DNA from: Muribaculaceae bacterium
GTDB lineage: Bacteria > Bacteroidota > Bacteroidia > Bacteroidales > Muribaculaceae
DNA length: 64,000 nucleotides
Direction of reading: 5' to 3'
Assembly (NCBI GenBank): GCA_045531405.1
Contig: JAZSDX010000053.1
Span: 13,582-77,581 of the forward strand
Shown here: positions 1 to 64,000 of the stretch, piece after piece
Layout: each line of letters begins with the position of its first letter
Position numbering within the stretch: position 1 is the first letter of the stretch
Translations under genes and position numbers: made by a program
Notes under the pieces: generated by a model
Database searches by the model: none
The model's input: the letters and a program-made list of their open reading frames with translations, nothing else
Told to the model about the DNA's origin: nothing

Positions 1-112
1 AGACACCATTGGCACTTTCTTTCGATGCGCCTTCGTATTCTACTTCTTCGGTACAAGCTGAGAATGCAAACATGCAAACCAACGCACCTAATATAAGATT
101 AATTTTTTTCAT
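1..112 (-). CDS. N-terminus of a PUL-associated lipoprotein (partial; runs off the window start)
   Basis: The reverse-strand ATG at 110-112 gives MKKINLILGALVCMFAFSACTEEVEYEGASKESANGV. This is a signal peptide with a lipobox Cys. It lies 40 nt downstream of the SusD-like gene on the same strand. Confidence 0.5.
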   Translation of the reverse strand, partial: MKKINLILGALVCMFAFSACTEEVEYEGASKESANGV

Positions 113-152
113 AATTTTTCTCTTTTTACAATTTAAGTAATTTACTCAAATA

Positions 153-1799
153 TTATTGACCTACCCATGGAGTGTATTTACCACTTGGATCAGGATTTTC
201 ATATCCTACAAGAGCCGAGTTGTTATTCTCTTCAGTGATTACTATACAGATAGTCATCCAAGCCGGACGTCCTTGAGTAATGAAACGAGACTCATCTTGG
301 TGATTAGTGCCCGCATAACCACGAACAACCGACATATTAAGACGTTTGTAATCGAAGAACACATGACCTTCACCCCAAAGTTCTACACGTTTTTGGAACA
401 CAATCTCATCAACGATATCTTCTTGAGCAGTAGCACGACAAACATATTCAGGATCACGATATTGAGTCATGAAATCTACAAGAAGAGAAGCACCTTCACC
501 AAGACGAGCAGCTGCTTCAGCTTCGATGAAATACATTTCTTCAACACGCATCAAAGGATAAGCCGATACAGCACCTTCGTTTGGTGTTTTGTAAGCACCA
601 TTAGCAGGACGGAATTTCAATGAACCATAAACGGGAGTATTTTCAGCATAAGCCACAGTCAACCATTGAGATTTACCATCAAGAGCTGTTCCGGCAGGAG
701 CTTTCCACATAAGTTTACGGAAGTCGGTATCGCTCATACGATTATACATGCCTGCGTCAATCATATTGTAAGCACCGGCAGAAGCATAACCGAAGTCGGT
801 TTCGTTTGACATCCAAGAAGTCCAGTTGATGATACCTGTTTTCACACAATCATCCTCAGCTACAATTTGAGAACCCCACATCCAGCAAGAGAGTGTGTTG
901 AACCCGGCAGTAGTGCTAAGACAATCTTCTTTTGACATTGGAGCACCGGCAAGGTTAATAGCCAAACGCGCGTTTTCTTTAGCTTTAATCAAATATTCGG
1001 TAGCATTTTCGCCTGTACCATCACCTGCAAGCCACATATAAAGGCGAGCTTTAAGACCATATACACAAGCAAGGTTAGGAAGAGCTTTATTGCCATTAAA
1101 TGGAGAATTAGCGATGTATTGTTCAGCCTTATTCAAGTCTCCAAGAATAAACTCAGCCATTGCCGCACGATTAGCACGAGGGTTATTACGAGCAGCATCT
1201 TCTGTCATACCTTCACGCACGATGGGCACAGTAAGATTTGTTACATCTTTTCCTGAGCCATTAACACCTGAAGGGAAAATATCACTTGGCAAGAACTCAA
1301 ACATTTGAGCCATATCAAGATAATACATAGCACGGAAAGCAAGACCGTTACCAAGCATACCTAATTGATTGCCTGTTGCCGAACTTTCATCGATAGCAGC
1401 AATCAAGTTATTAGTAGTTTGGATACTTTTCCAATAGAAGTTCCAAATATATTGAGCACGACCTGTATTGCTACCTATATTTTCGTTAAGAGCCCAGTTA
1501 GCAAACCAGTCATAGCCCGAAGCTACAACGGCAAAGTCGGTAGTCATCACGTCGCGAATGTGCATCATCGCACCATATCCCCACTCATAGTGGTTTTCGG
1601 CGAGAGACAATGGAGTATTGAGATAAGCAGGCATCGCCCACACCAAAGATTCAGTTGCTTTAGACGATGCGCCAAGCTGATCTTCAGTTGCTCCGTTGGT
1701 AGGGAATGTTTCTTCGATACAACCGGTTGTCATCAATGATGAAGCAGCAATACCGAGCCCTACAAATAATGTTGATATTTTAGTTTTCATATTTTGCAT
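153..1799 (-). CDS. susD: RagB/SusD-family nutrient-binding outer-membrane lipoprotein
   Basis: 548 aa. Lipoprotein signal (LMTTGC). Typical length and TPR-like SusD sequence character. Sits immediately downstream of a SusC-like gene with a 21-nt gap. Confidence 0.9.
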   Translation of the reverse strand: MQNMKTKISTLFVGLGIAASSLMTTGCIEETFPTNGATEDQLGASSKATESLVWAMPAYLNTPLSLAENHYEWGYGAMMHIRDVMTTDFAVVASGYDWFANWALNENIGSNTGRAQYIWNFYWKSIQTTNNLIAAIDESSATGNQLGMLGNGLAFRAMYYLDMAQMFEFLPSDIFPSGVNGSGKDVTNLTVPIVREGMTEDAARNNPRANRAAMAEFILGDLNKAEQYIANSPFNGNKALPNLACVYGLKARLYMWLAGDGTGENATEYLIKAKENARLAINLAGAPMSKEDCLSTTAGFNTLSCWMWGSQIVAEDDCVKTGIINWTSWMSNETDFGYASAGAYNMIDAGMYNRMSDTDFRKLMWKAPAGTALDGKSQWLTVAYAENTPVYGSLKFRPANGAYKTPNEGAVSAYPLMRVEEMYFIEAEAAARLGEGASLLVDFMTQYRDPEYVCRATAQEDIVDEIVFQKRVELWGEGHVFFDYKRLNMSVVRGYAGTNHQDESRFITQGRPAWMTICIVITEENNNSALVGYENPDPSGKYTPWVGQ

Positions 1800-1820
1800 T
1801 TTATTTTAAACCTTTTAAGT

Positions 1821-4800
1821 TTAGAAAGTCAATGTTAATCCACCAGAAATAGTGCGAATAGGAGCATAGTAGCTACTTGTTGATCCACCTGAGATAGATT
1901 GGCGTGGGTCAAGACCTTGACGTTTTGACCATACCCAAATATTATCGGCAGATACATAAACGCGTACTTTTTCCATACCTGCTTTACGAGTCAAAGACAT
2001 TGGCAATGTATAACCAAGATTTATATTATTCAAGCTTAGGTAAGAAGCATCGGTCAAGAAACGATCAGATGTACCAGCTGAATATTGATCTCCAAATTGG
2101 AAACGAGGGATATTAGACCCTTTATTTGTTGATGACCAAGCATTCAACAAATCGGCGTGGAAGTTTCGACCTTTGTTTGATGCTGAAGGAGAACTCATGA
2201 ATGTAGCATAGTCACTATCATAAACCTGACCACCGATTTGATAACCGAAGTCAACCGATAAATCAAATCCTTTATAAGTAAATGAAGTACCAAAACCACC
2301 ATAAACATCAGGAAGTGCAGTTCCACATAAATGATATGTTGCATCGGCATATTCAGTGGTTGTTTCTGTTACACGATCTATTACTTGGTTGCCATGTTTA
2401 TCATACACCGGATTACCTTTGCTATCTACTCGTGGAGTTTCAGTAACTTTATACCATAGAGATTCACCGTTTTCATTAACACCTGCATATTGTTTCATAT
2501 ACAAAGTGTAAAGAGATAATCCCTCACCATAGAAATAGCTACCACTTGAATAACCTTCTACACCGTCAACCACCATTGTGCGACGTTCTTCGGGAAGTTC
2601 AGTGATTTTGTTTTTATAATGAGTGAGGTTCAAACGAAGAGTCCAAGAGAAATCGCGAGTCAAGATAGGAGTACCTTGAAGTTCGAGTTCCACACCTTGG
2701 TTACGCATATCACCAACGTTAGCATAGTAAGAAGTGTAACCAAATGAAGGTGGCAATGGGAACGAGAACAACATATCAGAAGTCTTACGATAGAAATATT
2801 CTACTGTACCACTGAAACGACCATTCCACATACCAAAGTCGATACCTGTGTTGAAGTTTCCTTGAGTTTCCCAAGTAATTTCTTCGTTACCCATCATTGA
2901 AGGAACCGCTGCAGGGTTACCGTTAGAGTTTACGATATCGAATGTATTAGTGTAAAGGTAGTTACCGATATTATCGTTACCTTGTTCACCATAAGATGCT
3001 TTAAGTTTCAAAAGATCTATCCATTCAGCAGTAAAGAATTTTTCTCTTGCAATATTCCAAGCAAGACCTGCTGACCAGAAATTACCCCAACGATGATCGG
3101 GATGGAAACGAGAAGAAGCATCACGACGATAAGAAGCTGAAGCGAAGTACTTGCCATCGTAGTCATATTGAGCACGACCAAAGTAACCTTCGGTGTTATA
3201 TTTTGTAGTATAAGAATTAGAACCATTTTCAGAGATACCACCTGCCAATTCTTGGTTGTTAGGATCTAAGAAGTTGGTTTTAGACGCATATAGATAGTAA
3301 TAATCACGCAAGTAGTATTCGTGACCAATCATTACGTCAACATTGTTTTTGCCAAATTGACGACCCCAAGTCAACAATTGTTGATGGTTTTGAGCAACCG
3401 AACGAGTATGATATTTATAAGACATACCGTTTGAAGAAGCATATTGACCATAGTATGGGTTAGTAAACGCGTTAGTGCGAGTTTCGTCAACTGTTACACC
3501 ACTGTTCCAAGTAAATTTGAAATCTTTAAGGAATTTGATTTCAGCAAAACCTTGAGCAGTGAAAGCATTACCTTCGTAGTTATCGGTATTGAGTTGATTT
3601 TCAGAATATGGGTTGGCTCCTGAGAGTAACATACGTTGATGACCAGCATTATCACCTGTACCAAAGTCATATACAGTAAAGCCATTATCATCTTTCATGA
3701 TGTTACCATGAGCATCACGCACATAAAGAGGATAAATTGGTGCCATTTGAGTCGCATAAGCAAAGATATTACCCGAAGAGTTTGACGCACCATCTTCACC
3801 AAGTGAATTAGCATCAAAGTGAGTGTATGACATATTAGCACCAACTTTCAACCAATTTTTAACTTGGTAATCAGCTTTCAATCGACCGGTAAAGCGTTGG
3901 TAGTCAGAGTTTGCGGTAATACCTTCATTATCAAGATAGCTCAAAGATGCATAGAATGAAGAACGATCGGTACCACCATTGATTGAGAGGTTGTATTCTT
4001 GACGAAGGCTTGTTTTATATGCTTCATCCAACCAATCATCAGGAGTTATGAAATATTGTTGACCTTCATATGTTGTCCAGCTACCAAGATAAGCATTTGG
4101 GTTTAGTTTACCATTTGTACCGATAAGGTATTGACCATCGGGCACAGTATAAACATTATAACCAAGACCATAAGAACCATTACCGGTCATTACGTTATTT
4201 ACTTGAGCATGAGCCGAAGCTTCGTCCATGCCAAGAGAATTAACGAAATAGCCTTTCAATGCGCCATAATACATTTCATAGTATTGACCTGGGTCATTAA
4301 TAGTGTTGTAATCTTGAGTTGCACGAGTGTTAGCACCCCATTTAGCATCAAGAGTTACTTTAGCATCACCTTGTTTCCCTTTTTTAGTTGTGATAACGAT
4401 AACACCGTTAGCACCACGAGCACCATAAAGAGCATTTGATGCAGCATCTTTCAACACTGTCATTGACTCGATGTCTTGATTTGAAATATTGTTCAAATCG
4501 CCATCATAAGGAGCACCATCGACGATATACAATGGAGCAGAGCCAGCATTGATTGAAGAAATACCACGAATGCGGATTGTTGGTGAGTTAGAACCGGGTT
4601 GACCTGAAGCATTGTTCAATTGCACACCCGAAACTTTACCATTCAAAGCATTAACAGCATTTGAAGTTTGCACCTTGTTGATGTCGTCAGCTTTTACTAC
4701 TGCAGCCGAACCTGTATAGGTTGATTTTTTAGCAGTACCGTAAGCCACAACCATCACTTCATCGAGGTTGTTTTCTGAGTTTGTCAACTCGATACGCATT

Positions 4801-5066
4801 TCACCTGTTGTGATTGTAACTTGCTTGGTAACCATACCAACGTAAGATACATTCAATTTTGTTACTTTAGCGGGTAGTTCGATAGAGAATTTACCATCGA
4901 GGTCGGTTGCTACACCATTACCACCGCCAACCGGAAGAATAGTAGCGCCAGGAAGTGGCTCTTGGTCTCCGGCATACACGACAACCCCTTTCACTGTGCG
5001 ATTCTGAGCCGAAACGCATAGGCTGATAGAAAGGACTGTCAAAAGTAATAGAAACAGCTTTTTCAT
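1821..5066 (-). CDS. susC: SusC/RagA-family TonB-dependent outer-membrane transporter
   Basis: 1081 aa. Signal peptide ending VSA|QN. N-terminal carboxypeptidase-regulatory-like domain (VKGVVVYAGDQEPLPGATI). SusC signature DEVMVVAYGTAKKSTYTGS. Plug plus a 22-strand barrel length, ending in F. Confidence 0.95.
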   Translation of the reverse strand: MKKLFLLLLTVLSISLCVSAQNRTVKGVVVYAGDQEPLPGATILPVGGGNGVATDLDGKFSIELPAKVTKLNVSYVGMVTKQVTITTGEMRIELTNSENNLDEVMVVAYGTAKKSTYTGSAAVVKADDINKVQTSNAVNALNGKVSGVQLNNASGQPGSNSPTIRIRGISSINAGSAPLYIVDGAPYDGDLNNISNQDIESMTVLKDAASNALYGARGANGVIVITTKKGKQGDAKVTLDAKWGANTRATQDYNTINDPGQYYEMYYGALKGYFVNSLGMDEASAHAQVNNVMTGNGSYGLGYNVYTVPDGQYLIGTNGKLNPNAYLGSWTTYEGQQYFITPDDWLDEAYKTSLRQEYNLSINGGTDRSSFYASLSYLDNEGITANSDYQRFTGRLKADYQVKNWLKVGANMSYTHFDANSLGEDGASNSSGNIFAYATQMAPIYPLYVRDAHGNIMKDDNGFTVYDFGTGDNAGHQRMLLSGANPYSENQLNTDNYEGNAFTAQGFAEIKFLKDFKFTWNSGVTVDETRTNAFTNPYYGQYASSNGMSYKYHTRSVAQNHQQLLTWGRQFGKNNVDVMIGHEYYLRDYYYLYASKTNFLDPNNQELAGGISENGSNSYTTKYNTEGYFGRAQYDYDGKYFASASYRRDASSRFHPDHRWGNFWSAGLAWNIAREKFFTAEWIDLLKLKASYGEQGNDNIGNYLYTNTFDIVNSNGNPAAVPSMMGNEEITWETQGNFNTGIDFGMWNGRFSGTVEYFYRKTSDMLFSFPLPPSFGYTSYYANVGDMRNQGVELELQGTPILTRDFSWTLRLNLTHYKNKITELPEERRTMVVDGVEGYSSGSYFYGEGLSLYTLYMKQYAGVNENGESLWYKVTETPRVDSKGNPVYDKHGNQVIDRVTETTTEYADATYHLCGTALPDVYGGFGTSFTYKGFDLSVDFGYQIGGQVYDSDYATFMSSPSASNKGRNFHADLLNAWSSTNKGSNIPRFQFGDQYSAGTSDRFLTDASYLSLNNINLGYTLPMSLTRKAGMEKVRVYVSADNIWVWSKRQGLDPRQSISGGSTSSYYAPIRTISGGLTLTF

Positions 5067-5167
5067 AAATTAATAATTAATTAAACATAAAATAATTTGT
5101 TATTTTCATTTTTTATTTCTCTCATTCTTCATTAGGTACATCACGTCATAATACACCTAATAAGATG

Positions 5168-5175
5168 CAAAGATA
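5168..5175 (-). promoter_or_regulatory. Candidate Bacteroides-type -7 box (TATCTTTG) for susC/susD
   Basis: The reverse complement of caaagata matches TAnnTTTG, about 100 nt upstream of the susC start. No -33 TTTG was verified. Confidence 0.3.
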
Positions 5176-5450
5176 AATAAAAATATCTAATCATAAACAA
5201 ATGTTGGCAGATTTTCTTCGATTTTAACATTTAACATTTTGGAGATTTTACCTCATTTTTATCACAAAATGGCTTTCTTTGCAAAAAATAGCGACATAAA
5301 AGTCACTAAAAAACAAAAAATCGTTATCAGTTTGATTTTATCGACAACATTTGCCTCGATTTTAATAATGTTAAAAACATATCAATTCATTATTCTAACA
5401 ATTCATTTCCTATTATTGGTGTCCGATAAAACATTTTCAAGGACAAATGC

Positions 5451-5487
5451 GTGCGAAGCACGGGAAATGCTTTCATGTGCTTCGCAC
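5451..5487. repeat. Perfect 11-bp inverted repeat (GTGCGAAGCAC N15 GTGCTTCGCAC)
   Basis: Read directly from the sequence. It lies in the 890-bp susC/ilvD divergent intergenic region. No flanking T-run on either strand. Confidence 0.6.
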
Positions 5488-5698
5488 TACTTCAATGATT
5501 CAATCATATATAGGGGGCTTGTAATTTACAACAAGAACTCTCAACCGCATAAATTCAGCAACTGAACCCTCTTTTTGATGCTCTATCGACGCTTACCGGA
5601 CAGCAATAATTTCCTATACCACCAATTCCGAAACAATTATTTGAAATCTTCTAAAAATCACTTTTTGATGCCGTTATACTTATTTTATTCTATTTTTA

Positions 5699-5730
5699 TT
5701 TGCATTTTGTTATTAAAAAGCATAATTTTG
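5699..5730 (+). promoter_or_regulatory. Candidate ilv operon promoter (-33 TTTG at 5699-5702, -7 TAATTTTG at 5723-5730)
   Basis: Matches the Bacteroides sigma-A consensus TTTG N19-21 TAnnTTTG. Sits about 55 nt upstream of the leader ORF. Confidence 0.45.
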
Positions 5731-5786
5731 CAACCAATTCAATAAAATGTTAGATGAATCGTCAATATTTACAATCAAGTTTTAAT

Positions 5787-5831
5787 ATGACTCACCTGCA
5801 TCATGTGGTTGCAGTCGTCAACGTCCTATAA
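5787..5831 (+). CDS. Candidate ilv leader peptide MTHLHHVVAVVNVL
   Basis: 14-codon ORF (ATG at 5787, TAA at 5829-5831). It has 5 Val and 2 Leu in 14 residues. It lies between a promoter-like element and ilvD. Confidence 0.45.
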   Translation: MTHLHHVVAVVNVL

Positions 5832-5834
5832 TTA

Positions 5835-5949
5835 TGGGAGGGAAATTTGATTGTATATATTACACATTAAATATATATAATAACATATAACACAATGCCT
5901 CCCCACCATGCAACACGCAAAAGGGAGGCTTTGCAGTTAAAAACGGAGG
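5835..5949 (+). promoter_or_regulatory. Candidate attenuator with mutually exclusive pairings
   Basis: One C-rich segment, GCCTCCCC (5897-5904), can pair with GGGAGGG (5836-5842). Alternatively it pairs with GGGAGGC (5923-5929, followed by TTT), or with GGAGG (5945-5949, 10 nt before the ilvD ATG). Confidence 0.4.
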
Positions 5950-5958
5950 AAAAAAATT

Positions 5959-7788
5959 ATGAGTAAACCACTCAGAAGTGCAGCCAGCACACAAGGAAGA
6001 AGAATGGCAGGGGCTCGCGCTCTATGGCGTGCCAATGGTATGAAGGAGGAACAAATAGGCAAACCTATCATTGCCGTCGTCAATTCATTCACTCAATTTG
6101 TGCCCGGGCACACTCATCTCCACGAAATAGGTCAAATAGTAAAAGCCGAAATAGAAAAGCAAGGTTGCTTTGCTGCCGAGTTTAACACAATAGCCATCGA
6201 CGATGGTATCGCAATGGGTCATGACGGGATGTTATATTCACTCCCCTCTCGCGACCTTATCGCCGACTCGGTAGAATATATGGTAAATGCGCATAAAGCC
6301 GACGCTATGGTGTGTATATCTAACTGCGACAAAGTTACTCCCGGTATGCTCATGGCTGCCATGCGATTAAACATCCCTGCAATCTTCGTATCGGGAGGTC
6401 CTATGGAAGCCGGACGCCTTGGCGATCGCCCTCTTGACCTCATTGACATCATGATTGATGCCGCCGACGAAAGTGTTGATGACGACACTGTTACAAAACT
6501 TGAGCAACGAGGTTGCCCCACATGTGGCTCATGCTCCGGAATGTTTACTGCCAACTCGATGAACTCGCTCAACGAAGCTATCGGTTTGGCTCTTCCCGGC
6601 AATGGAACAATCGTTGCCACTCATGCCAATCGCACCGAGTTATTCAAGAAAGCAGCACAACAAATCGTAAAAAACACTTTTGCATACTACTACGATGACG
6701 ACGAAAGCGTGTTGCCTCGTAATATCGCAACTCGCCAAGCGATGCTCAATGCTATGGCTCTCGACATTGCCATGGGAGGTTCTACAAATACAGTGCTTCA
6801 CCTTCTTGCGATTGCTAATGAAGCTGAAGCCCAATTTAACATGGACGATATTGACGCTCTTTCACGCAAGACTCCTGTATTATGTAAAGTTGCGCCAAAC
6901 TCAAAATATCACATTCAAGATGTAAACCGTGCAGGTGGTATCATCTCTATCATGAAAGTTCTTGCCGAAGAAGGTATTATTGACACAACCGTAAAACGCG
7001 TTGACGGTCTTACTCTTGGCGATGCTATTGAAAAATATGCTATCGGTGGCAAAAATTTCGATGCCGAAGCCGAAGCTATGTGGAAAAGCGCACCGGGCGA
7101 GAAGAAAAACATCGTACTCGGTTCGCAAAATTGCACCTACGACACCCTTGACACCGACCGTGAAAAAGGTTGTATTCGCGACTTTGAACACGCATACGTA
7201 AAAGATGGCGGGTTGGCAGTGCTACGTGGCAACATCGCTCTTGATGGTTGTGTTGTAAAAACTGCCGGTGTGGATGAAAGCATTTTCCACTTCTGTGGCC
7301 CTGCAAAAGTATTCGAATCACAAGAAGATGCTGTTGAAAGCATCCTTCGCGACAAAGTTGTAGCCGGTGACGTGGTAGTTATCACTCACGAAGGTCCTAA
7401 AGGTGGTCCGGGCATGCAAGAAATGCTCTACCCCACAAGCTATATCAAGAGTAAACACTTGGGCAAAGAGTGTGCGCTCATTACCGACGGACGCTTCTCG
7501 GGTGGTACATCTGGACTTTCAATCGGGCACATTTCACCCGAAGCTGCAGCCGGGGGCAATATCGGTCTTGTTCGTGATGGTGACATTATTGATATCAACA
7601 TTCCACAACGCACTATCAGCGTGGAAATCAGCGATGAAGAACTTGCCAACCGTCGCAAAGAGGAAGAAGCACGAGGCAAAGATGCATTCACACCACGCAA
7701 TCGCAATCGTGTGATTTCAAAAGCTTTGCGCGCTTATGCGTCAATGGTAACATCGGCCGACAAAGGAGGCGTGAGAGGAGAGATATAA
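5959..7788 (+). CDS. ilvD: Dihydroxy-acid dehydratase
   Basis: 609 aa. IlvD/Edd family hallmarks ([42 protein letters not shown]). Confidence 0.97.
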
Positions 7789-7840
7789 TGTATAATGCAC
7801 AATGCATAATTCATAATTAGAAAATTTCAATTTACAATAT

Positions 7841-9556
7841 ATGGCTGAAAAAATAACAGGAGCCGAGGCTTTAATAAAGTCATTGATTGCCGAAGGAGTT
7901 GACCGTGTGTTTGGTTATCCCGGTGGCGCAATCATTCCGGTATATGACAAATTATATGATTATACCGACCAATTAAAACATATTCTCGTTCGCCATGAAC
8001 AAGGTGCAACCCATGCTGCACAAGGTTATGCTCGCGTAACCGGTCGTCCCGGCGTGGTTATCGTGACATCAGGTCCTGCCGCAACAAATGTAATTACCGG
8101 TTTGAGCGACGCTTTAATGGATAGCACTCCTTTGGTGGTGATTACCGGTCAAGTAGCATCATCGTTCCTTGGTAGCGATGCCTTCCAAGAAACCGACGTG
8201 GTAGGTATCACTCAACCTATTACAAAGTGGGCAGTACAAATTCGCCGTGCCGAAGATATTCCCGCAGCAGTGGCTCGAGCCTTCTATATTGCAAACTCAG
8301 GACGCCCCGGTCCGGTAGTGCTTGATATTGCGAAAGATGCTCAAAATGGGCTTGTTGAATGGAATCACAAGAAATGCGACTATATTCGTAGCTATATCCC
8401 CTACCCCAAAATCAACGACAACGATCTCAAAAAAGTAGCCGACATTATTAATTCGGCAAAACGTCCAATGCTTATTTCGGGACATGGTGTGATGATTTCG
8501 GGCGCAGAAAAAGAGCTTGCGGCTGTTGCCGAAAAAGCAAATATCCCTGTTGCTGCAACGCTTCTCGGTCTTTCAACCATGCCAAGTAATCACCCTCTAT
8601 ATAAAGGTATGCTTGGTATGCATGGAAATATCGGTCCGAATGTCAACACAAATCGTTGCGATGTGTTGATAGCTATCGGTATGCGTTTCGACGACCGTGT
8701 AACGGGCGATACTTCAAAATATGCAAAGCAAGCAAAAATCATCCATATCGACATCGACTCATCGGAATTTGACAAAAACATCAAAACCGATGCCACTATT
8801 CATGGCGATGCTCGTGAAGCGCTTGAAAAACTTCTACCTCTTATCAACCCTGCCGACCACAGCGAATGGCTCAAAACATTTGATGTATGCGACAAAGTCG
8901 AGCAAGAAAAAGTTGTGAAACGTGAAGTATATCGCACCGAAGGCACGATGACAATGGGCGAAGTGGCATATAAAGTATCCAAAGCCACCGGCGACAAAGC
9001 TGTATTGGTTACCGATGTGGGACAAAATCAAATGTTCTCATCACGTTATTTCCGCTACACCGATCCCAAAAGCATTCTCACATCAGGAGGTCTTGGCACA
9101 ATGGGATTTGGGCTACCCGCTTCTATCGGAGCTAAAATGGGTGCACCCGAACGCACAGTGTGCTTCTTCACCGGTGATGGCGGATTACAAATGACGATAC
9201 AAGAACTCGGTACGATTATGGAGTATGGTACCGATGTAAAAATCATACTTCTCAACAATAATTTCCTTGGCAATGTGCGTCAATGGCAAGAATTATTCTT
9301 CCAATGCCGTTTCTCTCAAACACCAATGATTAACCCCGATTTTGTGGCAATAGCAAAAGCTTATGGCATCGCTGCCGAAAACGTAGAAACTCGTGAACAA
9401 CTCGACGATGCTATCGCTCGTATGCTCAACCACAAAGGTGCTTATATGCTCAATGTAAATATTGACCATACCGATATGATTTTCCCAATGACACCTCCCG
9501 GAGCAGGCGTTGACACAATCATGCTTAATGCCACTGAGATGTATCAAATCGACTAA
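7841..9556 (+). CDS. ilvB: Acetolactate synthase (acetohydroxyacid synthase), large catalytic subunit
   Basis: 571 aa. ThDP-enzyme motifs (GYPGGAIIPVYD, GGLGTMGFGLPASIGAK, GDGGLQMTIQEL). Confidence 0.95.
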   Translation: MAEKITGAEALIKSLIAEGVDRVFGYPGGAIIPVYDKLYDYTDQLKHILVRHEQGATHAAQGYARVTGRPGVVIVTSGPAATNVITGLSDALMDSTPLVVITGQVASSFLGSDAFQETDVVGITQPITKWAVQIRRAEDIPAAVARAFYIANSGRPGPVVLDIAKDAQNGLVEWNHKKCDYIRSYIPYPKINDNDLKKVADIINSAKRPMLISGHGVMISGAEKELAAVAEKANIPVAATLLGLSTMPSNHPLYKGMLGMHGNIGPNVNTNRCDVLIAIGMRFDDRVTGDTSKYAKQAKIIHIDIDSSEFDKNIKTDATIHGDAREALEKLLPLINPADHSEWLKTFDVCDKVEQEKVVKREVYRTEGTMTMGEVAYKVSKATGDKAVLVTDVGQNQMFSSRYFRYTDPKSILTSGGLGTMGFGLPASIGAKMGAPERTVCFFTGDGGLQMTIQELGTIMEYGTDVKIILLNNNFLGNVRQWQELFFQCRFSQTPMINPDFVAIAKAYGIAAENVETREQLDDAIARMLNHKGAYMLNVNIDHTDMIFPMTPPGAGVDTIMLNATEMYQID

Positions 9557-9569
9557 AACATTGTAAACA

Positions 9570-10118
9570 ATGGAAAAACAATTATTTACCGTAACCGTAT
9601 TTTCTGAAAACCAGGTTGGTTTGCTCAACCAAATTTCAATTATATACACTCGCCGTTGCCTCAACATCGAGAGCCTATCAGTGAGTCCATCTTCAATCGA
9701 AGGGATACACAAATTCACTATTACCACATGGAGCGACCGTGTGACAATGGAAAAGGTAGTAAAGCAAATCGAAAAACGTATCGACGTATTGAAATCATTC
9801 CTATACACCGATGACGAAATTGTATATCAAGAAATTGCACTCTATAAAGTTCCCACAGAGCAACTCCTCAACGAGAAAAATTTAGAAGGAATCATTCGTC
9901 GTCACAATGCTCGCATTCTTGAAATCACAAAGGAATATACTGTGATTGAAAAATCGGGGCATAGCGACGAGACAGAGGCTTTGTTTGAGGAATTGAAGCA
10001 TTACGACATACGCCAATTTGTGCGCAGTGGTCGTGTAGCAGTCACAAAGTCAACCGAAGAATATGTAACAATGTTCCTTGAAGAGCAAGCACGTCACCGT
10101 GCCGAAGGGCTAATCTAA
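9570..10118 (+). CDS. ilvN: Acetolactate synthase small (regulatory) subunit
   Basis: 182 aa. ACT-domain start (FTVTVFSENQVGLLNQISIIYTRRCLNIESLSV). Lies directly after ilvB. Confidence 0.9.
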   Translation: MEKQLFTVTVFSENQVGLLNQISIIYTRRCLNIESLSVSPSSIEGIHKFTITTWSDRVTMEKVVKQIEKRIDVLKSFLYTDDEIVYQEIALYKVPTEQLLNEKNLEGIIRRHNARILEITKEYTVIEKSGHSDETEALFEELKHYDIRQFVRSGRVAVTKSTEEYVTMFLEEQARHRAEGLI

Positions 10119-10124
10119 ATACAA

Positions 10125-10868
10125 ATGAGACCAAAGGAACATACTCATAAATATTTTCTCACTGCAGGCGAATGTAATGCACAACGCCAAATGCCCATCA
10201 CTCTCATCGCTCAACGAGTGATTGAAATTGCCACCGAACATGCCAATATACTCGGCGTGGGTTATAGCGATATGATTAAATTCAACTCGGGTTGGGTGTT
10301 GAGCCGCATGTCAATCGAAATGACTCGCTATCCGGGAGTGAACGAGGAATACAGTTTAATTACATGGATTGAAGGTTTTAATCGACTTTATTCTGAGCGT
10401 AATATGGAGATTCAAGATGGAAATGGCGAAACAATAGGATATGTGCGAACAATATGGGTTGCAATCGACATGGACACTCGTCGTCCATCAGACCTTTCAA
10501 ACATTTCTTGGCTTGCCGAAACAATCAACGATCGTCCTTGTCCTATTGCCAAGCAAAGCCGATTGATGCCGGTGAAAGATGAAGATGCCACAATTATGGT
10601 ACAACATCAATTTAGAGTTACCGACATTGATTTTAATCGCCACGTAAATAGCGTGAGGTATATGGATGCTTTGCTCAACCAATGGAATTTAGAGCATTTT
10701 GACAATAACGATATTGCTCGTTTTGAAATTCAATATCTCCACGAAACCCACTTTGGCGACAATGCTGTGGTTAAATCTAAAGTTGCCGATAATGTTGCCG
10801 AATCGGAGATTTCGGTTGGCGAAAACGCATCTTGTAGAGCAAAAATCTCTTTTATAAGCAAAATTTGA
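10125..10868 (+). CDS. Acyl-ACP thioesterase family protein
   Basis: 247 aa. Double hot-dog thioesterase pattern (FRVTDIDFNRHVNSVRYMD). Lies 6 nt after ilvN. Confidence 0.8.
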   Translation: MRPKEHTHKYFLTAGECNAQRQMPITLIAQRVIEIATEHANILGVGYSDMIKFNSGWVLSRMSIEMTRYPGVNEEYSLITWIEGFNRLYSERNMEIQDGNGETIGYVRTIWVAIDMDTRRPSDLSNISWLAETINDRPCPIAKQSRLMPVKDEDATIMVQHQFRVTDIDFNRHVNSVRYMDALLNQWNLEHFDNNDIARFEIQYLHETHFGDNAVVKSKVADNVAESEISVGENASCRAKISFISKI

Positions 10869-10894
10869 CACAAAAATTAAATATTTAATTGCAT

Positions 10895-10929
10895 TTTGTT
10901 GCTAAATTACAATTAAAGCAGTAAATTTG
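10895..10929 (+). promoter_or_regulatory. Candidate internal promoter before ilvC (-33 TTTG at 10895-10898, -7 TAAATTTG at 10922-10929)
   Basis: Consensus match with correct spacing, inside the 99-bp gap between the thioesterase gene and ilvC. Confidence 0.35.
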
Positions 10930-10967
10930 CAACAAAATCACAAAAAAACTAATATAACAATTCAATT

Positions 10968-12011
10968 ATGGCAAAAATGAATTTTGGCGGAGTTGAAGAA
11001 AACGTAATCCTCCGCGAAGAATTTCCCTTAGAAAAAGCTCGTGAAATCTTAAAAGACGAAACTATAGCTGTGATCGGTTATGGCGTTCAAGGTCCCGGTC
11101 AAAGTATGAACCTTCGTGACAATGGCTTTAACGTAATCGTTGGTCAACGTCAAGGTAAAACATTTGAAAAAGCAATCGCTGACGGTTGGGTTCCAGGTGA
11201 AACACTTTTCAGCATCGAAGAAGCATGCGAAAAAGGTACTATCATCATGTGTCTTCTTTCTGACGCTGCTGTAATGTCGGTATGGCCTACTCTTAAACAA
11301 TATCTCACACCAGGCAAAGCTCTCTACTTCTCTCACGGTTTTGCTCTCACATGGAGCGATCGCACAGGCGTAGTTCCTCCTGCTGATGTTGACGTTATTC
11401 TCGTTGCTCCTAAAGGCTCAGGTACATCATTGCGTACAATGTTCCTCGAAGGTCGCGGTTTGAACTCTTCATATGCAGTTTCTCAAGATGTTACAGGTCG
11501 TGCAACTGATCGTGCTCTTGCTCTCGGTATCGGTATCGGTTCAGGTTACCTCTTCGAAACCACTATCGAACGTGAAGCAACTTCTGACCTCACAGGTGAA
11601 CGTGGTTCATTGATGGGTGCAATCCAAGGTTTGTTGCTCGCTCAATATGAAGTGCTCCGTGAAAACGGTCACACTCCTTCTGAAGCATTCAACGAAACAG
11701 TAGAAGAATTGACACAATCATTGATGCCTCTCTTCGCTAAAAACGGTATGGACTGGATGTATGCAAACTGCTCTACCACTGCTCAACGTGGTGCTCTCGA
11801 CTGGATGGGTCCATTCCACGATGCAATCAAACCTGTTGTTCAACAACTTTATGATAGCGTAAAATCAGGTAACGAAGCTCAAATTTCAATCGACAGCAAC
11901 TCACAACCCGACTATCGCGAAAAACTCGAAGAAGAACTTAAAGCCCTTCGTGAAAGCGAAATGTGGCAAACAGCTGTTACAGTACGCAAACTTCGTCCTG
12001 AAAACAACTAA
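10968..12011 (+). CDS. ilvC: Ketol-acid reductoisomerase (class I)
   Basis: 347 aa. Motifs GYGVQGPGQSMNLRDNG, HGF, SDLTGERG. Confidence 0.96.
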   Translation: MAKMNFGGVEENVILREEFPLEKAREILKDETIAVIGYGVQGPGQSMNLRDNGFNVIVGQRQGKTFEKAIADGWVPGETLFSIEEACEKGTIIMCLLSDAAVMSVWPTLKQYLTPGKALYFSHGFALTWSDRTGVVPPADVDVILVAPKGSGTSLRTMFLEGRGLNSSYAVSQDVTGRATDRALALGIGIGSGYLFETTIEREATSDLTGERGSLMGAIQGLLLAQYEVLRENGHTPSEAFNETVEELTQSLMPLFAKNGMDWMYANCSTTAQRGALDWMGPFHDAIKPVVQQLYDSVKSGNEAQISIDSNSQPDYREKLEEELKALRESEMWQTAVTVRKLRPENN

Positions 12012-12041
12012 TCTACAATCTCTCAGAGATATAAATAACGC

Positions 12042-12079
12042 AAAGTGCGACACTCACAACCGAGTGCCGCACTTTTTTT
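12042..12079 (+). terminator. Intrinsic terminator of the ilv operon
   Basis: Hairpin AAGTGCGACACTC..GAGTGCCGCACTT followed by a T9 run (12071-12079). Confidence 0.8.
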
Positions 12080-12099
12080 TGTAACAAAACACAAAATTT

Positions 12100-12132
12100 A
12101 TTTGGTTAATTAATATATAACCTATAACTTTG
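12100..12132 (+). promoter_or_regulatory. Candidate promoter of the B12 locus (-33 TTTG at 12100-12103, -7 TAACTTTG at 12125-12132)
   Basis: Consensus match. The predicted transcription start falls at the first nucleotides of the riboswitch P1 stem. Confidence 0.45.
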
Positions 12133-12135
12133 CCG

Positions 12136-12318
12136 ATGTAATGGTGTGGATACCCAACCGGGTTACTCTACTTAATAGGGAATCAGGTGTAAATCCTGGA
12201 CAGTCCCCGCTGCTGTGAGTTTCATTATCACTCACCGACATTCACAACCTGCCACTGAGGCGAAAGGCCTTGGGAAGGCGTCGGGATGAGGAAACGAGTC
12301 AGAAGACCTGCCACTACA
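12136..12318 (+). promoter_or_regulatory. Cobalamin (AdoCbl-type) riboswitch aptamer
   Basis: Conserved core AATAGGGAATCAGGTGTAAATCCTGGACAGTCCCCGCTGCTGT. B12 box CCTGCCACTG...GGGAAGGCG. P1 stem ATGTAATGG (12136-12144) pairs with CCACTACAT (12310-12318). Downstream, ATGTAGT (12364-12370) can compete for the P1 3' strand. A T-rich tract follows GTCTTC at about 12379-12390. Confidence 0.92.
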
Positions 12319-12499
12319 TTTATTTCAATAGCTTACGAGGTATGAGCTTTGAAAAGTTAAGACATGTAGTTAGCACTCGTCTTCTTTTTTCTTTGTTTCT
12401 GCCACCCTATACGAGATAGGAGTGCGTTTACATTTCAGGCTTGACAAGGTGTCGCCTCGAAGCTATTTTGATTAACAACTTAAATTATTAGTTATCAAA

Positions 12500-14509
12500 A
12501 TGGTAAGACGCATCTTAACAAGCTCGTTTTTTTATTTATTGCTGACTACACATTTCGCGTCAGCAACCACTCTCAGCGACGAGGGACACTCTACTCTTGA
12601 CACTACATTTCTCAAAGAGGTTGAAATCACAGCTCAATCCTACAAAGAAGTTATACCGGCACAAACATTAGGAGGAAAAGAATTAGAGGCATTGCGTTCA
12701 CACAGTGTAGCCGATGCTTTAAGGTATTTTTCGGGAGTACAATTAAAAGACTATGGTGGTGTGGGTGGTATTAAAACGGTCAATATCCGTTCGATGGGAA
12801 CAAACCACATGGGGGTTTATTATAATGGCATCGAATTGGGAAATGCTCAAAACGGACAAGTCGATTTAGGGAAATATTCATTGGAAAACATTGAAACCGT
12901 TTCACTCTATAACGGACAAAAAAGTGAAATTTTTCAGTCGGCACGCGAATTTGGTTCTGCCGGGTCAATATACCTCAACACCCGATTTCCTAAATTCAAA
13001 GAAGGAGAATCATGCCATTTGCGAGTGGGATTGCGAGCCGGCTCATTTGACCTCTTCAACCCATCTCTGACATTTGAGTACAAACTCAGCAAAACTATCA
13101 GCATGAGTTTCAATACCGAGTGGATAAGCTCATCGGGAAAATACAAATTCCGTTATCGACGCGTTACTCCTTCGGGCGAACTCGCCTACGACACAACTGC
13201 CATTCGCGAAAATGGCGATATTGATGCTGTTCGTCTTGAAGGTGGAGTGTATGGATTCCTTCCTAAAGGTCGATGGAAAGTTTATCTATACCATTACAAT
13301 TCAGAACGAGGAGTGCCTGGTGCCATTGTTAATAACGTGTGGCGACGTGGCGAAAGACTATGGGATCGAAACTCGTTTGCACAGGGAATGTTTGAACATC
13401 GATTCTCTTCAAAATTCAGCACAAAGGTAAACGCCAAATATGCCTTTGACTACACACGATATGTAAACAATGACGACAAACTCATTCATGTCGATAACAT
13501 CTACAAGCAAAGAGAGGTATATCTATCATGGGCAAACAAATATAGTGCGTTGCCTAATTGGGATTTGTCTATGGCATACGACTTTCAATGGAATGAATTA
13601 TCGGAATATATGGACGTTGACCGCTCAACTCATTGGGCATCATTGGCTACTGCCCTATCATTATGGGATTGCCTAAAGTTGCAAGCATCGGGTTTAATGA
13701 CATACGTAAATGAAGAACAACGAGAACGCAACTCAGCTCCCGACAAAGTTAAATTCACCCCAGGTGTATTTGCATCATATAAACCATTTAAAAAGCCTAA
13801 TTTAGTATTACGTGCTTTTTATAAACAAAGCTATCGCATGCCCACATTCAACGACTTGTATTACACCGATATGGGCAACGCATATCTCAAACCCGAAACA
13901 GCTATACAATATAATGTTGGCTTATTATATGATATAGTTCAAGAAAAAAGTTGGTTCAAATATTTTAAGGTTGGAACAGATGTTTACTATAATGATGTAA
14001 AAGATAAAATTGTAGCATATCCCAAAGGACAACAATTTCGATGGACAATGCTCAATCTCGGCAAAGTAGAAATCAAAGGTATCGATGCCCAATTAGGTGC
14101 GACATTCGGACTTCCATACGACATTGATTTCACTACCAAGGTCCAATACACCTACCAAGAAGCTATCGACGTAACAAATCCTGCCGATAATTACTATCGT
14201 CATCAGATTCCTTATATTCCATGGCATAGTGGTTCGGCTATTGTCATGCTCGATTGGAAAGGTTGGCATTTCAATTATAGCTTCATCTACACCGGCGAAA
14301 GATATAACCAACAAGAGAATATCCGCTATAACTACACTCAACCATGGTACACAAGCGACATTTCTCTGATGAAATCGTTTAAGATCAACAAGGTAAATCT
14401 AAAAGCCACAGCCGAGGTTAATAATCTTCTCTCACAAGATTATGATGTGATTCTTAACTACCCTATGCCCAAACGCAATTATCGATTTGGCATTGTCGTT
14501 GAACTTTAA
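12500..14509 (+). CDS. btuB: TonB-dependent receptor, vitamin B12 transporter BtuB-like
   Basis: 669 aa. Signal peptide. Plug motifs (ADALRYFSGVQLKDYGGVGGIKTVNIRSMG). Beta-barrel length. Directly controlled by the cobalamin riboswitch. Confidence 0.88.
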   Translation: MVRRILTSSFFYLLLTTHFASATTLSDEGHSTLDTTFLKEVEITAQSYKEVIPAQTLGGKELEALRSHSVADALRYFSGVQLKDYGGVGGIKTVNIRSMGTNHMGVYYNGIELGNAQNGQVDLGKYSLENIETVSLYNGQKSEIFQSAREFGSAGSIYLNTRFPKFKEGESCHLRVGLRAGSFDLFNPSLTFEYKLSKTISMSFNTEWISSSGKYKFRYRRVTPSGELAYDTTAIRENGDIDAVRLEGGVYGFLPKGRWKVYLYHYNSERGVPGAIVNNVWRRGERLWDRNSFAQGMFEHRFSSKFSTKVNAKYAFDYTRYVNNDDKLIHVDNIYKQREVYLSWANKYSALPNWDLSMAYDFQWNELSEYMDVDRSTHWASLATALSLWDCLKLQASGLMTYVNEEQRERNSAPDKVKFTPGVFASYKPFKKPNLVLRAFYKQSYRMPTFNDLYYTDMGNAYLKPETAIQYNVGLLYDIVQEKSWFKYFKVGTDVYYNDVKDKIVAYPKGQQFRWTMLNLGKVEIKGIDAQLGATFGLPYDIDFTTKVQYTYQEAIDVTNPADNYYRHQIPYIPWHSGSAIVMLDWKGWHFNYSFIYTGERYNQQENIRYNYTQPWYTSDISLMKSFKINKVNLKATAEVNNLLSQDYDVILNYPMPKRNYRFGIVVEL

Positions 14510-14520
14510 TTTTTCGATAT

Positions 14521-15678
14521 ATGAACAAACTTATTTTCTCTATACTCTTTTCATTAATGCTTTGTTGTGCCACAAGTTGTCGTGAAGACGAGATTGTGGT
14601 ACCAACAGAGTACGACATTTTGCCATTTGAGCCCAACTCCGACGTGAATCCAATAGGCTTGTACTTGCTCAACGAGGGCAATATGGGTAGCAACAAGGCC
14701 TCTATCGACTTTGTGGATTTCAAGAACGCCTATTATGTGCGCAATATGTATGCCGAGCGTAATCCCACTATTATCAAAGAACTGGGTGATGTGGGTAACG
14801 ATATTCAGATATATGGCAATAAGATATATGCCGTAATAAACTGTTCTCACAAGGTAGAAGTGATGGATGCGCATTCATTGGTGCGCATTGGGCAAATTGA
14901 CATCCCCAACTGCCGCTACATTAAATTTGACAAAGGGAATGCCTACGTTTCGGCTTATGTGGGACCGGTAGCTATTGACCCTGATGCACAACTTGGGGCT
15001 GTGTATCGAGTAGATACCGCCTCTCTTGCCATCACCGGGAAATGCACCGTTGGCTACCAACCCGACGAGTTAGAAATCCTCGGGGAATATATATATGTAG
15101 CAAATTCAGGTGGTTATAGAGTACCAAAATATGACTATACGATATCGGTTGTAGAGAAATTTGGCATGACCCAAGTTGAAAAAATACCGGTTGGTATAAA
15201 CCTTCATCGCACAGAAGCTGACAAATACGGAAAACTTTGGGTAACATCTCGTGGCAACTACGGCTCAATTCGTTCCAAAATGTTTGTACTTGAAAAAGAG
15301 AGCAAATTCTCACGAAAGATGGTTGTCACCGACACTCTCGACATTCCTTGTTCGGAGATGCACATTCAAGGGGATTCACTCTATTTCTACAGCGTAGAAT
15401 GGAGCAATCAAGAAGAAAAAAACCACATTGCCTACGGCATCATCGATGTGCGAACAAAAGAACTTGTTACCGACCATTTCATTACCGACGGCACTGAAAA
15501 GGACATTGAAATCCCTTACGGTATAAACGTACACCCTATTACCGGCGATATATATGTTACTGATGCCAAAAACTATGTTTCGAGTGGAGCTTTGCATTGT
15601 TACAGCCGTGAAGGTAAAAAGAAATGGAGTGTACGCACCGGCGACATTCCGGCACACATGGTATTCCTATATAAATAA
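14521..15678 (+). CDS. Surface lipoprotein, YncE-like beta-propeller (occupies the BtuG position)
   Basis: 385 aa. Lipoprotein signal (LMLCCATSC). Repeated-blade pattern (LYLLNEGNMGSN, YGNKIYAVIN, GEYIYVANSG, GDIYVTDAKNY). Lies 11 nt after btuB. Homology to BtuG itself was not verifiable by eye. Confidence 0.6.
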   Translation: MNKLIFSILFSLMLCCATSCREDEIVVPTEYDILPFEPNSDVNPIGLYLLNEGNMGSNKASIDFVDFKNAYYVRNMYAERNPTIIKELGDVGNDIQIYGNKIYAVINCSHKVEVMDAHSLVRIGQIDIPNCRYIKFDKGNAYVSAYVGPVAIDPDAQLGAVYRVDTASLAITGKCTVGYQPDELEILGEYIYVANSGGYRVPKYDYTISVVEKFGMTQVEKIPVGINLHRTEADKYGKLWVTSRGNYGSIRSKMFVLEKESKFSRKMVVTDTLDIPCSEMHIQGDSLYFYSVEWSNQEEKNHIAYGIIDVRTKELVTDHFITDGTEKDIEIPYGINVHPITGDIYVTDAKNYVSSGALHCYSREGKKKWSVRTGDIPAHMVFLYK

Positions 15679-15687
15679 TAACTCACA

Positions 15688-16917
15688 ATGAAATACTTAT
15701 ATCAAATATTAATCGCTACCATTTTATCAGCCACCATCTCAGCTTGCAAACCTGAGATTGAGATGGTTAGCCTTGGCATTGATGAAGAATATGCCATTGA
15801 ACGAATGAGAATACTGCACCTTCATCCCGAATTCCCCGGTGAGTCATACATTTGGTCGATGAAAGATGTAAATGGGAATGACTCTGTAATATCAAATGAA
15901 CGCGACTTGTATTTCGTAAAAAAAGATGCAGGCACATACAATGTAAAACTCAACATTGTTGATGACTCCGACCCGGTAGAGCATAACATAAAAATCGTGG
16001 TATGGAACGAGCAAGTTGCTTATAGTCGATACATCACCGAAGTGTATGAGTATCGTCCTGCACCAGGTCAATTTATCAACGAGTTACCCAAGTACAAAGA
16101 TGGGGATACAGAAGAATCAATGATAAAAAAGGTTTTGGAATGTATCTCGGATAAGAATGATGTCCTCATCTCACTCGGAGGATATGGTGGATATGTAACA
16201 TTTGGATTTGACCATGCTGTAGTGAACGTTCCAAACGAAATGGATTTTAAGATCTTAGGAAATTCTTTCTATGCCGAAGCAAATCCCAACCCCAATGCAC
16301 CGGAATCGGGTGGCAGTGCCGAGCCGGGCATCGTGATGGTATCTATCGACAAAAATGGCAATGGCAAACCCGATGATGAATGGTATGAACTTGCCGGAAG
16401 CGAATACTATAAACCTGAAACATTGCACAACTATTCAGTGACATATTTTCGCACCCCAAGCGACCACGTTGCAACACCCATTCCTCAGTCGCCAATTACC
16501 GACAACACATATATTCAATGGACTGCAAACGATGGCACAACAGGCTATATCGAAAAAAACTCATATCACCGTCAAGATTATTTCCCTAAATGGGTTACGG
16601 TCGATGAAATCACTTTTAGCGGAACACGATTGGCTTCAAATGGTATCGATGAGAGTGGCATAGCTAGCTATTTCGTGTTGTATGCCTATGATTGGGGATA
16701 TGCCGACAATCACCCCAATGAGGTTGGCGACAAAAGCTGCTTCAATATCGATTGGGCTGTAGATAAAAACGGCAACCATGTGCAGCTCGATGGTGTGGAT
16801 TTCATTCGTGTATTCACCGGTGTAAATCAATCATGTGGCTGGCTTGGCGAAACCTCTACTGAGATTTGTCGTGCCGAAGATTTGCATATTGACAACTCTT
16901 TTCTACCTAATCCCTAA
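15688..16917 (+). CDS. Lipoprotein: PKD/Ig-like domain plus a module of about 290 aa of unknown function (module X)
   Basis: 409 aa. Lipobox (TISAC). Ig-like segment (SYIWSMKDVNGND..GTYNVKLNIVDD). Module X starts at YRPAPGQF (16051) and is paralogous to 19494-20378 in the 1437-aa gene. Confidence 0.7.
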   Translation: MKYLYQILIATILSATISACKPEIEMVSLGIDEEYAIERMRILHLHPEFPGESYIWSMKDVNGNDSVISNERDLYFVKKDAGTYNVKLNIVDDSDPVEHNIKIVVWNEQVAYSRYITEVYEYRPAPGQFINELPKYKDGDTEESMIKKVLECISDKNDVLISLGGYGGYVTFGFDHAVVNVPNEMDFKILGNSFYAEANPNPNAPESGGSAEPGIVMVSIDKNGNGKPDDEWYELAGSEYYKPETLHNYSVTYFRTPSDHVATPIPQSPITDNTYIQWTANDGTTGYIEKNSYHRQDYFPKWVTVDEITFSGTRLASNGIDESGIASYFVLYAYDWGYADNHPNEVGDKSCFNIDWAVDKNGNHVQLDGVDFIRVFTGVNQSCGWLGETSTEICRAEDLHIDNSFLPNP

Positions 16918-16945
16918 CCGATTATAATAAATTAAACTACATAAT

Positions 16946-18778
16946 ATGAAAAAAATTTTATCACTAATTGCAAGTGCTTTGATTGTAGCAAGTTCTATGC
17001 AATCTATTGCACAAAATTACTACAATGGAGCGTATGTCCTCAACGAGGATTGGTATGGGCATAACAATAGTACTCTAAACTTCTGGAATCCGGAGGCAGA
17101 GACTATCGACTACCTCATTATGCAGATGGCCAACAACTATAAGTATTCTCTTGGCTGCACATCTCAGTATGGTCAACTTTATGGAGATTTTCTCGTAATT
17201 ACAGGCAAACAAGATAAAGACCCCGGTGAAGGTGGCGATATGCTATCGGGACGCGTTGCCATTTTGAATAAAAACACGCTCAAACCCATAGGTGATGAGG
17301 TACACCCTCTCATTTCGGTTAACGAGAATGGCAAATCCGATGCCGATGGCCGAGGTGTTTGTTTCGTTGACAATAACAAGTTTTATGTGGGCACATCAAA
17401 TGGCATATATGTATTTAAATGGAATGAACAAGGAAAAATCTTTGTGTGGGACTCAGAGAAGCCCATTCCAGGCACCGAGAACAAACTTATTACTGGCGAC
17501 GAAATAAGTAATGCCGATGGTCAAGGGCCTCTTTACCACAACCAAATAGGCATGATGCTTCGCACTCAAGATTATGTTTTCGCAATAAAACAAGACTTGG
17601 GGGTACTCGTCATCAACCCCCAAACCGATGAAATAATAAAGATTATTGAAGGTTGTTTCTCTACCATGGTTCAAAGCAAAGATGGGAATATATGGGTAGG
17701 TGTAAACTATCAAGAAGAGGGTAATGAAAGCAACCTTAACTATCCATACGGGTGGAATGGAAATGCTTGGAACGGCTCACAACTCATGTGTATCAACCAA
17801 TATAGCCTTGAAACAAAAAAGGTTCGTTTAGACACCGGTGGCGTGCCTCAATCGTGGTATGCGTGGACTGCAGGCTCTTTGACTGCGAGCAACACCGAAA
17901 ATACTCTATACTTTGTATATACCGACCCAAGCCTTGGACAAATCAACTGGTTTAGAAACTGCGTATTATATCGTTTCAATATTGATGCTATCGATTGGGA
18001 TAATATCGACCTCTCAAACCCCGACGAAGCGTATGCCGAAGGTGCTTGCGAAGAGATATATGATAGTTCTTTTGATGGATTGTATTTCTATGGCGGTGCT
18101 ATTCAATGCAATCCTAAAGATGGGAATATATATGCATCACTTTATGTGGGCGAAAACATTGCAACACAAGAATGGATCTACGCAATTATATCTCCCGAAG
18201 GGGAAATGATTCAATATCAAGAGCCTATTAAACGTTACTGGTATCCTGCAATGTTTATCTTCCCCGACAATAAAGCTCCTATTGTTGAGAAATTTGAAGA
18301 TGTAACTATCGATGATAAAGATCCTATTGAAGTCACTCTATCTGACAAAGTAACCGACGAAGATTCAAATAATGCCGCTATTATAAAAAGCATAAGCAAT
18401 ATCAAAGATGAATCAATCGTAAAAGCCGAAATTATTAATGGCAATTTAGTACTCACCCCATTGAAGAAAGGTAATACAGTGATTGAAATAGCCTTTAATT
18501 CCAATGGAAAAGTAGTAACTGAAAGTGTAAAAATATCAGTTACTGCCGACATCAGCTCTGTTCAATTAAACACCATTGAACAAGCAAACGTTTTTGCCGT
18601 TTCAGGAAATATTATGATTACCGGCATTGACACACCCCAACAAGTAGATGTTTTCAATGCTCAAGGCTCTCTTGTAAAATCGGTCATTATTAACAATGGC
18701 GACATGATTTCAGGACTGGTTAAAGGCAATCTCTATATCGTAAAAATTTCAAATCAATCACATAAAATTGTTATATAA
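16946..18778 (+). CDS. T9SS-secreted surface protein: propeller-like region, Ig-like domain and T9SS C-terminal sorting domain
   Basis: 610 aa. Signal peptide SIA|QN. YVLNEDWYGHNNSTLNF resembles the LNEGNMGSN motif of the upstream propeller. Ig-like segment (PIEVTLSDKVTDEDSNNA..). The C-terminal 75 aa (18551-18775) has the T9SS CTD pattern (VDVFNAQGSLVKSV..GLVKGNLYIVKISNQSHKIVI). Confidence 0.75.
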   Translation: MKKILSLIASALIVASSMQSIAQNYYNGAYVLNEDWYGHNNSTLNFWNPEAETIDYLIMQMANNYKYSLGCTSQYGQLYGDFLVITGKQDKDPGEGGDMLSGRVAILNKNTLKPIGDEVHPLISVNENGKSDADGRGVCFVDNNKFYVGTSNGIYVFKWNEQGKIFVWDSEKPIPGTENKLITGDEISNADGQGPLYHNQIGMMLRTQDYVFAIKQDLGVLVINPQTDEIIKIIEGCFSTMVQSKDGNIWVGVNYQEEGNESNLNYPYGWNGNAWNGSQLMCINQYSLETKKVRLDTGGVPQSWYAWTAGSLTASNTENTLYFVYTDPSLGQINWFRNCVLYRFNIDAIDWDNIDLSNPDEAYAEGACEEIYDSSFDGLYFYGGAIQCNPKDGNIYASLYVGENIATQEWIYAIISPEGEMIQYQEPIKRYWYPAMFIFPDNKAPIVEKFEDVTIDDKDPIEVTLSDKVTDEDSNNAAIIKSISNIKDESIVKAEIINGNLVLTPLKKGNTVIEIAFNSNGKVVTESVKISVTADISSVQLNTIEQANVFAVSGNIMITGIDTPQQVDVFNAQGSLVKSVIINNGDMISGLVKGNLYIVKISNQSHKIVI

Positions 18779-18779
18779 A

Positions 18780-21700
18780 ATGAAAAAGGTTAGTCTTATC
18801 ATGCTGTTTTTGTCGTTAGCAATGGCATTCACAGCTCAAGCCGGGACTCAATTTGTCCCCAAAGAGTATTCCTATGAGGCCGTTGGCTCAGATGGGAGTA
18901 GTTCTTTTTATGTTTATTTTTACGACCTATTTGAGTATCCCGACGACATTTCAACATCAACCGACATTTCACAAAAGGAGGGAATCACAATCACTACATC
19001 ATCGGGCGATAACACTATCATAAAATTAAACAGCATAGGCGCCCACATGAGCAAAACGAGAATGCAATTAACTCGTATGGGACAAGTAAAAGGTGAAACC
19101 ACATTCTCAGTATCGATTACTTATAATGGCGAAACCGTCACAAATAGCTTCCCTGTAAAAGTGCATGGGTTAGAAACATCAATGATTAAATCATATATCA
19201 ACCCCGATGAAATAGCTCCTCAAGTTTTTGATGTTATCGGCAACACAAGTTTCTATAAATCATCGGAAAAAACGACTTGTTCTTTAACTATCGACAACGC
19301 CGATGAATTAAAATATGGTACTATCGAATTAGTTGACGGAGAAAACGGATATAAGGTTATTCAATATACTCCTAACGGCACTCCTCAACAAATTGTATCA
19401 GATGCAATCAAATATACAATTACTTTATCTGACGGAACCGAATCCTCTTCAAATAAAATTATCACATATACTACTCGCAACTGCTATGCTACAAAAATAT
19501 TAGAATATCAACCTGCCGCAGGACAATTTCGTAGTGAAATTGCATGGGACAACCCTATCGAATTTTTTGAAAATAACGAACGTGGTGTGAGCCTTGGTGC
19601 ATTAGGTGGATATATCGTATTTGGTTTCGACCAACCTATCTACAACAATCCTCAAAATCCCTACGGCGTGGATTTCACTGTTGAAGGAAATTCATTTGTA
19701 GCTGCCGAAAAAGGAGTGTGGACCGAACCCGGAGCCGTGCAAGTTATGGAAGACAAAAACGGCAACGGGCTTCCCGATGACGGCGAATGGTATGAGCTTG
19801 CAGGTAGCGACTATTGGTTAAGCACCACCAAACATAATGTAGAACTAACATACTACAACCCTCACTATAATGATCGTTACACTGTGCCCTGGGCTATGAA
19901 ATGGGAGGAAAATGGCGAAATTAAGCATGAATATGGTGCAGTAGTAACAAACAACTTCCACAAGCACTCATTCTATCCCGATTATTTCTACAATCAAGAC
20001 AATCCCGATGAGTCTAAACGCTGGTTTTCTCCAAGTGTTTCCCGTGATTCAATCACATTTACCGGTGTCACCAACATTCGTGGTTGCATCGATATGCGTT
20101 CGCCAAGTTATATCGAGTTCTACGCTTATTCAGGATTTGGATATTGCGACAATAAGGGGTTTGTGAAAGAAGATTCGCGTATTGCTCAAAATCCTTATGG
20201 TCGTCCTTATCTTGGCGAAACAGCCGGAGATGGCATGGATATAAGTTGGGCAGTTGACAAAGATGGGAATTATGTAGAACTTGAAAAGATTGATTTCGTG
20301 AAAGTATATACCGCCGGGCAAGTTATTGCCGGTTGGCTTGGCGAATGGTCAACCGAAGTGTTAAACTGTGCCATTACTCTACCCGATCCCGAATATGTGC
20401 CACAAGATTATTACTACAATTATGTAGGTATAACTCAATTGCAAGTACCTAAAGGACACACATGCCAATATGAAGGATTTTTATTCAAGAATGGTCGTCC
20501 GGTAGAAAATGTGACACAACATTGGCGGATTACAATGGACAAAGAGGGTCTTGTAACCGATGGAGTTGATGCCATTGCCGAAATAGACAATACCGGTTTA
20601 CTCACTGCTAATGGCTATGGAACAGTGTGGGTACACTTCTCGGCTATGGACGGTATTCCTGAAGAAGCATTTGAAGTGTCGGTGTGCAATCTCTCAAGCG
20701 TAGTTATCAATCTTGAAGGGAACCAAGGCATTGAAAGTGAAGAATTAACATGTGTCGTTGGAGAACGTATTTACATCAACGTTGAAAGTGAAGATGACAA
20801 CACCCAAAATGTGAACGAGACAAAATCTAATCGCTTTATCTACGATAATTACACTTGGTTAAACAGCAATCCCGATGTAGGGACAATAGATAATGGGAAC
20901 TTTATCGCATTGAAACCTGGAACTACCACTCTCACTGCTGTGTCGGGAATTAACCCATCATTAAACGACAAAATTGCAATAACAGTTATTGATATTCCCG
21001 AAATTACAATAACTCCTATACAAATTGCATCAACTAGCCACTCTGGAGAATTACTCAACAGCGACATCTTCTCAACAGGCACTGGAGCTACTGTATATAT
21101 GGACAAAGTAACTGCAAAGAAAGGATTGGCAAATATTTCACTTTACAACAACCGCCTTTCATATCAATTTACCGAAGGTGAATATGTTACTGACATTCTC
21201 ATCTTTAAGGTGATTTGTTATGGTCAAGAAAAAACTATCGAAGTTCCTATCACTTATGGTCCTTACAACTTGGCTTCTCGCAAAAAAGTGTTGATGATTA
21301 ATAGCACTGATGAAAATGGCGTTGACTTAGGCATTGCCCAACTTCAAGGCATCGATGCAGAAACATTTGAGAACAAGACCTACGTTGAAGATCTTGCTTG
21401 CGGCTCTAATCTGAATCAAATCCCAACCGACAATATTCTTCCTGATGGTTCATACGCATACCTTACACAAGGCACAAACCTTTCTCGTTATGATGTGGAA
21501 TGGGGAAAAACTGTTGTAAGTGCAACATTAACCTCTACCGATAAGCATCAACTTGCTACTTACAAAGACAAAATTATTGTTAGCGACGGAGATTCTCTCA
21601 AAGCATTCTATCGCACCGACCTCGAAGCATTCAAATCAATCAAGCTAAATGGCACAATCAAACAAATGGTGATAAATGGAGATGTTGCCTATATTTTATG

Positions 21701-23093
21701 TGCAACTGACGCCAACGCCCGAATAAACAAGCTCAATCTTGCCACATGGACTTTGGCTGAAACCAATATAGATATCGACGGAGGAAATAAAGCCTCAGGA
21801 ATGTATTACCTTAACGACAAACTCTATATTGCTACCGGTGAAGTAAACGGAGAAGCAGCCTCAATGGTTGTGTTTAACCCAACTGACAACTCTAATACTA
21901 CAACATCGGCTACCATCGACGGAAGTATGCAAATTCCTCATGGTGTTTCGGTTCAAGCAGGCAATAACATTATGGTATCACGTGGTTGTGGATTTATCGC
22001 ATATAATCTTGAAACCGAAACATTCGCTGATGAAACCGTGATGATTCTCAACGACATATTTATCCCAACACTTGCCGTTTACGAACCCACCGACTCATCT
22101 GAATACTATTACGTGGCATATTCTCAAGGCATGGCTATGTTTGAATCATCTGATTTAACACAACCAAAGATGATTTTCAATGCAATTCCATCGGCAATAA
22201 GTATAATGGCTGCAACCGAACAAAATGAGGCTCCTACTACCAAGAAAGCTTATTCATACACATCGGGAGTATATGAACGTGCCACTTCGGTAAAAAAATG
22301 TACCGCAGCAAAACTAACTACACTCTTTGCCGACAACGAAGGCAACACTACCGACAACCTCACTATGTATATTCGTGAAGATGTAGATTGGTTAGATGTA
22401 ACATATTCATCAGGCAACATCACTCCTAATGTTAAATACACCGGCGATGTTGACAATTTAACCGACATTGTGTTCCCGGTTGAATGTATCGACAAGAATG
22501 GGGCATCAACAATGAGTACTGCCACAATCCGCATCACTCCTCGCATCTACAAACCAACGATTGACGAATCACAAGTAATAATCTATACCGATTCGGTACT
22601 CGTTGACACGCTTTCGGTTGGTAACATTTTCACTTACCCTAAATCAACAACTAACCTAACATTTGTAACTAATGTTTCAAACGTTAGCGACTACACTCTT
22701 ATCAACAGTGCTGAAATCGACCAAAACAATAATTTGGTTATTACTGCTATGGAAGGTGTAAAAGGGGAAGCTGCTGTTGAATTAACTCAAACCATTACTC
22801 ACAAAACTTATGGTTCAAAAACATTCACTGCGACAATTCCTGTTGCATTTGAAAGCAAAGTGCCATCGGGAATTGATTGTATATCTAACAACAATATAGA
22901 TATAAATTACGTCAATGGAGTATTGACTATTAACAACTGTAAAGGAGAAAGATGCTTAATTTATAATGTTGCCGGATCGCTTATTTATTCATGCGATATT
23001 AATAGTAACAACTTCTCTATTCTATTAAATCTCAACAATGACATATATATTGTAACGACTGACAATCAACGCATAAAAATTGCAGTGAAATAA
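18780..23093 (+). CDS. Giant T9SS-secreted multidomain surface protein (Ig-like, module X, Big_2-like repeats, propeller-like region, Ig-like, T9SS CTD)
   Basis: About 1437 aa from the ATG at 18780 (the ORF track begins at a TTG at 18768). Signal peptide MKKVSLIMLFLSLAMAFTAQA. Module X spans 19494-20378 (YQPAAGQF..GWLGEWSTEV). Big_2-like motifs (TANGYGTVWVHFSA, ALKPGTTTLTAVSG). Propeller-like repeats (YKDKIIVSDGDS, GDVAYILCA, NDKLYIATGE). CTD at 22866-23090 (CLIYNVAGSLIYS..NDIYIVTTDNQRIKIAVK). Confidence 0.8.
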   Translation: MKKVSLIMLFLSLAMAFTAQAGTQFVPKEYSYEAVGSDGSSSFYVYFYDLFEYPDDISTSTDISQKEGITITTSSGDNTIIKLNSIGAHMSKTRMQLTRMGQVKGETTFSVSITYNGETVTNSFPVKVHGLETSMIKSYINPDEIAPQVFDVIGNTSFYKSSEKTTCSLTIDNADELKYGTIELVDGENGYKVIQYTPNGTPQQIVSDAIKYTITLSDGTESSSNKIITYTTRNCYATKILEYQPAAGQFRSEIAWDNPIEFFENNERGVSLGALGGYIVFGFDQPIYNNPQNPYGVDFTVEGNSFVAAEKGVWTEPGAVQVMEDKNGNGLPDDGEWYELAGSDYWLSTTKHNVELTYYNPHYNDRYTVPWAMKWEENGEIKHEYGAVVTNNFHKHSFYPDYFYNQDNPDESKRWFSPSVSRDSITFTGVTNIRGCIDMRSPSYIEFYAYSGFGYCDNKGFVKEDSRIAQNPYGRPYLGETAGDGMDISWAVDKDGNYVELEKIDFVKVYTAGQVIAGWLGEWSTEVLNCAITLPDPEYVPQDYYYNYVGITQLQVPKGHTCQYEGFLFKNGRPVENVTQHWRITMDKEGLVTDGVDAIAEIDNTGLLTANGYGTVWVHFSAMDGIPEEAFEVSVCNLSSVVINLEGNQGIESEELTCVVGERIYINVESEDDNTQNVNETKSNRFIYDNYTWLNSNPDVGTIDNGNFIALKPGTTTLTAVSGINPSLNDKIAITVIDIPEITITPIQIASTSHSGELLNSDIFSTGTGATVYMDKVTAKKGLANISLYNNRLSYQFTEGEYVTDILIFKVICYGQEKTIEVPITYGPYNLASRKKVLMINSTDENGVDLGIAQLQGIDAETFENKTYVEDLACGSNLNQIPTDNILPDGSYAYLTQGTNLSRYDVEWGKTVVSATLTSTDKHQLATYKDKIIVSDGDSLKAFYRTDLEAFKSIKLNGTIKQMVINGDVAYILCATDANARINKLNLATWTLAETNIDIDGGNKASGMYYLNDKLYIATGEVNGEAASMVVFNPTDNSNTTTSATIDGSMQIPHGVSVQAGNNIMVSRGCGFIAYNLETETFADETVMILNDIFIPTLAVYEPTDSSEYYYVAYSQGMAMFESSDLTQPKMIFNAIPSAISIMAATEQNEAPTTKKAYSYTSGVYERATSVKKCTAAKLTTLFADNEGNTTDNLTMYIREDVDWLDVTYSSGNITPNVKYTGDVDNLTDIVFPVECIDKNGASTMSTATIRITPRIYKPTIDESQVIIYTDSVLVDTLSVGNIFTYPKSTTNLTFVTNVSNVSDYTLINSAEIDQNNNLVITAMEGVKGEAAVELTQTITHKTYGSKTFTATIPVAFESKVPSGIDCISNNNIDINYVNGVLTINNCKGERCLIYNVAGSLIYSCDINSNNFSILLNLNNDIYIVTTDNQRIKIAVK

Positions 23094-23121
23094 TTATCTT
23101 GTTACATGATAATTCTAAACA

Positions 23122-23153
23122 CAAAAATGGGCTGTGCAAAGACAGCCCATTTT
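23122..23153. terminator. Bidirectional intrinsic terminator between convergent operons
   Basis: Hairpin ATGGGCTGT-gcaaag-ACAGCCCAT (23127-23150), flanked by an A5 run upstream and a T-run downstream. Confidence 0.75.
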
Positions 23154-23172
23154 CGTTTAGTGTCAGAGTTTA

Positions 23173-25788
23173 TTATTTAATAAACTTGATTGTTTTTACA
23201 TTTCCACCTGTTGTAACTTTGGCGATATATACACCATTGCTCAAATCAGCAACAGAAATAATTGCCATTGAAGATGATGGGGTTGCATTCAATACTATCG
23301 CACCTGAAGCATTGTAAATTTCAACTGATTCGATTGTATTAGCTGCACTAATATTTAATACTTCGCCATTACATGAAGTCTTGATTTCTGCTACTTCTTC
23401 AATTGCTTCAACACCTACGGCTGGAAGTTCGATGTCGGTAACTTTTGCAGTTTGAGTTGCATTATCCCATTGGCTAAACTCAAGATTATTGAAGTTTACT
23501 GCTCCATTCCATGCTTGATATGGAGTTTCTTCGTCGTCAATATCGGTCCATTCATGACGCATAAAGAAGCTATCAAAACGCCATGTTGAGATTGTTGTTG
23601 CTTCTCCTGTGAAATGTGTAAATGGCTCGTTCTTAATATCCCATTTAACAAGATTCCAACCACGGAAATCAATAGTTGTTTGAGGATCTTGATACTTAAG
23701 TTCTGAATTATTGATACGCAACATTGCCGAAACTGCATTATTTGAGCCATCGCCATATAACCAGAATGTCAAAATGCCATCTGATATGTTACGGTTAGCA
23801 TTAACTCCTGATTGAGTTGGAGTATATTCTCGGATTTGCCAAAGTTCATTTGCAAAATATTCATCAAATGAATAAGTCATTAATGCAGAACCAGCAGTAT
23901 TTTTGTTAGGAGCAAGAGTGCTTGATGTGGTTGAGTTGCCTTCGTCGGTAAGACCTGAAGTAGAACCTGAGCCATTTGGAGCCCAGAAACCATCAGCACT
24001 TGTTAATGGGAATAATACTGTTGAAGATGTTTTAGTGCGATATTCTGAAAGGAAACGGAAATGGAATTCTTCAGTTTCATTGCCTGAAACGTCGGGTAAT
24101 CCGGCTTTTACTGACACTAAGAAACACTTGTCGGCAGGAATAGTATCATTTGTGTAGAAATGAAGAACAGATTTTCCAAATACTACAGCATGTGTAGCTG
24201 TTCCTTCATAAGTTTTTCCATCGCTATCTTTTACAGTGATGAAATCAGAATGTTTATCGGCATTCCACACAATTTCTTCATCATATTCGATGCGGATAGG
24301 AGGCATAATTGCAAATTCTGCTGTTTGGTCAGCAGCAGGATAAGTTGTCACAATTTGTGGAGCAGTAACATCAGGTTCTGCAATAGTGATAGAAAGCACA
24401 TAGTTACCACCTTCGACACCGTCACCATCACCATCAAAGAATTGGTTGGTTTGTGAATTCTTTGCAATAGAACCATCAATAGTGATATCATAAGTCCACA
24501 TTGGATCAAGTTTTGTGATATCAATATTCAAGGTATAATCGTTTACCCATTCAAAGGCAATCTCACCACCATTGTTGATTGTAATAGCCTTTTCAACTGA
24601 TTCTCTATCCATATTACGAGAGAATGTAATTGTAACAGGATAAATAGGGGAAACATTTGTTGGGTCAACAACCGATGTTGCATCAACTTTAGCAGGAGAA
24701 GTACTTGTTAATTCTACGTGTTGAACTGTAACATAATCATTTGTTGCACCTTGTGCACCATCTTTAATAGTCACTTGAACTGTTTTAGATTCAAATCCGT
24801 CAAGTTCAAATGTCACATCATAGGTTTTTCCTACTTCTAATCCTTCAAAGAAATAGAATCCGTTGTGAATCAAGTTTTCATTTTTGGTATAAATGTTAAA
24901 TACTGATTCCCAAGTATCGGTTGTATAAGTTTTACCATCAACAGTAACTTTTACACCATTAATAGGTGTGTTATTTTCAGAATTGCTTATAATACCGGCG
25001 AGGAATGTTTGAGAAGGAACATTCAAACCACGATATTTAAGGATTGATTGAAAACCTGCAAGAGCCTCAAGACGTTTATATTCTTTGTTGATGTTGAGTT
25101 GTTGTTGTGCAGCAATAGTATGATATGCACCTTCACTCAACAAAGAAGCCATATTTGAACGGCGGTTTACCGATAAATAAGGATATTGATATGCATGAGT
25201 AGTTTCTCCACGAAGATAGAAACAACGGTCATACCAGTTGCCACGAGTTCCGGTACAAGCAAAGTTCATCATCATGTCTGTGAGGTTAGGACAAAGTATG
25301 TCACCAAATGCTTTACCCCCATTAGGAGTTTTTTCTACTTCTACACCATCTTTCATCCAACCACCAAATAGAGTAACAGTTGTGTTGTTTTCTGCAGACG
25401 CGTCAGAGTGTATTGAGTAATAGAAATCGGCGCCCCAAGCATTTGCCATATCAGAGCGTTCTTCGAGTCCAACCTCTGTAACTTCATCTTCACGGCAAAG
25501 CATGAGATTATCTGCCGGCATATCGGTATATGTAAGCAAATATTCTTTCATTGTTTGTGCAATTGCAAATACTTTTTCAGCTTCAGAATATCCCCAAAGT
25601 CCTCTATTTTCCTTCATAGAGTGACCGGGATCAAGGAATAATTTAAAATCACCCCAGCCTGTTATTTCTTTTTCGACAATCGAATCAGTTGCTATAGTAT
25701 CTGTATTTTCTTGAGCAAAAGAAGGCATTGTCATTAAACACATTGCAGATATTACTGCACTTTTCTTAAATATATTCATCTTTTTCAT
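23173..25788 (-). CDS. T9SS-secreted N-acetylmuramoyl-L-alanine amidase (Amidase_3) family multidomain protein
   Basis: 871 aa. Signal peptide SFA|QE. Amidase_3 pattern (LFLDPGHS..SEAEKV..LEERSDMANAWGADFYYSIHSDA). CarbopepD_reg-like segment (GIISNSENNTPINGVKVTVDGKTY). Ig-like (SbsA/Big_5-type) repeats. T9SS CTD (VEIYNASGAIVLN..LSNGVYIAKVTTGGNVKTIKFIK). Confidence 0.75.
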   Translation of the reverse strand: MKKMNIFKKSAVISAMCLMTMPSFAQENTDTIATDSIVEKEITGWGDFKLFLDPGHSMKENRGLWGYSEAEKVFAIAQTMKEYLLTYTDMPADNLMLCREDEVTEVGLEERSDMANAWGADFYYSIHSDASAENNTTVTLFGGWMKDGVEVEKTPNGGKAFGDILCPNLTDMMMNFACTGTRGNWYDRCFYLRGETTHAYQYPYLSVNRRSNMASLLSEGAYHTIAAQQQLNINKEYKRLEALAGFQSILKYRGLNVPSQTFLAGIISNSENNTPINGVKVTVDGKTYTTDTWESVFNIYTKNENLIHNGFYFFEGLEVGKTYDVTFELDGFESKTVQVTIKDGAQGATNDYVTVQHVELTSTSPAKVDATSVVDPTNVSPIYPVTITFSRNMDRESVEKAITINNGGEIAFEWVNDYTLNIDITKLDPMWTYDITIDGSIAKNSQTNQFFDGDGDGVEGGNYVLSITIAEPDVTAPQIVTTYPAADQTAEFAIMPPIRIEYDEEIVWNADKHSDFITVKDSDGKTYEGTATHAVVFGKSVLHFYTNDTIPADKCFLVSVKAGLPDVSGNETEEFHFRFLSEYRTKTSSTVLFPLTSADGFWAPNGSGSTSGLTDEGNSTTSSTLAPNKNTAGSALMTYSFDEYFANELWQIREYTPTQSGVNANRNISDGILTFWLYGDGSNNAVSAMLRINNSELKYQDPQTTIDFRGWNLVKWDIKNEPFTHFTGEATTISTWRFDSFFMRHEWTDIDDEETPYQAWNGAVNFNNLEFSQWDNATQTAKVTDIELPAVGVEAIEEVAEIKTSCNGEVLNISAANTIESVEIYNASGAIVLNATPSSSMAIISVADLSNGVYIAKVTTGGNVKTIKFIK

Positions 25789-25796
25789 GGCAGTAA

Positions 25797-26669
25797 TTAG
25801 TATTTGAGATTAATAACATAAATTGATGCATCTATTGCATTTTCAAATGCAACTTTCTTGCCATCAGGTGATACCGAAGGTGTCAATGGAATTAAATCGG
25901 TGTTGCCTGTAAGAAGATATTTCACACCATTGTTAATATTAATTGAATATATATCTGACGATGTAAAATTAGAGCCATCATCGGTTACTAATGTAAAAAT
26001 TAGCGACTGATTATCAGCTAACCATTGAGGATTAGACCCTTTACCTATGCTTTTGAGATTTCCTCCATTATTATCGCAAATCCACATTCCATGTCCCGGA
26101 ATTTGGAACGCAACTTTTGTTCCATCGGGCGACAATGCCGGATTTATAATCATTTTTCCTGAAAACTCTTTCAACGAAACAATTTTTGATGTAGCTTTTG
26201 CCGGTTCTGCAACCATCAACTCATATACTCCGTCTGCTTCAAGTGTAGCAGTTGCTTTGATAGATTTCCATGTTGGAGTACCATTAATGTTTCTGCTTTT
26301 CCCTACTATGATATCAGCCTTACCGGTTGCGATGTCCCATTTCTTAACTTCATGGAGAACGCAATTATTTTCAATAACATTGGTACGGCCCAATATTTGC
26401 GTACCATCGGCACTCCATTTCATCTTGTAACCGGCGCCCGATTCAGATGTAATAGATTTTAAATTACTACCATCGGCATTTGCGACCAAAATACCGGTGT
26501 AATTGTCGGTTGTTACAGCGATTTGAGACCCATCGGGAGACCACACAGGAGCCATCAAACCTACTGAATACTCAATGAGCTTTTGAGGCTCACTTGCCGA
26601 GCGAGGTTGTGCGAAAACGCATGCACAGCCTAAGCAGAGTGAAATTGCTAAAACAAAATTTCGTTTCAT
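25797..26669 (-). CDS. Secreted TolB-like (PD40 repeat) beta-propeller protein
   Basis: 290 aa. Signal peptide VFA|QP. Repeated SPDG motifs (WSPDGSQIAV, SADGTQILG, SPDGTKVAFQ, SPDGKKVAFE). Lies 8 nt upstream of the amidase gene. Confidence 0.75.
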   Translation of the reverse strand: MKRNFVLAISLCLGCACVFAQPRSASEPQKLIEYSVGLMAPVWSPDGSQIAVTTDNYTGILVANADGSNLKSITSESGAGYKMKWSADGTQILGRTNVIENNCVLHEVKKWDIATGKADIIVGKSRNINGTPTWKSIKATATLEADGVYELMVAEPAKATSKIVSLKEFSGKMIINPALSPDGTKVAFQIPGHGMWICDNNGGNLKSIGKGSNPQWLADNQSLIFTLVTDDGSNFTSSDIYSININNGVKYLLTGNTDLIPLTPSVSPDGKKVAFENAIDASIYVINLKY

Positions 26670-26841
26670 ACGAGTACTTTTGATTTAAGGTTAATAAAAA
26701 TGTAATATCTAATTACCTCAAAGGTAGTAATTTTTTTGGAAATTTCATAATCATTATATTTTTCTATGATTTTAATTTGAATAAAGTTTCAGTTCTCAAT
26801 AAATCACTAAATTTGTAGTCATATCATTAATTGATTAAAGC

Positions 26842-27045
26842 ATGTCACAAATCTTTTCCACATTAAAAAAGTATCGGAATCCTATCCTCAACATTATAAC
26901 CTCTATCCTCTGCATTATCATCATTTACGAATCTCTTTTTGTTGAGATACGTTATTGGAGAGCTGCTATCTTTAGTTTGCTTTTAGTTGGTAGCGTTATT
27001 GATTTTATTAAACTCTGGAAGAACAATCAAAATTCCGACAATTAA
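26842..27045 (+). CDS. Hypothetical small membrane protein (two predicted TM helices)
   Basis: 67-aa ORF in an AT-rich region. Hydrophobic segments ILNIITSILCIIIIY and AAIFSLLLVGSVIDFI. No other support. Confidence 0.2.
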   Translation: MSQIFSTLKKYRNPILNIITSILCIIIIYESLFVEIRYWRAAIFSLLLVGSVIDFIKLWKNNQNSDN

Positions 27046-27186
27046 CCTCTTACCGATGAACAAGTTGAAAAAATAGAGAAATTCGCCACTTGCGATTGAG
27101 ATCACGAATAAGAACCTTTTAGATATGGAGGACGATGAGTGATTTAATATCCAATATAATAGGGAATTTTTATCGTTTATTGAGTT

Positions 27187-27841
27187 ATGAATACTCATAA
27201 TTTTATTGAAGGAACAGATGCATATAGAAATTGGGCTATGGGAAATCCGAATGCATCTTATTATGAAGATAATATTGCATATGAAATTTCAAGAAGTCAA
27301 GACTTTATTAATTGGGAATACAACAATCCCAATGGCACACTTAGTCAATATCTAAATCTTTTAAAATTGGCTATTCATGGAACAGGAATTAAGCCGTTAC
27401 GACATATCTAAGGTCGTGGCTTATTATGACCTCGCCATTGATAAGGTTCTGTTCCCTACACTTGCCACTGCAAAAGGCAAGCAAGGATATGGACTTTATG
27501 CAAAACTTGGAGATATTTCAGTAGAAACTATGTCGGGTGGCGACCAAAGCATAATGTTTATGATCACTGAAAATGTGATATATTATCCTTCTGAAGATGC
27601 AATATTAAGTAGATTCTTCGTATATTTTGAAATTCCTTCGCTTCAAGGTGTTGAAGAAATGGCTGTTAAGAGCTACACTATCGACTTTGACGGGGTAATT
27701 GTTGGGATTGAAAAAGTTGAGAATGATAATGTGCAATACCCAGAAGGGTGGTACACTATTATGGGGATTAAATTACCTCAAGCTCCAACATTAGATGGTA
27801 TTTATATTCATAATGGCAAAAAGGTGTTTATTAAAAAGTAG
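27187..27841 (+). pseudogene. Frameshifted, N-terminally truncated relic of a T9SS cargo gene
   Basis: Two overlapping ORFs in different frames (27187-27411 and 27377-27841). Neither has a signal peptide. The second ends in a CTD-type tail (GWYTIMGIKLPQAPTLDGIYIHNGKKVFIKK). Confidence 0.4.
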
Positions 27842-27865
27842 ATAGTTGGCAAATTCTTATAACTA

Positions 27866-27894
27866 AACGCCCAATGAAGTATTTATTGGGCGTT
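27866..27894 (+). terminator. Hairpin AACGCCCAAT-N9-ATTGGGCGTT downstream of the relic
   Basis: Perfect 10-bp stem read from the sequence. The T tract after it is weak. Confidence 0.4.
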
Positions 27895-27939
27895 GGCATA
27901 TTTTCTGCCACAAAAAGAAGATATTTCGTGATAATTTGC

Positions 27940-27947
27940 TAATTTTG
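27940..27947 (+). promoter_or_regulatory. Candidate -7 box TAATTTTG for ilvE
   Basis: TAnnTTTG match 26 nt upstream of the ilvE ATG. Confidence 0.35.
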
Positions 27948-27972
27948 CAGAAGAATAAATTACAATATCATT

Positions 27973-28995
27973 ATGACACAAGAATTAGACTGGGGCAACC
28001 TATCATTTGGATATATCCCCACCGACTACAACGTGCGTTGTTACTACAAAGATGGCAAATGGGGCGAAATTGAAGAATCAACCTCAGAACACATCAACAT
28101 ACATATGGCTTCAACATGCCTTCACTATGGTCAAGAAATCTTTGAAGGGTTGAAAGCATTCCGAGGCAAAGATGGCAAAGTGCGCATTTTCCGTCTTGAA
28201 GAAAATGCAAAACGCATCATCTCTTCGGCCGAAGGTATTAAGATGCAACCTATCCCCGTGGAGCTTTTCTGCGAAATGGTGAAACGTGTTGTTAAACTCA
28301 ACGAACGCTTTGTACCACCCTACGGAAGTGGAGCATCACTCTACATTCGCCCACTCGAAATCGGTATTTCGGCACAAGTAGGTGTTAAACCCTCTACCGA
28401 ATATCTTTTCTTGATTCTCGTTACTCCTGTTGGCCCATACTTCAAAGGTGGATTCAAAAACACTAACATCTGCATCATGCGTGAGTTTGACCGTGTTGCA
28501 CCAAAGGGTACCGGTCGCTGGAAAGTGGGAGGCAACTATGCTGCAAGTCTTGAAGCAGGCGAAAAAGCACACTCTCTTGGCTATTCAGCAGTGCTTTATC
28601 TCGACCCAAAAGAAAAGAAATATATCGACGAATGTGGACCTGCCAACTTCTTGGCTATCAAAGATGGCAAATATATCACTCCTGCATCTGAATCAATTCT
28701 CCCCTCAATCACAAACATGAGTCTTCAACAAATCGCAAAAGACATGGGTATTGAGGTAGAACGTCGTCAAATTCCTATCGAAGAACTTGAAACAATACAA
28801 GAAGCCGCTGCTTGTGGCACTGCTGCCGTAGCATCTCCTATCGGAGAAATCCATGACCTTGACCTCGATAAAAAATATATCATCTCAAATAATGGCGAAC
28901 CGGGGCCTGTGGTAACTGCTCTTTACAACAAACTTCGTGGCATTCAACTTGGCGAAGAAGAGGATATTCACGGTTGGAACACAATCGTGGAGTAA
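27973..28995 (+). CDS. ilvE: Branched-chain amino acid aminotransferase
   Basis: 340 aa. Class IV PLP aminotransferase pattern (EGLKAFRG, GTGRWKVGGNYAASL, AAACGTAAV). Confidence 0.92.
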   Translation: MTQELDWGNLSFGYIPTDYNVRCYYKDGKWGEIEESTSEHINIHMASTCLHYGQEIFEGLKAFRGKDGKVRIFRLEENAKRIISSAEGIKMQPIPVELFCEMVKRVVKLNERFVPPYGSGASLYIRPLEIGISAQVGVKPSTEYLFLILVTPVGPYFKGGFKNTNICIMREFDRVAPKGTGRWKVGGNYAASLEAGEKAHSLGYSAVLYLDPKEKKYIDECGPANFLAIKDGKYITPASESILPSITNMSLQQIAKDMGIEVERRQIPIEELETIQEAAACGTAAVASPIGEIHDLDLDKKYIISNNGEPGPVVTALYNKLRGIQLGEEEDIHGWNTIVE

Positions 28996-29058
28996 TTGAG
29001 AACCCCAAAGGGCTCAACGAGGCTCAACCGAGTTAATTGAAAGTTAAGAATTATTCTA

Positions 29059-29598
29059 ATGTCTTATAAAGAAATCATAGATAAATATTATCCCGCAGGC
29101 ACTAAGTGTCGCGGGTTTTTTTTACAGCATAGCCGTCAAGTTGCTGACAAAGCTGTTGAAATAGCTCGTCGGTGCAATCTGGATATTCCGTTAGAAACCG
29201 TGGAAGCGGCAGCAATGCTTCATGACATAGGGATTTTCCTCACTAATGCTCCCGATATCGATTGCCACGGCAGAGAGCATTACATTCGCCACGGCATTCT
29301 CGGTGCAGAACTATTACGCAAGGAGGGTGTAGATGAATCAATCGCACGCGTGGCAGAACGCCACACCGGAGTAGGACTAACTATCGACGACATAGAACGG
29401 CAACAGCTCCCTTTGCCTCATAAAGACTACCTACCTGAAACTACGCTTGAAAAACTCATTTGCTACGCCGACAAATTCTTTTCAAAAAGTGGTGCAATGC
29501 AAGAAAAGTCACTCGACAAAGTAAGAGCCTCAATGGCACGCCATTCAGCCGACAGCCTCGCACGCTTCAACGAGCTACATAAATTGTTTAATGATTAA
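29059..29598 (+). CDS. HD-domain phosphohydrolase
   Basis: 179 aa. HD motif (AAMLHDIGIF) and a second His cluster (ERHTGVGL). Confidence 0.8.
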   Translation: MSYKEIIDKYYPAGTKCRGFFLQHSRQVADKAVEIARRCNLDIPLETVEAAAMLHDIGIFLTNAPDIDCHGREHYIRHGILGAELLRKEGVDESIARVAERHTGVGLTIDDIERQQLPLPHKDYLPETTLEKLICYADKFFSKSGAMQEKSLDKVRASMARHSADSLARFNELHKLFND

Positions 29599-30251
29599 GA
29601 CTTCCCTCCAAATGGATTTATGCCAAAACGGCGACGGATATATTCGGCAATGATTGCTACTGCATCTTCCATTTTGAGCAACGATGTATTGATGGTGAGG
29701 TCATAACTCGCAGCATCACCCCACTTCTTGTCGGTGTAGAAATTATAATAATTAGCACGTAACTTATTAGTTTTTTGAGCAATTGTACGTGCTTGTTCGG
29801 GAGTTGGTCGATCTCCTCGACGCATTATGCGAGCAATGCAATCGTCAATTGATGAATGTACAAAGATATTTACACAACGAGGGTGTTCTCGCAACACATA
29901 GTCGGCACTTCGACCAACGATAACACACGATTTATCGTTTGCTATGCGACGTATAAATTCACTTTGTGCATTATAAATTCCATCACTGGCAATTGTTGAT
30001 GAACAAGAATAACATGATGCCGGATTATAACCTGTGCCAACAGCAAACATCCCACTCAAAAACGATGGTACACGTTCATCGCTTCGCTCAAAAATTTCAG
30101 GACACATCCCAGCTTGTTTAGCAGCTTCTTGCAATAGTTCTTTATCGTAATATTCTATCCCAAAAGTTGATGCCAACAATTTTCCCAATTCACGTCCACC
30201 ACTGCCAAATTGGCGACCAATCGTGATTACGAAATTTTTATCCTCGTTCAT
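29595..30251 (-). CDS. Cytidylate kinase-like family protein (P-loop)
   Basis: Start taken at the ATG at 30251 (MNEDKNFVITIGRQFGSGGRELGK). The ORF-track start at 30275 is a TTG. The sequence is typical of the Bacteroidales cytidylate-kinase-like family. Confidence 0.75.
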   Translation of the reverse strand: MNEDKNFVITIGRQFGSGGRELGKLLASTFGIEYYDKELLQEAAKQAGMCPEIFERSDERVPSFLSGMFAVGTGYNPASCYSCSSTIASDGIYNAQSEFIRRIANDKSCVIVGRSADYVLREHPRCVNIFVHSSIDDCIARIMRRGDRPTPEQARTIAQKTNKLRANYYNFYTDKKWGDAASYDLTINTSLLKMEDAVAIIAEYIRRRFGINPFGGKS

Positions 30252-30339
30252 AATAATAAATTTTAGGAGTGTCAAAGTTAATATTTTTCAATCTATATTC
30301 AAATTTTTGCTGCTACTTTTATATAACAAATAAAAACTC

Positions 30340-30385
30340 AAAAAAGACAGAAAAACAACAACGCCACCGAAAGAACGATGGCGTT
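30340..30385 (-). terminator. Intrinsic terminator after the POT transporter gene
   Basis: Stem AACGCCA (30360-30366) pairs with TGGCGTT (30379-30385). On the minus strand it is followed by GTTGTTTTTCTGTCTTTTTT. Confidence 0.6.
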
Positions 30386-30411
30386 GCGTTTATTTTAGAA
30401 TGAGATTTTGC

Positions 30412-31905
30412 TTACTTAGCGACTCTTTCAAGCCATTTTACCATACCAAACATCACTCCCATTGAGATGAAACATACTACAGCAAAGACACTCCAAGTTA
30501 TAACCAACGAAGTGCTTTCATACATTGTTGCACCAAGGAACAATGCGCCATTACCTACTGCTGTAGCTCCAAGCCAACACCCTTGCATCAATCCTTGAAG
30601 GTGAGCAGGTGCAACTTTTGACACGAATGCAAGACCAAGAGGAGATATAAACAGCTCAGCAACAGTCAAGATGAAGTAAACAAAGAAGAGAACCCATGGT
30701 GTTACACGGGCGGTATCAGCAAGTGGCGAACCTGATATTTCGCTATAGTTAGGCAATCCAATTGAGGCAACTGCCATAACTACATAAGCCGAAGCTGCAA
30801 TACCCATCCCAATTGCAATCTTCATAGGAGTTGAAGGCTCTTTCCCTTTTTTAGCCATTGAAGAGAACACCCACATCACAACAGGAGTGAGGAACACTAC
30901 TACAAATGGGTTTATTGATTGGAAGATTTCGGCACTCAATTCCATTGATCCAAGTTTCAATAATGTGTAGTCTTTAGCAAACATAGTCAAAGTCAAACCA
31001 TTTTGATGGAATGAGAACCAGAAGAATATTACAATGCCAAACACTGCAAATAGTGCAAGAATGCGTTGTTTGATTTCTTGTGCATTTTGTTTGATTTCTT
31101 CTTTAGAAATCTCAGTTTTTGCAGCCTCTTTCTTTGCAGGATTGGGAAGAGATTTTTTACTTACAAGGAAGATTACCAAAGAGATTAGCATTGCTACAAT
31201 TGCAGCAGAAAACGCATAGTGGAAACCGGTATTGAATGCTTCAAGATAATCATTAGCAAACTTAACTAAATCAGTTGGAGTTGCACCATTTGACACCGAC
31301 ACTGCAAGTTCTTGGAAGCGGGTAGTATCTTCGAGTTTTCCTTCAATGAGTTTGTGGCACATTGCAGGAAGATCGGCACTATACGCAAATCCTTGCATTT
31401 CAACAAATGTATTACGCACCCAAATAGCAATCATAGGAGCTATACACGCACCAATATTAATAAACATGTAGAAAATTTGGAATCCGGCGTCACGGCGAGC
31501 ACTGTATTTGGGGTCATCATATAATTGTCCCACAACAGCTTGCAAATTACCCTTAAACAACCCATTACCAAATGCGATTACCAACAATGCTCCCAATGCA
31601 ATGTATTTAGTAGTAATCAACGCAGGCATTGCCAAAAGTGCATATCCGGCACTCATCACTAACAATCCCGCAATAATTGTACCTTTATAATTCTTTGTTT
31701 TGTCAGCAATTAGGCCTCCAACAAGAGCAAGAATATAAATTGAACAATAGAAAATCGAATAAAGCACACCGGCTTCTTCTCCATCTAAATTAAATTTCGA
31801 CATCAAGAACAATGTCAAAATAGCCATCATAATGTAGAATCCGAAACGCTCGCCCATATTGGCAAGTGCCGCGGGGATCAATCCTTTAGGGTGGTTCTTA
31901 AACAT
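30412..31905 (-). CDS. POT/PTR2-family di-/tripeptide:proton symporter (MFS)
   Basis: 497 aa. N-terminus NHPKGLIPAALANMGERFGFYIMMAILTLFL (ExxERFxYY-type motif). About 14 TM helices. Confidence 0.9.
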   Translation of the reverse strand: MFKNHPKGLIPAALANMGERFGFYIMMAILTLFLMSKFNLDGEEAGVLYSIFYCSIYILALVGGLIADKTKNYKGTIIAGLLVMSAGYALLAMPALITTKYIALGALLVIAFGNGLFKGNLQAVVGQLYDDPKYSARRDAGFQIFYMFINIGACIAPMIAIWVRNTFVEMQGFAYSADLPAMCHKLIEGKLEDTTRFQELAVSVSNGATPTDLVKFANDYLEAFNTGFHYAFSAAIVAMLISLVIFLVSKKSLPNPAKKEAAKTEISKEEIKQNAQEIKQRILALFAVFGIVIFFWFSFHQNGLTLTMFAKDYTLLKLGSMELSAEIFQSINPFVVVFLTPVVMWVFSSMAKKGKEPSTPMKIAIGMGIAASAYVVMAVASIGLPNYSEISGSPLADTARVTPWVLFFVYFILTVAELFISPLGLAFVSKVAPAHLQGLMQGCWLGATAVGNGALFLGATMYESTSLVITWSVFAVVCFISMGVMFGMVKWLERVAK

Positions 31906-31954
31906 AAATGTAATTGTTATTTAGTTAATAATTAATTGAATTTTGCGAGTTTGA

Positions 31955-32389
31955 TTAAGCTCCTGTTTCCATTTTGGTTTTGAAAGCGAGGGCATATACC
32001 TTCATTTGTTTCACCATTGCCACAAGACCATTACTACGAGTTGGAGAGAGATGCTCTGAAAGACCTATTTTATCAATAAAATAAAGGTCGGCATCAAGAA
32101 TTTCTTGTGGAGTGTGATTTGACAACACTTTTATCAACAACGAGATAATTCCTTTAACGATAATAGCATCGCTATCTGCTGTGTAGATGATTTTGCCCTC
32201 GTCGTTAAGTTCGGCATTGAGCCACACGCGACTTTGACACCCCTCGATGATATATTGAGGTGTTTTATACTTTTCGTCTATCGCAGGAAGTGCATTGCCC
32301 AAATCAATGATATAGGCATAACGGTCCATCCAATCTTCTATATCAACAAATTCGTCGATTATTTCGTCTTGTATTTGATTTATAGTCAT
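31955..32389 (-). CDS. sufE: SufE-family sulfur acceptor protein
   Basis: 144 aa. SufE pattern (IEGCQSRVWL with the conserved Cys, and LSPTRSNGL). Confidence 0.85.
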   Translation of the reverse strand: MTINQIQDEIIDEFVDIEDWMDRYAYIIDLGNALPAIDEKYKTPQYIIEGCQSRVWLNAELNDEGKIIYTADSDAIIVKGIISLLIKVLSNHTPQEILDADLYFIDKIGLSEHLSPTRSNGLVAMVKQMKVYALAFKTKMETGA

Positions 32390-32399
32390 ATTTCCTTTA

Positions 32400-33380
32400 T
32401 TATTCGTTATAAATTACATTCAACACTGTTTGGCCCACTGCTTTAAGTGAGTTACGATCAATATTTGACATATTATCATTGAGAGTGTGCCATGTAGGGT
32501 TAAACGATGATGTTGATGGATTGTTGTTTTCAATGATATCAATACAAGGGATATTTGCTTGATTGATATATATGTGGTCGTCCATCACGCTACCTCCTAC
32601 CTGATTGACAAACACATCGCCATACCCCGATGCAACCGCCATTGCCCACACTTTATCTACAATGTGTCCGGCTAAATATTGCGATGCATATTCTCGATGA
32701 AATTTAGCATCTTTACCCCCCACCATATCAAGAAGAATGCCATATTCGGGCATACGTTCCGGGGCATAAGGTAGTTTTTTTATCCAATATTGAGTGCCAA
32801 GGCACCAGGTATTTTCATCGTCACCATTTGATTGTCCATAATCTTCAGCATCAACAAATAATATTTCAACGCCTATTGTAGGTTTCTCGATGCTTAAACA
32901 TCTCGCAATCTCAAGCAATACCCCTACTCCACTACCTCCATCATTTGCACCATCAATTGGAGTATTGTGTTTTGAAACATCCTCTTCAGCATCGGCCCAT
33001 GGTCGAGTATCCCAGTGCGCAAGCAATAGCACCCGTCTCACTGCGTCTTTATTGAATTGCCCCAAAATATTGTTGATAGGCAATTTATCTCCATTGAAAG
33101 CTGTTACGGTCGTTTTTTGTTCTATTACAGTATCAACTCCATATCGCTTCAACTCCGATACAAGATATTGTGCACAACAAGCGTGTCCCTTTGTGCCAGG
33201 TACTCGATAACCACAATTAACCTGTGCCTCCACATTGCGATAGGCACTATCGGCATTAAATTCTATGCGAGACTTGATTGTTGTAGGCTCATTATTTGTC
33301 TCCGATTTTGACTCTGTTTTAGCCGAACACGCAATCATAAGCCAACATAATGCAAGTGATAATATATTTATTATTTTCAT
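32400..33380 (-). CDS. M28-family metallopeptidase-fold lipoprotein, glutaminyl-peptide cyclotransferase-like
   Basis: 326 aa. Lipobox (LMIACS). M28 metal-site pattern (LLLAHWDTRPWAD, DGANDGGSGVGVLLEIAR, VDAEDYG, DDHIY). Confidence 0.7.
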   Translation of the reverse strand: MKIINILSLALCWLMIACSAKTESKSETNNEPTTIKSRIEFNADSAYRNVEAQVNCGYRVPGTKGHACCAQYLVSELKRYGVDTVIEQKTTVTAFNGDKLPINNILGQFNKDAVRRVLLLAHWDTRPWADAEEDVSKHNTPIDGANDGGSGVGVLLEIARCLSIEKPTIGVEILFVDAEDYGQSNGDDENTWCLGTQYWIKKLPYAPERMPEYGILLDMVGGKDAKFHREYASQYLAGHIVDKVWAMAVASGYGDVFVNQVGGSVMDDHIYINQANIPCIDIIENNNPSTSSFNPTWHTLNDNMSNIDRNSLKAVGQTVLNVIYNE

Positions 33381-33512
33381 TATTCAAGTCGTTTAACTCA
33401 CAAAGTTACAAAAAACTGCGCTATACTCCAATTTTACTCCACAGATTTAATTTTTCATTGCACAATTAAATCTTTAATTGTTTTTATTATTGAAGTATTC
33501 AAAAAGAATTTG

Positions 33513-33520
33513 TAATTTTG
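33513..33520 (+). promoter_or_regulatory. Candidate -7 box TAATTTTG upstream of the ATPase-DUF4435/menA pair
   Basis: TAnnTTTG match 28 nt upstream of the ATG at 33548. Confidence 0.3.
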
Positions 33521-33547
33521 AGAGTATTACTAAAACGTCGAGAAGTT

Positions 33548-35176
33548 ATGAAAATATTACTTCCTCCCAAGAAAGACAAAACTCGCCAAGAAATTGCTAT
33601 CGGCAACCGACAAATTACAATCATTGGGGCCAATGGTGCCGGGAAAACTCGTTTCACCGATTATTTAATCAACGATTTACAAGGACGGGCTTTTCGCATG
33701 TCGATAATAAGTGCACTATATGAATCACGCGAAATCGATCCCCTTCCAGGCTCTATTGATATGCTATTCAAGGAGGCTGTTGAGCGTTCAAACCTCCTCC
33801 GAAACGACAATGTGTCACAAGCCGAACGCCTGACATCTTTACTTTTTCAGGAAGAAATGCTTAATCTCATTTCTTACAAAGTAACCCTATCTGATAACCC
33901 CGAGGCCAAATTGCCTTCAACAAAACTTGACAAAGTTATTGAGGTGTGGCAAGAAATTTTTCCCGGAAGTAAGATTTTAATTGAAGGTGGGAAGATGTTG
34001 ATTTCTCGCGAAAGTGACCCAACATGCTATTCTTCGATGAAGCTATCAGCCGGAGAAAGAGCTGTAATGTATTATGTTGGTGCAGCTCTTATGGCAACGA
34101 AAAATGCTGTCATTTTTATTGACAACCCGGGAATATTTTTGCACCAATCTATCACAAAAATTTTATGGGATCGCATTGAGCAACTACGTCCCGATTGTAC
34201 GTTCATCTACACAACTCACGATATCGACTTTGCGTCATCTCGCACCGATAATACTGTTATATGGGTGAGAGAATATGATGCAACCGACGGGACTTGGGAT
34301 TACGATATCCTTCCCGACCATGCCGAGCTATCCGACGACATTTATCTCACCATCATAGGAGCTCGCAAACCGGTGCTTTTTATTGAAGGTGATGGGGTAC
34401 ACTCTATCGACTCAAAATTGTATCCTCTCATCTTCCCTCAATATACGGTAAAGTCATTAGGGAGCTGTAACAAAGTAATCGAAGCCACTCGTGCATTTAA
34501 CGATTTGAGAACATTTCACAAAATGGACAGTTATGGCATAGTTGACCGTGATCGTCGCGACGATGGAGAGGTAAAATATCTACGGACAAGGAAAATTTTA
34601 GTTCCTAATGTTGCTGAAATAGAAAACATTTTGATGCTTGAGGAGGTGATACGTACAGTTGCTACACGACACAAAAAAGATGAGCATAAAGTTTTTGCCA
34701 AAGTAAAAGCAACTATTATTGACCTATTCAAGCAAGAGGTTAAACAACAAGCATTAATGCACACTCGCCACCGAGTGAAACGCACTCTTGAATATCGCAT
34801 TGATGGGCGATTCAACAATATCAATTCACTTGAGGACCACATCAACGACTTAGTAAAAGAGATTAATCCACGTGGCATGTATGAGGCTTTTTGCCGAGAA
34901 TTTCATGGATATGTTGCAAGTGGCGATTATCAAAATGTGTTGCGAGTATTTAATCGCAAGTCGATGATTCCATCGAGCAATGTAAGTAACCTATGTGGAT
35001 TGAGTAATAAAGAGGCTTATATTCGCACAATTATCAATATTTTAAAGCAAAACGGCAAAGATGCACAACGCATTCGTCGTGCTGTAATTAAATGTTTCGG
35101 ACTTGACACCGACAATCTCAACTCCCTTAATAACGAACTACAATCAACGACCAAAAACAATACTCAAAATGATTAA
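33548..35176 (+). CDS. Fused ABC-type ATPase and DUF4435/Toprim-like domain protein (OLD / fused PARIS AriA-AriB-like architecture)
   Basis: 542 aa from the ATG at 33548 (the ORF-track start at 33518 is a TTG). Walker A GANGAGKT (33626-33649). ABC signature-like LSAGER. Walker B VIFIDN (Asp at 34121-34123 followed by Asn, not Glu). TTHD. C-terminal half with LFIEGDG and IVDRDRR (Toprim-like acidic motifs). Confidence 0.7.
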   Translation: MKILLPPKKDKTRQEIAIGNRQITIIGANGAGKTRFTDYLINDLQGRAFRMSIISALYESREIDPLPGSIDMLFKEAVERSNLLRNDNVSQAERLTSLLFQEEMLNLISYKVTLSDNPEAKLPSTKLDKVIEVWQEIFPGSKILIEGGKMLISRESDPTCYSSMKLSAGERAVMYYVGAALMATKNAVIFIDNPGIFLHQSITKILWDRIEQLRPDCTFIYTTHDIDFASSRTDNTVIWVREYDATDGTWDYDILPDHAELSDDIYLTIIGARKPVLFIEGDGVHSIDSKLYPLIFPQYTVKSLGSCNKVIEATRAFNDLRTFHKMDSYGIVDRDRRDDGEVKYLRTRKILVPNVAEIENILMLEEVIRTVATRHKKDEHKVFAKVKATIIDLFKQEVKQQALMHTRHRVKRTLEYRIDGRFNNINSLEDHINDLVKEINPRGMYEAFCREFHGYVASGDYQNVLRVFNRKSMIPSSNVSNLCGLSNKEAYIRTIINILKQNGKDAQRIRRAVIKCFGLDTDNLNSLNNELQSTTKNNTQND

Positions 35177-36035
35177 ACATTGGATAGAGGCAATGCGACT
35201 TCGCACTCTCCCTGTTTCGCTTGCAGGAGTGGTTATGGCTTGGGGATTTTGCTTTCTTCACAATAATTTCAATATTACGCCGGCTATTTTATGCCTACTT
35301 TTTGCACTTTTGGCTCAAATCTCGTCAAACTTTGCCAACGAATACTACGATTTTAAATCGGGGCTCGATCGCAAAGGTCGCGAAGGTCCTCGTCGTGGTG
35401 TCACTGAAGGAGATATCACTCCTCGCGCCATGAAGATTGCCACTTATGAAACATTAGGGTTGGCGTGCATAATAGGCTGCTCTCTCATTTATTATGGAGG
35501 GTGGTGGCTACTCCCAATAGGTATCATAATAGCACTTGGTGCAATGGCATATAGCGCCGGCCCATATCCCCTTTCTCGCCATGGATTGGGCGAAGTGGCA
35601 GTGTTGTTTTTCTTTGGCATAATACCGGTTACTCTCACCTATTATGTGCAATCGCTTGAATGGAATATCGATGTGTTGATGGCTTCAATATCTATGGGGT
35701 TGATGGGAGCCAACGTGCTGATAGTAAACAACTATCGCGACTACGATGACGATCGAAGTGTGGGCAAAAACACCCTTGCTGTGATATTTGGACGTAACAC
35801 AGTGGCAAACTTATATCTTTTTAATGGATACATCGCTGTGGCATTAATGGGTGTCACATGGTTGACACTACCCATATGGGCATGGGCAATCCCCACTTTA
35901 TACCTCATTGCTCACACAACTATATGGTGGCTGCTCGGCATTCGCACCGGCTCACGCCTAAACCCACTCCTCGGCATGACAGCAGTGGCCATGGCCGCCT
36001 ACTCTCTCGCCTTTGCAATCATCGCCTTATTATAA
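35169..36035 (+). CDS. menA: 1,4-dihydroxy-2-naphthoate polyprenyltransferase
   Basis: Start at the ATG at 35169 (MIKHWIEAMRLRTLP). UbiA-family motifs (NFANEYYDFKSGLD, NNYRDYDDD). Multi-TM. The start overlaps the upstream stop (ATGATTAA). Confidence 0.9.
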   Translation: MIKHWIEAMRLRTLPVSLAGVVMAWGFCFLHNNFNITPAILCLLFALLAQISSNFANEYYDFKSGLDRKGREGPRRGVTEGDITPRAMKIATYETLGLACIIGCSLIYYGGWWLLPIGIIIALGAMAYSAGPYPLSRHGLGEVAVLFFFGIIPVTLTYYVQSLEWNIDVLMASISMGLMGANVLIVNNYRDYDDDRSVGKNTLAVIFGRNTVANLYLFNGYIAVALMGVTWLTLPIWAWAIPTLYLIAHTTIWWLLGIRTGSRLNPLLGMTAVAMAAYSLAFAIIALL

Positions 36036-36067
36036 AGTCGCAAAAGTCTCTAAAGACATTAAACAAT

Positions 36068-37177
36068 TCAATAGTCTTCTTTTAGAAGATAATTCATACT
36101 ACGACCTCCTTCATCGGAAGCACATAGTATTCCCTTTTCTATTAAATCGTTAATATCTCTCAATGCTGTGGCTTGAGATGTTTTAGCCATTTTTGCCCAT
36201 TTTGAAGTGGTCAGTTTACCTTCAAATCCGTCCCACAACTTATTGACAACCTTCACCTGACGCTCATTCATTGCCACATCTCTATTCTCTTGCCAAAACA
36301 TTGATTTCTTAACGACTCTCTTTATTGTAGCTTCAGAACGTAATATTGCATTACGAAGCGTCAGCAAAAACCACTCAAGCCAAATGGTTATATCCACACC
36401 TCCCGTGGTTGTCTTTTCTAACACATCATAATAATATTTCCGTTCACGCAATATCTCTGCTGACATACTATAAAAGCGATGAGACATCCCATCAGCTCGT
36501 GCCAATAACATATCAGTTATCGTACGTGTCAATCGCCCATTTCCATCATCAAATGGATGAATGGCAACAAACCATAGATGTGCTATTGCCGCCTTTAACA
36601 CCGGGTCAACATCTCCTTCATTATTAACCCATTGCAAAAACTCGTTCATCATATCGCTCACCAATTCCGACGATGGAGCCTCATAATGAACTCGCTCTCT
36701 TCCCATTGCTCCCGACACTACCTGCATCGGTTCCGACCCTACTCGATATGACGCAACCGTTATCGGATACATTCCGCTTCTTCCGGTAGGAAATAGTGCT
36801 GCATGCCAATTAAACAGACGCTCATGTGTTAGTTCTGCATCGTGATTTTTCACAGCATCAAGCATAACCTGTACCACGCCTTCGGTATAATGGTCTGGTT
36901 CGGGCAACCCTTCTACTTCTATCCCAAGATGCCGAGCAATAGAAGAACGAACTCGGTCGGGATTTAGTAATTCTCCCTCAATCTCACACGAACGCAACAC
37001 ATCTTGCGTCATCACATCAAGTGAAGCGCGATTCTGAAGCTCTAATCCCAAACCACTCATCAACCCATACACTCTCCCCTCAAGATTTCTCACCTCCGAT
37101 AACAGTGTTATCAACCGAGAATTATCCCAAGTAAACTTTGGCCATGATGATTGTTGCCATATATATGTTGCTCTCAT
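36068..37177 (-). CDS. Fic-family protein (AMPylase-type) with a C-terminal winged-helix domain
   Basis: Fic motif HPFDDGNGRLTR. The N-terminal Fic-N region starts MRATYIWQQSSWPKF at the ATG at 37177 (the ORF track extends to a GTG at 37195). Confidence 0.88.
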   Translation of the reverse strand: MRATYIWQQSSWPKFTWDNSRLITLLSEVRNLEGRVYGLMSGLGLELQNRASLDVMTQDVLRSCEIEGELLNPDRVRSSIARHLGIEVEGLPEPDHYTEGVVQVMLDAVKNHDAELTHERLFNWHAALFPTGRSGMYPITVASYRVGSEPMQVVSGAMGRERVHYEAPSSELVSDMMNEFLQWVNNEGDVDPVLKAAIAHLWFVAIHPFDDGNGRLTRTITDMLLARADGMSHRFYSMSAEILRERKYYYDVLEKTTTGGVDITIWLEWFLLTLRNAILRSEATIKRVVKKSMFWQENRDVAMNERQVKVVNKLWDGFEGKLTTSKWAKMAKTSQATALRDINDLIEKGILCASDEGGRSMNYLLKEDY

Positions 37178-37212
37178 AACATCTAATTTTGCCACAAAGA
37201 TAACACAATGAC

Positions 37213-37253
37213 GCGAAAAAACAAGCTAATCTCGTCAAAATATGACGAGATTA
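37213..37253 (-). terminator. Intrinsic terminator of the small OMP gene
   Basis: Perfect 10-bp stem TAATCTCGTC/GACGAGATTA (37227-37253). On the minus strand it is followed by GCTTGTTTTTTCG. Confidence 0.7.
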
Positions 37254-37299
37254 ACACAATTATTCACTGCAATAGAGGATTAAAGCAATCTATATATTC

Positions 37300-37833
37300 T
37301 TAAAAATTATAATACATACCAAAGCTTAAAGAATTATTATTCACATTAAATCCAAATGCTTCATAAGTATCTATTACTTTTTCATAACCAATAAATCCAA
37401 ACTTAGCAACTAATCCAACCTTATCTGACATTTCAAATTTAACCCCAGGTCTGAATCCAATATGGAATTCAATTTGAGAGTCATCTAAAAATTCATCATC
37501 TGCAAACTCCGTATAGCCGACGCCAAAACCTCCTTCAATAAAAAATGACACCTTATCACTATTTGCAAATGTCCAACGCACATATGGTTCAACCGATAAC
37601 GAGTTTGCGGTTTCGCCATCATAATTAATTAAACTTTCACTTAAAGCAATTGCCACATCAAATTTTTCATTGTAGGAATAACCTACTTCTGGAGCAATTG
37701 AAAACAAAGTTATTGTTTTTGCTCCTTCGTAATCAGGTTTTACCAAATCTAAACCAATAGATCCTCCAACCCAAGTTTGTGCATTAGCCATTACTGATGC
37801 AAATAATGCAATTGTAAAGATTACTTTTTTCAT
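37300..37833 (-). CDS. Small outer-membrane beta-barrel protein (OmpA-barrel/OmpW-like, 8-strand class)
   Basis: 177 aa from MKKVIFTIALFASVMANA|QT. Alternating amphipathic strands. C-terminal SFGMYYNF ends in F. Confidence 0.75.
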   Translation of the reverse strand: MKKVIFTIALFASVMANAQTWVGGSIGLDLVKPDYEGAKTITLFSIAPEVGYSYNEKFDVAIALSESLINYDGETANSLSVEPYVRWTFANSDKVSFFIEGGFGVGYTEFADDEFLDDSQIEFHIGFRPGVKFEMSDKVGLVAKFGFIGYEKVIDTYEAFGFNVNNNSLSFGMYYNF

Positions 37834-37894
37834 AATAACAATCATTTATTACTATGGCTCTCAAATAGCATTATTATATTCCAACAAAGAAAAA

Positions 37895-37982
37895 GCGTGA
37901 GAGCCGCACTAATTGCTCGTTCCGCTTTTCGAGGCTCTGGAATGCCCATCACTGTAGAACGAGCAAAGCAGAAGCCTCACGC
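37895..37982. other. Imperfect 88-nt extended hairpin in a 478-bp intergenic region
   Basis: GCGTGAG (37895-37901) pairs with CTCACGC (37976-37982). GCTCGTTC (37915-37922) pairs with GAACGAGC (37957-37964). GGCTCTCA (37856-37863) can alternatively pair with TGAGAGCC (37898-37905). Confidence 0.3.
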
Positions 37983-38323
37983 AGAATATGATATATAATC
38001 AAACAACCATAGCAATTGTTCAATTCATGATATACATATCCACAAAGACACCTACTATTGCCTCATTCTTGGCAGTGATTGAAATTTTCCAGATTTCGAA
38101 AAGCCAAGAAAGAGCGAAAGTAAACGCTTTTCTAATTATGTCTGCACCCACCCACATAACCCACATCGGGGTTGACTCAAACAAGTTTCGTCTCTGCCGA
38201 CGGTGGTCTGCAAGCGATATGCATCGCAAAGTTAATTATTTATTTCTAAAATGCAACCAATTTTTCAAAATTCACAACAAAACCATAGCTATCATATTCA
38301 ATTAATTTGTGTAAATTTGTAGC

Positions 38324-39748
38324 ATGGATTTTTTGATAAAACTAAAAAGTGATCATTTACGTTATCGTGAGGCGAAGATTCTTAACCCTTATCACGTTAC
38401 GATTCCCCGTGGTGTTACTGCCATAATGGGACCTAATGGTGCCGGAAAAACTATGCTCGGCAATATCATCGAAAAAGGGTGGAATTTCTGCACAAATAGC
38501 ATCGAGGGGTATCGCGAACGATTGAATATCAAGAAAATTGAGTTTGCCGATATTCATTCGCTTGCCGGATTTAAGGTGGAGTATTACCAACAACGCTTTG
38601 AGTCGATGATGAATGATGAGGTGCCCACTGTTGCCGAAATCTTTCACGACCGCATCAGCTCCTCTCGTTGGCAAGAATTGACAAATGAGCTACGACTAAA
38701 TGACATCACGACAAAACACATTAATTTCTTGTCAAGTGGAGAAACTCGTAAGTTACTTATAGTGAATATGCTCTTTGACTTGCCCGATGTTTTGATTCTC
38801 GACAATCCATATATAGGTCTTGATGCAGCCTCACGCGAAATACTCAACGACACTATAAAAATGATTGCCAATAAAGGGGTATCGGTAATTTTACTCCTTT
38901 GTAATCCTGTTGACTTACCTCCATGTACCGACTGCGTTATACCTATGCTCAATATGGAGATACAAAAACCGATGATGCGGCAAGGAAAAGATATAAAGCA
39001 ATTTCAACAATCATTTTATTATCTCTTTGACTATGCCATAAATCTTGATGCACTACCATCACAACCTACTCGCGAATATAATGCAGAGGAAACCGATGTG
39101 GTATTGGCTCTAAAAAATTGCAAAGTAAAATATGGCTCACGCACCATCATAGAAGATGTGTCGTGGACAATACGCAATGGTGAATGCTGGGCGTTATTTG
39201 GGCCAAATGGTTCGGGAAAATCCACTCTATTAAGCCTCGTGCATGCCGACAATCCTCAAGGATATTCCAATGATATCACTCTCTTTGACCGTCAAAGAGG
39301 CAGTGGTGAAAGTATTTGGGATATAAAACGTCGCATAGGATATATTTCACCCGAAATGCACCTATATTTCAATGGTAGTGGTGATATAAAAACAATTGTG
39401 GCACAAGGGCTGAATGATACTGTTGGATTATTTTGTCAAGTAAAGCCACATCAAATGGAACGAGCCATGCATTGGTTACAATTACTTCATATCGAGCATC
39501 TTGCCGACCGTCGATTTAACACCCTATCGGCTGGAGAACAACGATTGGTACTACTTGCTCGCACGTTTATCAAGCACCCTCAGCTACTCATTCTCGACGA
39601 ACCTCTACATGGTCTTGATGCTGCTCGCAAACGTAGCATTCGTGGCATAATCAACCATCTTGTAGCACGCGACAGCATCACACTAATATATGTAACACAC
39701 TACCTTCCCGAAGTACCCGAGTGTGTCACTCACACCAAGACTCTTTAA
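38324..39748 (+). CDS. Soluble tandem ABC ATPase (two nucleotide-binding domains, no TMD; ModF-like)
   Basis: 474 aa. Walker A twice (GPNGAGKT, GPNGSGKS). Signatures LSSGETRK and LSAGEQRL. Walker B LILDNP and LILDEP. Confidence 0.85.
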   Translation: MDFLIKLKSDHLRYREAKILNPYHVTIPRGVTAIMGPNGAGKTMLGNIIEKGWNFCTNSIEGYRERLNIKKIEFADIHSLAGFKVEYYQQRFESMMNDEVPTVAEIFHDRISSSRWQELTNELRLNDITTKHINFLSSGETRKLLIVNMLFDLPDVLILDNPYIGLDAASREILNDTIKMIANKGVSVILLLCNPVDLPPCTDCVIPMLNMEIQKPMMRQGKDIKQFQQSFYYLFDYAINLDALPSQPTREYNAEETDVVLALKNCKVKYGSRTIIEDVSWTIRNGECWALFGPNGSGKSTLLSLVHADNPQGYSNDITLFDRQRGSGESIWDIKRRIGYISPEMHLYFNGSGDIKTIVAQGLNDTVGLFCQVKPHQMERAMHWLQLLHIEHLADRRFNTLSAGEQRLVLLARTFIKHPQLLILDEPLHGLDAARKRSIRGIINHLVARDSITLIYVTHYLPEVPECVTHTKTL

Positions 39749-42453
39749 TACCAAGTCACACCATTAGAATAAGATGAGCGTTTATCATATTTGAGGTCGG
39801 ACAGCATTGACGATTTTACTGAAATATGGAAATTATATGATTTATATGGTCCGACAGGAACAAAACTTGCTCGCATTGAGAAACAATGCAAATCGCGAGA
39901 TATATTACAATTCATATATGCAATCTTCTTAGTATCGAAATTATAACTCGCGGAGAATCCAAAGTTCCAATTCTTCGTTGGACGTATATTACCCGAAAAA
40001 CTTAAATTTTGCGTCACCTTACCTTTATATTCCAACTTTTCTTTATCAAATTCGCCATAGCCATAATTTACCGAATAGTTGACCGTCAAACTCCATGGCA
40101 CCGACCATTTCATGTATCCATCTTCATCGGTTTGTACTTCTTTTTTCTTTTTTGAATATGGCGAAGTAGTAGCTGTAGATTGTGAATCATCTTCGCTATC
40201 CATATCATCAGAGGTCTCATCACCGGTGCTTGATGTGTTTTCATCTTTTTTACGCCGGAATGTATCATTGTTAAACGTATAAGAGAACGAAGTTCCCGTA
40301 CTTGACAATCGACCCAATCCTTTTCCCGCCTCCCAACGAGGGATATTCACACGAACAGGATTCCCATATTCATTAAGTTGATAAGTATATACATCCCACA
40401 CTGCCGACAAGTTTAGGTTGAAATTTTTCACCAAACGAAGATTTAGCGATGTATTAATATTACTCCAATTTAATGAGTCGGCGGCAAAGTTATAACTTTG
40501 TGATACTGTAAAATTCTCTATCAACGATATTTTCTTCTCCCCAATACTATCATTATCTGATTTAACTTTCATCTCTACATTATTTGAGAGAGCAAGCGAC
40601 ACAGCCCCTGTTTTTCCTTGCCCTGGCACTCCAAACATGCTATTAGGGAACAATGAATATTTACGAGTTTTAGCGTTTCCATTCACATCTACATACTGAT
40701 ATGAGCCATAGTAACCAAAGAAACTGGAAGAGAAGTCGGGAGATGCAGTAAATGAAACTGTAGGAGTAAAAACATGTCTTATCATCTTCACCTTGTCGCC
40801 CAAGAAAGGTAATGGTTGATAAAAACCATATATCTTTGTATCAAGAGACATTGATGCCGAAAAATCCCATACATTATAAAATCCATATGTAGTATCACAC
40901 ACCTCGGCAGCTGCATTAGGGTCCCATTGTCGTCGCACTTTATTTGTATACATGCGATCGGTAAACGACATTTGTGGGGTTATATTTATATACTTAAACA
41001 AATTGAACGTTGCTGAAATAGGAACCGAATGTCTCATCCCATTTCTCCAATCCTTTATAAGGTTTTTCTTAAAAAATTCATCTTGTTTTGCAGTCAACGA
41101 ATTTTGGAATTGCCCTGAATATGACATTCTAATCTTTTCATACCATTTTTCATCACCCACAGCTCGTTTTCGCTTAAACGGATATATTTGCGACATAGAT
41201 AATGTAAAATTGGGAAACGACACCGACAATGTTGAGTCTTGTGTGCGTTGCGACACATTAAGAGTCGTAGAAAGAGACCATTTAGACTGAGGGAATCGAT
41301 ATGTCAAATTTACCGAGCTACTCTTTGTATTTTCGGTAAATGCATTACTATAATAACTATTCAAATCATTACGAGTATATCCACTTGTTGTAAAGTTAAC
41401 ACTTGCCGAGAGGTTTAAGTTTGGATTGGCCTTTGCATCCTGAGTGTGATGCCATAGGATTTGGAAGTTGGTTTGTGTTGAATAATCAGGCATACCTTTA
41501 TCTCCATATATCGATTTAAGATAACTGAAATCAAAGTTACCTGAATATTTATAACGCTTCACATAATTGGATCTTGCTTTCAGCCCCCAAGAACCTTTGG
41601 TATAAATTTCTCCGGTTAAAGCCAAATCGATATTATCATTTATTGCAAAATAATATCCACCATCTCTTAAATAAAATCCACGTTGATAATCATCTCCAAT
41701 AGTGGGGAAAATCACCCCCGATGAATATTTTTCAGTAAATGGGAAATAACCAAAAGGAACAGCTAATGGCAATGGTAATCCTGCCAACACCAAATATGTC
41801 GGGCCTACTACAATATCCTTTTTAGGTCTCATTTTGCCCTTGGTTACTTGGAAATAAAAGTGAGGGCAATCATGATTATCACATGTTGTGTATCGACCAT
41901 TTTTTATGTAATAAGAGTCTTCGGAATCTTTCTTTGTTTCTCCTCCCGTAAGATACCCTTCACCTTGTTCAGTTATTACATTGGTAATGTACCCTTTCTT
42001 TGTTTTGAAATTATATTTCATGGTTTCGGTCTCATAGGTAGTCCCACCCTCATCAAATATAGGTTTTCCCACCCATTCTCCAACAGAGTCTTTGCTTCCT
42101 ACCGCATAGACAAGGCTATTCTTCATATCCATATCTATCTTATCGGCATCAAGTTTTAGATTCCCATATTTAACCTTACCATTACCATACATGTAAATTT
42201 GATTTTGCCCCGTCATTACGATAGAATCTTTTGACGAAAAGTCAACTTGGTTATCAAGATCAACTTTTACTCGACGGATACGCGATGGCTTTACTGAATC
42301 TATAGTTGTAATTGCAATTGAGTCGGGAGCTATAGTATCAGTGACAACAATAGTATCAACATTGACAACACTATCCTCGTTCAAGGATTGTGCCCCAACG
42401 TTGAATGTAAACAACATTAAAATTGCTAATATATAGAATTGAGTTCGGCTCAA
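39745..42453 (-). CDS. lptD: LptD/OstA-like outer-membrane LPS-assembly protein (Bacteroidota type)
   Basis: 902 aa. The only in-frame start that gives a signal peptide is the TTG at 42451-42453 (..FNVGA|QS). OstA-like N-domain (IYMYGNGKVKYGNLKLDADKIDMD). Long beta-barrel ending in GVTWY. Confidence 0.65.
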   Translation of the reverse strand: MSRTQFYILAILMLFTFNVGAQSLNEDSVVNVDTIVVTDTIAPDSIAITTIDSVKPSRIRRVKVDLDNQVDFSSKDSIVMTGQNQIYMYGNGKVKYGNLKLDADKIDMDMKNSLVYAVGSKDSVGEWVGKPIFDEGGTTYETETMKYNFKTKKGYITNVITEQGEGYLTGGETKKDSEDSYYIKNGRYTTCDNHDCPHFYFQVTKGKMRPKKDIVVGPTYLVLAGLPLPLAVPFGYFPFTEKYSSGVIFPTIGDDYQRGFYLRDGGYYFAINDNIDLALTGEIYTKGSWGLKARSNYVKRYKYSGNFDFSYLKSIYGDKGMPDYSTQTNFQILWHHTQDAKANPNLNLSASVNFTTSGYTRNDLNSYYSNAFTENTKSSSVNLTYRFPQSKWSLSTTLNVSQRTQDSTLSVSFPNFTLSMSQIYPFKRKRAVGDEKWYEKIRMSYSGQFQNSLTAKQDEFFKKNLIKDWRNGMRHSVPISATFNLFKYINITPQMSFTDRMYTNKVRRQWDPNAAAEVCDTTYGFYNVWDFSASMSLDTKIYGFYQPLPFLGDKVKMIRHVFTPTVSFTASPDFSSSFFGYYGSYQYVDVNGNAKTRKYSLFPNSMFGVPGQGKTGAVSLALSNNVEMKVKSDNDSIGEKKISLIENFTVSQSYNFAADSLNWSNINTSLNLRLVKNFNLNLSAVWDVYTYQLNEYGNPVRVNIPRWEAGKGLGRLSSTGTSFSYTFNNDTFRRKKDENTSSTGDETSDDMDSEDDSQSTATTSPYSKKKKEVQTDEDGYMKWSVPWSLTVNYSVNYGYGEFDKEKLEYKGKVTQNLSFSGNIRPTKNWNFGFSASYNFDTKKIAYMNCNISRDLHCFSMRASFVPVGPYKSYNFHISVKSSMLSDLKYDKRSSYSNGVTWY

Positions 42454-42480
42454 ATGCTTAGTTCACTTTATTTCAAAGTA

Positions 42481-42488
42481 CAAAGATA
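42481..42488 (-). promoter_or_regulatory. Candidate -7 box TATCTTTG for the lptD-like gene
   Basis: Reverse complement of caaagata. Lies about 28 nt upstream of the TTG start. Confidence 0.3.
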
Positions 42489-42560
42489 GTAAATCAGCAC
42501 GGATTAACAGCCCTTTAGGTTTTATTTTAACCACTAAAATTAGTTTTTTTAATACAATTT

Positions 42561-44858
42561 CTAAAAAGGATAGCCAATTGCCAAATGGAATGCCAATGAT
42601 TTTCCAAAAGACTCCATATTGTAATAACCCCTTCTTCCGGTATCATACGGCACATGAATGCCTATCCCTAAATCCCCTCTAACCACAAGCATCTCCATGT
42701 CAAATCGAAGCCCAACTCCGGTTCCAAGTGCTAAATCTCGCAAAAAACGAGAGCCGACTAACGTTCCTCCCGGTCGTTGCGGGTCATTTTCTAATAGCCA
42801 CACATTTCCGGCATCAACAAAGAATGCGCCTTTGAACATCCCATATATCGGGAATCTATATTCCAAATTTGCTTCAAACTTAAATGTACCAGTTTGGTCA
42901 AAATAATTATCGGCTGATGCACCAGGAGCTCGGTATGTGCCCGGACCTATACTTCTCACGGCAAAAGCTCTAACCGAGTTTGCGCCCCCCACATAAAACT
43001 GCTCGCTATATGGCACTTGTGCCGAATTACCATAAGCATGAGCGGCTCCAACAGTTGCTCGAGAATACAGCCAATGACTACCTCCTAAACGACAACTAAA
43101 GACTACTTGTGTTGAACCTTTTATAAACTGAGAAAATGGTGTATCAAACATTGTTTTCTCATTTTTTTGCCCAGCAAGTTCCCATATTGCCCAACATAAA
43201 TTTCCAGCCTCTTGCGCCGTAAATTGCCAATTTATCGCGTTATTTCGATCTATACGTCTATCATATGTATATGAATATGCAATTTGAGGGATAAACTGGT
43301 CTTGAAAACTTTGCGCAACAGCCAAATTTTGGTTCATGATAGAATCAAAATCGGTAGTTGTATTAAGTAGTTTTGTATATGTAACTTTCCCTATCGTAAG
43401 AGTATTTGTTGAATATCTCGATGATTGCCAATCATAACTCATTGCGGCATTAAATTGTGCCATTTTGAAATAATGAGGTCGATTTAGCACCTCTGCATCA
43501 AGCGATAATCGTGTCCAATTTAATTCTCGACGACGGCGTGGGATAAAACGAGGGGCAAGCAATCGAGGAAATGATAATGTAGTATTTATACCAAATTCAT
43601 ATGAATTAAATAGGGAATTGCGATTTCTACCGGTTTGCCATTCATATGCACCAACCAAGCTCACATTTAATTGTTCTCCTCCGCCAAATAAATTCTTATT
43701 AGTAACACCAATCGAGACTCCCGGGCCCAAGTAACTATTTGACTTTGACGTAGCATTAACTTCAAGGCTTAACTCTATCGGTGCGTCCTGTGTACAAATT
43801 ATATCTACATTCAACCTATTTTCTAATGACAACGAATCGGGAACAACATTGATATTTATATCCTTAAATATCCCCAATCGCGACAAATAAGTTTGAGTGC
43901 GATTCATATCTCTAATCGAAAAAGTTCGACCTTTTCTAAAGGTTACACATTCGGGAATAATTTGATGTCTCAATTTTGAGGGTTGCATCTGTACGATTGT
44001 TGCCCTTTGTGTTTGGATTGTATCGGGTTGCCCCCCCCCTTCATTACGGTGCACATAAACAACCACATTTCCTGTAACATATCTAACCAGTGCGTTAGTA
44101 GGCACATTTTCAGCCATCACCATTTTAATTGCAATTGATTGTGGCACGATTGTACTATCGGCTAAATATTCAATATACTCAGGGCGAAAGAAATAATAAC
44201 CTCGGTTTCTCACTTGATTTGCTATTTCAGTACGCAATTCAGCCAACGAATCGGTACAATAGCGAGTCCCTTTTGTCAATAATTTTGACTTTATGGTTAT
44301 TGAATCTATAATATGATTTAGATGGTTTGTATCGGGCAACAATTGAATCGAGTCAATACGATACACCGGACCGGTCTTTACATCATATGCAATTCTCACT
44401 TTCTTCGGATTTTTACCTTTGATGAGTTCATAACCAACAGCCGAGCTAAAATAACCATTATTCTCGAGTATCTCATTTATCATCTTCACTCGCAATTCGG
44501 GACGCACATCGGATAACAACACCGGGTCTTCTACCAATTTATTATATAACCATCCTTTTATTCCGGTAGAGTTGTTATTCCAATTATTATACACCCACAA
44601 TCCCACCGGAAATGGATGGCGAATTGTCGGAGAAATCAAGCTATTATTTGGGGGAACATTTACTGCCTCTTTTACCTGTGACTTTACTTCAGAGGGCAAC
44701 TTTCCTCCATCAACCGACTGAATCTCCACTTTTTTTACTCCGGTATAAAGAGGATCATCGGCACTCAATCTCTTTGTCGTAGAGCATGACACTACAATAA
44801 TTGCAAATAGGATTACAATTAAATATCTAAATTTTATATTGAGACTCAATCTTGACAT
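42561..44858 (-). CDS. tamA: BamA/TamA-family (Omp85) outer-membrane protein
   Basis: 765 aa. POTRA-like N-region. Omp85 barrel with C-terminal beta-signal (HLAIGYPF). Lies 11 nt downstream of the TamB-like gene. Confidence 0.8.
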   Translation of the reverse strand: MSRLSLNIKFRYLIVILFAIIVVSCSTTKRLSADDPLYTGVKKVEIQSVDGGKLPSEVKSQVKEAVNVPPNNSLISPTIRHPFPVGLWVYNNWNNNSTGIKGWLYNKLVEDPVLLSDVRPELRVKMINEILENNGYFSSAVGYELIKGKNPKKVRIAYDVKTGPVYRIDSIQLLPDTNHLNHIIDSITIKSKLLTKGTRYCTDSLAELRTEIANQVRNRGYYFFRPEYIEYLADSTIVPQSIAIKMVMAENVPTNALVRYVTGNVVVYVHRNEGGGQPDTIQTQRATIVQMQPSKLRHQIIPECVTFRKGRTFSIRDMNRTQTYLSRLGIFKDININVVPDSLSLENRLNVDIICTQDAPIELSLEVNATSKSNSYLGPGVSIGVTNKNLFGGGEQLNVSLVGAYEWQTGRNRNSLFNSYEFGINTTLSFPRLLAPRFIPRRRRELNWTRLSLDAEVLNRPHYFKMAQFNAAMSYDWQSSRYSTNTLTIGKVTYTKLLNTTTDFDSIMNQNLAVAQSFQDQFIPQIAYSYTYDRRIDRNNAINWQFTAQEAGNLCWAIWELAGQKNEKTMFDTPFSQFIKGSTQVVFSCRLGGSHWLYSRATVGAAHAYGNSAQVPYSEQFYVGGANSVRAFAVRSIGPGTYRAPGASADNYFDQTGTFKFEANLEYRFPIYGMFKGAFFVDAGNVWLLENDPQRPGGTLVGSRFLRDLALGTGVGLRFDMEMLVVRGDLGIGIHVPYDTGRRGYYNMESFGKSLAFHLAIGYPF

Positions 44859-44869
44859 TTACATATTGC

Positions 44870-47800
44870 TTATCTAAACAAATCTCTGAGAGATTTCAAT
44901 TTTCGTTTATACACAAAACCCACTCCGGTTTGTGTTATCTCACCCTCAAGAATACTCTCAAATCCTACTTTTCGGAACAATTTTACATTCATCGTACCAC
45001 TGCGATTGAGCATATATTCAAACGAGATATCATTAATCAAATTTTGCGAATAGTTTTCATCTGTCTCAGCATCGGTAGAGTAATTACCTCCTACTACAAT
45101 CTTAAATCGATCATTAAACATTGTTTTTGACACCTTATAACTATAACTGGTTGTTTTTGATGTACTACCATCAATGGTTTTATCATATTGGTCTATCCCA
45201 AATGAGACATCAACAAAACCTATATTATTCGCAGCCCATGTATTTAATTTTGATTCAACAAACGAGTACAACGGGTTTCCCGATAAATTTGAATTTGCCT
45301 TTGAGCCTGCCCCGGTATATATATTATACAGCAACATATTCATTGCTTGATTTGCTCTCTGCTCAGCACTCATTGACGACAACTCATTGGCAATAGTCAT
45401 ATCTTCAGGTGTTGATAAATCAAATGCCACATTCATATTATTCAACGTATTAGAAACCGACAATTTTACATCAAAGTTAACCAATCGCGAGTCTTGCCCT
45501 TCTTGTGTCACATTAGCCTTTATATTGTCAATTGCATTAAGACTCAAAATTGGGTTAAGCATATCTCCATTAAAAGCTACATAACTACCTTCGACAAAAT
45601 TAAACAACTTTTCCGACATCAAAGGTGGTGTATATCTAACAAAACCTTTATTTATTGTATATCGTCCGGTTAAGCGACTATCGGCCATTGCGTCCATCGA
45701 ATAATTCAACACGCCATTTCCTTGCAGCTGCACTTTATTTTTTCCATCGGCCGATAAATCCACATTGATTGTCGATCCATCTGATACAACTAAATCCACA
45801 TCTAATTTCAACAGCATAGCCTCAACCATTTTATCTGTAGCATCAACTTTCGTTGTATCTGAGAATTTTACAAATTTAACCATATCCTCAGTATTATAAG
45901 ATGTTATTGTTGATGTTGCATCCGGTATTATATATGTAATATTAGATCCTCCAAGAAGGTTTATTGTTGCATCCACATCAATCTGCGACAAATCCCCCTT
46001 TATCCCTGCGTCAATATCAATAAATCCTTTACCATATACATCGGCTCGTTTGGATTTATTACTCCCCACAATCTGCATATCTCTTGCCTTGAGAGTCAAA
46101 TCAATTTTAGGCAGAGTCAAATCGCCAATATCAACCATACCATCAACCATCAGTGGGTTCTTATTAACCCCCGATATTGCAAAATTATCAAACGATACGA
46201 CATTGTCAACAATAGGAATATTCTCTTGTGAAAAATTTAATGGAGTTCCGGTCATTGTAACCATCACTGCCGTTGTATCAAAATTAAGATTTCCATTAAA
46301 AATAGGATTTTCTTGATTCCCTCTAATTTTCATTTCACCATTAAGAGTTCCCTTCAACGAAGCAATTGTTTTTGGAATCATCGGGTTTAACACCTTTAAC
46401 GGGAAATGTATAACCGAAAAGTCCATCATAAATGGCGATTGACTTGTGGTATCATTTATACATCCCACGAGTGTCATTGTTTTTTCCCCATCAATCATTA
46501 ATGATGCCGATGCATTTGTTTGACCTGATTTATCGGTTGTGACACCAAGATCGGCGACAAACGTACCCACTCGTTCTTTTCCTACTACAAACTCCTCAAG
46601 TGACACAACTCCATTTCCATTCAATCGTCCATCTCCCCAATTTAGACGAATATCAGCCGACATATCTCCCTTTATGGATGGGGCATAAGGATTAAATGCG
46701 ACCAATTCAGTTAATTTCAAGTTTTTCACTTTCAATATCACATCTTCCTGATGTGAAGTTTGAGATGTACTATCATGTTGCGTAAAAATATTTATTGAAC
46801 TTGTTGCATTTTTCATCGCGACATCTGCATCAATGTGACGTGTAAATATGTTATATTCAATAAAATTATCATCATTTATATTCCATGACTTATATGCAAG
46901 TTTAGGCACTTCGGGGAATAATTCAAATCGCACGATAGAATCACCAACCTGCGCAAGCGCCCCAATATTATATCCCATCTCTCCCAATACATTTTGCTGT
47001 TGCAAGTGTGCTGAGACCAAGTCATTTGCGACATAGCCATCTAACACGACTTGCGCATAATCATCTAATGTCCCCGGACGATTTCCAATTGAAGCGTTAT
47101 ACATCAATATTTTATCATACTGCGTTGCCTCAAACTTTAGGGTATCAATTGCAGTCGTTGACATTTTATAATTTAGCACTTGTCCCGATAAATTTATCAT
47201 TGAATCGTTGCTTGCCTTTAATACAAAGCGCTCAAATGTCTGATTTCTTGAGGATAAATATTCCGATAATATATTATTAGAACCTGCTCTGACATCTAAA
47301 TTAAATTTTGGTAATGCCTGCTGAATTTTTTCAACATCTATCATTCTCGAATCAATTTGTCGCGCAAATTCATCTCCTACATTGGTCACTTTTTTCATGA
47401 TAGTATCAAGTGGCTCCATTGTACTGAGAAACGCAAACATATCTTTATTTCGCAATGCCATATTTATGACCGAATCAGAAGCCATTAATTTAGTGTTAAT
47501 ATCCTTCATCGCCAAGTTCAACGAATCACTACGCCAATCAACCTCGTCTATTTGCAACGCACCTCTCATGCTATGTTTTTCCTTATCAAGTTGGCCCCGA
47601 CTACTAAACATGGTAGATAACTCGGCTCGTTGTTCCATAAGTGCAAGGCATGCCAAATCAAGGCTTCGAATATCGGCATTTACATCCCACGTCATTTTGG
47701 AATCTTCAAATTGACAACAAGCCATAATATCCAAATCGGCTCCTATATTTTCAGACATCAACTTCACTTCGGCATTATTATTTGCCATCTCTACATCAAG

Positions 47801-49543
47801 CGAAATATCGTCATATTCAATGCCTCGATATTCTATTGCATCAATTTTTGCATGTGCATTAATATCCATCTTTGCCCCAAATGGATTAAATCGTTGTCCT
47901 GTCGCCTTTAATGAACCTGTTAAATTCCCAAATCCCATTCGCGGAAGAAACGCATCAATTGGGAACTCGTTCATTGATAAATTAATGCCATACCCTTCAA
48001 CTCGACTATTCCACTTAGCATTCAATGCCATATTTCCTCCATTTGCAAGTGCTTTAAGATTTCCGTCAATTACTCCTGGTTTTATATCTACAATTCCCGC
48101 AAGAGTCATTGCCGGCACAACAAATTCATCATCGGCATCATCTGAGATTATTGCATTTACAAAATCGGCATCAACAATCTCTCCCGATAAATCAATTGCA
48201 CCTCGCATATGATTAAAATCTGTAATATTTGCAATATATCCTTTAACATCAACATTTGCTCTACCCGACAAATCAAATTTCAATTTATTTATGGACATAT
48301 CATTAATAGCACCTACAACATCTACATCAAGATATATTTTATCATTCAATGGCAATCCTTTTGCAAATGGTTCATATGTGGGAAACATCATAACAACATC
48401 TTTAACTGCAATTGCTCCGTTTCCAACCATAGCTACTGTTGCTTGAGAAATATCTGTATCAGTCCCTAACATAGCATTGACTTTCAATTGCGAATATGCT
48501 GTCATCAAATCAAAATCCCGAAGACTCATCGCGTTGCTATCCATTGAAAAAACGCCTTTCCCTATCAGTTCAACCCCACAGCGTTCGCGTGCTTTTATAT
48601 ATTTTATAGGGATTGAAATTTCTGATGCTTTATTATAAAAGGAGGCAATCTTAATATCAAGACTATCGACTTGAATATAATTAAAATCCATACCTGGCAT
48701 TGGTTTAGCATCAGCAATCGCATATAATGCTTTTGATTGATTTAAATCTATTGAATCAATAGCTATCAACCATGGTTTTGAGGCAGGTTCATTATTTTGG
48801 TCATCCTTATCAGTAATAGATGCTATATATGTAACTTCAAGTCCTTCGCCTTCAATCAATGAAGCTCCTATTGTTTGACTATTCAAATCAACCACAATAT
48901 CAGCCAACTGAGCATCTTTGAATCGAGCTTCAAGCGAGTCTATCGTCGATTCCAAAGCCATGTGGTAAGAAAAATCTGCTAAAATCAAGTCTTTGGCTTT
49001 TACTTTCCACTGAGTTGGAGGTGTTGTCGATATCGTATCAATAGACATTGATGTCGTATCTTTCTTCAATATTAAATCTACACGTCCACCTTCAATAACT
49101 GCATTAGATAAATCGATTTCATTTGCCGACAACGATACCGTTGCATCATCTAAATTTAATGACGACGCGACAATCTTCATAAACATCGCCGAATCAACAT
49201 CTCCCATAGCATAATTAGCCCCCGTTAAAGTTGCTTCATCAACAACTACATTTCCTCTTAGTAACGGGAACACCTCTATCGATGCCATTATTTTTTTTGC
49301 AACTACAAGTGAGTCATTTTGCCGGGACACTACCGACAATCCCTCTATCGCAATATCTAATGGGAAATCTATTTCTAATCTATCGAGGGTTAATTTTATT
49401 TTTTGCGTAGCATTTACTCTCGAAATCAATTCTTCACGCATTTGCTCTTGAAACCAGTCGGTATAAAAAACTTGCAATATGCCTAATAGTAGCAAAATCA
49501 CTCCAACTACTATCCACAAAATACTTTTTAATATTTTAGGCAT
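44870..49543 (-). CDS. tamB: Translocation and assembly module TamB-like protein (DUF490 C-terminus)
   Basis: About 1557 aa from the ATG at 49543 (MPKILKSILWIVVGVILLLLG, a single N-terminal TM anchor). The ORF-track start at 49561 is a TTG. Long beta-rich repetitive body. TamB-type C-terminus. Confidence 0.85.
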   Translation of the reverse strand: MPKILKSILWIVVGVILLLLGILQVFYTDWFQEQMREELISRVNATQKIKLTLDRLEIDFPLDIAIEGLSVVSRQNDSLVVAKKIMASIEVFPLLRGNVVVDEATLTGANYAMGDVDSAMFMKIVASSLNLDDATVSLSANEIDLSNAVIEGGRVDLILKKDTTSMSIDTISTTPPTQWKVKAKDLILADFSYHMALESTIDSLEARFKDAQLADIVVDLNSQTIGASLIEGEGLEVTYIASITDKDDQNNEPASKPWLIAIDSIDLNQSKALYAIADAKPMPGMDFNYIQVDSLDIKIASFYNKASEISIPIKYIKARERCGVELIGKGVFSMDSNAMSLRDFDLMTAYSQLKVNAMLGTDTDISQATVAMVGNGAIAVKDVVMMFPTYEPFAKGLPLNDKIYLDVDVVGAINDMSINKLKFDLSGRANVDVKGYIANITDFNHMRGAIDLSGEIVDADFVNAIISDDADDEFVVPAMTLAGIVDIKPGVIDGNLKALANGGNMALNAKWNSRVEGYGINLSMNEFPIDAFLPRMGFGNLTGSLKATGQRFNPFGAKMDINAHAKIDAIEYRGIEYDDISLDVEMANNNAEVKLMSENIGADLDIMACCQFEDSKMTWDVNADIRSLDLACLALMEQRAELSTMFSSRGQLDKEKHSMRGALQIDEVDWRSDSLNLAMKDINTKLMASDSVINMALRNKDMFAFLSTMEPLDTIMKKVTNVGDEFARQIDSRMIDVEKIQQALPKFNLDVRAGSNNILSEYLSSRNQTFERFVLKASNDSMINLSGQVLNYKMSTTAIDTLKFEATQYDKILMYNASIGNRPGTLDDYAQVVLDGYVANDLVSAHLQQQNVLGEMGYNIGALAQVGDSIVRFELFPEVPKLAYKSWNINDDNFIEYNIFTRHIDADVAMKNATSSINIFTQHDSTSQTSHQEDVILKVKNLKLTELVAFNPYAPSIKGDMSADIRLNWGDGRLNGNGVVSLEEFVVGKERVGTFVADLGVTTDKSGQTNASASLMIDGEKTMTLVGCINDTTSQSPFMMDFSVIHFPLKVLNPMIPKTIASLKGTLNGEMKIRGNQENPIFNGNLNFDTTAVMVTMTGTPLNFSQENIPIVDNVVSFDNFAISGVNKNPLMVDGMVDIGDLTLPKIDLTLKARDMQIVGSNKSKRADVYGKGFIDIDAGIKGDLSQIDVDATINLLGGSNITYIIPDATSTITSYNTEDMVKFVKFSDTTKVDATDKMVEAMLLKLDVDLVVSDGSTINVDLSADGKNKVQLQGNGVLNYSMDAMADSRLTGRYTINKGFVRYTPPLMSEKLFNFVEGSYVAFNGDMLNPILSLNAIDNIKANVTQEGQDSRLVNFDVKLSVSNTLNNMNVAFDLSTPEDMTIANELSSMSAEQRANQAMNMLLYNIYTGAGSKANSNLSGNPLYSFVESKLNTWAANNIGFVDVSFGIDQYDKTIDGSTSKTTSYSYKVSKTMFNDRFKIVVGGNYSTDAETDENYSQNLINDISFEYMLNRSGTMNVKLFRKVGFESILEGEITQTGVGFVYKRKLKSLRDLFR

Positions 49544-49578
49544 TATTTGTTTCAAAATCAAGGGCCCTACAAAGTGAA

Positions 49579-49586
49579 CAAATTTA
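49579..49586 (-). promoter_or_regulatory. Candidate -7 box TAAATTTG for tamB-tamA
   Basis: Reverse complement of caaattta. Lies about 36 nt upstream of the ATG at 49543. Confidence 0.35.
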
Positions 49587-49615
49587 GTTCAAAATCACCA
49601 TTTTTGCAAATTAAA

Positions 49616-49649
49616 AGTGCGCAATAGTTTTCATCTTCTATGGCGCACT
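49616..49649 (-). terminator. Hairpin after the DJ-1 gene (AGTGCGCAATAG..CTATGGCGCACT)
   Basis: Stem of 7+4 bp with one bulge. On the minus strand it is followed by TTTAATTTGC. Modest T content. Confidence 0.4.
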
Positions 49650-49673
49650 CTATTATCGTGATTTTATACTATC

Positions 49674-50249
49674 TTAGAAATAAAAATTCATTGAACGAGG
49701 GTAATGCAACATTCCACTACCAACTTCTTGAGCGACACCATCTCCCATCGAATTTGCAACTATAGCCAACGCAAAGCGCAAAGCCGTTGCCGGACCATTT
49801 GCGGTGATAATATTATTAAGGGCCACGACTGGAGTATCGCGCATAACTGCCTTCACACATTCGCCTTCAAATCCGGGATAGCAAGTTGCTTCTTTTCCAT
49901 CAAGAATGCCAAGAGGATAAAGCACCACGGCAGGAGCTGCACAAATTGCCGCAATTTTTCCTCCTGCTTGAGCATGAGCTTTCAATGCCCGATTAAGTGT
50001 TTCACAATTTGACAAATTGGTTGAGCCGGGCATACCCCCGGGAGCAATCAGCCATTCTGCATTAGCAAAATCCACTTCCGAGATTAGGATATCAGTCAAC
50101 ACGGGTATTCCATGTGCACCAAGCACTTTGTGTTCCTCTGTTATTGAGACTGTTTTCACATCCATACCAGCACGACGCATAACATCAACAACTGTTAGGG
50201 CTTCTATTTCCTCAAACCCTTCAGCCAAAAATAAAAATGAACGCTTCAT
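49674..50249 (-). CDS. DJ-1/PfpI (ThiJ) family protein
   Basis: 191 aa. EGFEEIEAL start and nucleophile-elbow motif AAICAAP. Confidence 0.88.
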   Translation of the reverse strand: MKRSFLFLAEGFEEIEALTVVDVMRRAGMDVKTVSITEEHKVLGAHGIPVLTDILISEVDFANAEWLIAPGGMPGSTNLSNCETLNRALKAHAQAGGKIAAICAAPAVVLYPLGILDGKEATCYPGFEGECVKAVMRDTPVVALNNIITANGPATALRFALAIVANSMGDGVAQEVGSGMLHYPRSMNFYF

Positions 50250-50570
50250 AAAAATTTACATTAAGTTTTGTAGGTTAATAATTCTTTTTGTTTTATGATT
50301 TTGTAAAGTTATATAAAAAACAACACATTTCAAATCTTTTTTGTTCTTGTCGCATCAATATTTTCTCAAAAAAATAATCGCACTAAAAATCTTAATGCGC
50401 GTTAACCTATCCTTAGATAAGCCTTATATCTTTCACCAAACATAGTACAATATAGTTTTTTTACACTAAAAACATCTAAAACTTTGCAAACATCGAAGAA
50501 TTAACAGATTTTAACACTGAAATCAATAGTTAGTTTGTAACTTTAACAAATAAACAAAATTATAACTGCC

Positions 50571-51281
50571 ATGAGAGTAAAAATCCTTGTTGTTGATGAC
50601 GAAGAATCAATTTGCGAGATTCTAAAATATAACCTTGAAAAAGAAGGATACGAAGTAGATTGTGCATATAGTGCCGAAGATGCCCTTGGTCATGATCTTG
50701 CCGGTTATTCTATTTTTATTTTAGATATAATGATGGACCGTTTAAGTGGTTTTGATTTCGCAAAACGCCTAAAAAATAACGTGGCGACCGAAAATACCCC
50801 TATCATATTCTGCTCGGCACTTGATGGAGAAGATGACACAGTGATGGGACTAAACATCGGAGGAGATGATTATATAACCAAACCATTTGTAATAAGCGAA
50901 GTTTTGGCTCGAGTGAGAGCCGTATTGCGTCGCTCCCATATCACCCATCACCATGCTTACAACATTTCTAAAAGCATCTATGAGCCCGACATTACATTTA
51001 AGTCTCTTCGTGTTGACCGCAACGAGAAATTAGGATATGTAAACGGAGAAGAAATACAATTGACAAAAACCGAATTCGATATTCTATTATTCTTCCTCAC
51101 ACATCGCAATCGCATATACTCTCGCGAAGAAATAATTCGTCAAGTGTGGGGTTGTGATGTAGTAGTAACAAATCGCACTATCGACACCAACATCACCCGA
51201 CTTCGCAAAAAACTCGGAGAATATGGCAACAATATTATCACTCGCTTAGGATTTGGATATGGGTTCAAGGAAACCGTATAG
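50571..51281 (+). CDS. OmpR/PhoB-family response regulator
   Basis: 236 aa. Receiver domain (ILVVDDEESI, ILDIMMD, KPF) plus a winged-helix output domain (LTKTEFDILLFFLTHRNRIYSREEI). Confidence 0.92.
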   Translation: MRVKILVVDDEESICEILKYNLEKEGYEVDCAYSAEDALGHDLAGYSIFILDIMMDRLSGFDFAKRLKNNVATENTPIIFCSALDGEDDTVMGLNIGGDDYITKPFVISEVLARVRAVLRRSHITHHHAYNISKSIYEPDITFKSLRVDRNEKLGYVNGEEIQLTKTEFDILLFFLTHRNRIYSREEIIRQVWGCDVVVTNRTIDTNITRLRKKLGEYGNNIITRLGFGYGFKETV

Positions 51282-52659
51282 TTATCAATGGCGACTATTT
51301 GTTCCTCTTGTTACATTGCTGTGGTCAACAATTACAGCAATGGTGTTTTTTCAATACAAACGCGAACAATCATATCGAAGTGACATTGTTAGGAACCGGC
51401 TCGAATTTGTGACACAACGTGTGATATATGCCTACGAACACAATGCCAACTTAGCCCCATTTACTAAATTCATCACCGATTATTTCAAACAATCGGTTTA
51501 TAACGATGCTCGAATTTCGGTATATAATACCAGCTCCAACGAATTGGTTTACTCATTTGGAGACCCAATCAAACTACACAAAACGGAAGCTGACAAACGT
51601 CCAAACTTTTTTTACTCAGAAAAAGCGACTAAAGACAAGAATTTTATCGTCTATACAGCTATGCCTCATACGGTAAGTTTGGCAGAAGCACTTTCGCCCG
51701 ATAGTACCATGTGGATTACCATTATAATCCTTGCGCTTGTTGTAACTATTATTGCATTTTTTTCCACTCACTACATCAGCAAAACAGTAAAACTTCTGCG
51801 CAATTTTGCCAAACAGGCTGCTACCGAAAAACACCTTGACTCTACTTTTGAATTTCCCAAAGATGAGTTAGGTGATGTATCACAACAAATCGTGAACTTA
51901 TTTAACAGCAAAAACAAAGCTATCGAAGATAGTGAAAAAGAACATAAAGTAGCGCTCGCCGCTATCGAAGAAAAGAGCCGTATCAAACGAGAATTAACCA
52001 ACAATATCAGTCATGAAATAAAAACTCCGGTGGGTATAATTAAAGGGTATGTTGACACCATTGCTGACGATCCTGAAATGCCAGAAGAGACTCGAAACCA
52101 TTTCATTTCAAAAACGCAAGAGCAAATAACTCGTCTTTGTAATTTGCTAAATGATATTTCAACCATTACAAGACTCAATGAATCCACAGCTGCCATACCT
52201 ACCGAAAAATTAAACTTCCATGACCTTATATACACTATTGTTAACGACGTCATAGAATCAGGTTCAACAAATGGGATGGAGCTAACATTCGACATTCCAC
52301 TCAACTGCTATATCAATGGTAATTCATCATTATTAAATAGCACTATTCTTAACTTAATTAAGAATTCTGTAGCATATTCACGTGGCACATCGATGCGACT
52401 TGAAATGATTGGAGAATCACTAAAATTCTATACATTCCGATATTACGACAACGGGACTGGGGTTGATGAAGAACATATCCCCAACCTTTTTGAAAGGTTT
52501 TACCGCATCGATGCCGGACGTTCACGCAAAGCCGGAGGTACTGGTTTAGGGCTACCCATCGTAAAAAACACGATTAACACTCATGGAGGAAAAATTACCG
52601 TTAGAAACCGTCAAGAAGGAGGTCTTGAATTCTCATTCACACTCCCTAAAGCGAAGTAA
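51259..52659 (+). CDS. Sensor histidine kinase (HisKA + HATPase_c)
   Basis: ATG at 51259 (the ORF-track start at 51253 is a TTG). Two TM segments. H-box NNISHEIKTPV. N-box LIKNSVAYS. G-boxes DNGTGV and GGTGLGL. Confidence 0.9.
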   Translation: MGSRKPYSYQWRLFVPLVTLLWSTITAMVFFQYKREQSYRSDIVRNRLEFVTQRVIYAYEHNANLAPFTKFITDYFKQSVYNDARISVYNTSSNELVYSFGDPIKLHKTEADKRPNFFYSEKATKDKNFIVYTAMPHTVSLAEALSPDSTMWITIIILALVVTIIAFFSTHYISKTVKLLRNFAKQAATEKHLDSTFEFPKDELGDVSQQIVNLFNSKNKAIEDSEKEHKVALAAIEEKSRIKRELTNNISHEIKTPVGIIKGYVDTIADDPEMPEETRNHFISKTQEQITRLCNLLNDISTITRLNESTAAIPTEKLNFHDLIYTIVNDVIESGSTNGMELTFDIPLNCYINGNSSLLNSTILNLIKNSVAYSRGTSMRLEMIGESLKFYTFRYYDNGTGVDEEHIPNLFERFYRIDAGRSRKAGGTGLGLPIVKNTINTHGGKITVRNRQEGGLEFSFTLPKAK

Positions 52660-52763
52660 TAATCCAACACCAACAGAATAAAACATCGACACATCAATAA
52701 ATAATTAAGGTGTATCAACTTCAAATTGACACACCCTCTTAATTCATATCGCAATTTTGGAGA

Positions 52764-53834
52764 CTAATTATATGCACTGATTGTTTGTTTCACAACCATA
52801 TTCCAGTTATATTCCGAAAGGTCATATTTTCTAATGTCCTTTTCGTTGTATTTTTCAACTATACGATTCACAAAACTTTCCACATTGCCCTTTTCTGCAT
52901 AGCAATTTGAGGGTAGTTCCACCAAATGTGTTGCAGGAATATCAGAAACGACCATAGGTAAGTCATAATTCATTGCCTCGAGCATTACCAATGGAAAACC
53001 TTCGTTTTCAGATGATAAAACAAACATACGTGCATGGCTATATAGCTGACGAAGATTTTCACCACCCACAAAGCCGGCAAAAATCACTTTATTGTTCACA
53101 TCTAATTCTTTTAGACGCTGCAAATAGCCATCGCCATGATCGGTAGCTCCCGCTATTACCAATTGCTTTACTTCATCAAGCTTATTTACAGCCTCAACAA
53201 GATATTCAAATCCTTTTTCAGGTGTTAAACGCCCTACTCCAAGCACATACTCTCCTTTCTTTGCCCCTATTTTATCAATATAATCGGTTGCTTCACTTCG
53301 AGATATATCGTCTATTCCATTTGGAATATATACCGATTTTTTTTGAATCGACAATGGAGCTTTCTCCATCTGAAATTTATTCACAAAAATTATTTTGTTA
53401 GCAAATCCAAACGATAACGACTCACTCGTGCGAAGTATCAATTTTGCTATTGTTCCCCACTTTTTATGTTCATAATTGGGGCTATGATATGTGATTACCA
53501 CCTTAAACCCATACAATCGCAATAGAGGGGTAAACATTCCCGGACCTATGTTGTGAATATGCACCACATCTACACGATGAAACAACAAGTGCATACAACA
53601 CAAGAAGGTATGAAAAACAGCCTCAAATCCTTTAATTCGAGTAGAGGGAAGATCAACAAATGAAATACGGGGATAATGAGCCAATCTCGTTTCAGATGAC
53701 ATATACGGACGGCGACGATACACCTTTATCGCTTCAACAAAGCCACCAAAGCGAGGATATAAACACTCGCAGTGACGCTCCACCCCACCTTGAATATCGG
53801 GGAATCCCCTTGTGCCTATTACTGCGACCCTCAT
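52764..53834 (-). CDS. Glycosyltransferase family 4 with a DUF1972-type N-terminus
   Basis: 356 aa. MRVAVIGTRGFPDIQGGVERHCE start. GT4 C-terminal motif (SENEGFPLVMLEAM). Confidence 0.85.
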   Translation of the reverse strand: MRVAVIGTRGFPDIQGGVERHCECLYPRFGGFVEAIKVYRRRPYMSSETRLAHYPRISFVDLPSTRIKGFEAVFHTFLCCMHLLFHRVDVVHIHNIGPGMFTPLLRLYGFKVVITYHSPNYEHKKWGTIAKLILRTSESLSFGFANKIIFVNKFQMEKAPLSIQKKSVYIPNGIDDISRSEATDYIDKIGAKKGEYVLGVGRLTPEKGFEYLVEAVNKLDEVKQLVIAGATDHGDGYLQRLKELDVNNKVIFAGFVGGENLRQLYSHARMFVLSSENEGFPLVMLEAMNYDLPMVVSDIPATHLVELPSNCYAEKGNVESFVNRIVEKYNEKDIRKYDLSEYNWNMVVKQTISAYN

Positions 53835-55027
53835 TGATATAACTTTTCTAATTGTTGGAAATGAGTGTCAAACGAAAAACGCTCTTGCGACGCATTTGCA
53901 ATTTGAACATAATTATATTTATCGGCTTGCATCATTAGAGCAATTGCACGTTGTAAATCTTCTACATTGCCCGACTCAAATACTACGCCACTATTTTCGT
54001 CAATCAATTCAGGGATACCACCAATATTAGCACCAACAATAGGAATTCCGGCACACAATGCCTCAATCACACTCAACGGATTATTTTCATAACACTCCGA
54101 TGGCAACACCAAGAATTTAGCTTTCGACAATATTGCAGCTACATTTTCAGCACTTTGATGACCTAAGAATTCTATTTGCTTACAATTGCCATAATCAGCC
54201 ACCAATCCATCATATAAAGGACCTCCGCCAAGCAATTTCAACTTATAAGGCAATTCTTTTGCAGCTTTAAGCAATGTCGCAACTCCCTTTTCGTCCGACA
54301 ATCGTCCGACGTAAACATAGAATTCTTCTCTTGTATTTAAAACTTCGGTATTCTTTAATTGCACAAGTTTTACGGGATCTACAAAGTTACAAACCACCTT
54401 CAATTTATCCTCTTGCAATCCTGCTTTTAGCATCTGACGTTTGATAAAAGAACTTGGACAGATAAAATAGTCAACATATTGTTGAATCTTTTTCACGTTC
54501 CATTTTTTTGCCTCAAAATAAGCCAAAATACTTGCGGGCAAACTATCTTTAAAGCATCGCTCCTTTACTACGTTTATCTTTGAAGTGAAACATTTTTCAC
54601 AAATTCGTCCTCTGTTCAAGCAACTATAAGCCGGACATGCCAATTTATAGTCGTGAAGAGTCCATACCACTTTACAGCCAAATTCTTTAGCAAGTTTTAT
54701 TACTGCAGGAGATAAATAAGAGTGAACATTATGAAGGTGCACAATATCGGGTTTAAAATCTTGCAAAGCCTTCTTAAATGAAGATTTAATATCTTGATAA
54801 CCCATTGTGCGCATCGCAAACTTAATTTTATCGTTCATTCCACCCGCAAAATCTACTTGTGATGCAGTATAAAAATTTTTAGGAGAAAGATTCAAAGGAT
54901 AGTCCATAGTAAATACCCCTATCTCATATCCACGTTTTTCCAAGTCATTAGCCATATTTATGGCCACAACCTCTGCTCCTCCTCGTGTATAATAGAATTT
55001 ACTTACAAGTAATATTCTTTTTCCCAT
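53831..55027 (-). CDS. Glycosyltransferase family 4
   Basis: 398 aa. N-terminus KFYYTRGGAEV. EX7E-region (PSECYENNPLSVIEALCAGIP). Confidence 0.85.
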   Translation of the reverse strand: MGKRILLVSKFYYTRGGAEVVAINMANDLEKRGYEIGVFTMDYPLNLSPKNFYTASQVDFAGGMNDKIKFAMRTMGYQDIKSSFKKALQDFKPDIVHLHNVHSYLSPAVIKLAKEFGCKVVWTLHDYKLACPAYSCLNRGRICEKCFTSKINVVKERCFKDSLPASILAYFEAKKWNVKKIQQYVDYFICPSSFIKRQMLKAGLQEDKLKVVCNFVDPVKLVQLKNTEVLNTREEFYVYVGRLSDEKGVATLLKAAKELPYKLKLLGGGPLYDGLVADYGNCKQIEFLGHQSAENVAAILSKAKFLVLPSECYENNPLSVIEALCAGIPIVGANIGGIPELIDENSGVVFESGNVEDLQRAIALMMQADKYNYVQIANASQERFSFDTHFQQLEKLYQ

Positions 55028-55085
55028 ATAAAAAATACGTCTCTTTATTTAAGAAACGTATTTAATTAACCTTTTATTACATCAA

Positions 55086-55211
55086 TCAACATTTATCTGC
55101 CATTAGTTTCTGCATTATTGCAAAAAGTTGTTTATTGACAATATTTGACCACTCATATTTAGCCATTGAACTACGGACATTTACAACTATTCCAACTCCC
55201 CCTTGTTTATG
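55086..55211 (-). pseudogene. 3'-terminal relic of a glycosyltransferase gene
   Basis: The minus-strand frame reads HKQGGVGIVVNVRSSMAKYEWSNIVNKQLFAIMQKLMADKC*. The stretch VRSSMAKYEWSNIVNKQLFAIM aligns with IRRTMADYEWGNIVAKKLIPIL at the C-terminus of the adjacent intact gene 55228-56304. Confidence 0.6.
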
Positions 55212-55227
55212 TTACATCATCCTAATT

Positions 55228-56304
55228 TTATTTTTTTTGTTTTGAAACCATTGTTAATATTGGGATTAGCTTCTTCGCAACAATATTTCCCCATTCATAA
55301 TCAGCCATTGTGCGTCTTATCTCTGTTGCGTTCAGTGACGTTCGTTTCATTAAATAATATCGTTCCAATGCTTCTGCAAATGCATCTGCGGTATCTTGAT
55401 GTAAAATTCCATTTTTACTTGATATTATTAATTTATTTTCATATGTATTAGTTGCCAAACTATATATTCCAGACAATGCATATTCAAATATCTTTGTTGA
55501 TGGCTGACAATCATAATAAGGCGTCATTGGAACAAATGCAACTCCTACATTTGCATAATTAAAATATGGCTCTAATTCTTTATAATTTTTTTGTCCATGA
55601 AAAGACACAAATCCCCCTAAGTTATTCCGTTCAATCGACTGTGTTAATGTTTGAACTTCATATTCTGCACCATATCCAATTATATCATAATTTACATCTG
55701 CTTGTGGATATTTCTTTTTGAAAATCGCAACACCTTCTACTGTTAAATAAATATTTCTCTGATTCAACGAGCCAACATAGAGTATGTTTAATTTTTCATA
55801 ATTCTTATCCTTATCACAAATCACATCAGAACCCAATGGAACAATATCACATTTATTTTTATTTAAATGCAATTTTTTTGCTAACGAATCAGATAATGTT
55901 ATAATATAATTACATCGATTTGATTCAAACCGAATTAACCAATTATATAGTTTCCTTTTTATGGAATTCTTTGAGATATCTCCTGTTCGCACATTTGCAA
56001 TAACAGGAACGTTCCCAAAACTTCCTAACAAACAACTAAATCCCTTAAAGCTAGCTAATAATGCAACATCATATTTTTCTTCTCTTACTACCGAATCTAT
56101 TACTTCTTTAAATTTCAATCTCCACTTAATAGATTTCGGTTCATCGATATGAATTGTCCTAACCCCATTCAATTCAACTTTTTTTAGATGTTGGTCATTT
56201 CCTATATATGTTATAGTATGACCAGCATCAACCAAATGGACACAATAATGATAGTACCCAGCAGAATAGCCAAATTGACTCTGATTTACCATTAATATAT
56301 TCAT
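55228..56304 (-). CDS. Glycosyltransferase (GT4/GT1-like)
   Basis: 358 aa. GT-B-like organisation. C-terminal E..E region (PSTKIFEYALSG). Confidence 0.75.
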   Translation of the reverse strand: MNILMVNQSQFGYSAGYYHYCVHLVDAGHTITYIGNDQHLKKVELNGVRTIHIDEPKSIKWRLKFKEVIDSVVREEKYDVALLASFKGFSCLLGSFGNVPVIANVRTGDISKNSIKRKLYNWLIRFESNRCNYIITLSDSLAKKLHLNKNKCDIVPLGSDVICDKDKNYEKLNILYVGSLNQRNIYLTVEGVAIFKKKYPQADVNYDIIGYGAEYEVQTLTQSIERNNLGGFVSFHGQKNYKELEPYFNYANVGVAFVPMTPYYDCQPSTKIFEYALSGIYSLATNTYENKLIISSKNGILHQDTADAFAEALERYYLMKRTSLNATEIRRTMADYEWGNIVAKKLIPILTMVSKQKK

Positions 56305-57416
56305 ACACTTCCTTTTTTTTGATATGAATTAAATATATCAATAATCTTTTGTGCGCAATAGGTATTTGTCAACTTTTCCCGATATTTAATACAATTACCC
56401 ACATAATATTCATTATCGTCAATTATTTTTGCCAATTCTTCAATATCCCAATTATCTTTCACTATCCCCAATTGATTATTTGAAATAGTAATAGCTGTTG
56501 TTGGTACTGAATTTGTCAAAATTGGTGTTCCACTAACAATTGATTCTGGTATTGACACCATATTTATGTCTTGAGCAGTATGAACCAATAACGCTTTTGA
56601 TTTTGACACATATTGATTCATCTCCATATGTGTTATAAACCCCGTGAAAAACACATTGTTTGAAATACCTAATTTTTTTGTTAAATCTTTTAATTCTTGC
56701 TCTAATTCCCCTCGTCCAATTATGTACAATTTATAATTCCTATATTTTTCAATTTGCAATAATTTAGCAAATTTCTTTATTAATAAATCTACATTTTTTC
56801 GTCTTATTAATTGTGATATAATTACCAACTGATTATTCTTTTCCGACGATGCTATAAATTTATCCGTATTTACTCCATGATCAACAATTTCAGAACTGGT
56901 ATTCTTGAAATACTTCCTCACAAAATCATATGCAGCGACAGAACGAGGTACTACGATTATATCCTTTTGGAATAACGGAGCTACTACATTATGCCAAATT
57001 TTAGAAGGCAATCTATGAAACTTTCGTTGATGAGCTGCGAGTTCCTGCCATGCGACCGTCTTCTTCGCGCAGGCCTTAGAAGCAGCCAATGTCGGAAAAG
57101 CAAACACTTCACTTGAAAGCATCATATCATACTTATGTTGATTCTTTTTTACAAATTTATTTAAATCCGATGAATATGGTAATACAGTCGGTAGAAAAAT
57201 TTTTTCATATATTGATTTAAAAAATATAATTTCAAAATCATAATCCTCTTCTTCTATTGGCCTATATTCATCTGCCGCAACCAATGTCACCTTGTGCCCA
57301 AGTTTTTTAAATCCTAAACACATTGTATATATCATTGTATCTTTTATAGATTTTACTCTAGGAATTACTCCTTTATCCGGAGTAAACAATATACTATTTA
57401 ACACCAATATATTCAT
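56301..57416 (-). CDS. Glycosyltransferase family 4
   Basis: ATG at 57416 (MNILVLNSILF). The ORF-track start at 57440 is a GTG. GT4-like C-terminal half (MVSIPESIVSGTPILT). Confidence 0.8.
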   Translation of the reverse strand: MNILVLNSILFTPDKGVIPRVKSIKDTMIYTMCLGFKKLGHKVTLVAADEYRPIEEEDYDFEIIFFKSIYEKIFLPTVLPYSSDLNKFVKKNQHKYDMMLSSEVFAFPTLAASKACAKKTVAWQELAAHQRKFHRLPSKIWHNVVAPLFQKDIIVVPRSVAAYDFVRKYFKNTSSEIVDHGVNTDKFIASSEKNNQLVIISQLIRRKNVDLLIKKFAKLLQIEKYRNYKLYIIGRGELEQELKDLTKKLGISNNVFFTGFITHMEMNQYVSKSKALLVHTAQDINMVSIPESIVSGTPILTNSVPTTAITISNNQLGIVKDNWDIEELAKIIDDNEYYVGNCIKYREKLTNTYCAQKIIDIFNSYQKKGSV

Positions 57417-57427
57417 ATTATTTCTTT

Positions 57428-58642
57428 TTATAAAAAACACTCAACATTTATTTTATATAATTTTCTATTACCATCGTGCCCCGATTCAAAATACACCTTT
57501 GTTCCTTGCATATTCCACTTAGGATGCAAGTCTATACGTCTAGAGCCCTTATATTTCAATGGTTGATAGAAACGACCAAGACAAATTAGATTATCTGTCT
57601 TGATATTATAAAGATATAATCGCGACATTGCATCGTGTCCGGGATAACTATCTGTTATCATCCACTCTCCATGATTGATTGTCGATGGATGTCCATCAGT
57701 TTTTGGAAGTTTTGTTGATAATAATTTACGATTATCAGTTTTATCCTCAAATATCACATACGCATCTCCTGTTTCGGGAGTATGGCAAAATGAAACAATT
57801 CTTTTTTCATCTACCCAATATGAGTGAGAAGTCATCTTGTTTCCGTTGAGAATAAACATATCCGAGCCATCGGCATTTGCAGTAATCAATCGCATATACC
57901 GACCTTTAGGGCCGACCCAACGATGAAGAAACATAAAGCGTTTGCCATCGGGAGCAATATCAATATGATTAACTTTATGCATAGCACCCTCCATTGTTTC
58001 CACAGGCTGCATATCTATAAGTTGCTGCAACGTGATTATCAATTTCACCTCTTTTGTTGCCACATTAATGTGCCATATCCCATCAGCATCATTAGCCGGC
58101 ATATCCATTGTTTTATGACAGAAATAACCATAATCGGGACGCATTACGGCTAATCGATCAAAATTTAGCGACAACGCATAATCTTCTTGTTTTGAGAGCG
58201 CATATATAGGCATTGGCAACGTGTCAATTTCCGTTTGGGTATCAGCATCATAAACCACCCCTTCATATTTATCAGTTGATTGATTATAACGATTGTAATA
58301 TGCACGATTGGGGTTTGAATACCCCCATTGCGACATACACCCTTGTTGAAGATTATACGACATTGTCTCCCCTATCTCATGCTCTCCGTCGGAATCTCGA
58401 TAATAAAGTGCCACCTTATTTTTACCTTTAGGCACACAGTAAAGCACTTGCCCATTATCATTTTCGGGCGACACATTATAATATCCAAAATAAGACATAG
58501 GAAATTCTGAGACAGCGCTCAAATTCAATTCTTGAGATACTACCTCAGTTGAATTATAAAAGCCTTGTTTTATGTATCTTAAATAGATATAACGCGCATA
58601 GGCATAAGGGGGGCGCAAAATCACTTTTGCTATTTTTTTCAT
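57428..58642 (-). CDS. Cytoplasmic TolB-like beta-propeller protein of unknown function
   Basis: 404 aa. No signal peptide (MKKIAKVILRPPYAYARYIYLRY). PD40-like motifs (DIAPDGKRFMFLHRW, ITANADGSDMFIL, LHPKWNMQGTKVYFESGHDGNRKLYKI). Confidence 0.6.
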   Translation of the reverse strand: MKKIAKVILRPPYAYARYIYLRYIKQGFYNSTEVVSQELNLSAVSEFPMSYFGYYNVSPENDNGQVLYCVPKGKNKVALYYRDSDGEHEIGETMSYNLQQGCMSQWGYSNPNRAYYNRYNQSTDKYEGVVYDADTQTEIDTLPMPIYALSKQEDYALSLNFDRLAVMRPDYGYFCHKTMDMPANDADGIWHINVATKEVKLIITLQQLIDMQPVETMEGAMHKVNHIDIAPDGKRFMFLHRWVGPKGRYMRLITANADGSDMFILNGNKMTSHSYWVDEKRIVSFCHTPETGDAYVIFEDKTDNRKLLSTKLPKTDGHPSTINHGEWMITDSYPGHDAMSRLYLYNIKTDNLICLGRFYQPLKYKGSRRIDLHPKWNMQGTKVYFESGHDGNRKLYKINVECFL

Positions 58643-60099
58643 TTTTTCCTGAGCCTTGATTTTAATTCGACTGCAAGGTACTCAAAAATTTCGACTTTAG
58701 CAACTTTCATAACCGTCAAATACACCATAATGAAACAAATTATTTGCACCACGAGTAGCGATATATAATGAATCCCAGGAATATAAGTAAGCAAATATGC
58801 CGATGCCGATGCAATTAATGCTATTATTAAGTTAGGCAATACATCTCGCAATTGTTGCAAAATCCCATACCCGGTGTATTTCCCTGTAAAATATCCATTC
58901 AAGAAAAACTCAATAAATGAATTTATGGCCAAAGCCCACATTATACTCATAGCACCATATCCAAGTAGAATAAATCCAAAAATCATGCACAAACCAAGAA
59001 TTTTTTTGATTATTTCAAGATACAATACTATCCCACTCTGTCCCACTGCTTTTATCGCATTTATATTAGTGTTATGAATCACCAACAATAACCCAAAGCC
59101 ACCACACAACCATTGGAAATATGGCACAGAATCTAACCATTGTTCTCCTAAGACCAAAAGGAATATTGATTTTGCCATTATCACCAAACACATCATTAAT
59201 GGAAAATTCAAGAATGTCAATATTTTAAGACTCCGTCTCAATCCTCTTACTAATTGTTCTTTGTCATCTTGCAATTGGGAAAATACTGGAAATGTCACTT
59301 GATTTACAATCGTAACAATCGCACCGACAGGAACATCTTGAAGATGTTTTGCTTGCGAATAATATCCCACTTCTGCTTTCGGAAAAAATTTTCCAATTAT
59401 TAGCACTTGTAAATTGCGATATGCCTCACTCAACAAACTTGCGAATAATAATTTTGCGCCATAGCCAAACAAGTCCATAAATGACACTTTACTAAATACC
59501 AACACTGGACGCCAAGATGACAACAGCCACAACAACAGCGTTTTCACAATACTAAACGCCATATATTGCAATACTAACGACCACACTCCCATTCCTAATA
59601 TTGCAGCGACAATCGCAATAACAGTAGAGAACAAGGCGGCACCCACCTTTACAATCGTAATGCGCTTAAAATCGACATTCTTCATCAACAGATTATTCTG
59701 CACTGCGCCAAAAGCATCAACGACCACCACTAATCCCAATACCTTTATAAGCTGTGATAGTAATTCTTGGTCATAAAATGCTGCTATTGCATTGGCTCCA
59801 AAAAACAATGCCCCATAACAAACTATTGCCACTGCTATATTTGTATAAAATACAGTAGAGCTATCAATTGTTGTGATTTTTTGTCGCTGAATTAAAGCAT
59901 TCCCAAGACCTCCATCAATCAGTATTTGCGAAATCATCACAAATGCCATCAATATACCCACAAGTCCAAAATCTTCGGGTGTTAACATTCTCGCCAATAC
60001 CACATTGGCAGTAAATAATATTAATAGCGACCCAAAGCGCTCGCAAAAACTCCAAAATACTCCTTTTACGGCTTTTTGCTTTATATCTTCTTGCGACAT
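58639..60099 (-). CDS. wzx: Wzx-type oligosaccharide flippase (MOP superfamily)
   Basis: 486 aa. About 12-14 TM helices. N-terminus KGVFWSFCERFGSLLILFTANVVLARMLTPEDFG is typical of polysaccharide flippases. Confidence 0.88.
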   Translation of the reverse strand: MSQEDIKQKAVKGVFWSFCERFGSLLILFTANVVLARMLTPEDFGLVGILMAFVMISQILIDGGLGNALIQRQKITTIDSSTVFYTNIAVAIVCYGALFFGANAIAAFYDQELLSQLIKVLGLVVVVDAFGAVQNNLLMKNVDFKRITIVKVGAALFSTVIAIVAAILGMGVWSLVLQYMAFSIVKTLLLWLLSSWRPVLVFSKVSFMDLFGYGAKLLFASLLSEAYRNLQVLIIGKFFPKAEVGYYSQAKHLQDVPVGAIVTIVNQVTFPVFSQLQDDKEQLVRGLRRSLKILTFLNFPLMMCLVIMAKSIFLLVLGEQWLDSVPYFQWLCGGFGLLLVIHNTNINAIKAVGQSGIVLYLEIIKKILGLCMIFGFILLGYGAMSIMWALAINSFIEFFLNGYFTGKYTGYGILQQLRDVLPNLIIALIASASAYLLTYIPGIHYISLLVVQIICFIMVYLTVMKVAKVEIFEYLAVELKSRLRKK

Positions 60100-60121
60100 C
60101 TATTTGCTTTGATTATTCCAA

Positions 60122-61390
60122 TTATAGTTTCCCATCGGCACAGCCATCGAGCATCCACTTCACATCGTAAACTACACTATTTTCGTTTACAATAGTTTTT
60201 ACGTCGAGTGATTTAAACTCATTGTGAGCCACAGCCACTATTGCCGCATCATATTTTTCACCCTCGGGCAATTCATTATTAATTTCCACGCCATATTCGT
60301 GTTGTGCGACTTTAGCATTAGCCCATGGATCATATACCATTACATCAATATTATATTCTTTCAATGCAGTATATATATCAATGACTTTAGTATTTCGAAC
60401 ATCGGGGCAATTTTCTTTAAATGTGAAGCCCAATAACGCAATGCGACTGCCATTTACTTGAATACCTTTCTTAATCATCAATTTAACGACTTGTGATGCC
60501 ACATATTCACCCATACTGTCATTCATGCGACGACCGGCAAGAATAATTTCGGGATTATAGCCATAGCGTTGTGCACACATTGCCAAATAATAAGGGTCAA
60601 CGCCAATACAATGTCCACCAACCAATCCGGGTCGGAATGGCAAGAAATTCCATTTTGTTCCTGCTGCCTCAAGCACTGCTTGGGTATCAACACCCATGAG
60701 ATTGAATATTTTTGCCAATTCGTTGACAAATGCAATATTTATGTCACGCTGTGAATTTTCTATAACTTTGGCTGCCTCAGCGACTTTGATTGTTGGAGCG
60801 AGGTGTGTGCCGGCTGTGATTACCGAAGAATATACCTCATCAACAATCTTACCTATCTCAGGAGTAGAACCCGATGTCACTTTTTTAATTTTTTCTACCG
60901 TATGAAGTTTATCTCCGGGATTGATACGTTCGGGAGAATATCCGGCATAGAAATCAACATTATATTTCAACCCCGACACACGTTCCACAACCGGAATACA
61001 TTCATCTTCGGTTACTCCGGGATATACTGTTGACTCATATACTACAATATCATCTTTTGCAATAACTTTACCAACGGTTTCGCTTGCGCCATATAGAGGA
61101 GTTAAATCCGGATTGTTATCTCGGTCAACCGGTGTTGGCACTGCTACCACATAGAAATTGCAATCACGAATTTCTTCTACGTCGGCCGTACATCTAAATC
61201 CGTTAACGATAGCCTCCTGCAACAAATCATCAGCTACTTCGAGAGTAGCATCATGACCTTGCATAAGAGCGTCAACACGAGCTTTGTTCATATCAAAGCC
61301 CACTGTAGTATATTTTGTTGAGAACAAGCGAGCCAAAGGAAGCCCCACATATCCCAATCCGATTACTGCAATCTTAATATTCTTATTCAT
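60122..61390 (-). CDS. UDP-N-acetyl-hexosamine 6-dehydrogenase (TviB/WbpO/WecC-type nucleotide-sugar dehydrogenase)
   Basis: ATG at 61390 ([20 protein letters not shown]). Catalytic region [11 protein letters not shown]. About 422 aa. Confidence 0.88.
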
Positions 61391-61401
61391 AACATTCAAT
61401 T

Positions 61402-62379
61402 TTATTTAAGATTATTCCAATACCAACCGCAAGCCTCTTTCAACCCTTCTTTCATACTAAATTTTGGATCGTAACCCAATAATTGTTTTGCCTTATCTAC
61501 ACATGCGAGTGAATGAGGTATATCTCCTACTCGATTAGGTCCATGAGTAGGTATCACATTTGCTATTTCGGCATCGTATTGTGACAAGTATTCTTTTAAA
61601 TATTCTACCAATTGATTCAATGTTGTGCGCTCACCATAGGCCGTGTTATAAATTTGATTTACGGCAGCGCTCCCCGGCTCAGCTTGAAGAGCGAGGTCAT
61701 TCATTTGTATCACGTTGTCAATATATGTAAAATCACGACTATATTCACCATCGCCATTGATATTAGGGGCCTCATAAGCCATAAACTTCTTCACAAACAA
61801 TGGGATTACCGCTGCATATGCTCCATTAGGATCTTGACGACGACCAAACACATTGAAATAACGCAATCCGATAAACTCAAGACCATATGTGCGTGCGAAC
61901 ACATCGGCATATAATTCGTTCACGTATTTAGTAATTGCATAGGGAGAAAGCGGACGTCCAATTACATCTTCCACCTTAGGTAATGACTCACTATCACCAT
62001 ACGTTGAAGAACTTGCAGCAAATACAAATCGTTTCACTCCTGCATCACGCGATGCTACAAGCATATTTAGAAATCCTCCTACATTAACATCATTAGATGT
62101 AATAGGATCTTTAACCGAACGAGGCACAGAACCTAATGCCGCTTCATGAAGCACATATTCCATACCTTCAACTGCCTTGCGACAATCATCAAGGTTACGA
62201 ATATCCCCCACAATCAGCTTGAATGTGTCAGGGTATTGTTCAATCAAAGGCAATAAATTCTCGATATGTCCTGTTGCAAAATTATCAAGACACGCCACAT
62301 AATCACCTTTTGCTAAAAGGTATTCACATAAATTTGAGCCAATAAAACCGGCTCCTCCGGTTACTAATATCTTGCGCAT
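61402..62379 (-). CDS. NAD-dependent nucleotide-sugar 4-epimerase (TviC/WbpP-like SDR)
   Basis: 325 aa. [10 protein letters not shown] Rossmann motif. YAITK catalytic YxxxK. Confidence 0.88.
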
Positions 62380-62384
62380 ATATT

Positions 62385-63698
62385 TTATATCGTTTCAATC
62401 GTTTTCTTCTCGTTAGGTTCCCAACGCAATGCTTGCGTAAATATATAAAAAAGAATAAATGTAGGACAATTATATGCAAAAAGGTCATTATAGCACAATA
62501 TTATGAGCACCAGTATTACAACATATGCCATTATACCTAATTCTTGAGCATTATCCTTCTGTCTCAAACCAATCAATTTAATCCATAACCACACAAAGAA
62601 CAACAATGCAAATACTCCTAATTGAATATACATCTGATAACTATATGGAATAGACCCCTTCAATAGCCATTCATTCTCCTTATAAAATGTTGATCGTTCA
62701 ATATTTGTCCCTCCCTTAAAATGCCCTATACCATATCCAGTAATAGCATGTCCTGGATATTCTGCATTTAATTCGGGAATAAGAGCTATTTTGGTAAAAC
62801 GAGGCAAATCATTCGTTCCATCAATTGCCAAATCCTCGCCACTCTCATGTAATGCCTCCATCCAATCGACGATGTCATTATCATCTCCAGCAAAGAGATA
62901 TTCATTTAAGTAGTAATCTACTGAAGTTATATCATCTTTATTACCTGTTGCCATCGTATACACATTGAACAATATTACTAGCACTACAATAACAAACGGA
63001 AATGATGCTATCAATCTAACGAACATACGGCGATCTACAGGCATTAGCAATATAAAATACATTACAAAGAATATAAAGCTAATTTTGGTTTCATTCATGA
63101 ACGTGGGATACAACAATATTACCAGCCATTTATTTTCTATCAATGAGCCCACATATCTATTTGGCTCCATTCGCTTTTTCATTAAATAAAATGATATAAC
63201 ATATATCAATATTGACACAATTCCAGAACATCCATTTCCCATAGAGCCCCCTCCATGATCATTGGCTCCATATTTAAGGAACTGGAACATAATACAAATA
63301 GCCTGAACAATCAAAAATATAAATAATTGCTTGTCAAACTTTTCAATAAAGGTTTTTTCTTGACTACTATTATAGAGATAGCGCAATATAGGTATCAATG
63401 ATATTAAAAAAACAAATTCACGAATTCCGTTAAGATAAAATACTACAGCACATTTGTTGTATATACATGTTATCCAAAATGTTATAGCGAGGAATGATAC
63501 TACAAAGATTTTATCCCATTTATCTTTTAAGGTCCAAAATCCTAAGAACAGCATAGCCACATCAATTAAGAAAAAAACGCCCGATTTAGCTCCTAATAAA
63601 AATGGCATTAATTCTTCACTTATAAAACCAAAAGTGCACCACACCCAAAAGAGTGTGAGCACCAAGTTCATTACTATTTTTGATTTACTTAATAGCAT
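62385..63698 (-). CDS. wzy: Wzy-like polysaccharide polymerase (polytopic membrane protein)
   Basis: 437 aa. At least 10 hydrophobic helices with one large loop (DDITSVDYYLNEYLFAGDDNDIVDWMEALHESGEDLAIDGT). Positioned between the chain-length kinase and sugar-precursor genes. Confidence 0.6.
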   Translation of the reverse strand: MLLSKSKIVMNLVLTLFWVWCTFGFISEELMPFLLGAKSGVFFLIDVAMLFLGFWTLKDKWDKIFVVSFLAITFWITCIYNKCAVVFYLNGIREFVFLISLIPILRYLYNSSQEKTFIEKFDKQLFIFLIVQAICIMFQFLKYGANDHGGGSMGNGCSGIVSILIYVISFYLMKKRMEPNRYVGSLIENKWLVILLYPTFMNETKISFIFFVMYFILLMPVDRRMFVRLIASFPFVIVVLVILFNVYTMATGNKDDITSVDYYLNEYLFAGDDNDIVDWMEALHESGEDLAIDGTNDLPRFTKIALIPELNAEYPGHAITGYGIGHFKGGTNIERSTFYKENEWLLKGSIPYSYQMYIQLGVFALLFFVWLWIKLIGLRQKDNAQELGIMAYVVILVLIILCYNDLFAYNCPTFILFYIFTQALRWEPNEKKTIETI

Positions 63699-63757
63699 TT
63701 ATTCTTAAAGAGACACAGAGATAACCATTTGTTGCGATCTCTATGTTGTGTATTGTC

Positions 63758-64000
63758 TTAATTATCCTCTTTTGAACCATAGCCATAGCCGTAGCCATGT
63801 GAAAGTTTAGGATTGGTATCGTTGACAACGACAGCTACATTTTTAAGTTGACCACGTTCAACCACTGAGTTTAGATACTTTATAAAGCTTTTCTTGGTAT
63901 AATTTGCACGTGACACATAAAGTGTAACATCACTAAATCGTCCTAATGAGAATGTATCTGACACCAATCCAATTGGAGCTGAATCTATAATCACAAAATC
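63758..64000 (-). CDS. C-terminus of a polysaccharide co-polymerase tyrosine autokinase (Wzc/BY-kinase; partial, continues beyond the window end)
   Basis: IIDSAPIGLVSDT (Walker B-like). NVAVVVND. Tyr-rich tail SHGYGYGYGSKEDN. Confidence 0.8.
   Translation of the reverse strand, partial: DFVIIDSAPIGLVSDTFSLGRFSDVTLYVSRANYTKKSFIKYLNSVVERGQLKNVAVVVNDTNPKLSHGYGYGYGSKEDN

Follow-up and report, generated by a model that had tools for sequence, protein, structure and literature searches.

A cobalamin riboswitch operon of a Muribaculaceae bacterium whose accessory genes are predicted to encode B12-binder homologues with T9SS-like sorting tails

The locus described here, which lies in a 64-kb stretch of Muribaculaceae DNA (the window), is probably a riboswitch-controlled operon for corrinoid uptake in which the products of genes 4 and 5, homologues of B12 binders, are exported as T9SS cargo and not lipid-anchored. 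By sequence, the core of the operon corresponds to cobamide operon 1 of Bacteroides thetaiotaomicron (BT1486–BT1491, encoding BtuK1, BtuK2, BtuH1, BtuB1, BtuGH, and BtuJ1): homology identifies gene 1 as a predicted BtuB transporter, gene 2 as a BtuG propeller lid, and gene 3 as a BtuH-type lipoprotein. Genes 4 and 5 appear to carry Sec (SPI) signals together with a divergent T9SS type A sorting domain that would replace the lipid anchor. All coordinates given below refer to features of the + strand.

The upstream boundary of the unit is the terminator of the gene ilvC (12042–12083), a hairpin followed by a run of eight T. Downstream of it, the Cobalamin family of Rfam (RF00174) was matched at 12125–12329 over the full model (positions 1–189), scoring 110.6 bits (gathering score 31.5) with an E-value of 7.6e-27. 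This was the sole Rfam match across the window, and it corroborates the aptamer that a first-pass annotation had placed at 12136–12318. The promoter claimed ahead of the aptamer was also recovered, as a Bacteroidetes-type pair (12101–12132) composed of a −33 TTTG at 12101–12104 and a −7 TAACTTTG at 12125–12132, with a spacing of 20 nt, and not as a notable sigma-70 site; a sigma-70 scan was unremarkable, with 36 sites versus 39.5 expected. We infer promoter function from the known Bacteroides promoter consensus. The leader that separates the aptamer from gene 1 (12330–12499) is a candidate expression platform with two hairpins, a long one at 12301–12386, followed by a U-rich run (12387–12400), and a second one at 12465–12502, which spans the ATG of gene 1. 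The hairpin analysis of the leader gave z-scores of −2.9 and −2.7.

Five ORFs follow, and their intergenic gaps of 11, 9, 28, and 1 nt were identical on re-reading to those first noted. No terminator-like site was found on the + strand from 12500 to 23124. The first such site is the hairpin at 23124–23153, with a 12-bp stem and A/T runs on both sides, which is common to the convergent gene and agrees with the operon end previously proposed at 23127–23153. By this arrangement, all five genes are likely co-transcribed. Also as reported earlier, a scan of the 35 larger ORFs of the window turned up no btuFCD genes.

Gene 1 (12500–14509, 669 aa) carries the Pfam domains Plug and TonB_dep_Rec_b-barrel and matches BtuB1 of B. 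thetaiotaomicron (PDB 8blw_A) over residues 47–666, with an E-value of 5.9e-125. Its initial designation as BtuB-like is thereby upheld, and it can be predicted to encode a BtuB-type TonB-dependent corrinoid transporter, with a plug and a barrel homologous to those of a structurally characterised B12 transporter. The cut-offs of the NCBIfam BtuB equivalog models TIGR01779 and NF007926 are missed (93 bits vs 599.7, and 47.6 vs 836, respectively), but the two models are nonetheless the top-ranked families for this gene; we take them to be centred on proteobacterial BtuB. Gene 2 (14521–15678, 385 aa) starts 11 nt past the end of gene 1, in the position of BtuG, as the first-pass annotation had remarked. 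It matches Pfam DUF5074 and the BtuG structures 8ptf, 8ptd, and 8blw_B (E ~2e-36), and by this homology and its place beside btuB it probably encodes a BtuG-type seven-bladed propeller surface lipoprotein. Its N-terminus is of the lipoprotein type (CCATS/C-R-E-D-E), with Cys20 followed by REDE, read by eye as a lipobox and an acidic export signal.

Gene 3 (15688–16917, 409 aa), previously listed as a second lipoprotein, does have a lipoprotein-type N-terminus (ISA/CKPE) and can be further identified as BtuH-type. It matches residues 330–663 of 8blw_B, which are the BtuH domain, with an E-value of 2.3e-84, and BtuH2 (7biz_A) with 2.4e-49. All 12 ligand and metal-site residues of the reference set taken from PMC13616437 are kept (Q333, F334, N399, F401, E406, Y475, H476, Y510, D522, W577, S582, and E584), and the product is predicted to be a B12-binding lipoprotein.

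Gene 4 (16946–18778, 610 aa) is composed of an SPI signal peptide, a BtuK-type propeller assigned by homology (residues 27–440, nt 17024–18265), an Ig-like domain, and a T9SS-like tail with weak CTD model matches (about residues 535–610, nt 18548–18775). It matches Pfam DUF5074 at 1.5e-86, and the closest solved relative of its propeller is cyanocobalamin-bound BtuK1 (BT1486, PDB 9S6C), which the gene-4 family profile matches over nearly the whole chain (E 2.5e-31). The B12 loop E-x-W-x-x-H (E23, W25, and H28 in BtuK1) is kept, reading N-E-D-W-Y-G-H, and T60 and K76 of BtuK1 are also conserved, while E77 is replaced by Q. Four residues (E34, T72, K88, and Q89) do not vary within the gene-4 family, which also conserves the loop NE[DG][WF][YF]G[HT]. 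These features point to a BtuK1-type propeller with a predicted B12-binding loop, although homology alone is no guarantee of binding, since B12 is not bound by BtuK2, which is closely paralogous to BtuK1. The lipoprotein BtuK1 has a PKD domain at its N-terminus, whereas gene 4 lacks one there and has a cysteine-free, SPI-type signal peptide (SIA/QNY); the gene 4 propeller begins at residue 27, and the extra domains of the protein, the Ig-like domain and the CTD-like tail, are C-terminal.

Gene 5 (18780–23093) encodes 1437 aa from its ATG, the ORF listing starting four codons earlier at a TTG, and is ~2–3 times as long as any characterised Btu protein. It comprises, in this order, an SPI signal peptide, an uncharacterised N-terminal region, a BtuH domain, Ig-like/Big_2 spacers, a BtuG-like propeller, Ig-like domains, and a tail (about residues 1360–1437, nt 22857–23090) with weak CTD model matches. 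The BtuH-type B12 domain (residues 233–529, nt 19476–20366) was assigned by homology, with an E-value of 5.7e-68 for the gene-5 family profile; 11 of the 12 ligand and metal-site residues are kept, the exception being Y475, which is F here, and the majority of these positions do not vary among 34 gene-5 orthologs. The propeller (about residues 834–1144, nt 21279–22211) was modelled with AlphaFold2 (pLDDT 81.6, pTM 0.74) and compared with the PDB by Foldseek. The best 14 matches were BtuG1, BtuG2, BtuG3, 3dsm, and BtuK2, all of them BtuG or BtuK proteins, with a target-normalised TM of ~0.7 for the BtuG chains and an identity to BtuG of only 13–15%. Going by these best matches, the second module of the protein is a predicted BtuG-like propeller.

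The plan of gene 5 is similar to that of BtuH2 (BT1956, PDB 7BIZ), in which a C-terminal B12-binding domain is spaced from the membrane by Ig/PKD-like domains, and with which genes 3 and 5 share, to the extent given above, the ligand and Na/Ca-site residues. BtuH2 is lipid-anchored, with 501 residues in the solved chain, whereas gene 5 lacks a lipobox, and its BtuH domain is internal, being followed by the propeller and the CTD-like tail. Because its signal peptide (AQA/GTQ) has no cysteine, the product of gene 5 may work like BtuH without being a BtuH lipoprotein. The caveat of the first-pass annotation that B12 binding could be argued from context only was too strict, given the BtuH ligand residues in genes 3 and 5, the BtuK1 loop in gene 4, and the BtuG-like propeller in gene 5.

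The SPI signal peptides without cysteine that had been claimed for genes 4 and 5 were confirmed, and their combination with a tail at the extreme C-terminus is, by sequence, that of T9SS type A cargo such as Porphyromonas gingivalis RgpB and HBP35 and Flavobacterium johnsoniae RemA and NucA, which have a Sec signal and a C-terminal beta-sandwich sorting domain of ~75 aa, here predicted. The further idea of T9SS-type cargo in a B12 regulon also stands, now on stronger evidence than the first-pass annotation had. Unlike those of type A cargo, the tails in the window fall under the curated thresholds: for TIGR04183 (cut-off 23 bits) and PF18962 (27), gene 4 scored 16.2 and 14.1 and gene 5 scored 18.1 and 15.6, and DUF6383 gave 21.9 against 23.7. 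Neither tail has the PNP motif that canonical type A CTDs carry. A failure of the CTD models to match, which had been named beforehand as grounds for giving the claim up, did formally occur for these two tails, and the T9SS reading rests instead on orthologs, CTD profile matches, the predicted fold, and a CTD-bearing neighbour.

Such weak matches as the two tails gave came exclusively from models of T9SS sorting domains and from families associated with the T9SS. Motifs D and E are kept in register with canonical CTDs, and the ends of the CTD models align to the ends of the proteins, the tails being at the exact C-terminus. Several orthologs exceed the TIGR04183 cut-off of 23 bits, namely P0127 (43.2), P0123 (43.9), P0306 (53), P0324 (46.9), and P0309 (29), and PF18962 was matched at E ≤1e-3 in 48 of the 98 gene-4 family tails. 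The tails of the two families align with each other (hhalign probability 98.7), and the gene-5 family profile gave matches to PET30 (7pzj), at its CTD-bearing end, and to the CTD of NucA in a T9SS translocon structure (8glk_D). When the gene 4 tail was modelled with AlphaFold2 (pLDDT >90 in the core), the best PDB match was the RgpB CTD, with the CTDs of RemA, NucA, and RemZ at ranks 2, 5, and 13, respectively. Target-normalised TM to the NucA and RemZ CTDs was 0.67–0.69, with superposition at 2.5–2.6 Å, but the Foldseek E-values were weak (0.009–0.05) and competing FN3 domains were interspersed among the matches, as was a DUF3244 protein (4g5a) from B. thetaiotaomicron, which has no T9SS. The convergent neighbour gene, with 44.9 bits for TIGR04183, is a bona fide T9SS cargo. 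No T9SS machinery genes were found within the 64-kb window.

A survey of relatives, as the first-pass annotation had proposed, covered 79 related loci and yielded the cassette of genes 1-2-3-4 in 70 of the loci. In at least 62 of these 70, a riboswitch precedes the homologous transporter gene, and a gene of the gene-5 type follows the cassette in 31 loci. Median gene spacings over the 79 loci were 8, 6, 28, and 24.5 nt. In Maribellus and Mariniphaga, the same five genes are found with canonical CTDs.

As in the riboswitch-controlled operon 1 of B. thetaiotaomicron, a BtuB1-type transporter, a BtuG1-type propeller, a BtuH domain, and a BtuK-type propeller are all present in the operon of the window, downstream of a riboswitch, and a BtuG-BtuH fusion occurs in operon 1 also. 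The two differ in gene order, in the absence of a BtuJ (DUF4465) gene from the window operon, and in the location of BtuG and BtuH, which are fused in BtuGH and on separate genes (2 and 3) here. Furthermore, the accessory proteins of operon 1 are all lipoproteins, whereas the BtuK-type and BtuH/BtuG-type proteins of the window have SPI signals and T9SS-like tails.

It is unlikely, in our assessment, that this is an ordinary Bacteroidota Btu locus in which genes 4 and 5 end in Ig-like domains that are either unrelated or decayed and have ceased to work as T9SS signals, leaving the proteins periplasmic or freed by lysis or vesicles. The sub-threshold CTD scores, the missing PNP motif, fold matches that are weak and common to FN3 domains and to 4g5a, and the window's want of T9SS machinery would all suit such a reading. 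Yet the tails are kept at 83–93% protein identity among Muribaculaceae orthologs, their D and E motifs are in register at the exact C-terminus, orthologs exceed the cut-offs, and a gene next door in the same genome carries a clear CTD. Periplasmic B12-binding modules, upstream of BtuB, would moreover be of little benefit to the cell. Quite unlikely is a regulated unit limited to genes 1–3, with genes 4 and 5 outside the riboswitch transcript and served by B12-independent internal promoters. Because internal promoters have been reported in the B. thetaiotaomicron operon, one of which, in operon 1, outdoes the primary promoter in strength (PMC12751083), genes 4 and 5 could have extra transcription starts, and three TAnnTTTG motifs do occur inside the operon on the + strand (at 14922, 15847, and 22136). 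None of the three is within a gene junction, however, and their number is no excess over chance, given that an estimate scaled from shuffles puts the expectation for one strand of the 10.6 kb at ~6. Similarly, the gene-4 and gene-5 types are more than 150 nt apart in 11 of 34 related loci, but in the window, the gaps ahead of genes 4 and 5 measure 28 and 1 nt and are free of terminator-like sites. Where gene 5 is set apart, in two genomes (L014 and L046), it has its own Cobalamin riboswitch, and B12 control of this gene type would therefore be preserved either way.

That same riboswitch linkage, in at least 62 of the 70 cassette loci and at gene 5 itself in those two genomes, counts against a reading in which genes 4 and 5 encode surface adhesins or binders of other ligands (e.g., haem or glycans) with merely Btu-like folds, recruited beside btuB. 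Surface proteins do use propellers and Ig-like arrays as generic modules, BtuK2 shows that likeness to BtuK1 can go without B12 binding, and the Prolixibacteraceae orthologs have many FN3 domains, all in keeping with such a recruitment; we nevertheless judge it very improbable, since gene-5 orthologs conserve the ligand and metal-site residues of BtuH, with little variation among them, and gene 4 keeps the binding-loop residues of BtuK1.

Our favoured reading of genes 4 and 5 as riboswitch-controlled B12-binder homologues exported by the T9SS suggests the following scheme, in which we infer that the genes are co-transcribed, that the products bind B12 and depend on the T9SS, and that corrinoids are handed over in the order given. 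At low intracellular corrinoid, the riboswitch would permit expression of the operon. The tails of the gene 4 and 5 proteins would be cleaved off, and the proteins either attached to the surface, by anionic LPS as other type A cargo, or released, possibly on vesicles. There they could catch corrinoids at some distance from the membrane, for relay to BtuH, from there to BtuG, and finally to BtuB. HBP35, which binds haemin, is a precedent for nutrient-binding T9SS cargo.

In the Btu and T9SS literature searched, no corrinoid-binding or riboswitch-controlled T9SS cargo was described, and the T9SS is nowhere mentioned in the BtuG, BtuH, BtuJ, and BtuK papers or in a 2026 review, which accords with the earlier statement that T9SS-delivered corrinoid capture was uncharacterised. 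The arrangement of B12 binders of the T9SS type appears to be widespread, with no description of it found in the literature. On balance, we lean slightly toward the broader view that, beyond the T9SS-less gut Bacteroides, many Bacteroidota, including Muribaculaceae, Prevotellaceae, Tannerellaceae, Paludibacteraceae, Prolixibacteraceae, and others, form an outer B12 capture layer from riboswitch-controlled T9SS cargo and not from lipoproteins. Such a layer would combine a propeller of the BtuK type with a giant protein whose two binding modules are a BtuH domain and a BtuG-like propeller, both proteins being fixed to surface polysaccharide or shed on vesicles. If true, this would establish riboswitch regulation of T9SS cargo for the first time, together with a first role of the T9SS in vitamin acquisition. 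The earlier assertion that Bacteroides lacks a T9SS was too broad, as Bacteroides nordii carries the whole cassette and its gene-5 ortholog is named in RefSeq as a T9SS type A sorting domain protein.

The first-pass annotation described a cobalamin aptamer followed by five closely spaced genes on the same strand, and its coordinates and counts were all borne out by ORF calling, Rfam and a terminator scan. With the covariance model of the Rfam cobalamin family, a full-length match was obtained at 12125–12329 (+), with a score of 110.6 bits (gathering threshold 31.5), and this Cobalamin riboswitch was the sole Rfam match in the 64-kb window. Upstream of it, ilvC ends in a terminator hairpin with a T8 run after it (12042–12083). 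Because a sigma-70 promoter scan was uninformative (36 sites vs 39.5 expected), the Bacteroidetes −33/−7 motifs were read instead; sequence reading and a motif scan gave a Bacteroidetes-type promoter composed of TTTG at 12101–12104 and TAACTTTG at 12125–12132, with a spacing of 20 nt. RNA folding of the riboswitch leader yielded hairpins that are candidate parts of the expression platform. The riboswitch is followed by gene 1 (12500–14509), gene 2 (14521–15678), gene 3 (15688–16917), gene 4 (16946–18778) and gene 5 (18780–23093), all on the + strand and separated by gaps of only 11, 9, 28, and 1 nt. Along this five-gene stretch, the terminator scan found no terminator-like site on the + strand ahead of a 12-bp terminator-like hairpin at 23124–23153.

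The first three genes resemble a known import core. Gene 1 carries Plug and barrel domains (Pfam) and matches Bacteroides thetaiotaomicron BtuB1 (8blw_A) over its whole length (E 5.9e-125). Gene 2, a lipoprotein by its N-terminus (Cys20, followed by R-E-D-E), matches the BtuG propellers 8ptf, 8ptd, and 8blw_B (E ~2e-36). Gene 3, also a lipoprotein by its N-terminus, matches the BtuH-type domain of 8blw_B (residues 330–663; E 2.3e-84) and BtuH2 (7biz_A; E 2.4e-49). When the offset of 100 between the 7biz chain and the numbering of a 2026 review (PMC13616437) is applied, gene 3 keeps 12 of the 12 listed residues: Q333, F334, N399, F401, E406, Y475, H476, Y510, D522, W577, S582, and E584.

Gene 4 belongs to Pfam DUF5074 (1.5e-86), and its family profile matched 9S6C with an E of 2.5e-31, compared with ~1e-8 for the BtuG family. 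The structure 9S6C is BtuK1 with cyanocobalamin bound, its loop residues being E23, W25, and H28, and the gene 4 sequence aligned to this binding loop is N-E-D-W-Y-G-H. In the gene 4 family alignment, E34, T72, K88, and Q89 are invariant.

In the 1437-aa product of gene 5, residues 233–529 form a BtuH-type domain (family profile vs 8blw_B, E 5.7e-68; vs 7biz_A, E 4.1e-45) that differs at one of the 12 listed residues (F for Y475), and most of the 11 retained are invariant in 34 orthologs. No propeller similarity was detected in the middle of the protein by BLASTP against genes 2 and 4 or by hhalign of the two family profiles; the only part found in common was the C-terminal region of Ig-like sequence and tail. 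The propeller missed by sequence comparison was revealed by structure prediction alone, the AlphaFold2 model of residues 760–1165 (pLDDT 81.6, pTM 0.74) consisting of an Ig-like domain followed by a propeller at about residues 834–1144. Its 14 best Foldseek matches in the PDB are B12-binding propellers of Bacteroides (BtuG1/2/3, 3dsm, and BtuK2), with E-values from 1e-11 to 2e-9 and generic propellers ranking below them; target-normalised TM-scores against BtuG chains are ~0.7. Taken together, the homology of the BtuH domain and the Foldseek matches of the modelled propeller indicate that gene 5 joins a BtuH domain and a predicted BtuG-like propeller on a long Ig-like chain. The protein also has a conserved N-terminal region (residues 24–232; window 18849–19475), which opens with Q-F-V-P-K-x-Y-S, has F25, F51, and P54 invariant in the 34 orthologs, and matched no family or solved structure.

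The signal peptides of the gene 4 and gene 5 proteins lack cysteine, and the C-termini of the two proteins had been proposed in the first-pass annotation to follow the T9SS sorting-domain (CTD) pattern. When the last ~85 residues of each were scanned alone, they matched T9SS sorting-domain models and T9SS-associated families only, apart from chance matches at E ≥0.05, and all scores were below the curated cut-offs. The type A model TIGR04183 (cut-off 23) gave 16.2 bits for gene 4 and 18.1 for gene 5, and PF18962, or Por_Secre_tail (cut-off 27), gave 14.1 and 15.6 bits. Only the gene 5 tail was hit by DUF6383 (21.9 bits; cut-off 23.7), which is described for P. gingivalis PG2216 as a putative T9SS targeting domain, and by the T9SS type C model NF033708 (18.6 bits; cut-off 40). 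Because of these scores, neither tail is a T9SS type A member under the strict test, and the curated models thus do not uphold the proposed pattern; five other lines support its reading as a diverged type A CTD. Among 98 tails representing the gene 4 family at 50% identity, PF18962 was matched at E ≤1e-3 by 48 and DUF6383 by eight. Orthologs aligned end to end pass TIGR04183 (P0127, 43.2 bits; P0123, 43.9; P0306, 53; P0324, 46.9; P0309, 29), and ortholog scores of 50.1 and 39.6 bits are also above the PF18962 cut-off. The last 176 columns of the gene 4 and gene 5 families align with each other (hhalign probability 98.7), and the gene 5 family profile matches the CTD-bearing C-terminus of PET30 (7pzj; E 3e-4) and the NucA CTD in the F. 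johnsoniae translocon structure (8glk_D; E 1.2e-3). For the AlphaFold2 model of the gene 4 tail (core pLDDT >90), the RgpB CTD ranked best in the PDB and the RemA, NucA, and RemZ CTDs were 2, 5, and 13, with rmsd of 2.5–3.2 Å, weak E-values (0.009–0.05) and FN3 domains interspersed. In the alignment, both window tails keep the (I/V)(Y/F)(N/D)xxG and GxY(I/L)(V/L)K...K blocks, without the PNP block.

The fifth line comes from the convergent neighbour of the operon, an amidase gene at 23173–25788 (−), which passes both curated CTD models (PF18962, 30.8 bits; TIGR04183, 44.9 bits), so the host genome makes canonical CTD proteins. No T9SS machinery or btuFCD genes were found among the 35 ORFs scanned in the window. 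A literature search on T9SS in Muribaculaceae found a single preprint, which predicts a T9SS-anchored thioredoxin and gives no proof of the machinery.

The locus is conserved well beyond this genome. In a closely related Muribaculaceae genome, the riboswitch and all five genes are likewise present, flanked by ilvC and an aminotransferase gene. The order riboswitch, transporter, BtuG, BtuH-type, DUF5074 protein, and giant protein recurs in Maribellus comscasis, Mariniphaga anaerophila, and one metagenomic Bacteroidales contig; both distal proteins have canonical Por_Secre_tail matches in the first two, and the sole match recorded for the contig is a faint one on the giant protein. In a survey of one genome per GTDB species, gene 4 relatives were encoded in at least 567 stretches. 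Among the best 79 of these, on which the locus counts rest, the gene 1-2-3-4 cassette was present in 70 and was followed by a gene-5 type in 31. A riboswitch lay ≤700 nt upstream of the transporter gene in at least 62 of the 70 cassette loci, the eight apparent exceptions being mostly contig ends or over-called ORF starts, and the median spacings were 8, 6, 28, and 24.5 nt. A haem-binding or adhesin role for genes 4 and 5 was also considered and rejected, given the conservation of the B12-contact residues and the near-universal riboswitch link.

Among the carriers are Muribaculaceae, Candidatus Aphodosoma, Paludibacteraceae, Coprobacter, Paraprevotella, Prevotella/Segatella, Tannerella, Parabacteroides, Odoribacter, and Prolixibacteraceae, and culturable ones are Bacteroides nordii, Coprobacter secundus, Prevotella corporis, Segatella hominis, Maribellus, and Mariniphaga. 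B. nordii JCM 12987 has the whole riboswitch and five-gene cassette (L017, 5160–16010), with a gene-5 ortholog that scores 29 bits with TIGR04183 and is named in RefSeq as a T9SS type A sorting domain protein. The alternatives are a T9SS in some Bacteroides and acquisition of the cassette by transfer, with its CTD retained; the cluster context of the ortholog, on a short contig, was uninformative.

In two surveyed loci, a second Cobalamin riboswitch (Rfam) lies between the gene-4 and gene-5 types (L014, 11835–12104; L046, 12089–12320), so that a separate B12 switch serves the giant BtuH-domain T9SS-type protein there, and in two others (L074 and L078) one lies just after the gene-4 homolog. 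Where it is set apart, the giant gene retains B12 control of its own, which is the strongest contextual evidence for a role of gene 5 in B12 physiology.

The aptamer, the gene order, the homology to cobalamin-bound structures with contacts kept, the CTD-like tails and the conserved synteny observed here can be placed in a proposed mechanism. Low corrinoid would lead to expression of the operon; BtuB-BtuG would form the import core, by analogy with B. thetaiotaomicron, and gene 3 would act as a membrane-proximal BtuH. The proteins of genes 4 and 5 would be exported by the T9SS, the sub-threshold tails being a main risk to this step. In P. gingivalis, type A cargo loses its CTD, is then linked to anionic LPS or released, and is enriched on vesicles; the gene 4 and 5 proteins may likewise lose the CTD before anionic LPS linkage or release, and the Ig-like chain of gene 5 would keep its two binding modules well away from the cell surface.

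Among known systems, operon 1 of B. thetaiotaomicron (BtuK1/K2, BtuH1, BtuB1, BtuGH, BtuJ1) comes closest, and its accessory proteins are all lipoproteins (PMC12751083). The BtuG, BtuH, BtuJ, BtuK, and DUF4465 papers and the 2026 review do not mention T9SS, and nothing relevant was found in the literature linking T9SS with DUF5074, BtuG, or cobalamin and BtuB. Although neither the binding modules nor the secretion system is new, no description appears to exist of the two in combination, of the giant two-module protein, or of T9SS-type cargo under riboswitch control, all of which are widespread. Gut communities are shaped by corrinoid competition, and extracellular capture (BtuJ, BtuK, BtuH, BtuG) is currently modelled wholly on lipoproteins of one T9SS-less species. 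If T9SS delivery holds in many groups, Muribaculaceae and Prevotella among them, the relay would gain a second, widespread route of anchoring and release, with a bearing on how vesicles are loaded, how far capture extends from the cell surface, and how B12 is publicly shared, and vitamin acquisition would join the functions of T9SS, with cargo under direct riboswitch control.

Several further observations concern the variants of the locus. Domain shuffling occurs within the gene 4/5 family: P0228 has a gene-5-like N-terminal part fused to a DUF5074 (gene-4-like) propeller, and one gene-4-family protein has a C-terminal DUF4465 (BtuJ-type) B12-binding domain. In Prevotella/Segatella-type loci (L055, L057, L058, L063, L067, L070, L071, L077, and L084), the gene-4 homolog is 1070–1210 aa, with a long N-terminal extension and a short tail variant (..GINIIRMSDGT.KKV.VK), and no gene-5 type follows it; in these lineages, the two distal functions may be merged into one protein. 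The cassette of Maribellus comscasis CP046401 may be on a mobilisable element, since MobC and relaxase genes are directly upstream (L004, 1–1000). The same locus has another Cobalamin riboswitch at 24476–24682 (−), on the opposite strand and ahead of the anaerobic ribonucleotide reductase gene nrdD.

Downstream of the operon, the 871-aa amidase is composed of Amidase_3, Big_5, and a canonical T9SS type A CTD, and a peptidoglycan amidase exported via T9SS, as its CTD predicts, is unusual in itself. It adjoins a 290-aa PD40-repeat gene at 25797–26669 (−), and both are missing from the syntenic locus L001 of a related Muribaculaceae MAG. Also missing from L001, between the HD gene and lptD, is the block at ~29600–39700, which for this reason looks like a variable island. 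It encodes a cytidylate-kinase-like protein, a POT transporter, an M28 peptidase, DUF4435 with an AAA_21 ATPase, UbiA, Fic/DOC with DUF4172, a small OMP barrel, and an ABC-F ATPase, of which the DUF4435/AAA and Fic genes resemble defence or toxin genes. The outer-membrane biogenesis cluster at 39745–49561 (−), with an LptD_2 protein (902 aa), an Omp85/TamA-like protein (765 aa), and TamB (1563 aa), appears ordinary.

Follow-up and report, generated by a model that had tools for sequence, protein, structure and literature searches.

The giant protein (1437 aa) encoded by the last gene of a B12 uptake operon in a gut Muribaculaceae bacterium appears to be an undescribed secreted variant that joins a BtuH domain to a degenerate BtuG-like propeller, within an operon controlled by a B12 riboswitch. 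The operon lies in a 64-kb stretch of the genome, here called the window, and its features are collected in Table 1. The best explanation, to which we assign a probability of about 65%, is a riboswitch-controlled B12 operon whose giant, T9SS-exported BtuH protein would capture corrinoids away from the membrane. NCBI names the giant's orthologues only "T9SS type A sorting domain-containing protein".

Table 1. Coordinates of the operon and of the domains of the giant protein (positions in the window)
Feature	Position	Strand	Evidence or detail
Cobalamin riboswitch aptamer, operon head	12125..12329	+	Rfam RF00174, 110.6 bits, E = 7.6e-27
BtuB-type TonB-dependent outer-membrane transporter, 669 aa	12500..14509	+	Pfam Plug E = 7.4e-15; TonB_dep_Rec_b-barrel E = 4.7e-33
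BtuG, surface lipoprotein, seven-bladed propeller, BtuB lid, 385 aa	14521..15678	+	PDB matches, lipobox
BtuH lipoprotein, 409 aa	15688..16917	+	PKD/Ig domain nt ~15748-16017; H-domain (module X) nt ~16021-16896
DUF5074 propeller (BtuK1-like B12 loop) + Ig domain + T9SS-type CTD, 610 aa	16946..18778	+	Pfam DUF5074 E = 1.5e-86
Giant T9SS cargo protein (predicted), whole gene, 1437 aa	18780..23093	+	Orthologues 1360-1450 aa, down to ~27% identity
Giant: two N-terminal Ig-like domains, residues ~25-232	18852..19475	+	AlphaFold2 model of residues 1-560
Giant: BtuH-type B12-binding domain (predicted; module X), residues 236-535	19485..20384	+	BLASTP, PDB, Foldseek
Giant: three Ig-like (Big_2-type) domains, residues ~545-826	20412..21257	+	AlphaFold2, pLDDT mostly >85; weak Pfam Big_2 match, residues 687-729
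Giant: divergent BtuG-like seven-bladed beta-propeller (predicted), residues ~836-1145	21285..22214	+	AlphaFold2, ~27 strands, pLDDT ~90
Giant: two Ig-like domains, residues ~1158-1358	22251..22853	+	AlphaFold2; BLASTP vs 610-aa Ig + CTD
Giant: T9SS-type C-terminal sorting domain (CTD), residues ~1374-1437	22899..23090	+	Seven-strand beta-sandwich (AlphaFold2)
Terminator-like hairpin closing the operon, between convergent genes	23124..23153	+	Consensus scan: 12-bp stem, 5 GC pairs, then TTTT

The region analysed is the distal half of a B12 uptake operon under cobalamin-riboswitch control. From 5′ to 3′ the order is riboswitch, btuB as the first gene, btuG (385 aa), btuH (409 aa), a DUF5074/BtuK1-like gene (610 aa) and the giant gene. 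The genes are tightly packed, with intergenic gaps of 1–28 nt; the 610-aa stop codon and the ATG of the giant gene are 1 nt apart, and a consensus scan of 12500–23093 found no plus-strand terminator-like site in addition to the closing hairpin. This arrangement is conserved. A same-strand upstream riboswitch was confirmed with Rfam in six of six diverse related loci, and a riboswitch-like match lay upstream in 43 of the 46 loci whose upstream sequence extended to 6 kb or more. Four loci had a second riboswitch directly 5′ of the giant gene; Rfam confirmed one of these (96.7 bits). Of 56 species-level loci, 39 had the five-gene set, and in 37 of these the genes stood in the order of the window.

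An earlier note on this DNA, made from the sequence alone, had described a module of ~290 aa ("module X") shared by the 409-aa lipoprotein and the giant with its conserved blocks in the same order. BLASTP bore this out with a single collinear alignment (E = 3e-42; 122 of 374 positions identical, 33%) between residues 77–407 of the 409-aa protein and 205–541 of the giant. All of the peptide blocks it quoted were found in the translations, and the limits it gave (nt 16039–16890 and 19494–20378, or residues 118–401 and 239–533) agree with the domain limits that we found. By sequence comparison, module X is not a new domain: it is the BtuH corrinoid-binding domain, which has already been characterised experimentally. 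The H-domain of the 409-aa protein matched that of PDB 8BLW chain B with E = 2.3e-84 and BtuH2 (PDB 7BIZ) with E = 2.4e-49; for the giant the corresponding values were 3.2e-31 and 1.4e-25, and a Foldseek comparison of its H-domain with 7BIZ gave E = 7.6e-23. These matches support a ligand-binding role for module X in B12 loci and point to a dedicated B12 binder rather than a generic domain.

We compared both proteins with a published list of 12 B12 and metal contacts of BtuH2 (PMC13616437). All 12 are kept in the 409-aa protein (Q128, F129, N192, F194, E212, Y293, H294, Y328, D340, W385, S390 and E392), which is an ordinary BtuH lipoprotein with the lipobox ISAC (Cys20). The giant keeps 11 and has one Tyr-to-Phe change (Q249, F250, N304, F306, E316, F393, H394, Y444, D457, W519, S524 and E526), and its contacts were invariant or at least 90% conserved across 45 sequences. 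The operon has two paralogous BtuH domains, and the B12 and metal site of the giant's copy is predicted to be intact. [quoted passage not shown] Like the 409-aa protein, BtuH2 is a lipoprotein with the H-domain at its C-terminal end, whereas the giant lacks a lipobox and extends for 900 residues beyond the H-domain through Ig domains, a propeller, further Ig domains and a T9SS CTD.

We modelled the giant with AlphaFold2 in two parts, residues 1–560 (pLDDT 84.1) and 541–1437 (mean pLDDT 88.8). The models place the BtuH domain after a signal peptide and two Ig domains. Beyond it come three Ig domains, then a seven-bladed propeller, two more Ig domains and the T9SS CTD, which upholds the layout (propeller, Ig, CTD) proposed downstream of module X. 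The best Foldseek match of the first model was 7BIZ, with the same Ig-Ig-H layout, and 8BLW was also matched. At its Ig and CTD end the giant is similar to the 610-aa protein both by BLASTP (E = 1e-4) and, for the CTD, by a profile comparison with hhalign (probability 94.7%, E = 5.8e-8).

The propeller had been said to carry repeats like those of both the 385-aa and the 610-aa proteins, a claim that was not borne out in that form. Its best compact Foldseek matches were BtuG2 entries and a BtuG-type homologue (8BAI, TMt 0.70; 3DSM, 0.69; 8BMY, 0.67; 8PTF, 0.66). With hhalign it matched the family of the 385-aa BtuG over 266 collinear columns (probability 90%, E = 1.5e-6), whereas the match to the 610-aa family was out of register (probability 9%, E = 4e-3), and BLASTP found no propeller similarity to either protein. 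A TM score of 0.66–0.70 and a 90% profile match suggest that the propeller is related to the BtuG type and not to the 610-aa DUF5074 protein. The 385-aa protein is itself a BtuG: it matched PDB 8PTF and the G-domain of BtuG1 (8BLW chain B) with E of ~2e-36 and BtuG2 and further BtuG-type propeller entries with E of ~1e-10, and it has a lipobox Cys20 followed by REDE.

Such a propeller could be a second functional corrinoid site, so that the giant would bind two B12 molecules or move B12 from domain to domain within one chain. This reading is unlikely, although the propeller's best compact structural matches are B12-bound BtuG structures, its profile matches that of the BtuG family and there is a precedent in BtuG1/BtuGH of B. 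thetaiotaomicron (BT1490), both domains of which bind cyanocobalamin (PMC13616437). The equivalents of the BtuG2 ligand contacts (E52, N93, N107, N130, Y199 and N227) are invariant in 44–45 of 45 BtuG orthologues of the same genomes, whereas at these positions the giant propeller, in a low-identity alignment, has absent or variable residues (D in 18/35, S in 15/35, N in 17/35), and its blade 1 lacks the NEG motif. Read through that alignment, the propeller would have lost the invariant ligand contacts of BtuG. It evolves faster than any other part of the operon, with a median identity to the window of 27% compared with 75% for BtuG in the same 14 genomes, and it is confined to the giant protein family (17 clusters among 1.84 billion representatives). 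Some lineages have variants of the giant without it, so the propeller is not essential to the family. We infer that it is most likely a docking or scaffold module and not a second BtuG-type B12 pocket.

The composite architecture had been interpreted as a Rosetta-stone fusion: the 610-aa propeller, anchored through the T9SS, would be the physical docking partner of the 409-aa lipoprotein, and module X would form the functional core of the locus. The composite is real: module X, propeller, Ig domains and CTD lie within one chain, the giant ends like the 610-aa protein, and in 37 loci the genes for the 409-aa and 610-aa proteins adjoin. It is not a classical Rosetta stone, however, because the fused and split forms occur together in the 39 loci noted above and the fusion is therefore no substitute for the split pair. 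As the giant propeller is BtuG-type, docking between the 409-aa and 610-aa proteins is not what the fusion implies, and the three Ig domains between H-domain and propeller mean that direct contact is not implied either. Nor is module X the core, since btuG is the only accessory gene that is universal, beside btuBFCD, in B12 transport loci of gut Bacteroidetes and btuH is an accessory with a patchy distribution (PMC8941943). We regard this interpretation as improbable. A functional coupling of BtuH and BtuG had already been inferred from the BT1490 fusion (PMC10404256; PMC13616437).

BT1490 (PDB 8BLW chain B; Abellon-Ruiz et al, 2023, PMC10404256) is the nearest PDB sequence match of both H-domains of the window and, like the giant, has a BtuG-type seven-bladed propeller and a BtuH domain in one chain. 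There, the propeller is N-terminal and docks directly on the C-terminal H-domain, whereas in the giant the H-domain comes first and is separated from the propeller by three Ig domains. BT1490 is a lipoprotein lid on BtuB that binds B12 with both domains; the giant has a T9SS CTD as its predicted export signal and a propeller without the BtuG contacts, and its operon also provides a separate canonical BtuG beside BtuB.

The 610-aa protein matched BtuK1 (BT1486, PDB 9S6C; Juodeikis et al, 2025, PMC12751083; reviewed in PMC13616437), with which it shares the propeller body. Overall similarity is weak (E = 1.7e-7, mainly over 65 residues), but the N-terminal strand and loop with the B12 contacts are present: NEDWYGH (residues 33–39) aligns with the BtuK1 motif NEGWFGH that carries Glu23, Trp25 and His28 (E-x-W-x-x-H), and Thr60 and Lys76 have counterparts as well. 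The motif was found in 17 of 17 orthologues inspected. BtuK1, a lipoprotein, has its PKD domain at the N-terminus, whereas the 610-aa protein has an ordinary signal peptide and carries its Ig domain and T9SS CTD C-terminal to the propeller.

Export through the T9SS and surface tethering are predicted for both the 610-aa and the giant proteins. Across species, their signal peptides lack the lipobox Cys that is found in BtuG and BtuH; that of the giant is type I and comprises residues 1–22. Pfam and NCBIfam scores of the two CTDs of the window were below the curated cut-offs, but the profile of the giant-family CTD matched the CTD of a neighbouring amidase (probability 95.5%, E = 1.5e-8), which itself scores above the Pfam Por_Secre_tail cut-off. 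Orthologues were found in Bacteroides nordii; in the usual account, the best-studied members of this genus have no T9SS. Extracellular B12-binding domains with a T9SS C-terminal sorting domain have a precedent in BtuJ/DUF4465 (IPR027828), where 229 of 824 family members carry such a CTD (PMC12751083). BtuJ has a beta-jelly-roll fold and belongs to another family, and Pfam found no DUF4465 match in any protein of the operon.

With its seven Ig-like domains and T9SS CTD the giant resembles many Bacteroidota adhesins, and it might be mainly structural, adhesin- or S-layer-like, with the propeller and distal Ig domains recognising variable external targets and B12 binding being secondary. Other cells, host B12 carriers or mucus are conceivable targets. 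The propeller and C-terminal Ig domains evolve fast and are mosaic between near-identical strains; at locus L004, identities were 100% in the N-terminal Ig domains, 99% in the H-domain, 90% in the propeller and 68–82% in the Ig blocks and CTD. Against this, the H-domain is the most conserved part of the giant and keeps every ligand contact, and a cobalamin riboswitch controls the giant gene in nearly all loci, while in some the gene has one of its own. We give a mainly structural role little credence.

Corrinoid capture by a secreted BtuH protein, our preferred reading, would proceed as follows. When B12 is scarce, the riboswitch would permit transcription of the entire operon. The T9SS would export the 610-aa and giant proteins, which may stay attached to the cell surface or to vesicles or be set free. 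The BtuH domain of the giant, and probably also the BtuK1-like loop of the 610-aa protein, would trap corrinoids some way out from the membrane, while the giant propeller most likely docks or scaffolds. The ligand would then descend an affinity relay to the lipoprotein BtuH, the BtuG lid and finally BtuB. A T9SS-exported BtuH-propeller protein in this reversed order appears to be an architecture that has not been described before.

The three plus-strand open reading frames in 15688-23093 encode proteins of 409, 610 and 1437 aa, the last of which is referred to here as the giant protein; its start was taken as ATG 18780, which the orthologues also use. An earlier note had described a module (module X) shared by the 409-aa and giant proteins on the strength of collinear peptide blocks. 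All of the quoted blocks were found in the translations, and BLASTP returned a single collinear alignment of residues 77-407 of the 409-aa protein with residues 205-541 of the giant at 33% identity. With E = 3e-42, chance similarity is ruled out, and at the sequence level the shared module is real. Scans of module X with Pfam and NCBIfam gave no match, neither library having a BtuH-domain model that fits, and DUF4465 was rejected as its identity, being the unrelated BtuJ family. In the PDB, the 409-aa protein matched BtuG1, through its C-terminal H-domain (8BLW chain B, E = 2.3e-84), as well as BtuH2 (7BIZ, E = 2.4e-49). The corresponding domain of the giant matched the same two entries (E = 3.2e-31 and E = 1.4e-25, respectively), which were also the top Foldseek matches of an AlphaFold2 model of giant residues 1-560 (E = 7.6e-23 for 7BIZ).

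On the surface of B. thetaiotaomicron, the lipoprotein BtuH2 binds B12 tightly through its H-domain, and gut fitness depends on it; reported affinities range from low pM (SPR) to ~23 nM (stopped-flow) (PMC8941943; PMC13616437). Its corrin contacts are Q333, F334, F401, Y475, H476, Y510 and W577, and a two-metal phosphate site is formed by N399, E406, D522, S582 and E584 (PMC13616437). When these were mapped with a 7BIZ chain offset of 100, the 409-aa protein was identical at 12 of 12 positions (Q128, F129, N192, F194, E212, Y293, H294, Y328, D340, W385, S390 and E392). The giant was identical at 11 of 12 (equivalents Q249, F250, N304, F306, E316, F393, H394, Y444, D457, W519, S524 and E526), the exception being F393 in place of Y475. 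Across an alignment of 45 sequences, comprising the giant family and the 409-aa protein, every contact column is either invariant or conserved to at least 90%. Because of the PDB matches and the conserved contact columns, we identify module X by homology as the corrinoid-binding domain already known from BtuH, and both copies appear to be functional; a vestigial H-domain is rejected since the contact residues are all conserved. The giant H-domain forms a paralogue lineage of its own, with 42-59% identity among distant species versus 33-38% to separate BtuH proteins.

The giant gene is the fifth and last of an operon in which a BtuB-type transporter, the 385-aa BtuG, the 409-aa BtuH and the 610-aa DUF5074 protein follow a cobalamin riboswitch in that order, with intergenic gaps of 1-28 nt (see table). 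The 385-aa protein matches BtuG structures, which are seven-bladed YncE-like beta-propellers, in the PDB (E = 2e-36 to 1e-10); its gene begins 11 nt past btuB, and its lipobox cysteine, Cys20, is followed by REDE. Directly 5' of the riboswitch is a cluster for branched-chain amino-acid biosynthesis, a synteny kept in the closest relatives. It contains ilvD (Pfam scan of the window gene), followed, as judged from Pfam labels in the syntenic stretch of the related locus L001, by the large and small acetolactate synthase subunits, an acyl-ACP thioesterase and ketol-acid reductoisomerase.

Positions of the operon, its surroundings and features of related loci (L numbers denote loci from other genomes holding giant-family genes)
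Feature	Position	Strand	Remarks
SusD-like and SusC-like pair	153-5066	-	548 aa and 1081 aa; left edge of the window
Branched-chain amino-acid cluster	5959-12011	+	
Cobalamin riboswitch	12125-12329		110.6 bits; upstream of BtuB-type TonB-dependent transporter
btuB	12500-14509		
385-aa BtuG	14521-15678		
409-aa BtuH	15688-16917	+	
610-aa DUF5074 protein	16946-18778	+	
Giant protein	18780-23093	+	
Mosaic identity within giant gene	20412-23090		
Terminator-like hairpin	23124-23153	+	the only one on the plus strand; just 3' of the giant gene
Amidase	23173-25788	-	871 aa; Amidase_3 + Big_5 + Por_Secre_tail; convergent
PD40 (WD40-like) repeat protein	25797-26669	-	290 aa; beside the amidase
DUF4435 + AAA_21 protein	33518-35176	+	552 aa
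Outer-membrane biogenesis cluster	39745-49561	-	LptD_2 (902 aa), Omp85/POTRA (765 aa), TamB-like (1563 aa)
L037, second riboswitch	8506-8737		Rfam, 96.7 bits
L010, second riboswitch	7703-7966		nhmmer match only
L056, second riboswitch	4620-4864		nhmmer match only
L058, second riboswitch	8358-8601		nhmmer match only
L027 (Bacteroides nordii), both CTD-bearing genes	6685-12700		

The giant was modelled with AlphaFold2 in two parts, each from a 45-sequence alignment. Residues 1-560 (pLDDT 84.1) comprise a signal peptide, two Ig-like domains and the H-domain, and residues 541-1437 (pLDDT 88.8) comprise three Ig-like domains, a propeller, two further Ig-like domains, a linker and a seven-strand beta-sandwich. 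The predicted propeller (~836-1145) has about 27 strands, which fits seven four-stranded blades. Only compact Foldseek matches (rmsd 4.5-6 A) were counted, since the long multi-Ig and multi-propeller chains that ranked highest for the whole chain aligned at a meaningless rmsd of 30-110 A. The best of the compact matches were 8BAI (TM 0.70 at 4.5 A), 3DSM (0.69), 8BMY (0.67) and 8PTF (0.66), which are BtuG2 entries plus one BtuG-type homologue.

The repeats of this region had been said to resemble those of both the 385-aa and the 610-aa proteins. BLASTP of the C-terminal 897 residues of the giant against these two proteins detected no propeller similarity to either; the last ~150 residues (Ig and C-terminal sorting domain, CTD) matched the end of the 610-aa protein (E = 1e-4). 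Profile-profile comparison with hhalign, using alignments drawn from the related loci, pointed to a relation with the first of these but not with the second. The giant propeller aligned with the 385-aa BtuG family over 266 collinear columns (90%, E = 1.5e-6) and with the 610-aa family only out of register (9%, E = 4e-3); in a control, the BtuG and 610-aa families aligned with each other at 98% (E = 4.6e-13). Profiles and models together indicate that the propeller is real and that it is probably kin to BtuG rather than to the 610-aa protein. When the propeller was searched with phmmer against 1.84 billion representatives, no relatives emerged beyond the giant family and hence no independent link to BtuG. 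The propeller occurred in only 17 clusters, and in the full-length proteins found (1170-2200 residues) it lay well inside the chain.

We then asked whether the giant propeller could itself be a B12 site. BtuG2 contacts the corrin amides through E55, Q93, N107, S131, Y196 and Q219 (PMC13616437). The equivalents in the BtuG of the window, E52, N93, N107, N130, Y199 and N227, are each kept in 44-45 of the 45 BtuG orthologues that the related loci encode. In the giant propeller family, the aligned positions, in what is a low-identity alignment, are absent, gapped or variable (D in 18/35, S in 15/35, N in 17/35), and the same low-identity alignment places D884, S919 and K1004 of the window giant there. 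The NEG motif was sought in blade 1 of the giant propeller and was absent. Median identity to the window over 14 distant genomes was 74% for BtuB, 75% for BtuG, 68% for the BtuH domain of the 409-aa protein, 46% for the 610-aa propeller, 53% for the giant H-domain and 27% for the giant propeller. We conclude, with the caveat that the alignment is of low identity, that the giant propeller appears to be a degenerate BtuG derivative with no conserved BtuG-type pocket.

The giant differs from the BtuG-type proteins already known. BtuG is a lipoprotein whose gene lies right after btuB, whereas the giant gene is fifth and its product has no lipobox. In BT1490 (BtuGH), a lipoprotein capping BtuB, the propeller is N-terminal and the H-domain directly C-terminal to it; in the giant, predicted to be cargo of the type IX secretion system (T9SS), the H-domain comes first, followed by three Ig domains and then the propeller. 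In the 8BLW_B chain, the propeller matches residues 38-362 and the H-domain roughly 390-663. Section 5.1 of PMC13616437, a 2026 review, places the BtuH domain of BT1490 N-terminal to the propeller; the 8BLW_B alignment and PMC10404256 both place it C-terminal.

The idea that the giant is a Rosetta-stone fusion standing in for a split pair did not hold, since the fused giant and separate btuG, btuH and DUF5074 genes share an operon in 39 of 56 loci. Because fused and split forms co-occur, the classical Rosetta-stone logic (Marcotte/Enright) is inapplicable. The proposed docking of the 409-aa protein on the 610-aa protein likewise found no specific support: the fusion joins an H-domain with a BtuG-like propeller. 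The BtuG-BtuH fusion BT1490 has been published, and it has already been proposed from it that BtuG and BtuH act together (PMC10404256; PMC13616437).

Export signals divide the operon. BtuG and BtuH carry a lipobox cysteine (ISAC, Cys20, in the 409-aa protein), whereas the 610-aa protein and the giant have plain signal peptides, that of the giant ending in AQA-G with no cysteine. In 18 of 18 loci examined, the former two have a lipobox, and the latter two combine a plain signal peptide with a CTD. Matches of the tails to library models were below the curated cut-offs (610-aa protein, TIGR04183, E = 0.019; giant, DUF6383, E = 0.0045, and a type C model, E = 0.014). A CTD profile of the giant family (last 95 residues) aligned with the 610-aa tail (94.7%, E = 5.8e-8) and with the tail of the neighbouring amidase (95.5%, E = 1.5e-8), which exceeds the Pfam Por_Secre_tail cut-off. 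Giant orthologues have precomputed PF18962 matches and are named 'T9SS type A sorting domain-containing protein' by NCBI. The amidase, on the same Pfam criterion, is itself T9SS cargo. Bacteroides nordii (L027) has both CTD-bearing genes, annotated by NCBI as 'T9SS type A sorting domain-containing protein' and 'DUF5074 domain-containing protein'; a T9SS is said to be missing from the Bacteroides species that have been studied most.

The 610-aa protein is a clear member of PF16819 (DUF5074; 291.1 bits vs a cut-off of 27.2, E = 1.5e-86). An alignment of its N-terminal strand and loop with BtuK1 (9S6C, E = 1.7e-7) places NEDWYGH (residues 33-39) over NEGWFGH, the BtuK1 loop that bears the B12 contacts Glu23, Trp25 and His28. 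BtuK1 Thr60 and Lys76 are retained as well, and Gln stands in place of Glu77; the loop motif is present in 17 of the 17 orthologues examined. BtuK1 and BtuK2 are lipoproteins with an N-terminal PKD domain, whereas in the 610-aa protein the signal peptide is plain (SIA-Q) and both the Ig domain and the CTD are C-terminal.

With one genome scanned per species, 56 loci were found, mostly from Muribaculaceae, the family to which the window itself belongs, with the best match 81% identical to the window. Carriers outside this family are Coprobacter secundus, Bacteroides nordii, Paraprevotella clara, Tannerella, Breznakibacter, Paludibacteraceae and Candidatus Aphodosoma, and the cluster of the P. 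clara orthologue has 1602 member sequences. Where the five-gene set is present, the gene order is that of the window in 37 of 39 loci. In a diverse set of six loci, Rfam confirmed a same-strand cobalamin riboswitch in all six. With an nhmmer profile made from eight Rfam-confirmed aptamers, riboswitch-like matches, which are not Rfam-validated, were obtained in 43 of the 46 loci whose upstream sequence extends for 6 kb or more. In four loci, a second riboswitch lies immediately 5' of the giant-type gene, which can therefore be a B12-regulated transcription unit of its own.

Several lineages lack a detectable propeller (L029, L034, L039-L043, L048-L054 and L059); their proteins are shorter, about 880-1160 aa with one of 1375 aa, and have the H-domain, Big_2 domains and, where checked, the CTD. 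In a group of ~1200-1250 aa (L025, L033, L036-L038, L041, L056 and L058), the N-terminal Ig pair is absent and the H-domain stands at the start. Among close relatives, the giant of L004 is 100% identical to that of the window in the N-terminal Ig pair and 99% in the H-domain, falling to 82% in the block of three Big_2-type Ig domains (the Big_2 block), 68% in the distal Ig block and 78% in the CTD. The 610-aa gene of the same locus is ~100% identical (propeller and CTD 100%, Ig 99%). In L005, the Big_2 block of the giant is 97% identical and the N-terminus 75%. Such a mosaic suggests either that recombination has occurred within the gene or that its distal half is under diversifying selection. 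The window also holds a SusC/SusD-like pair, an outer-membrane biogenesis cluster and a DUF4435/AAA_21 gene of the kind seen in some abortive-infection or OLD-like defence genes; such a protein is also encoded near the operon in L001.

How these parts might work together can be outlined. Under B12 limitation, the riboswitch would permit transcription of the operon. BtuB-BtuG would form a capped transporter and BtuH a surface lipoprotein, and the 610-aa and giant proteins would exit through the T9SS and then be released or stay attached to the surface or to vesicles. Corrinoid would be captured by the giant H-domain, set among seven Ig domains, and by the BtuK1-like loop of the 610-aa protein, and would feed a relay ending in BtuG-BtuB, by analogy with that proposed for the B. 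thetaiotaomicron lipoproteins (PMC13616437). The giant propeller would probably serve for docking or as a scaffold.

We give roughly one chance in five to the joint reading that the two proteins constitute a T9SS branch of corrinoid scavenging in non-model gut Bacteroidales, namely Muribaculaceae, Paraprevotella, Coprobacter, Tannerella and some Bacteroides. In such a branch, the long giant would act as a surface- or vesicle-tethered 'fishing line' that catches B12 by its BtuH domain. Its ligand-blind, BtuG-derived propeller would dock on BtuB-BtuG, perhaps competing for the lid position, and allow direct hand-over, and the T9SS-exported, BtuK1-like 610-aa protein would be a second capture module. 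If this were true, a ligand-binding lid domain would have been re-used as a docking domain.

T9SS-tagged B12 binders are known, as 229 of 824 BtuJ/DUF4465 proteins have a T9SS sorting domain (PMC12751083), and a 2022 survey of btuH homologues covered N-terminal domains only (PMC8941943). Our literature search for BtuH and T9SS together found nothing, and that on DUF5074 found only unrelated work. Because of this, and because the 2022 survey was so limited, the giant architecture appears to be undescribed, as does a T9SS form of the BtuK1-like propeller. The H-domain, the idea of a G-H fusion and T9SS-tagged B12 binders (in the BtuJ family) have already been published, and no current view is overturned.

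B12 capture decides the competitive fitness of gut Bacteroidota, and the current model comes almost entirely from lipoproteins of B. thetaiotaomicron. Widespread and abundant gut Bacteroidales, including the family Muribaculaceae of the mouse gut and the species Paraprevotella clara of the human gut, add to the operon two members predicted to be T9SS cargo, not lipoproteins, one of which is a 1400-residue chain re-using both known B12-binding folds. In public databases, the names of these proteins go no further than 'T9SS type A sorting domain-containing protein' or 'DUF5074 domain-containing protein', and the link to B12 is transferable to hundreds of sequences. The family offers a concrete case for asking how far from the cell a corrinoid relay may reach and whether a BtuG-type propeller can be re-purposed after loss of its ligand site.
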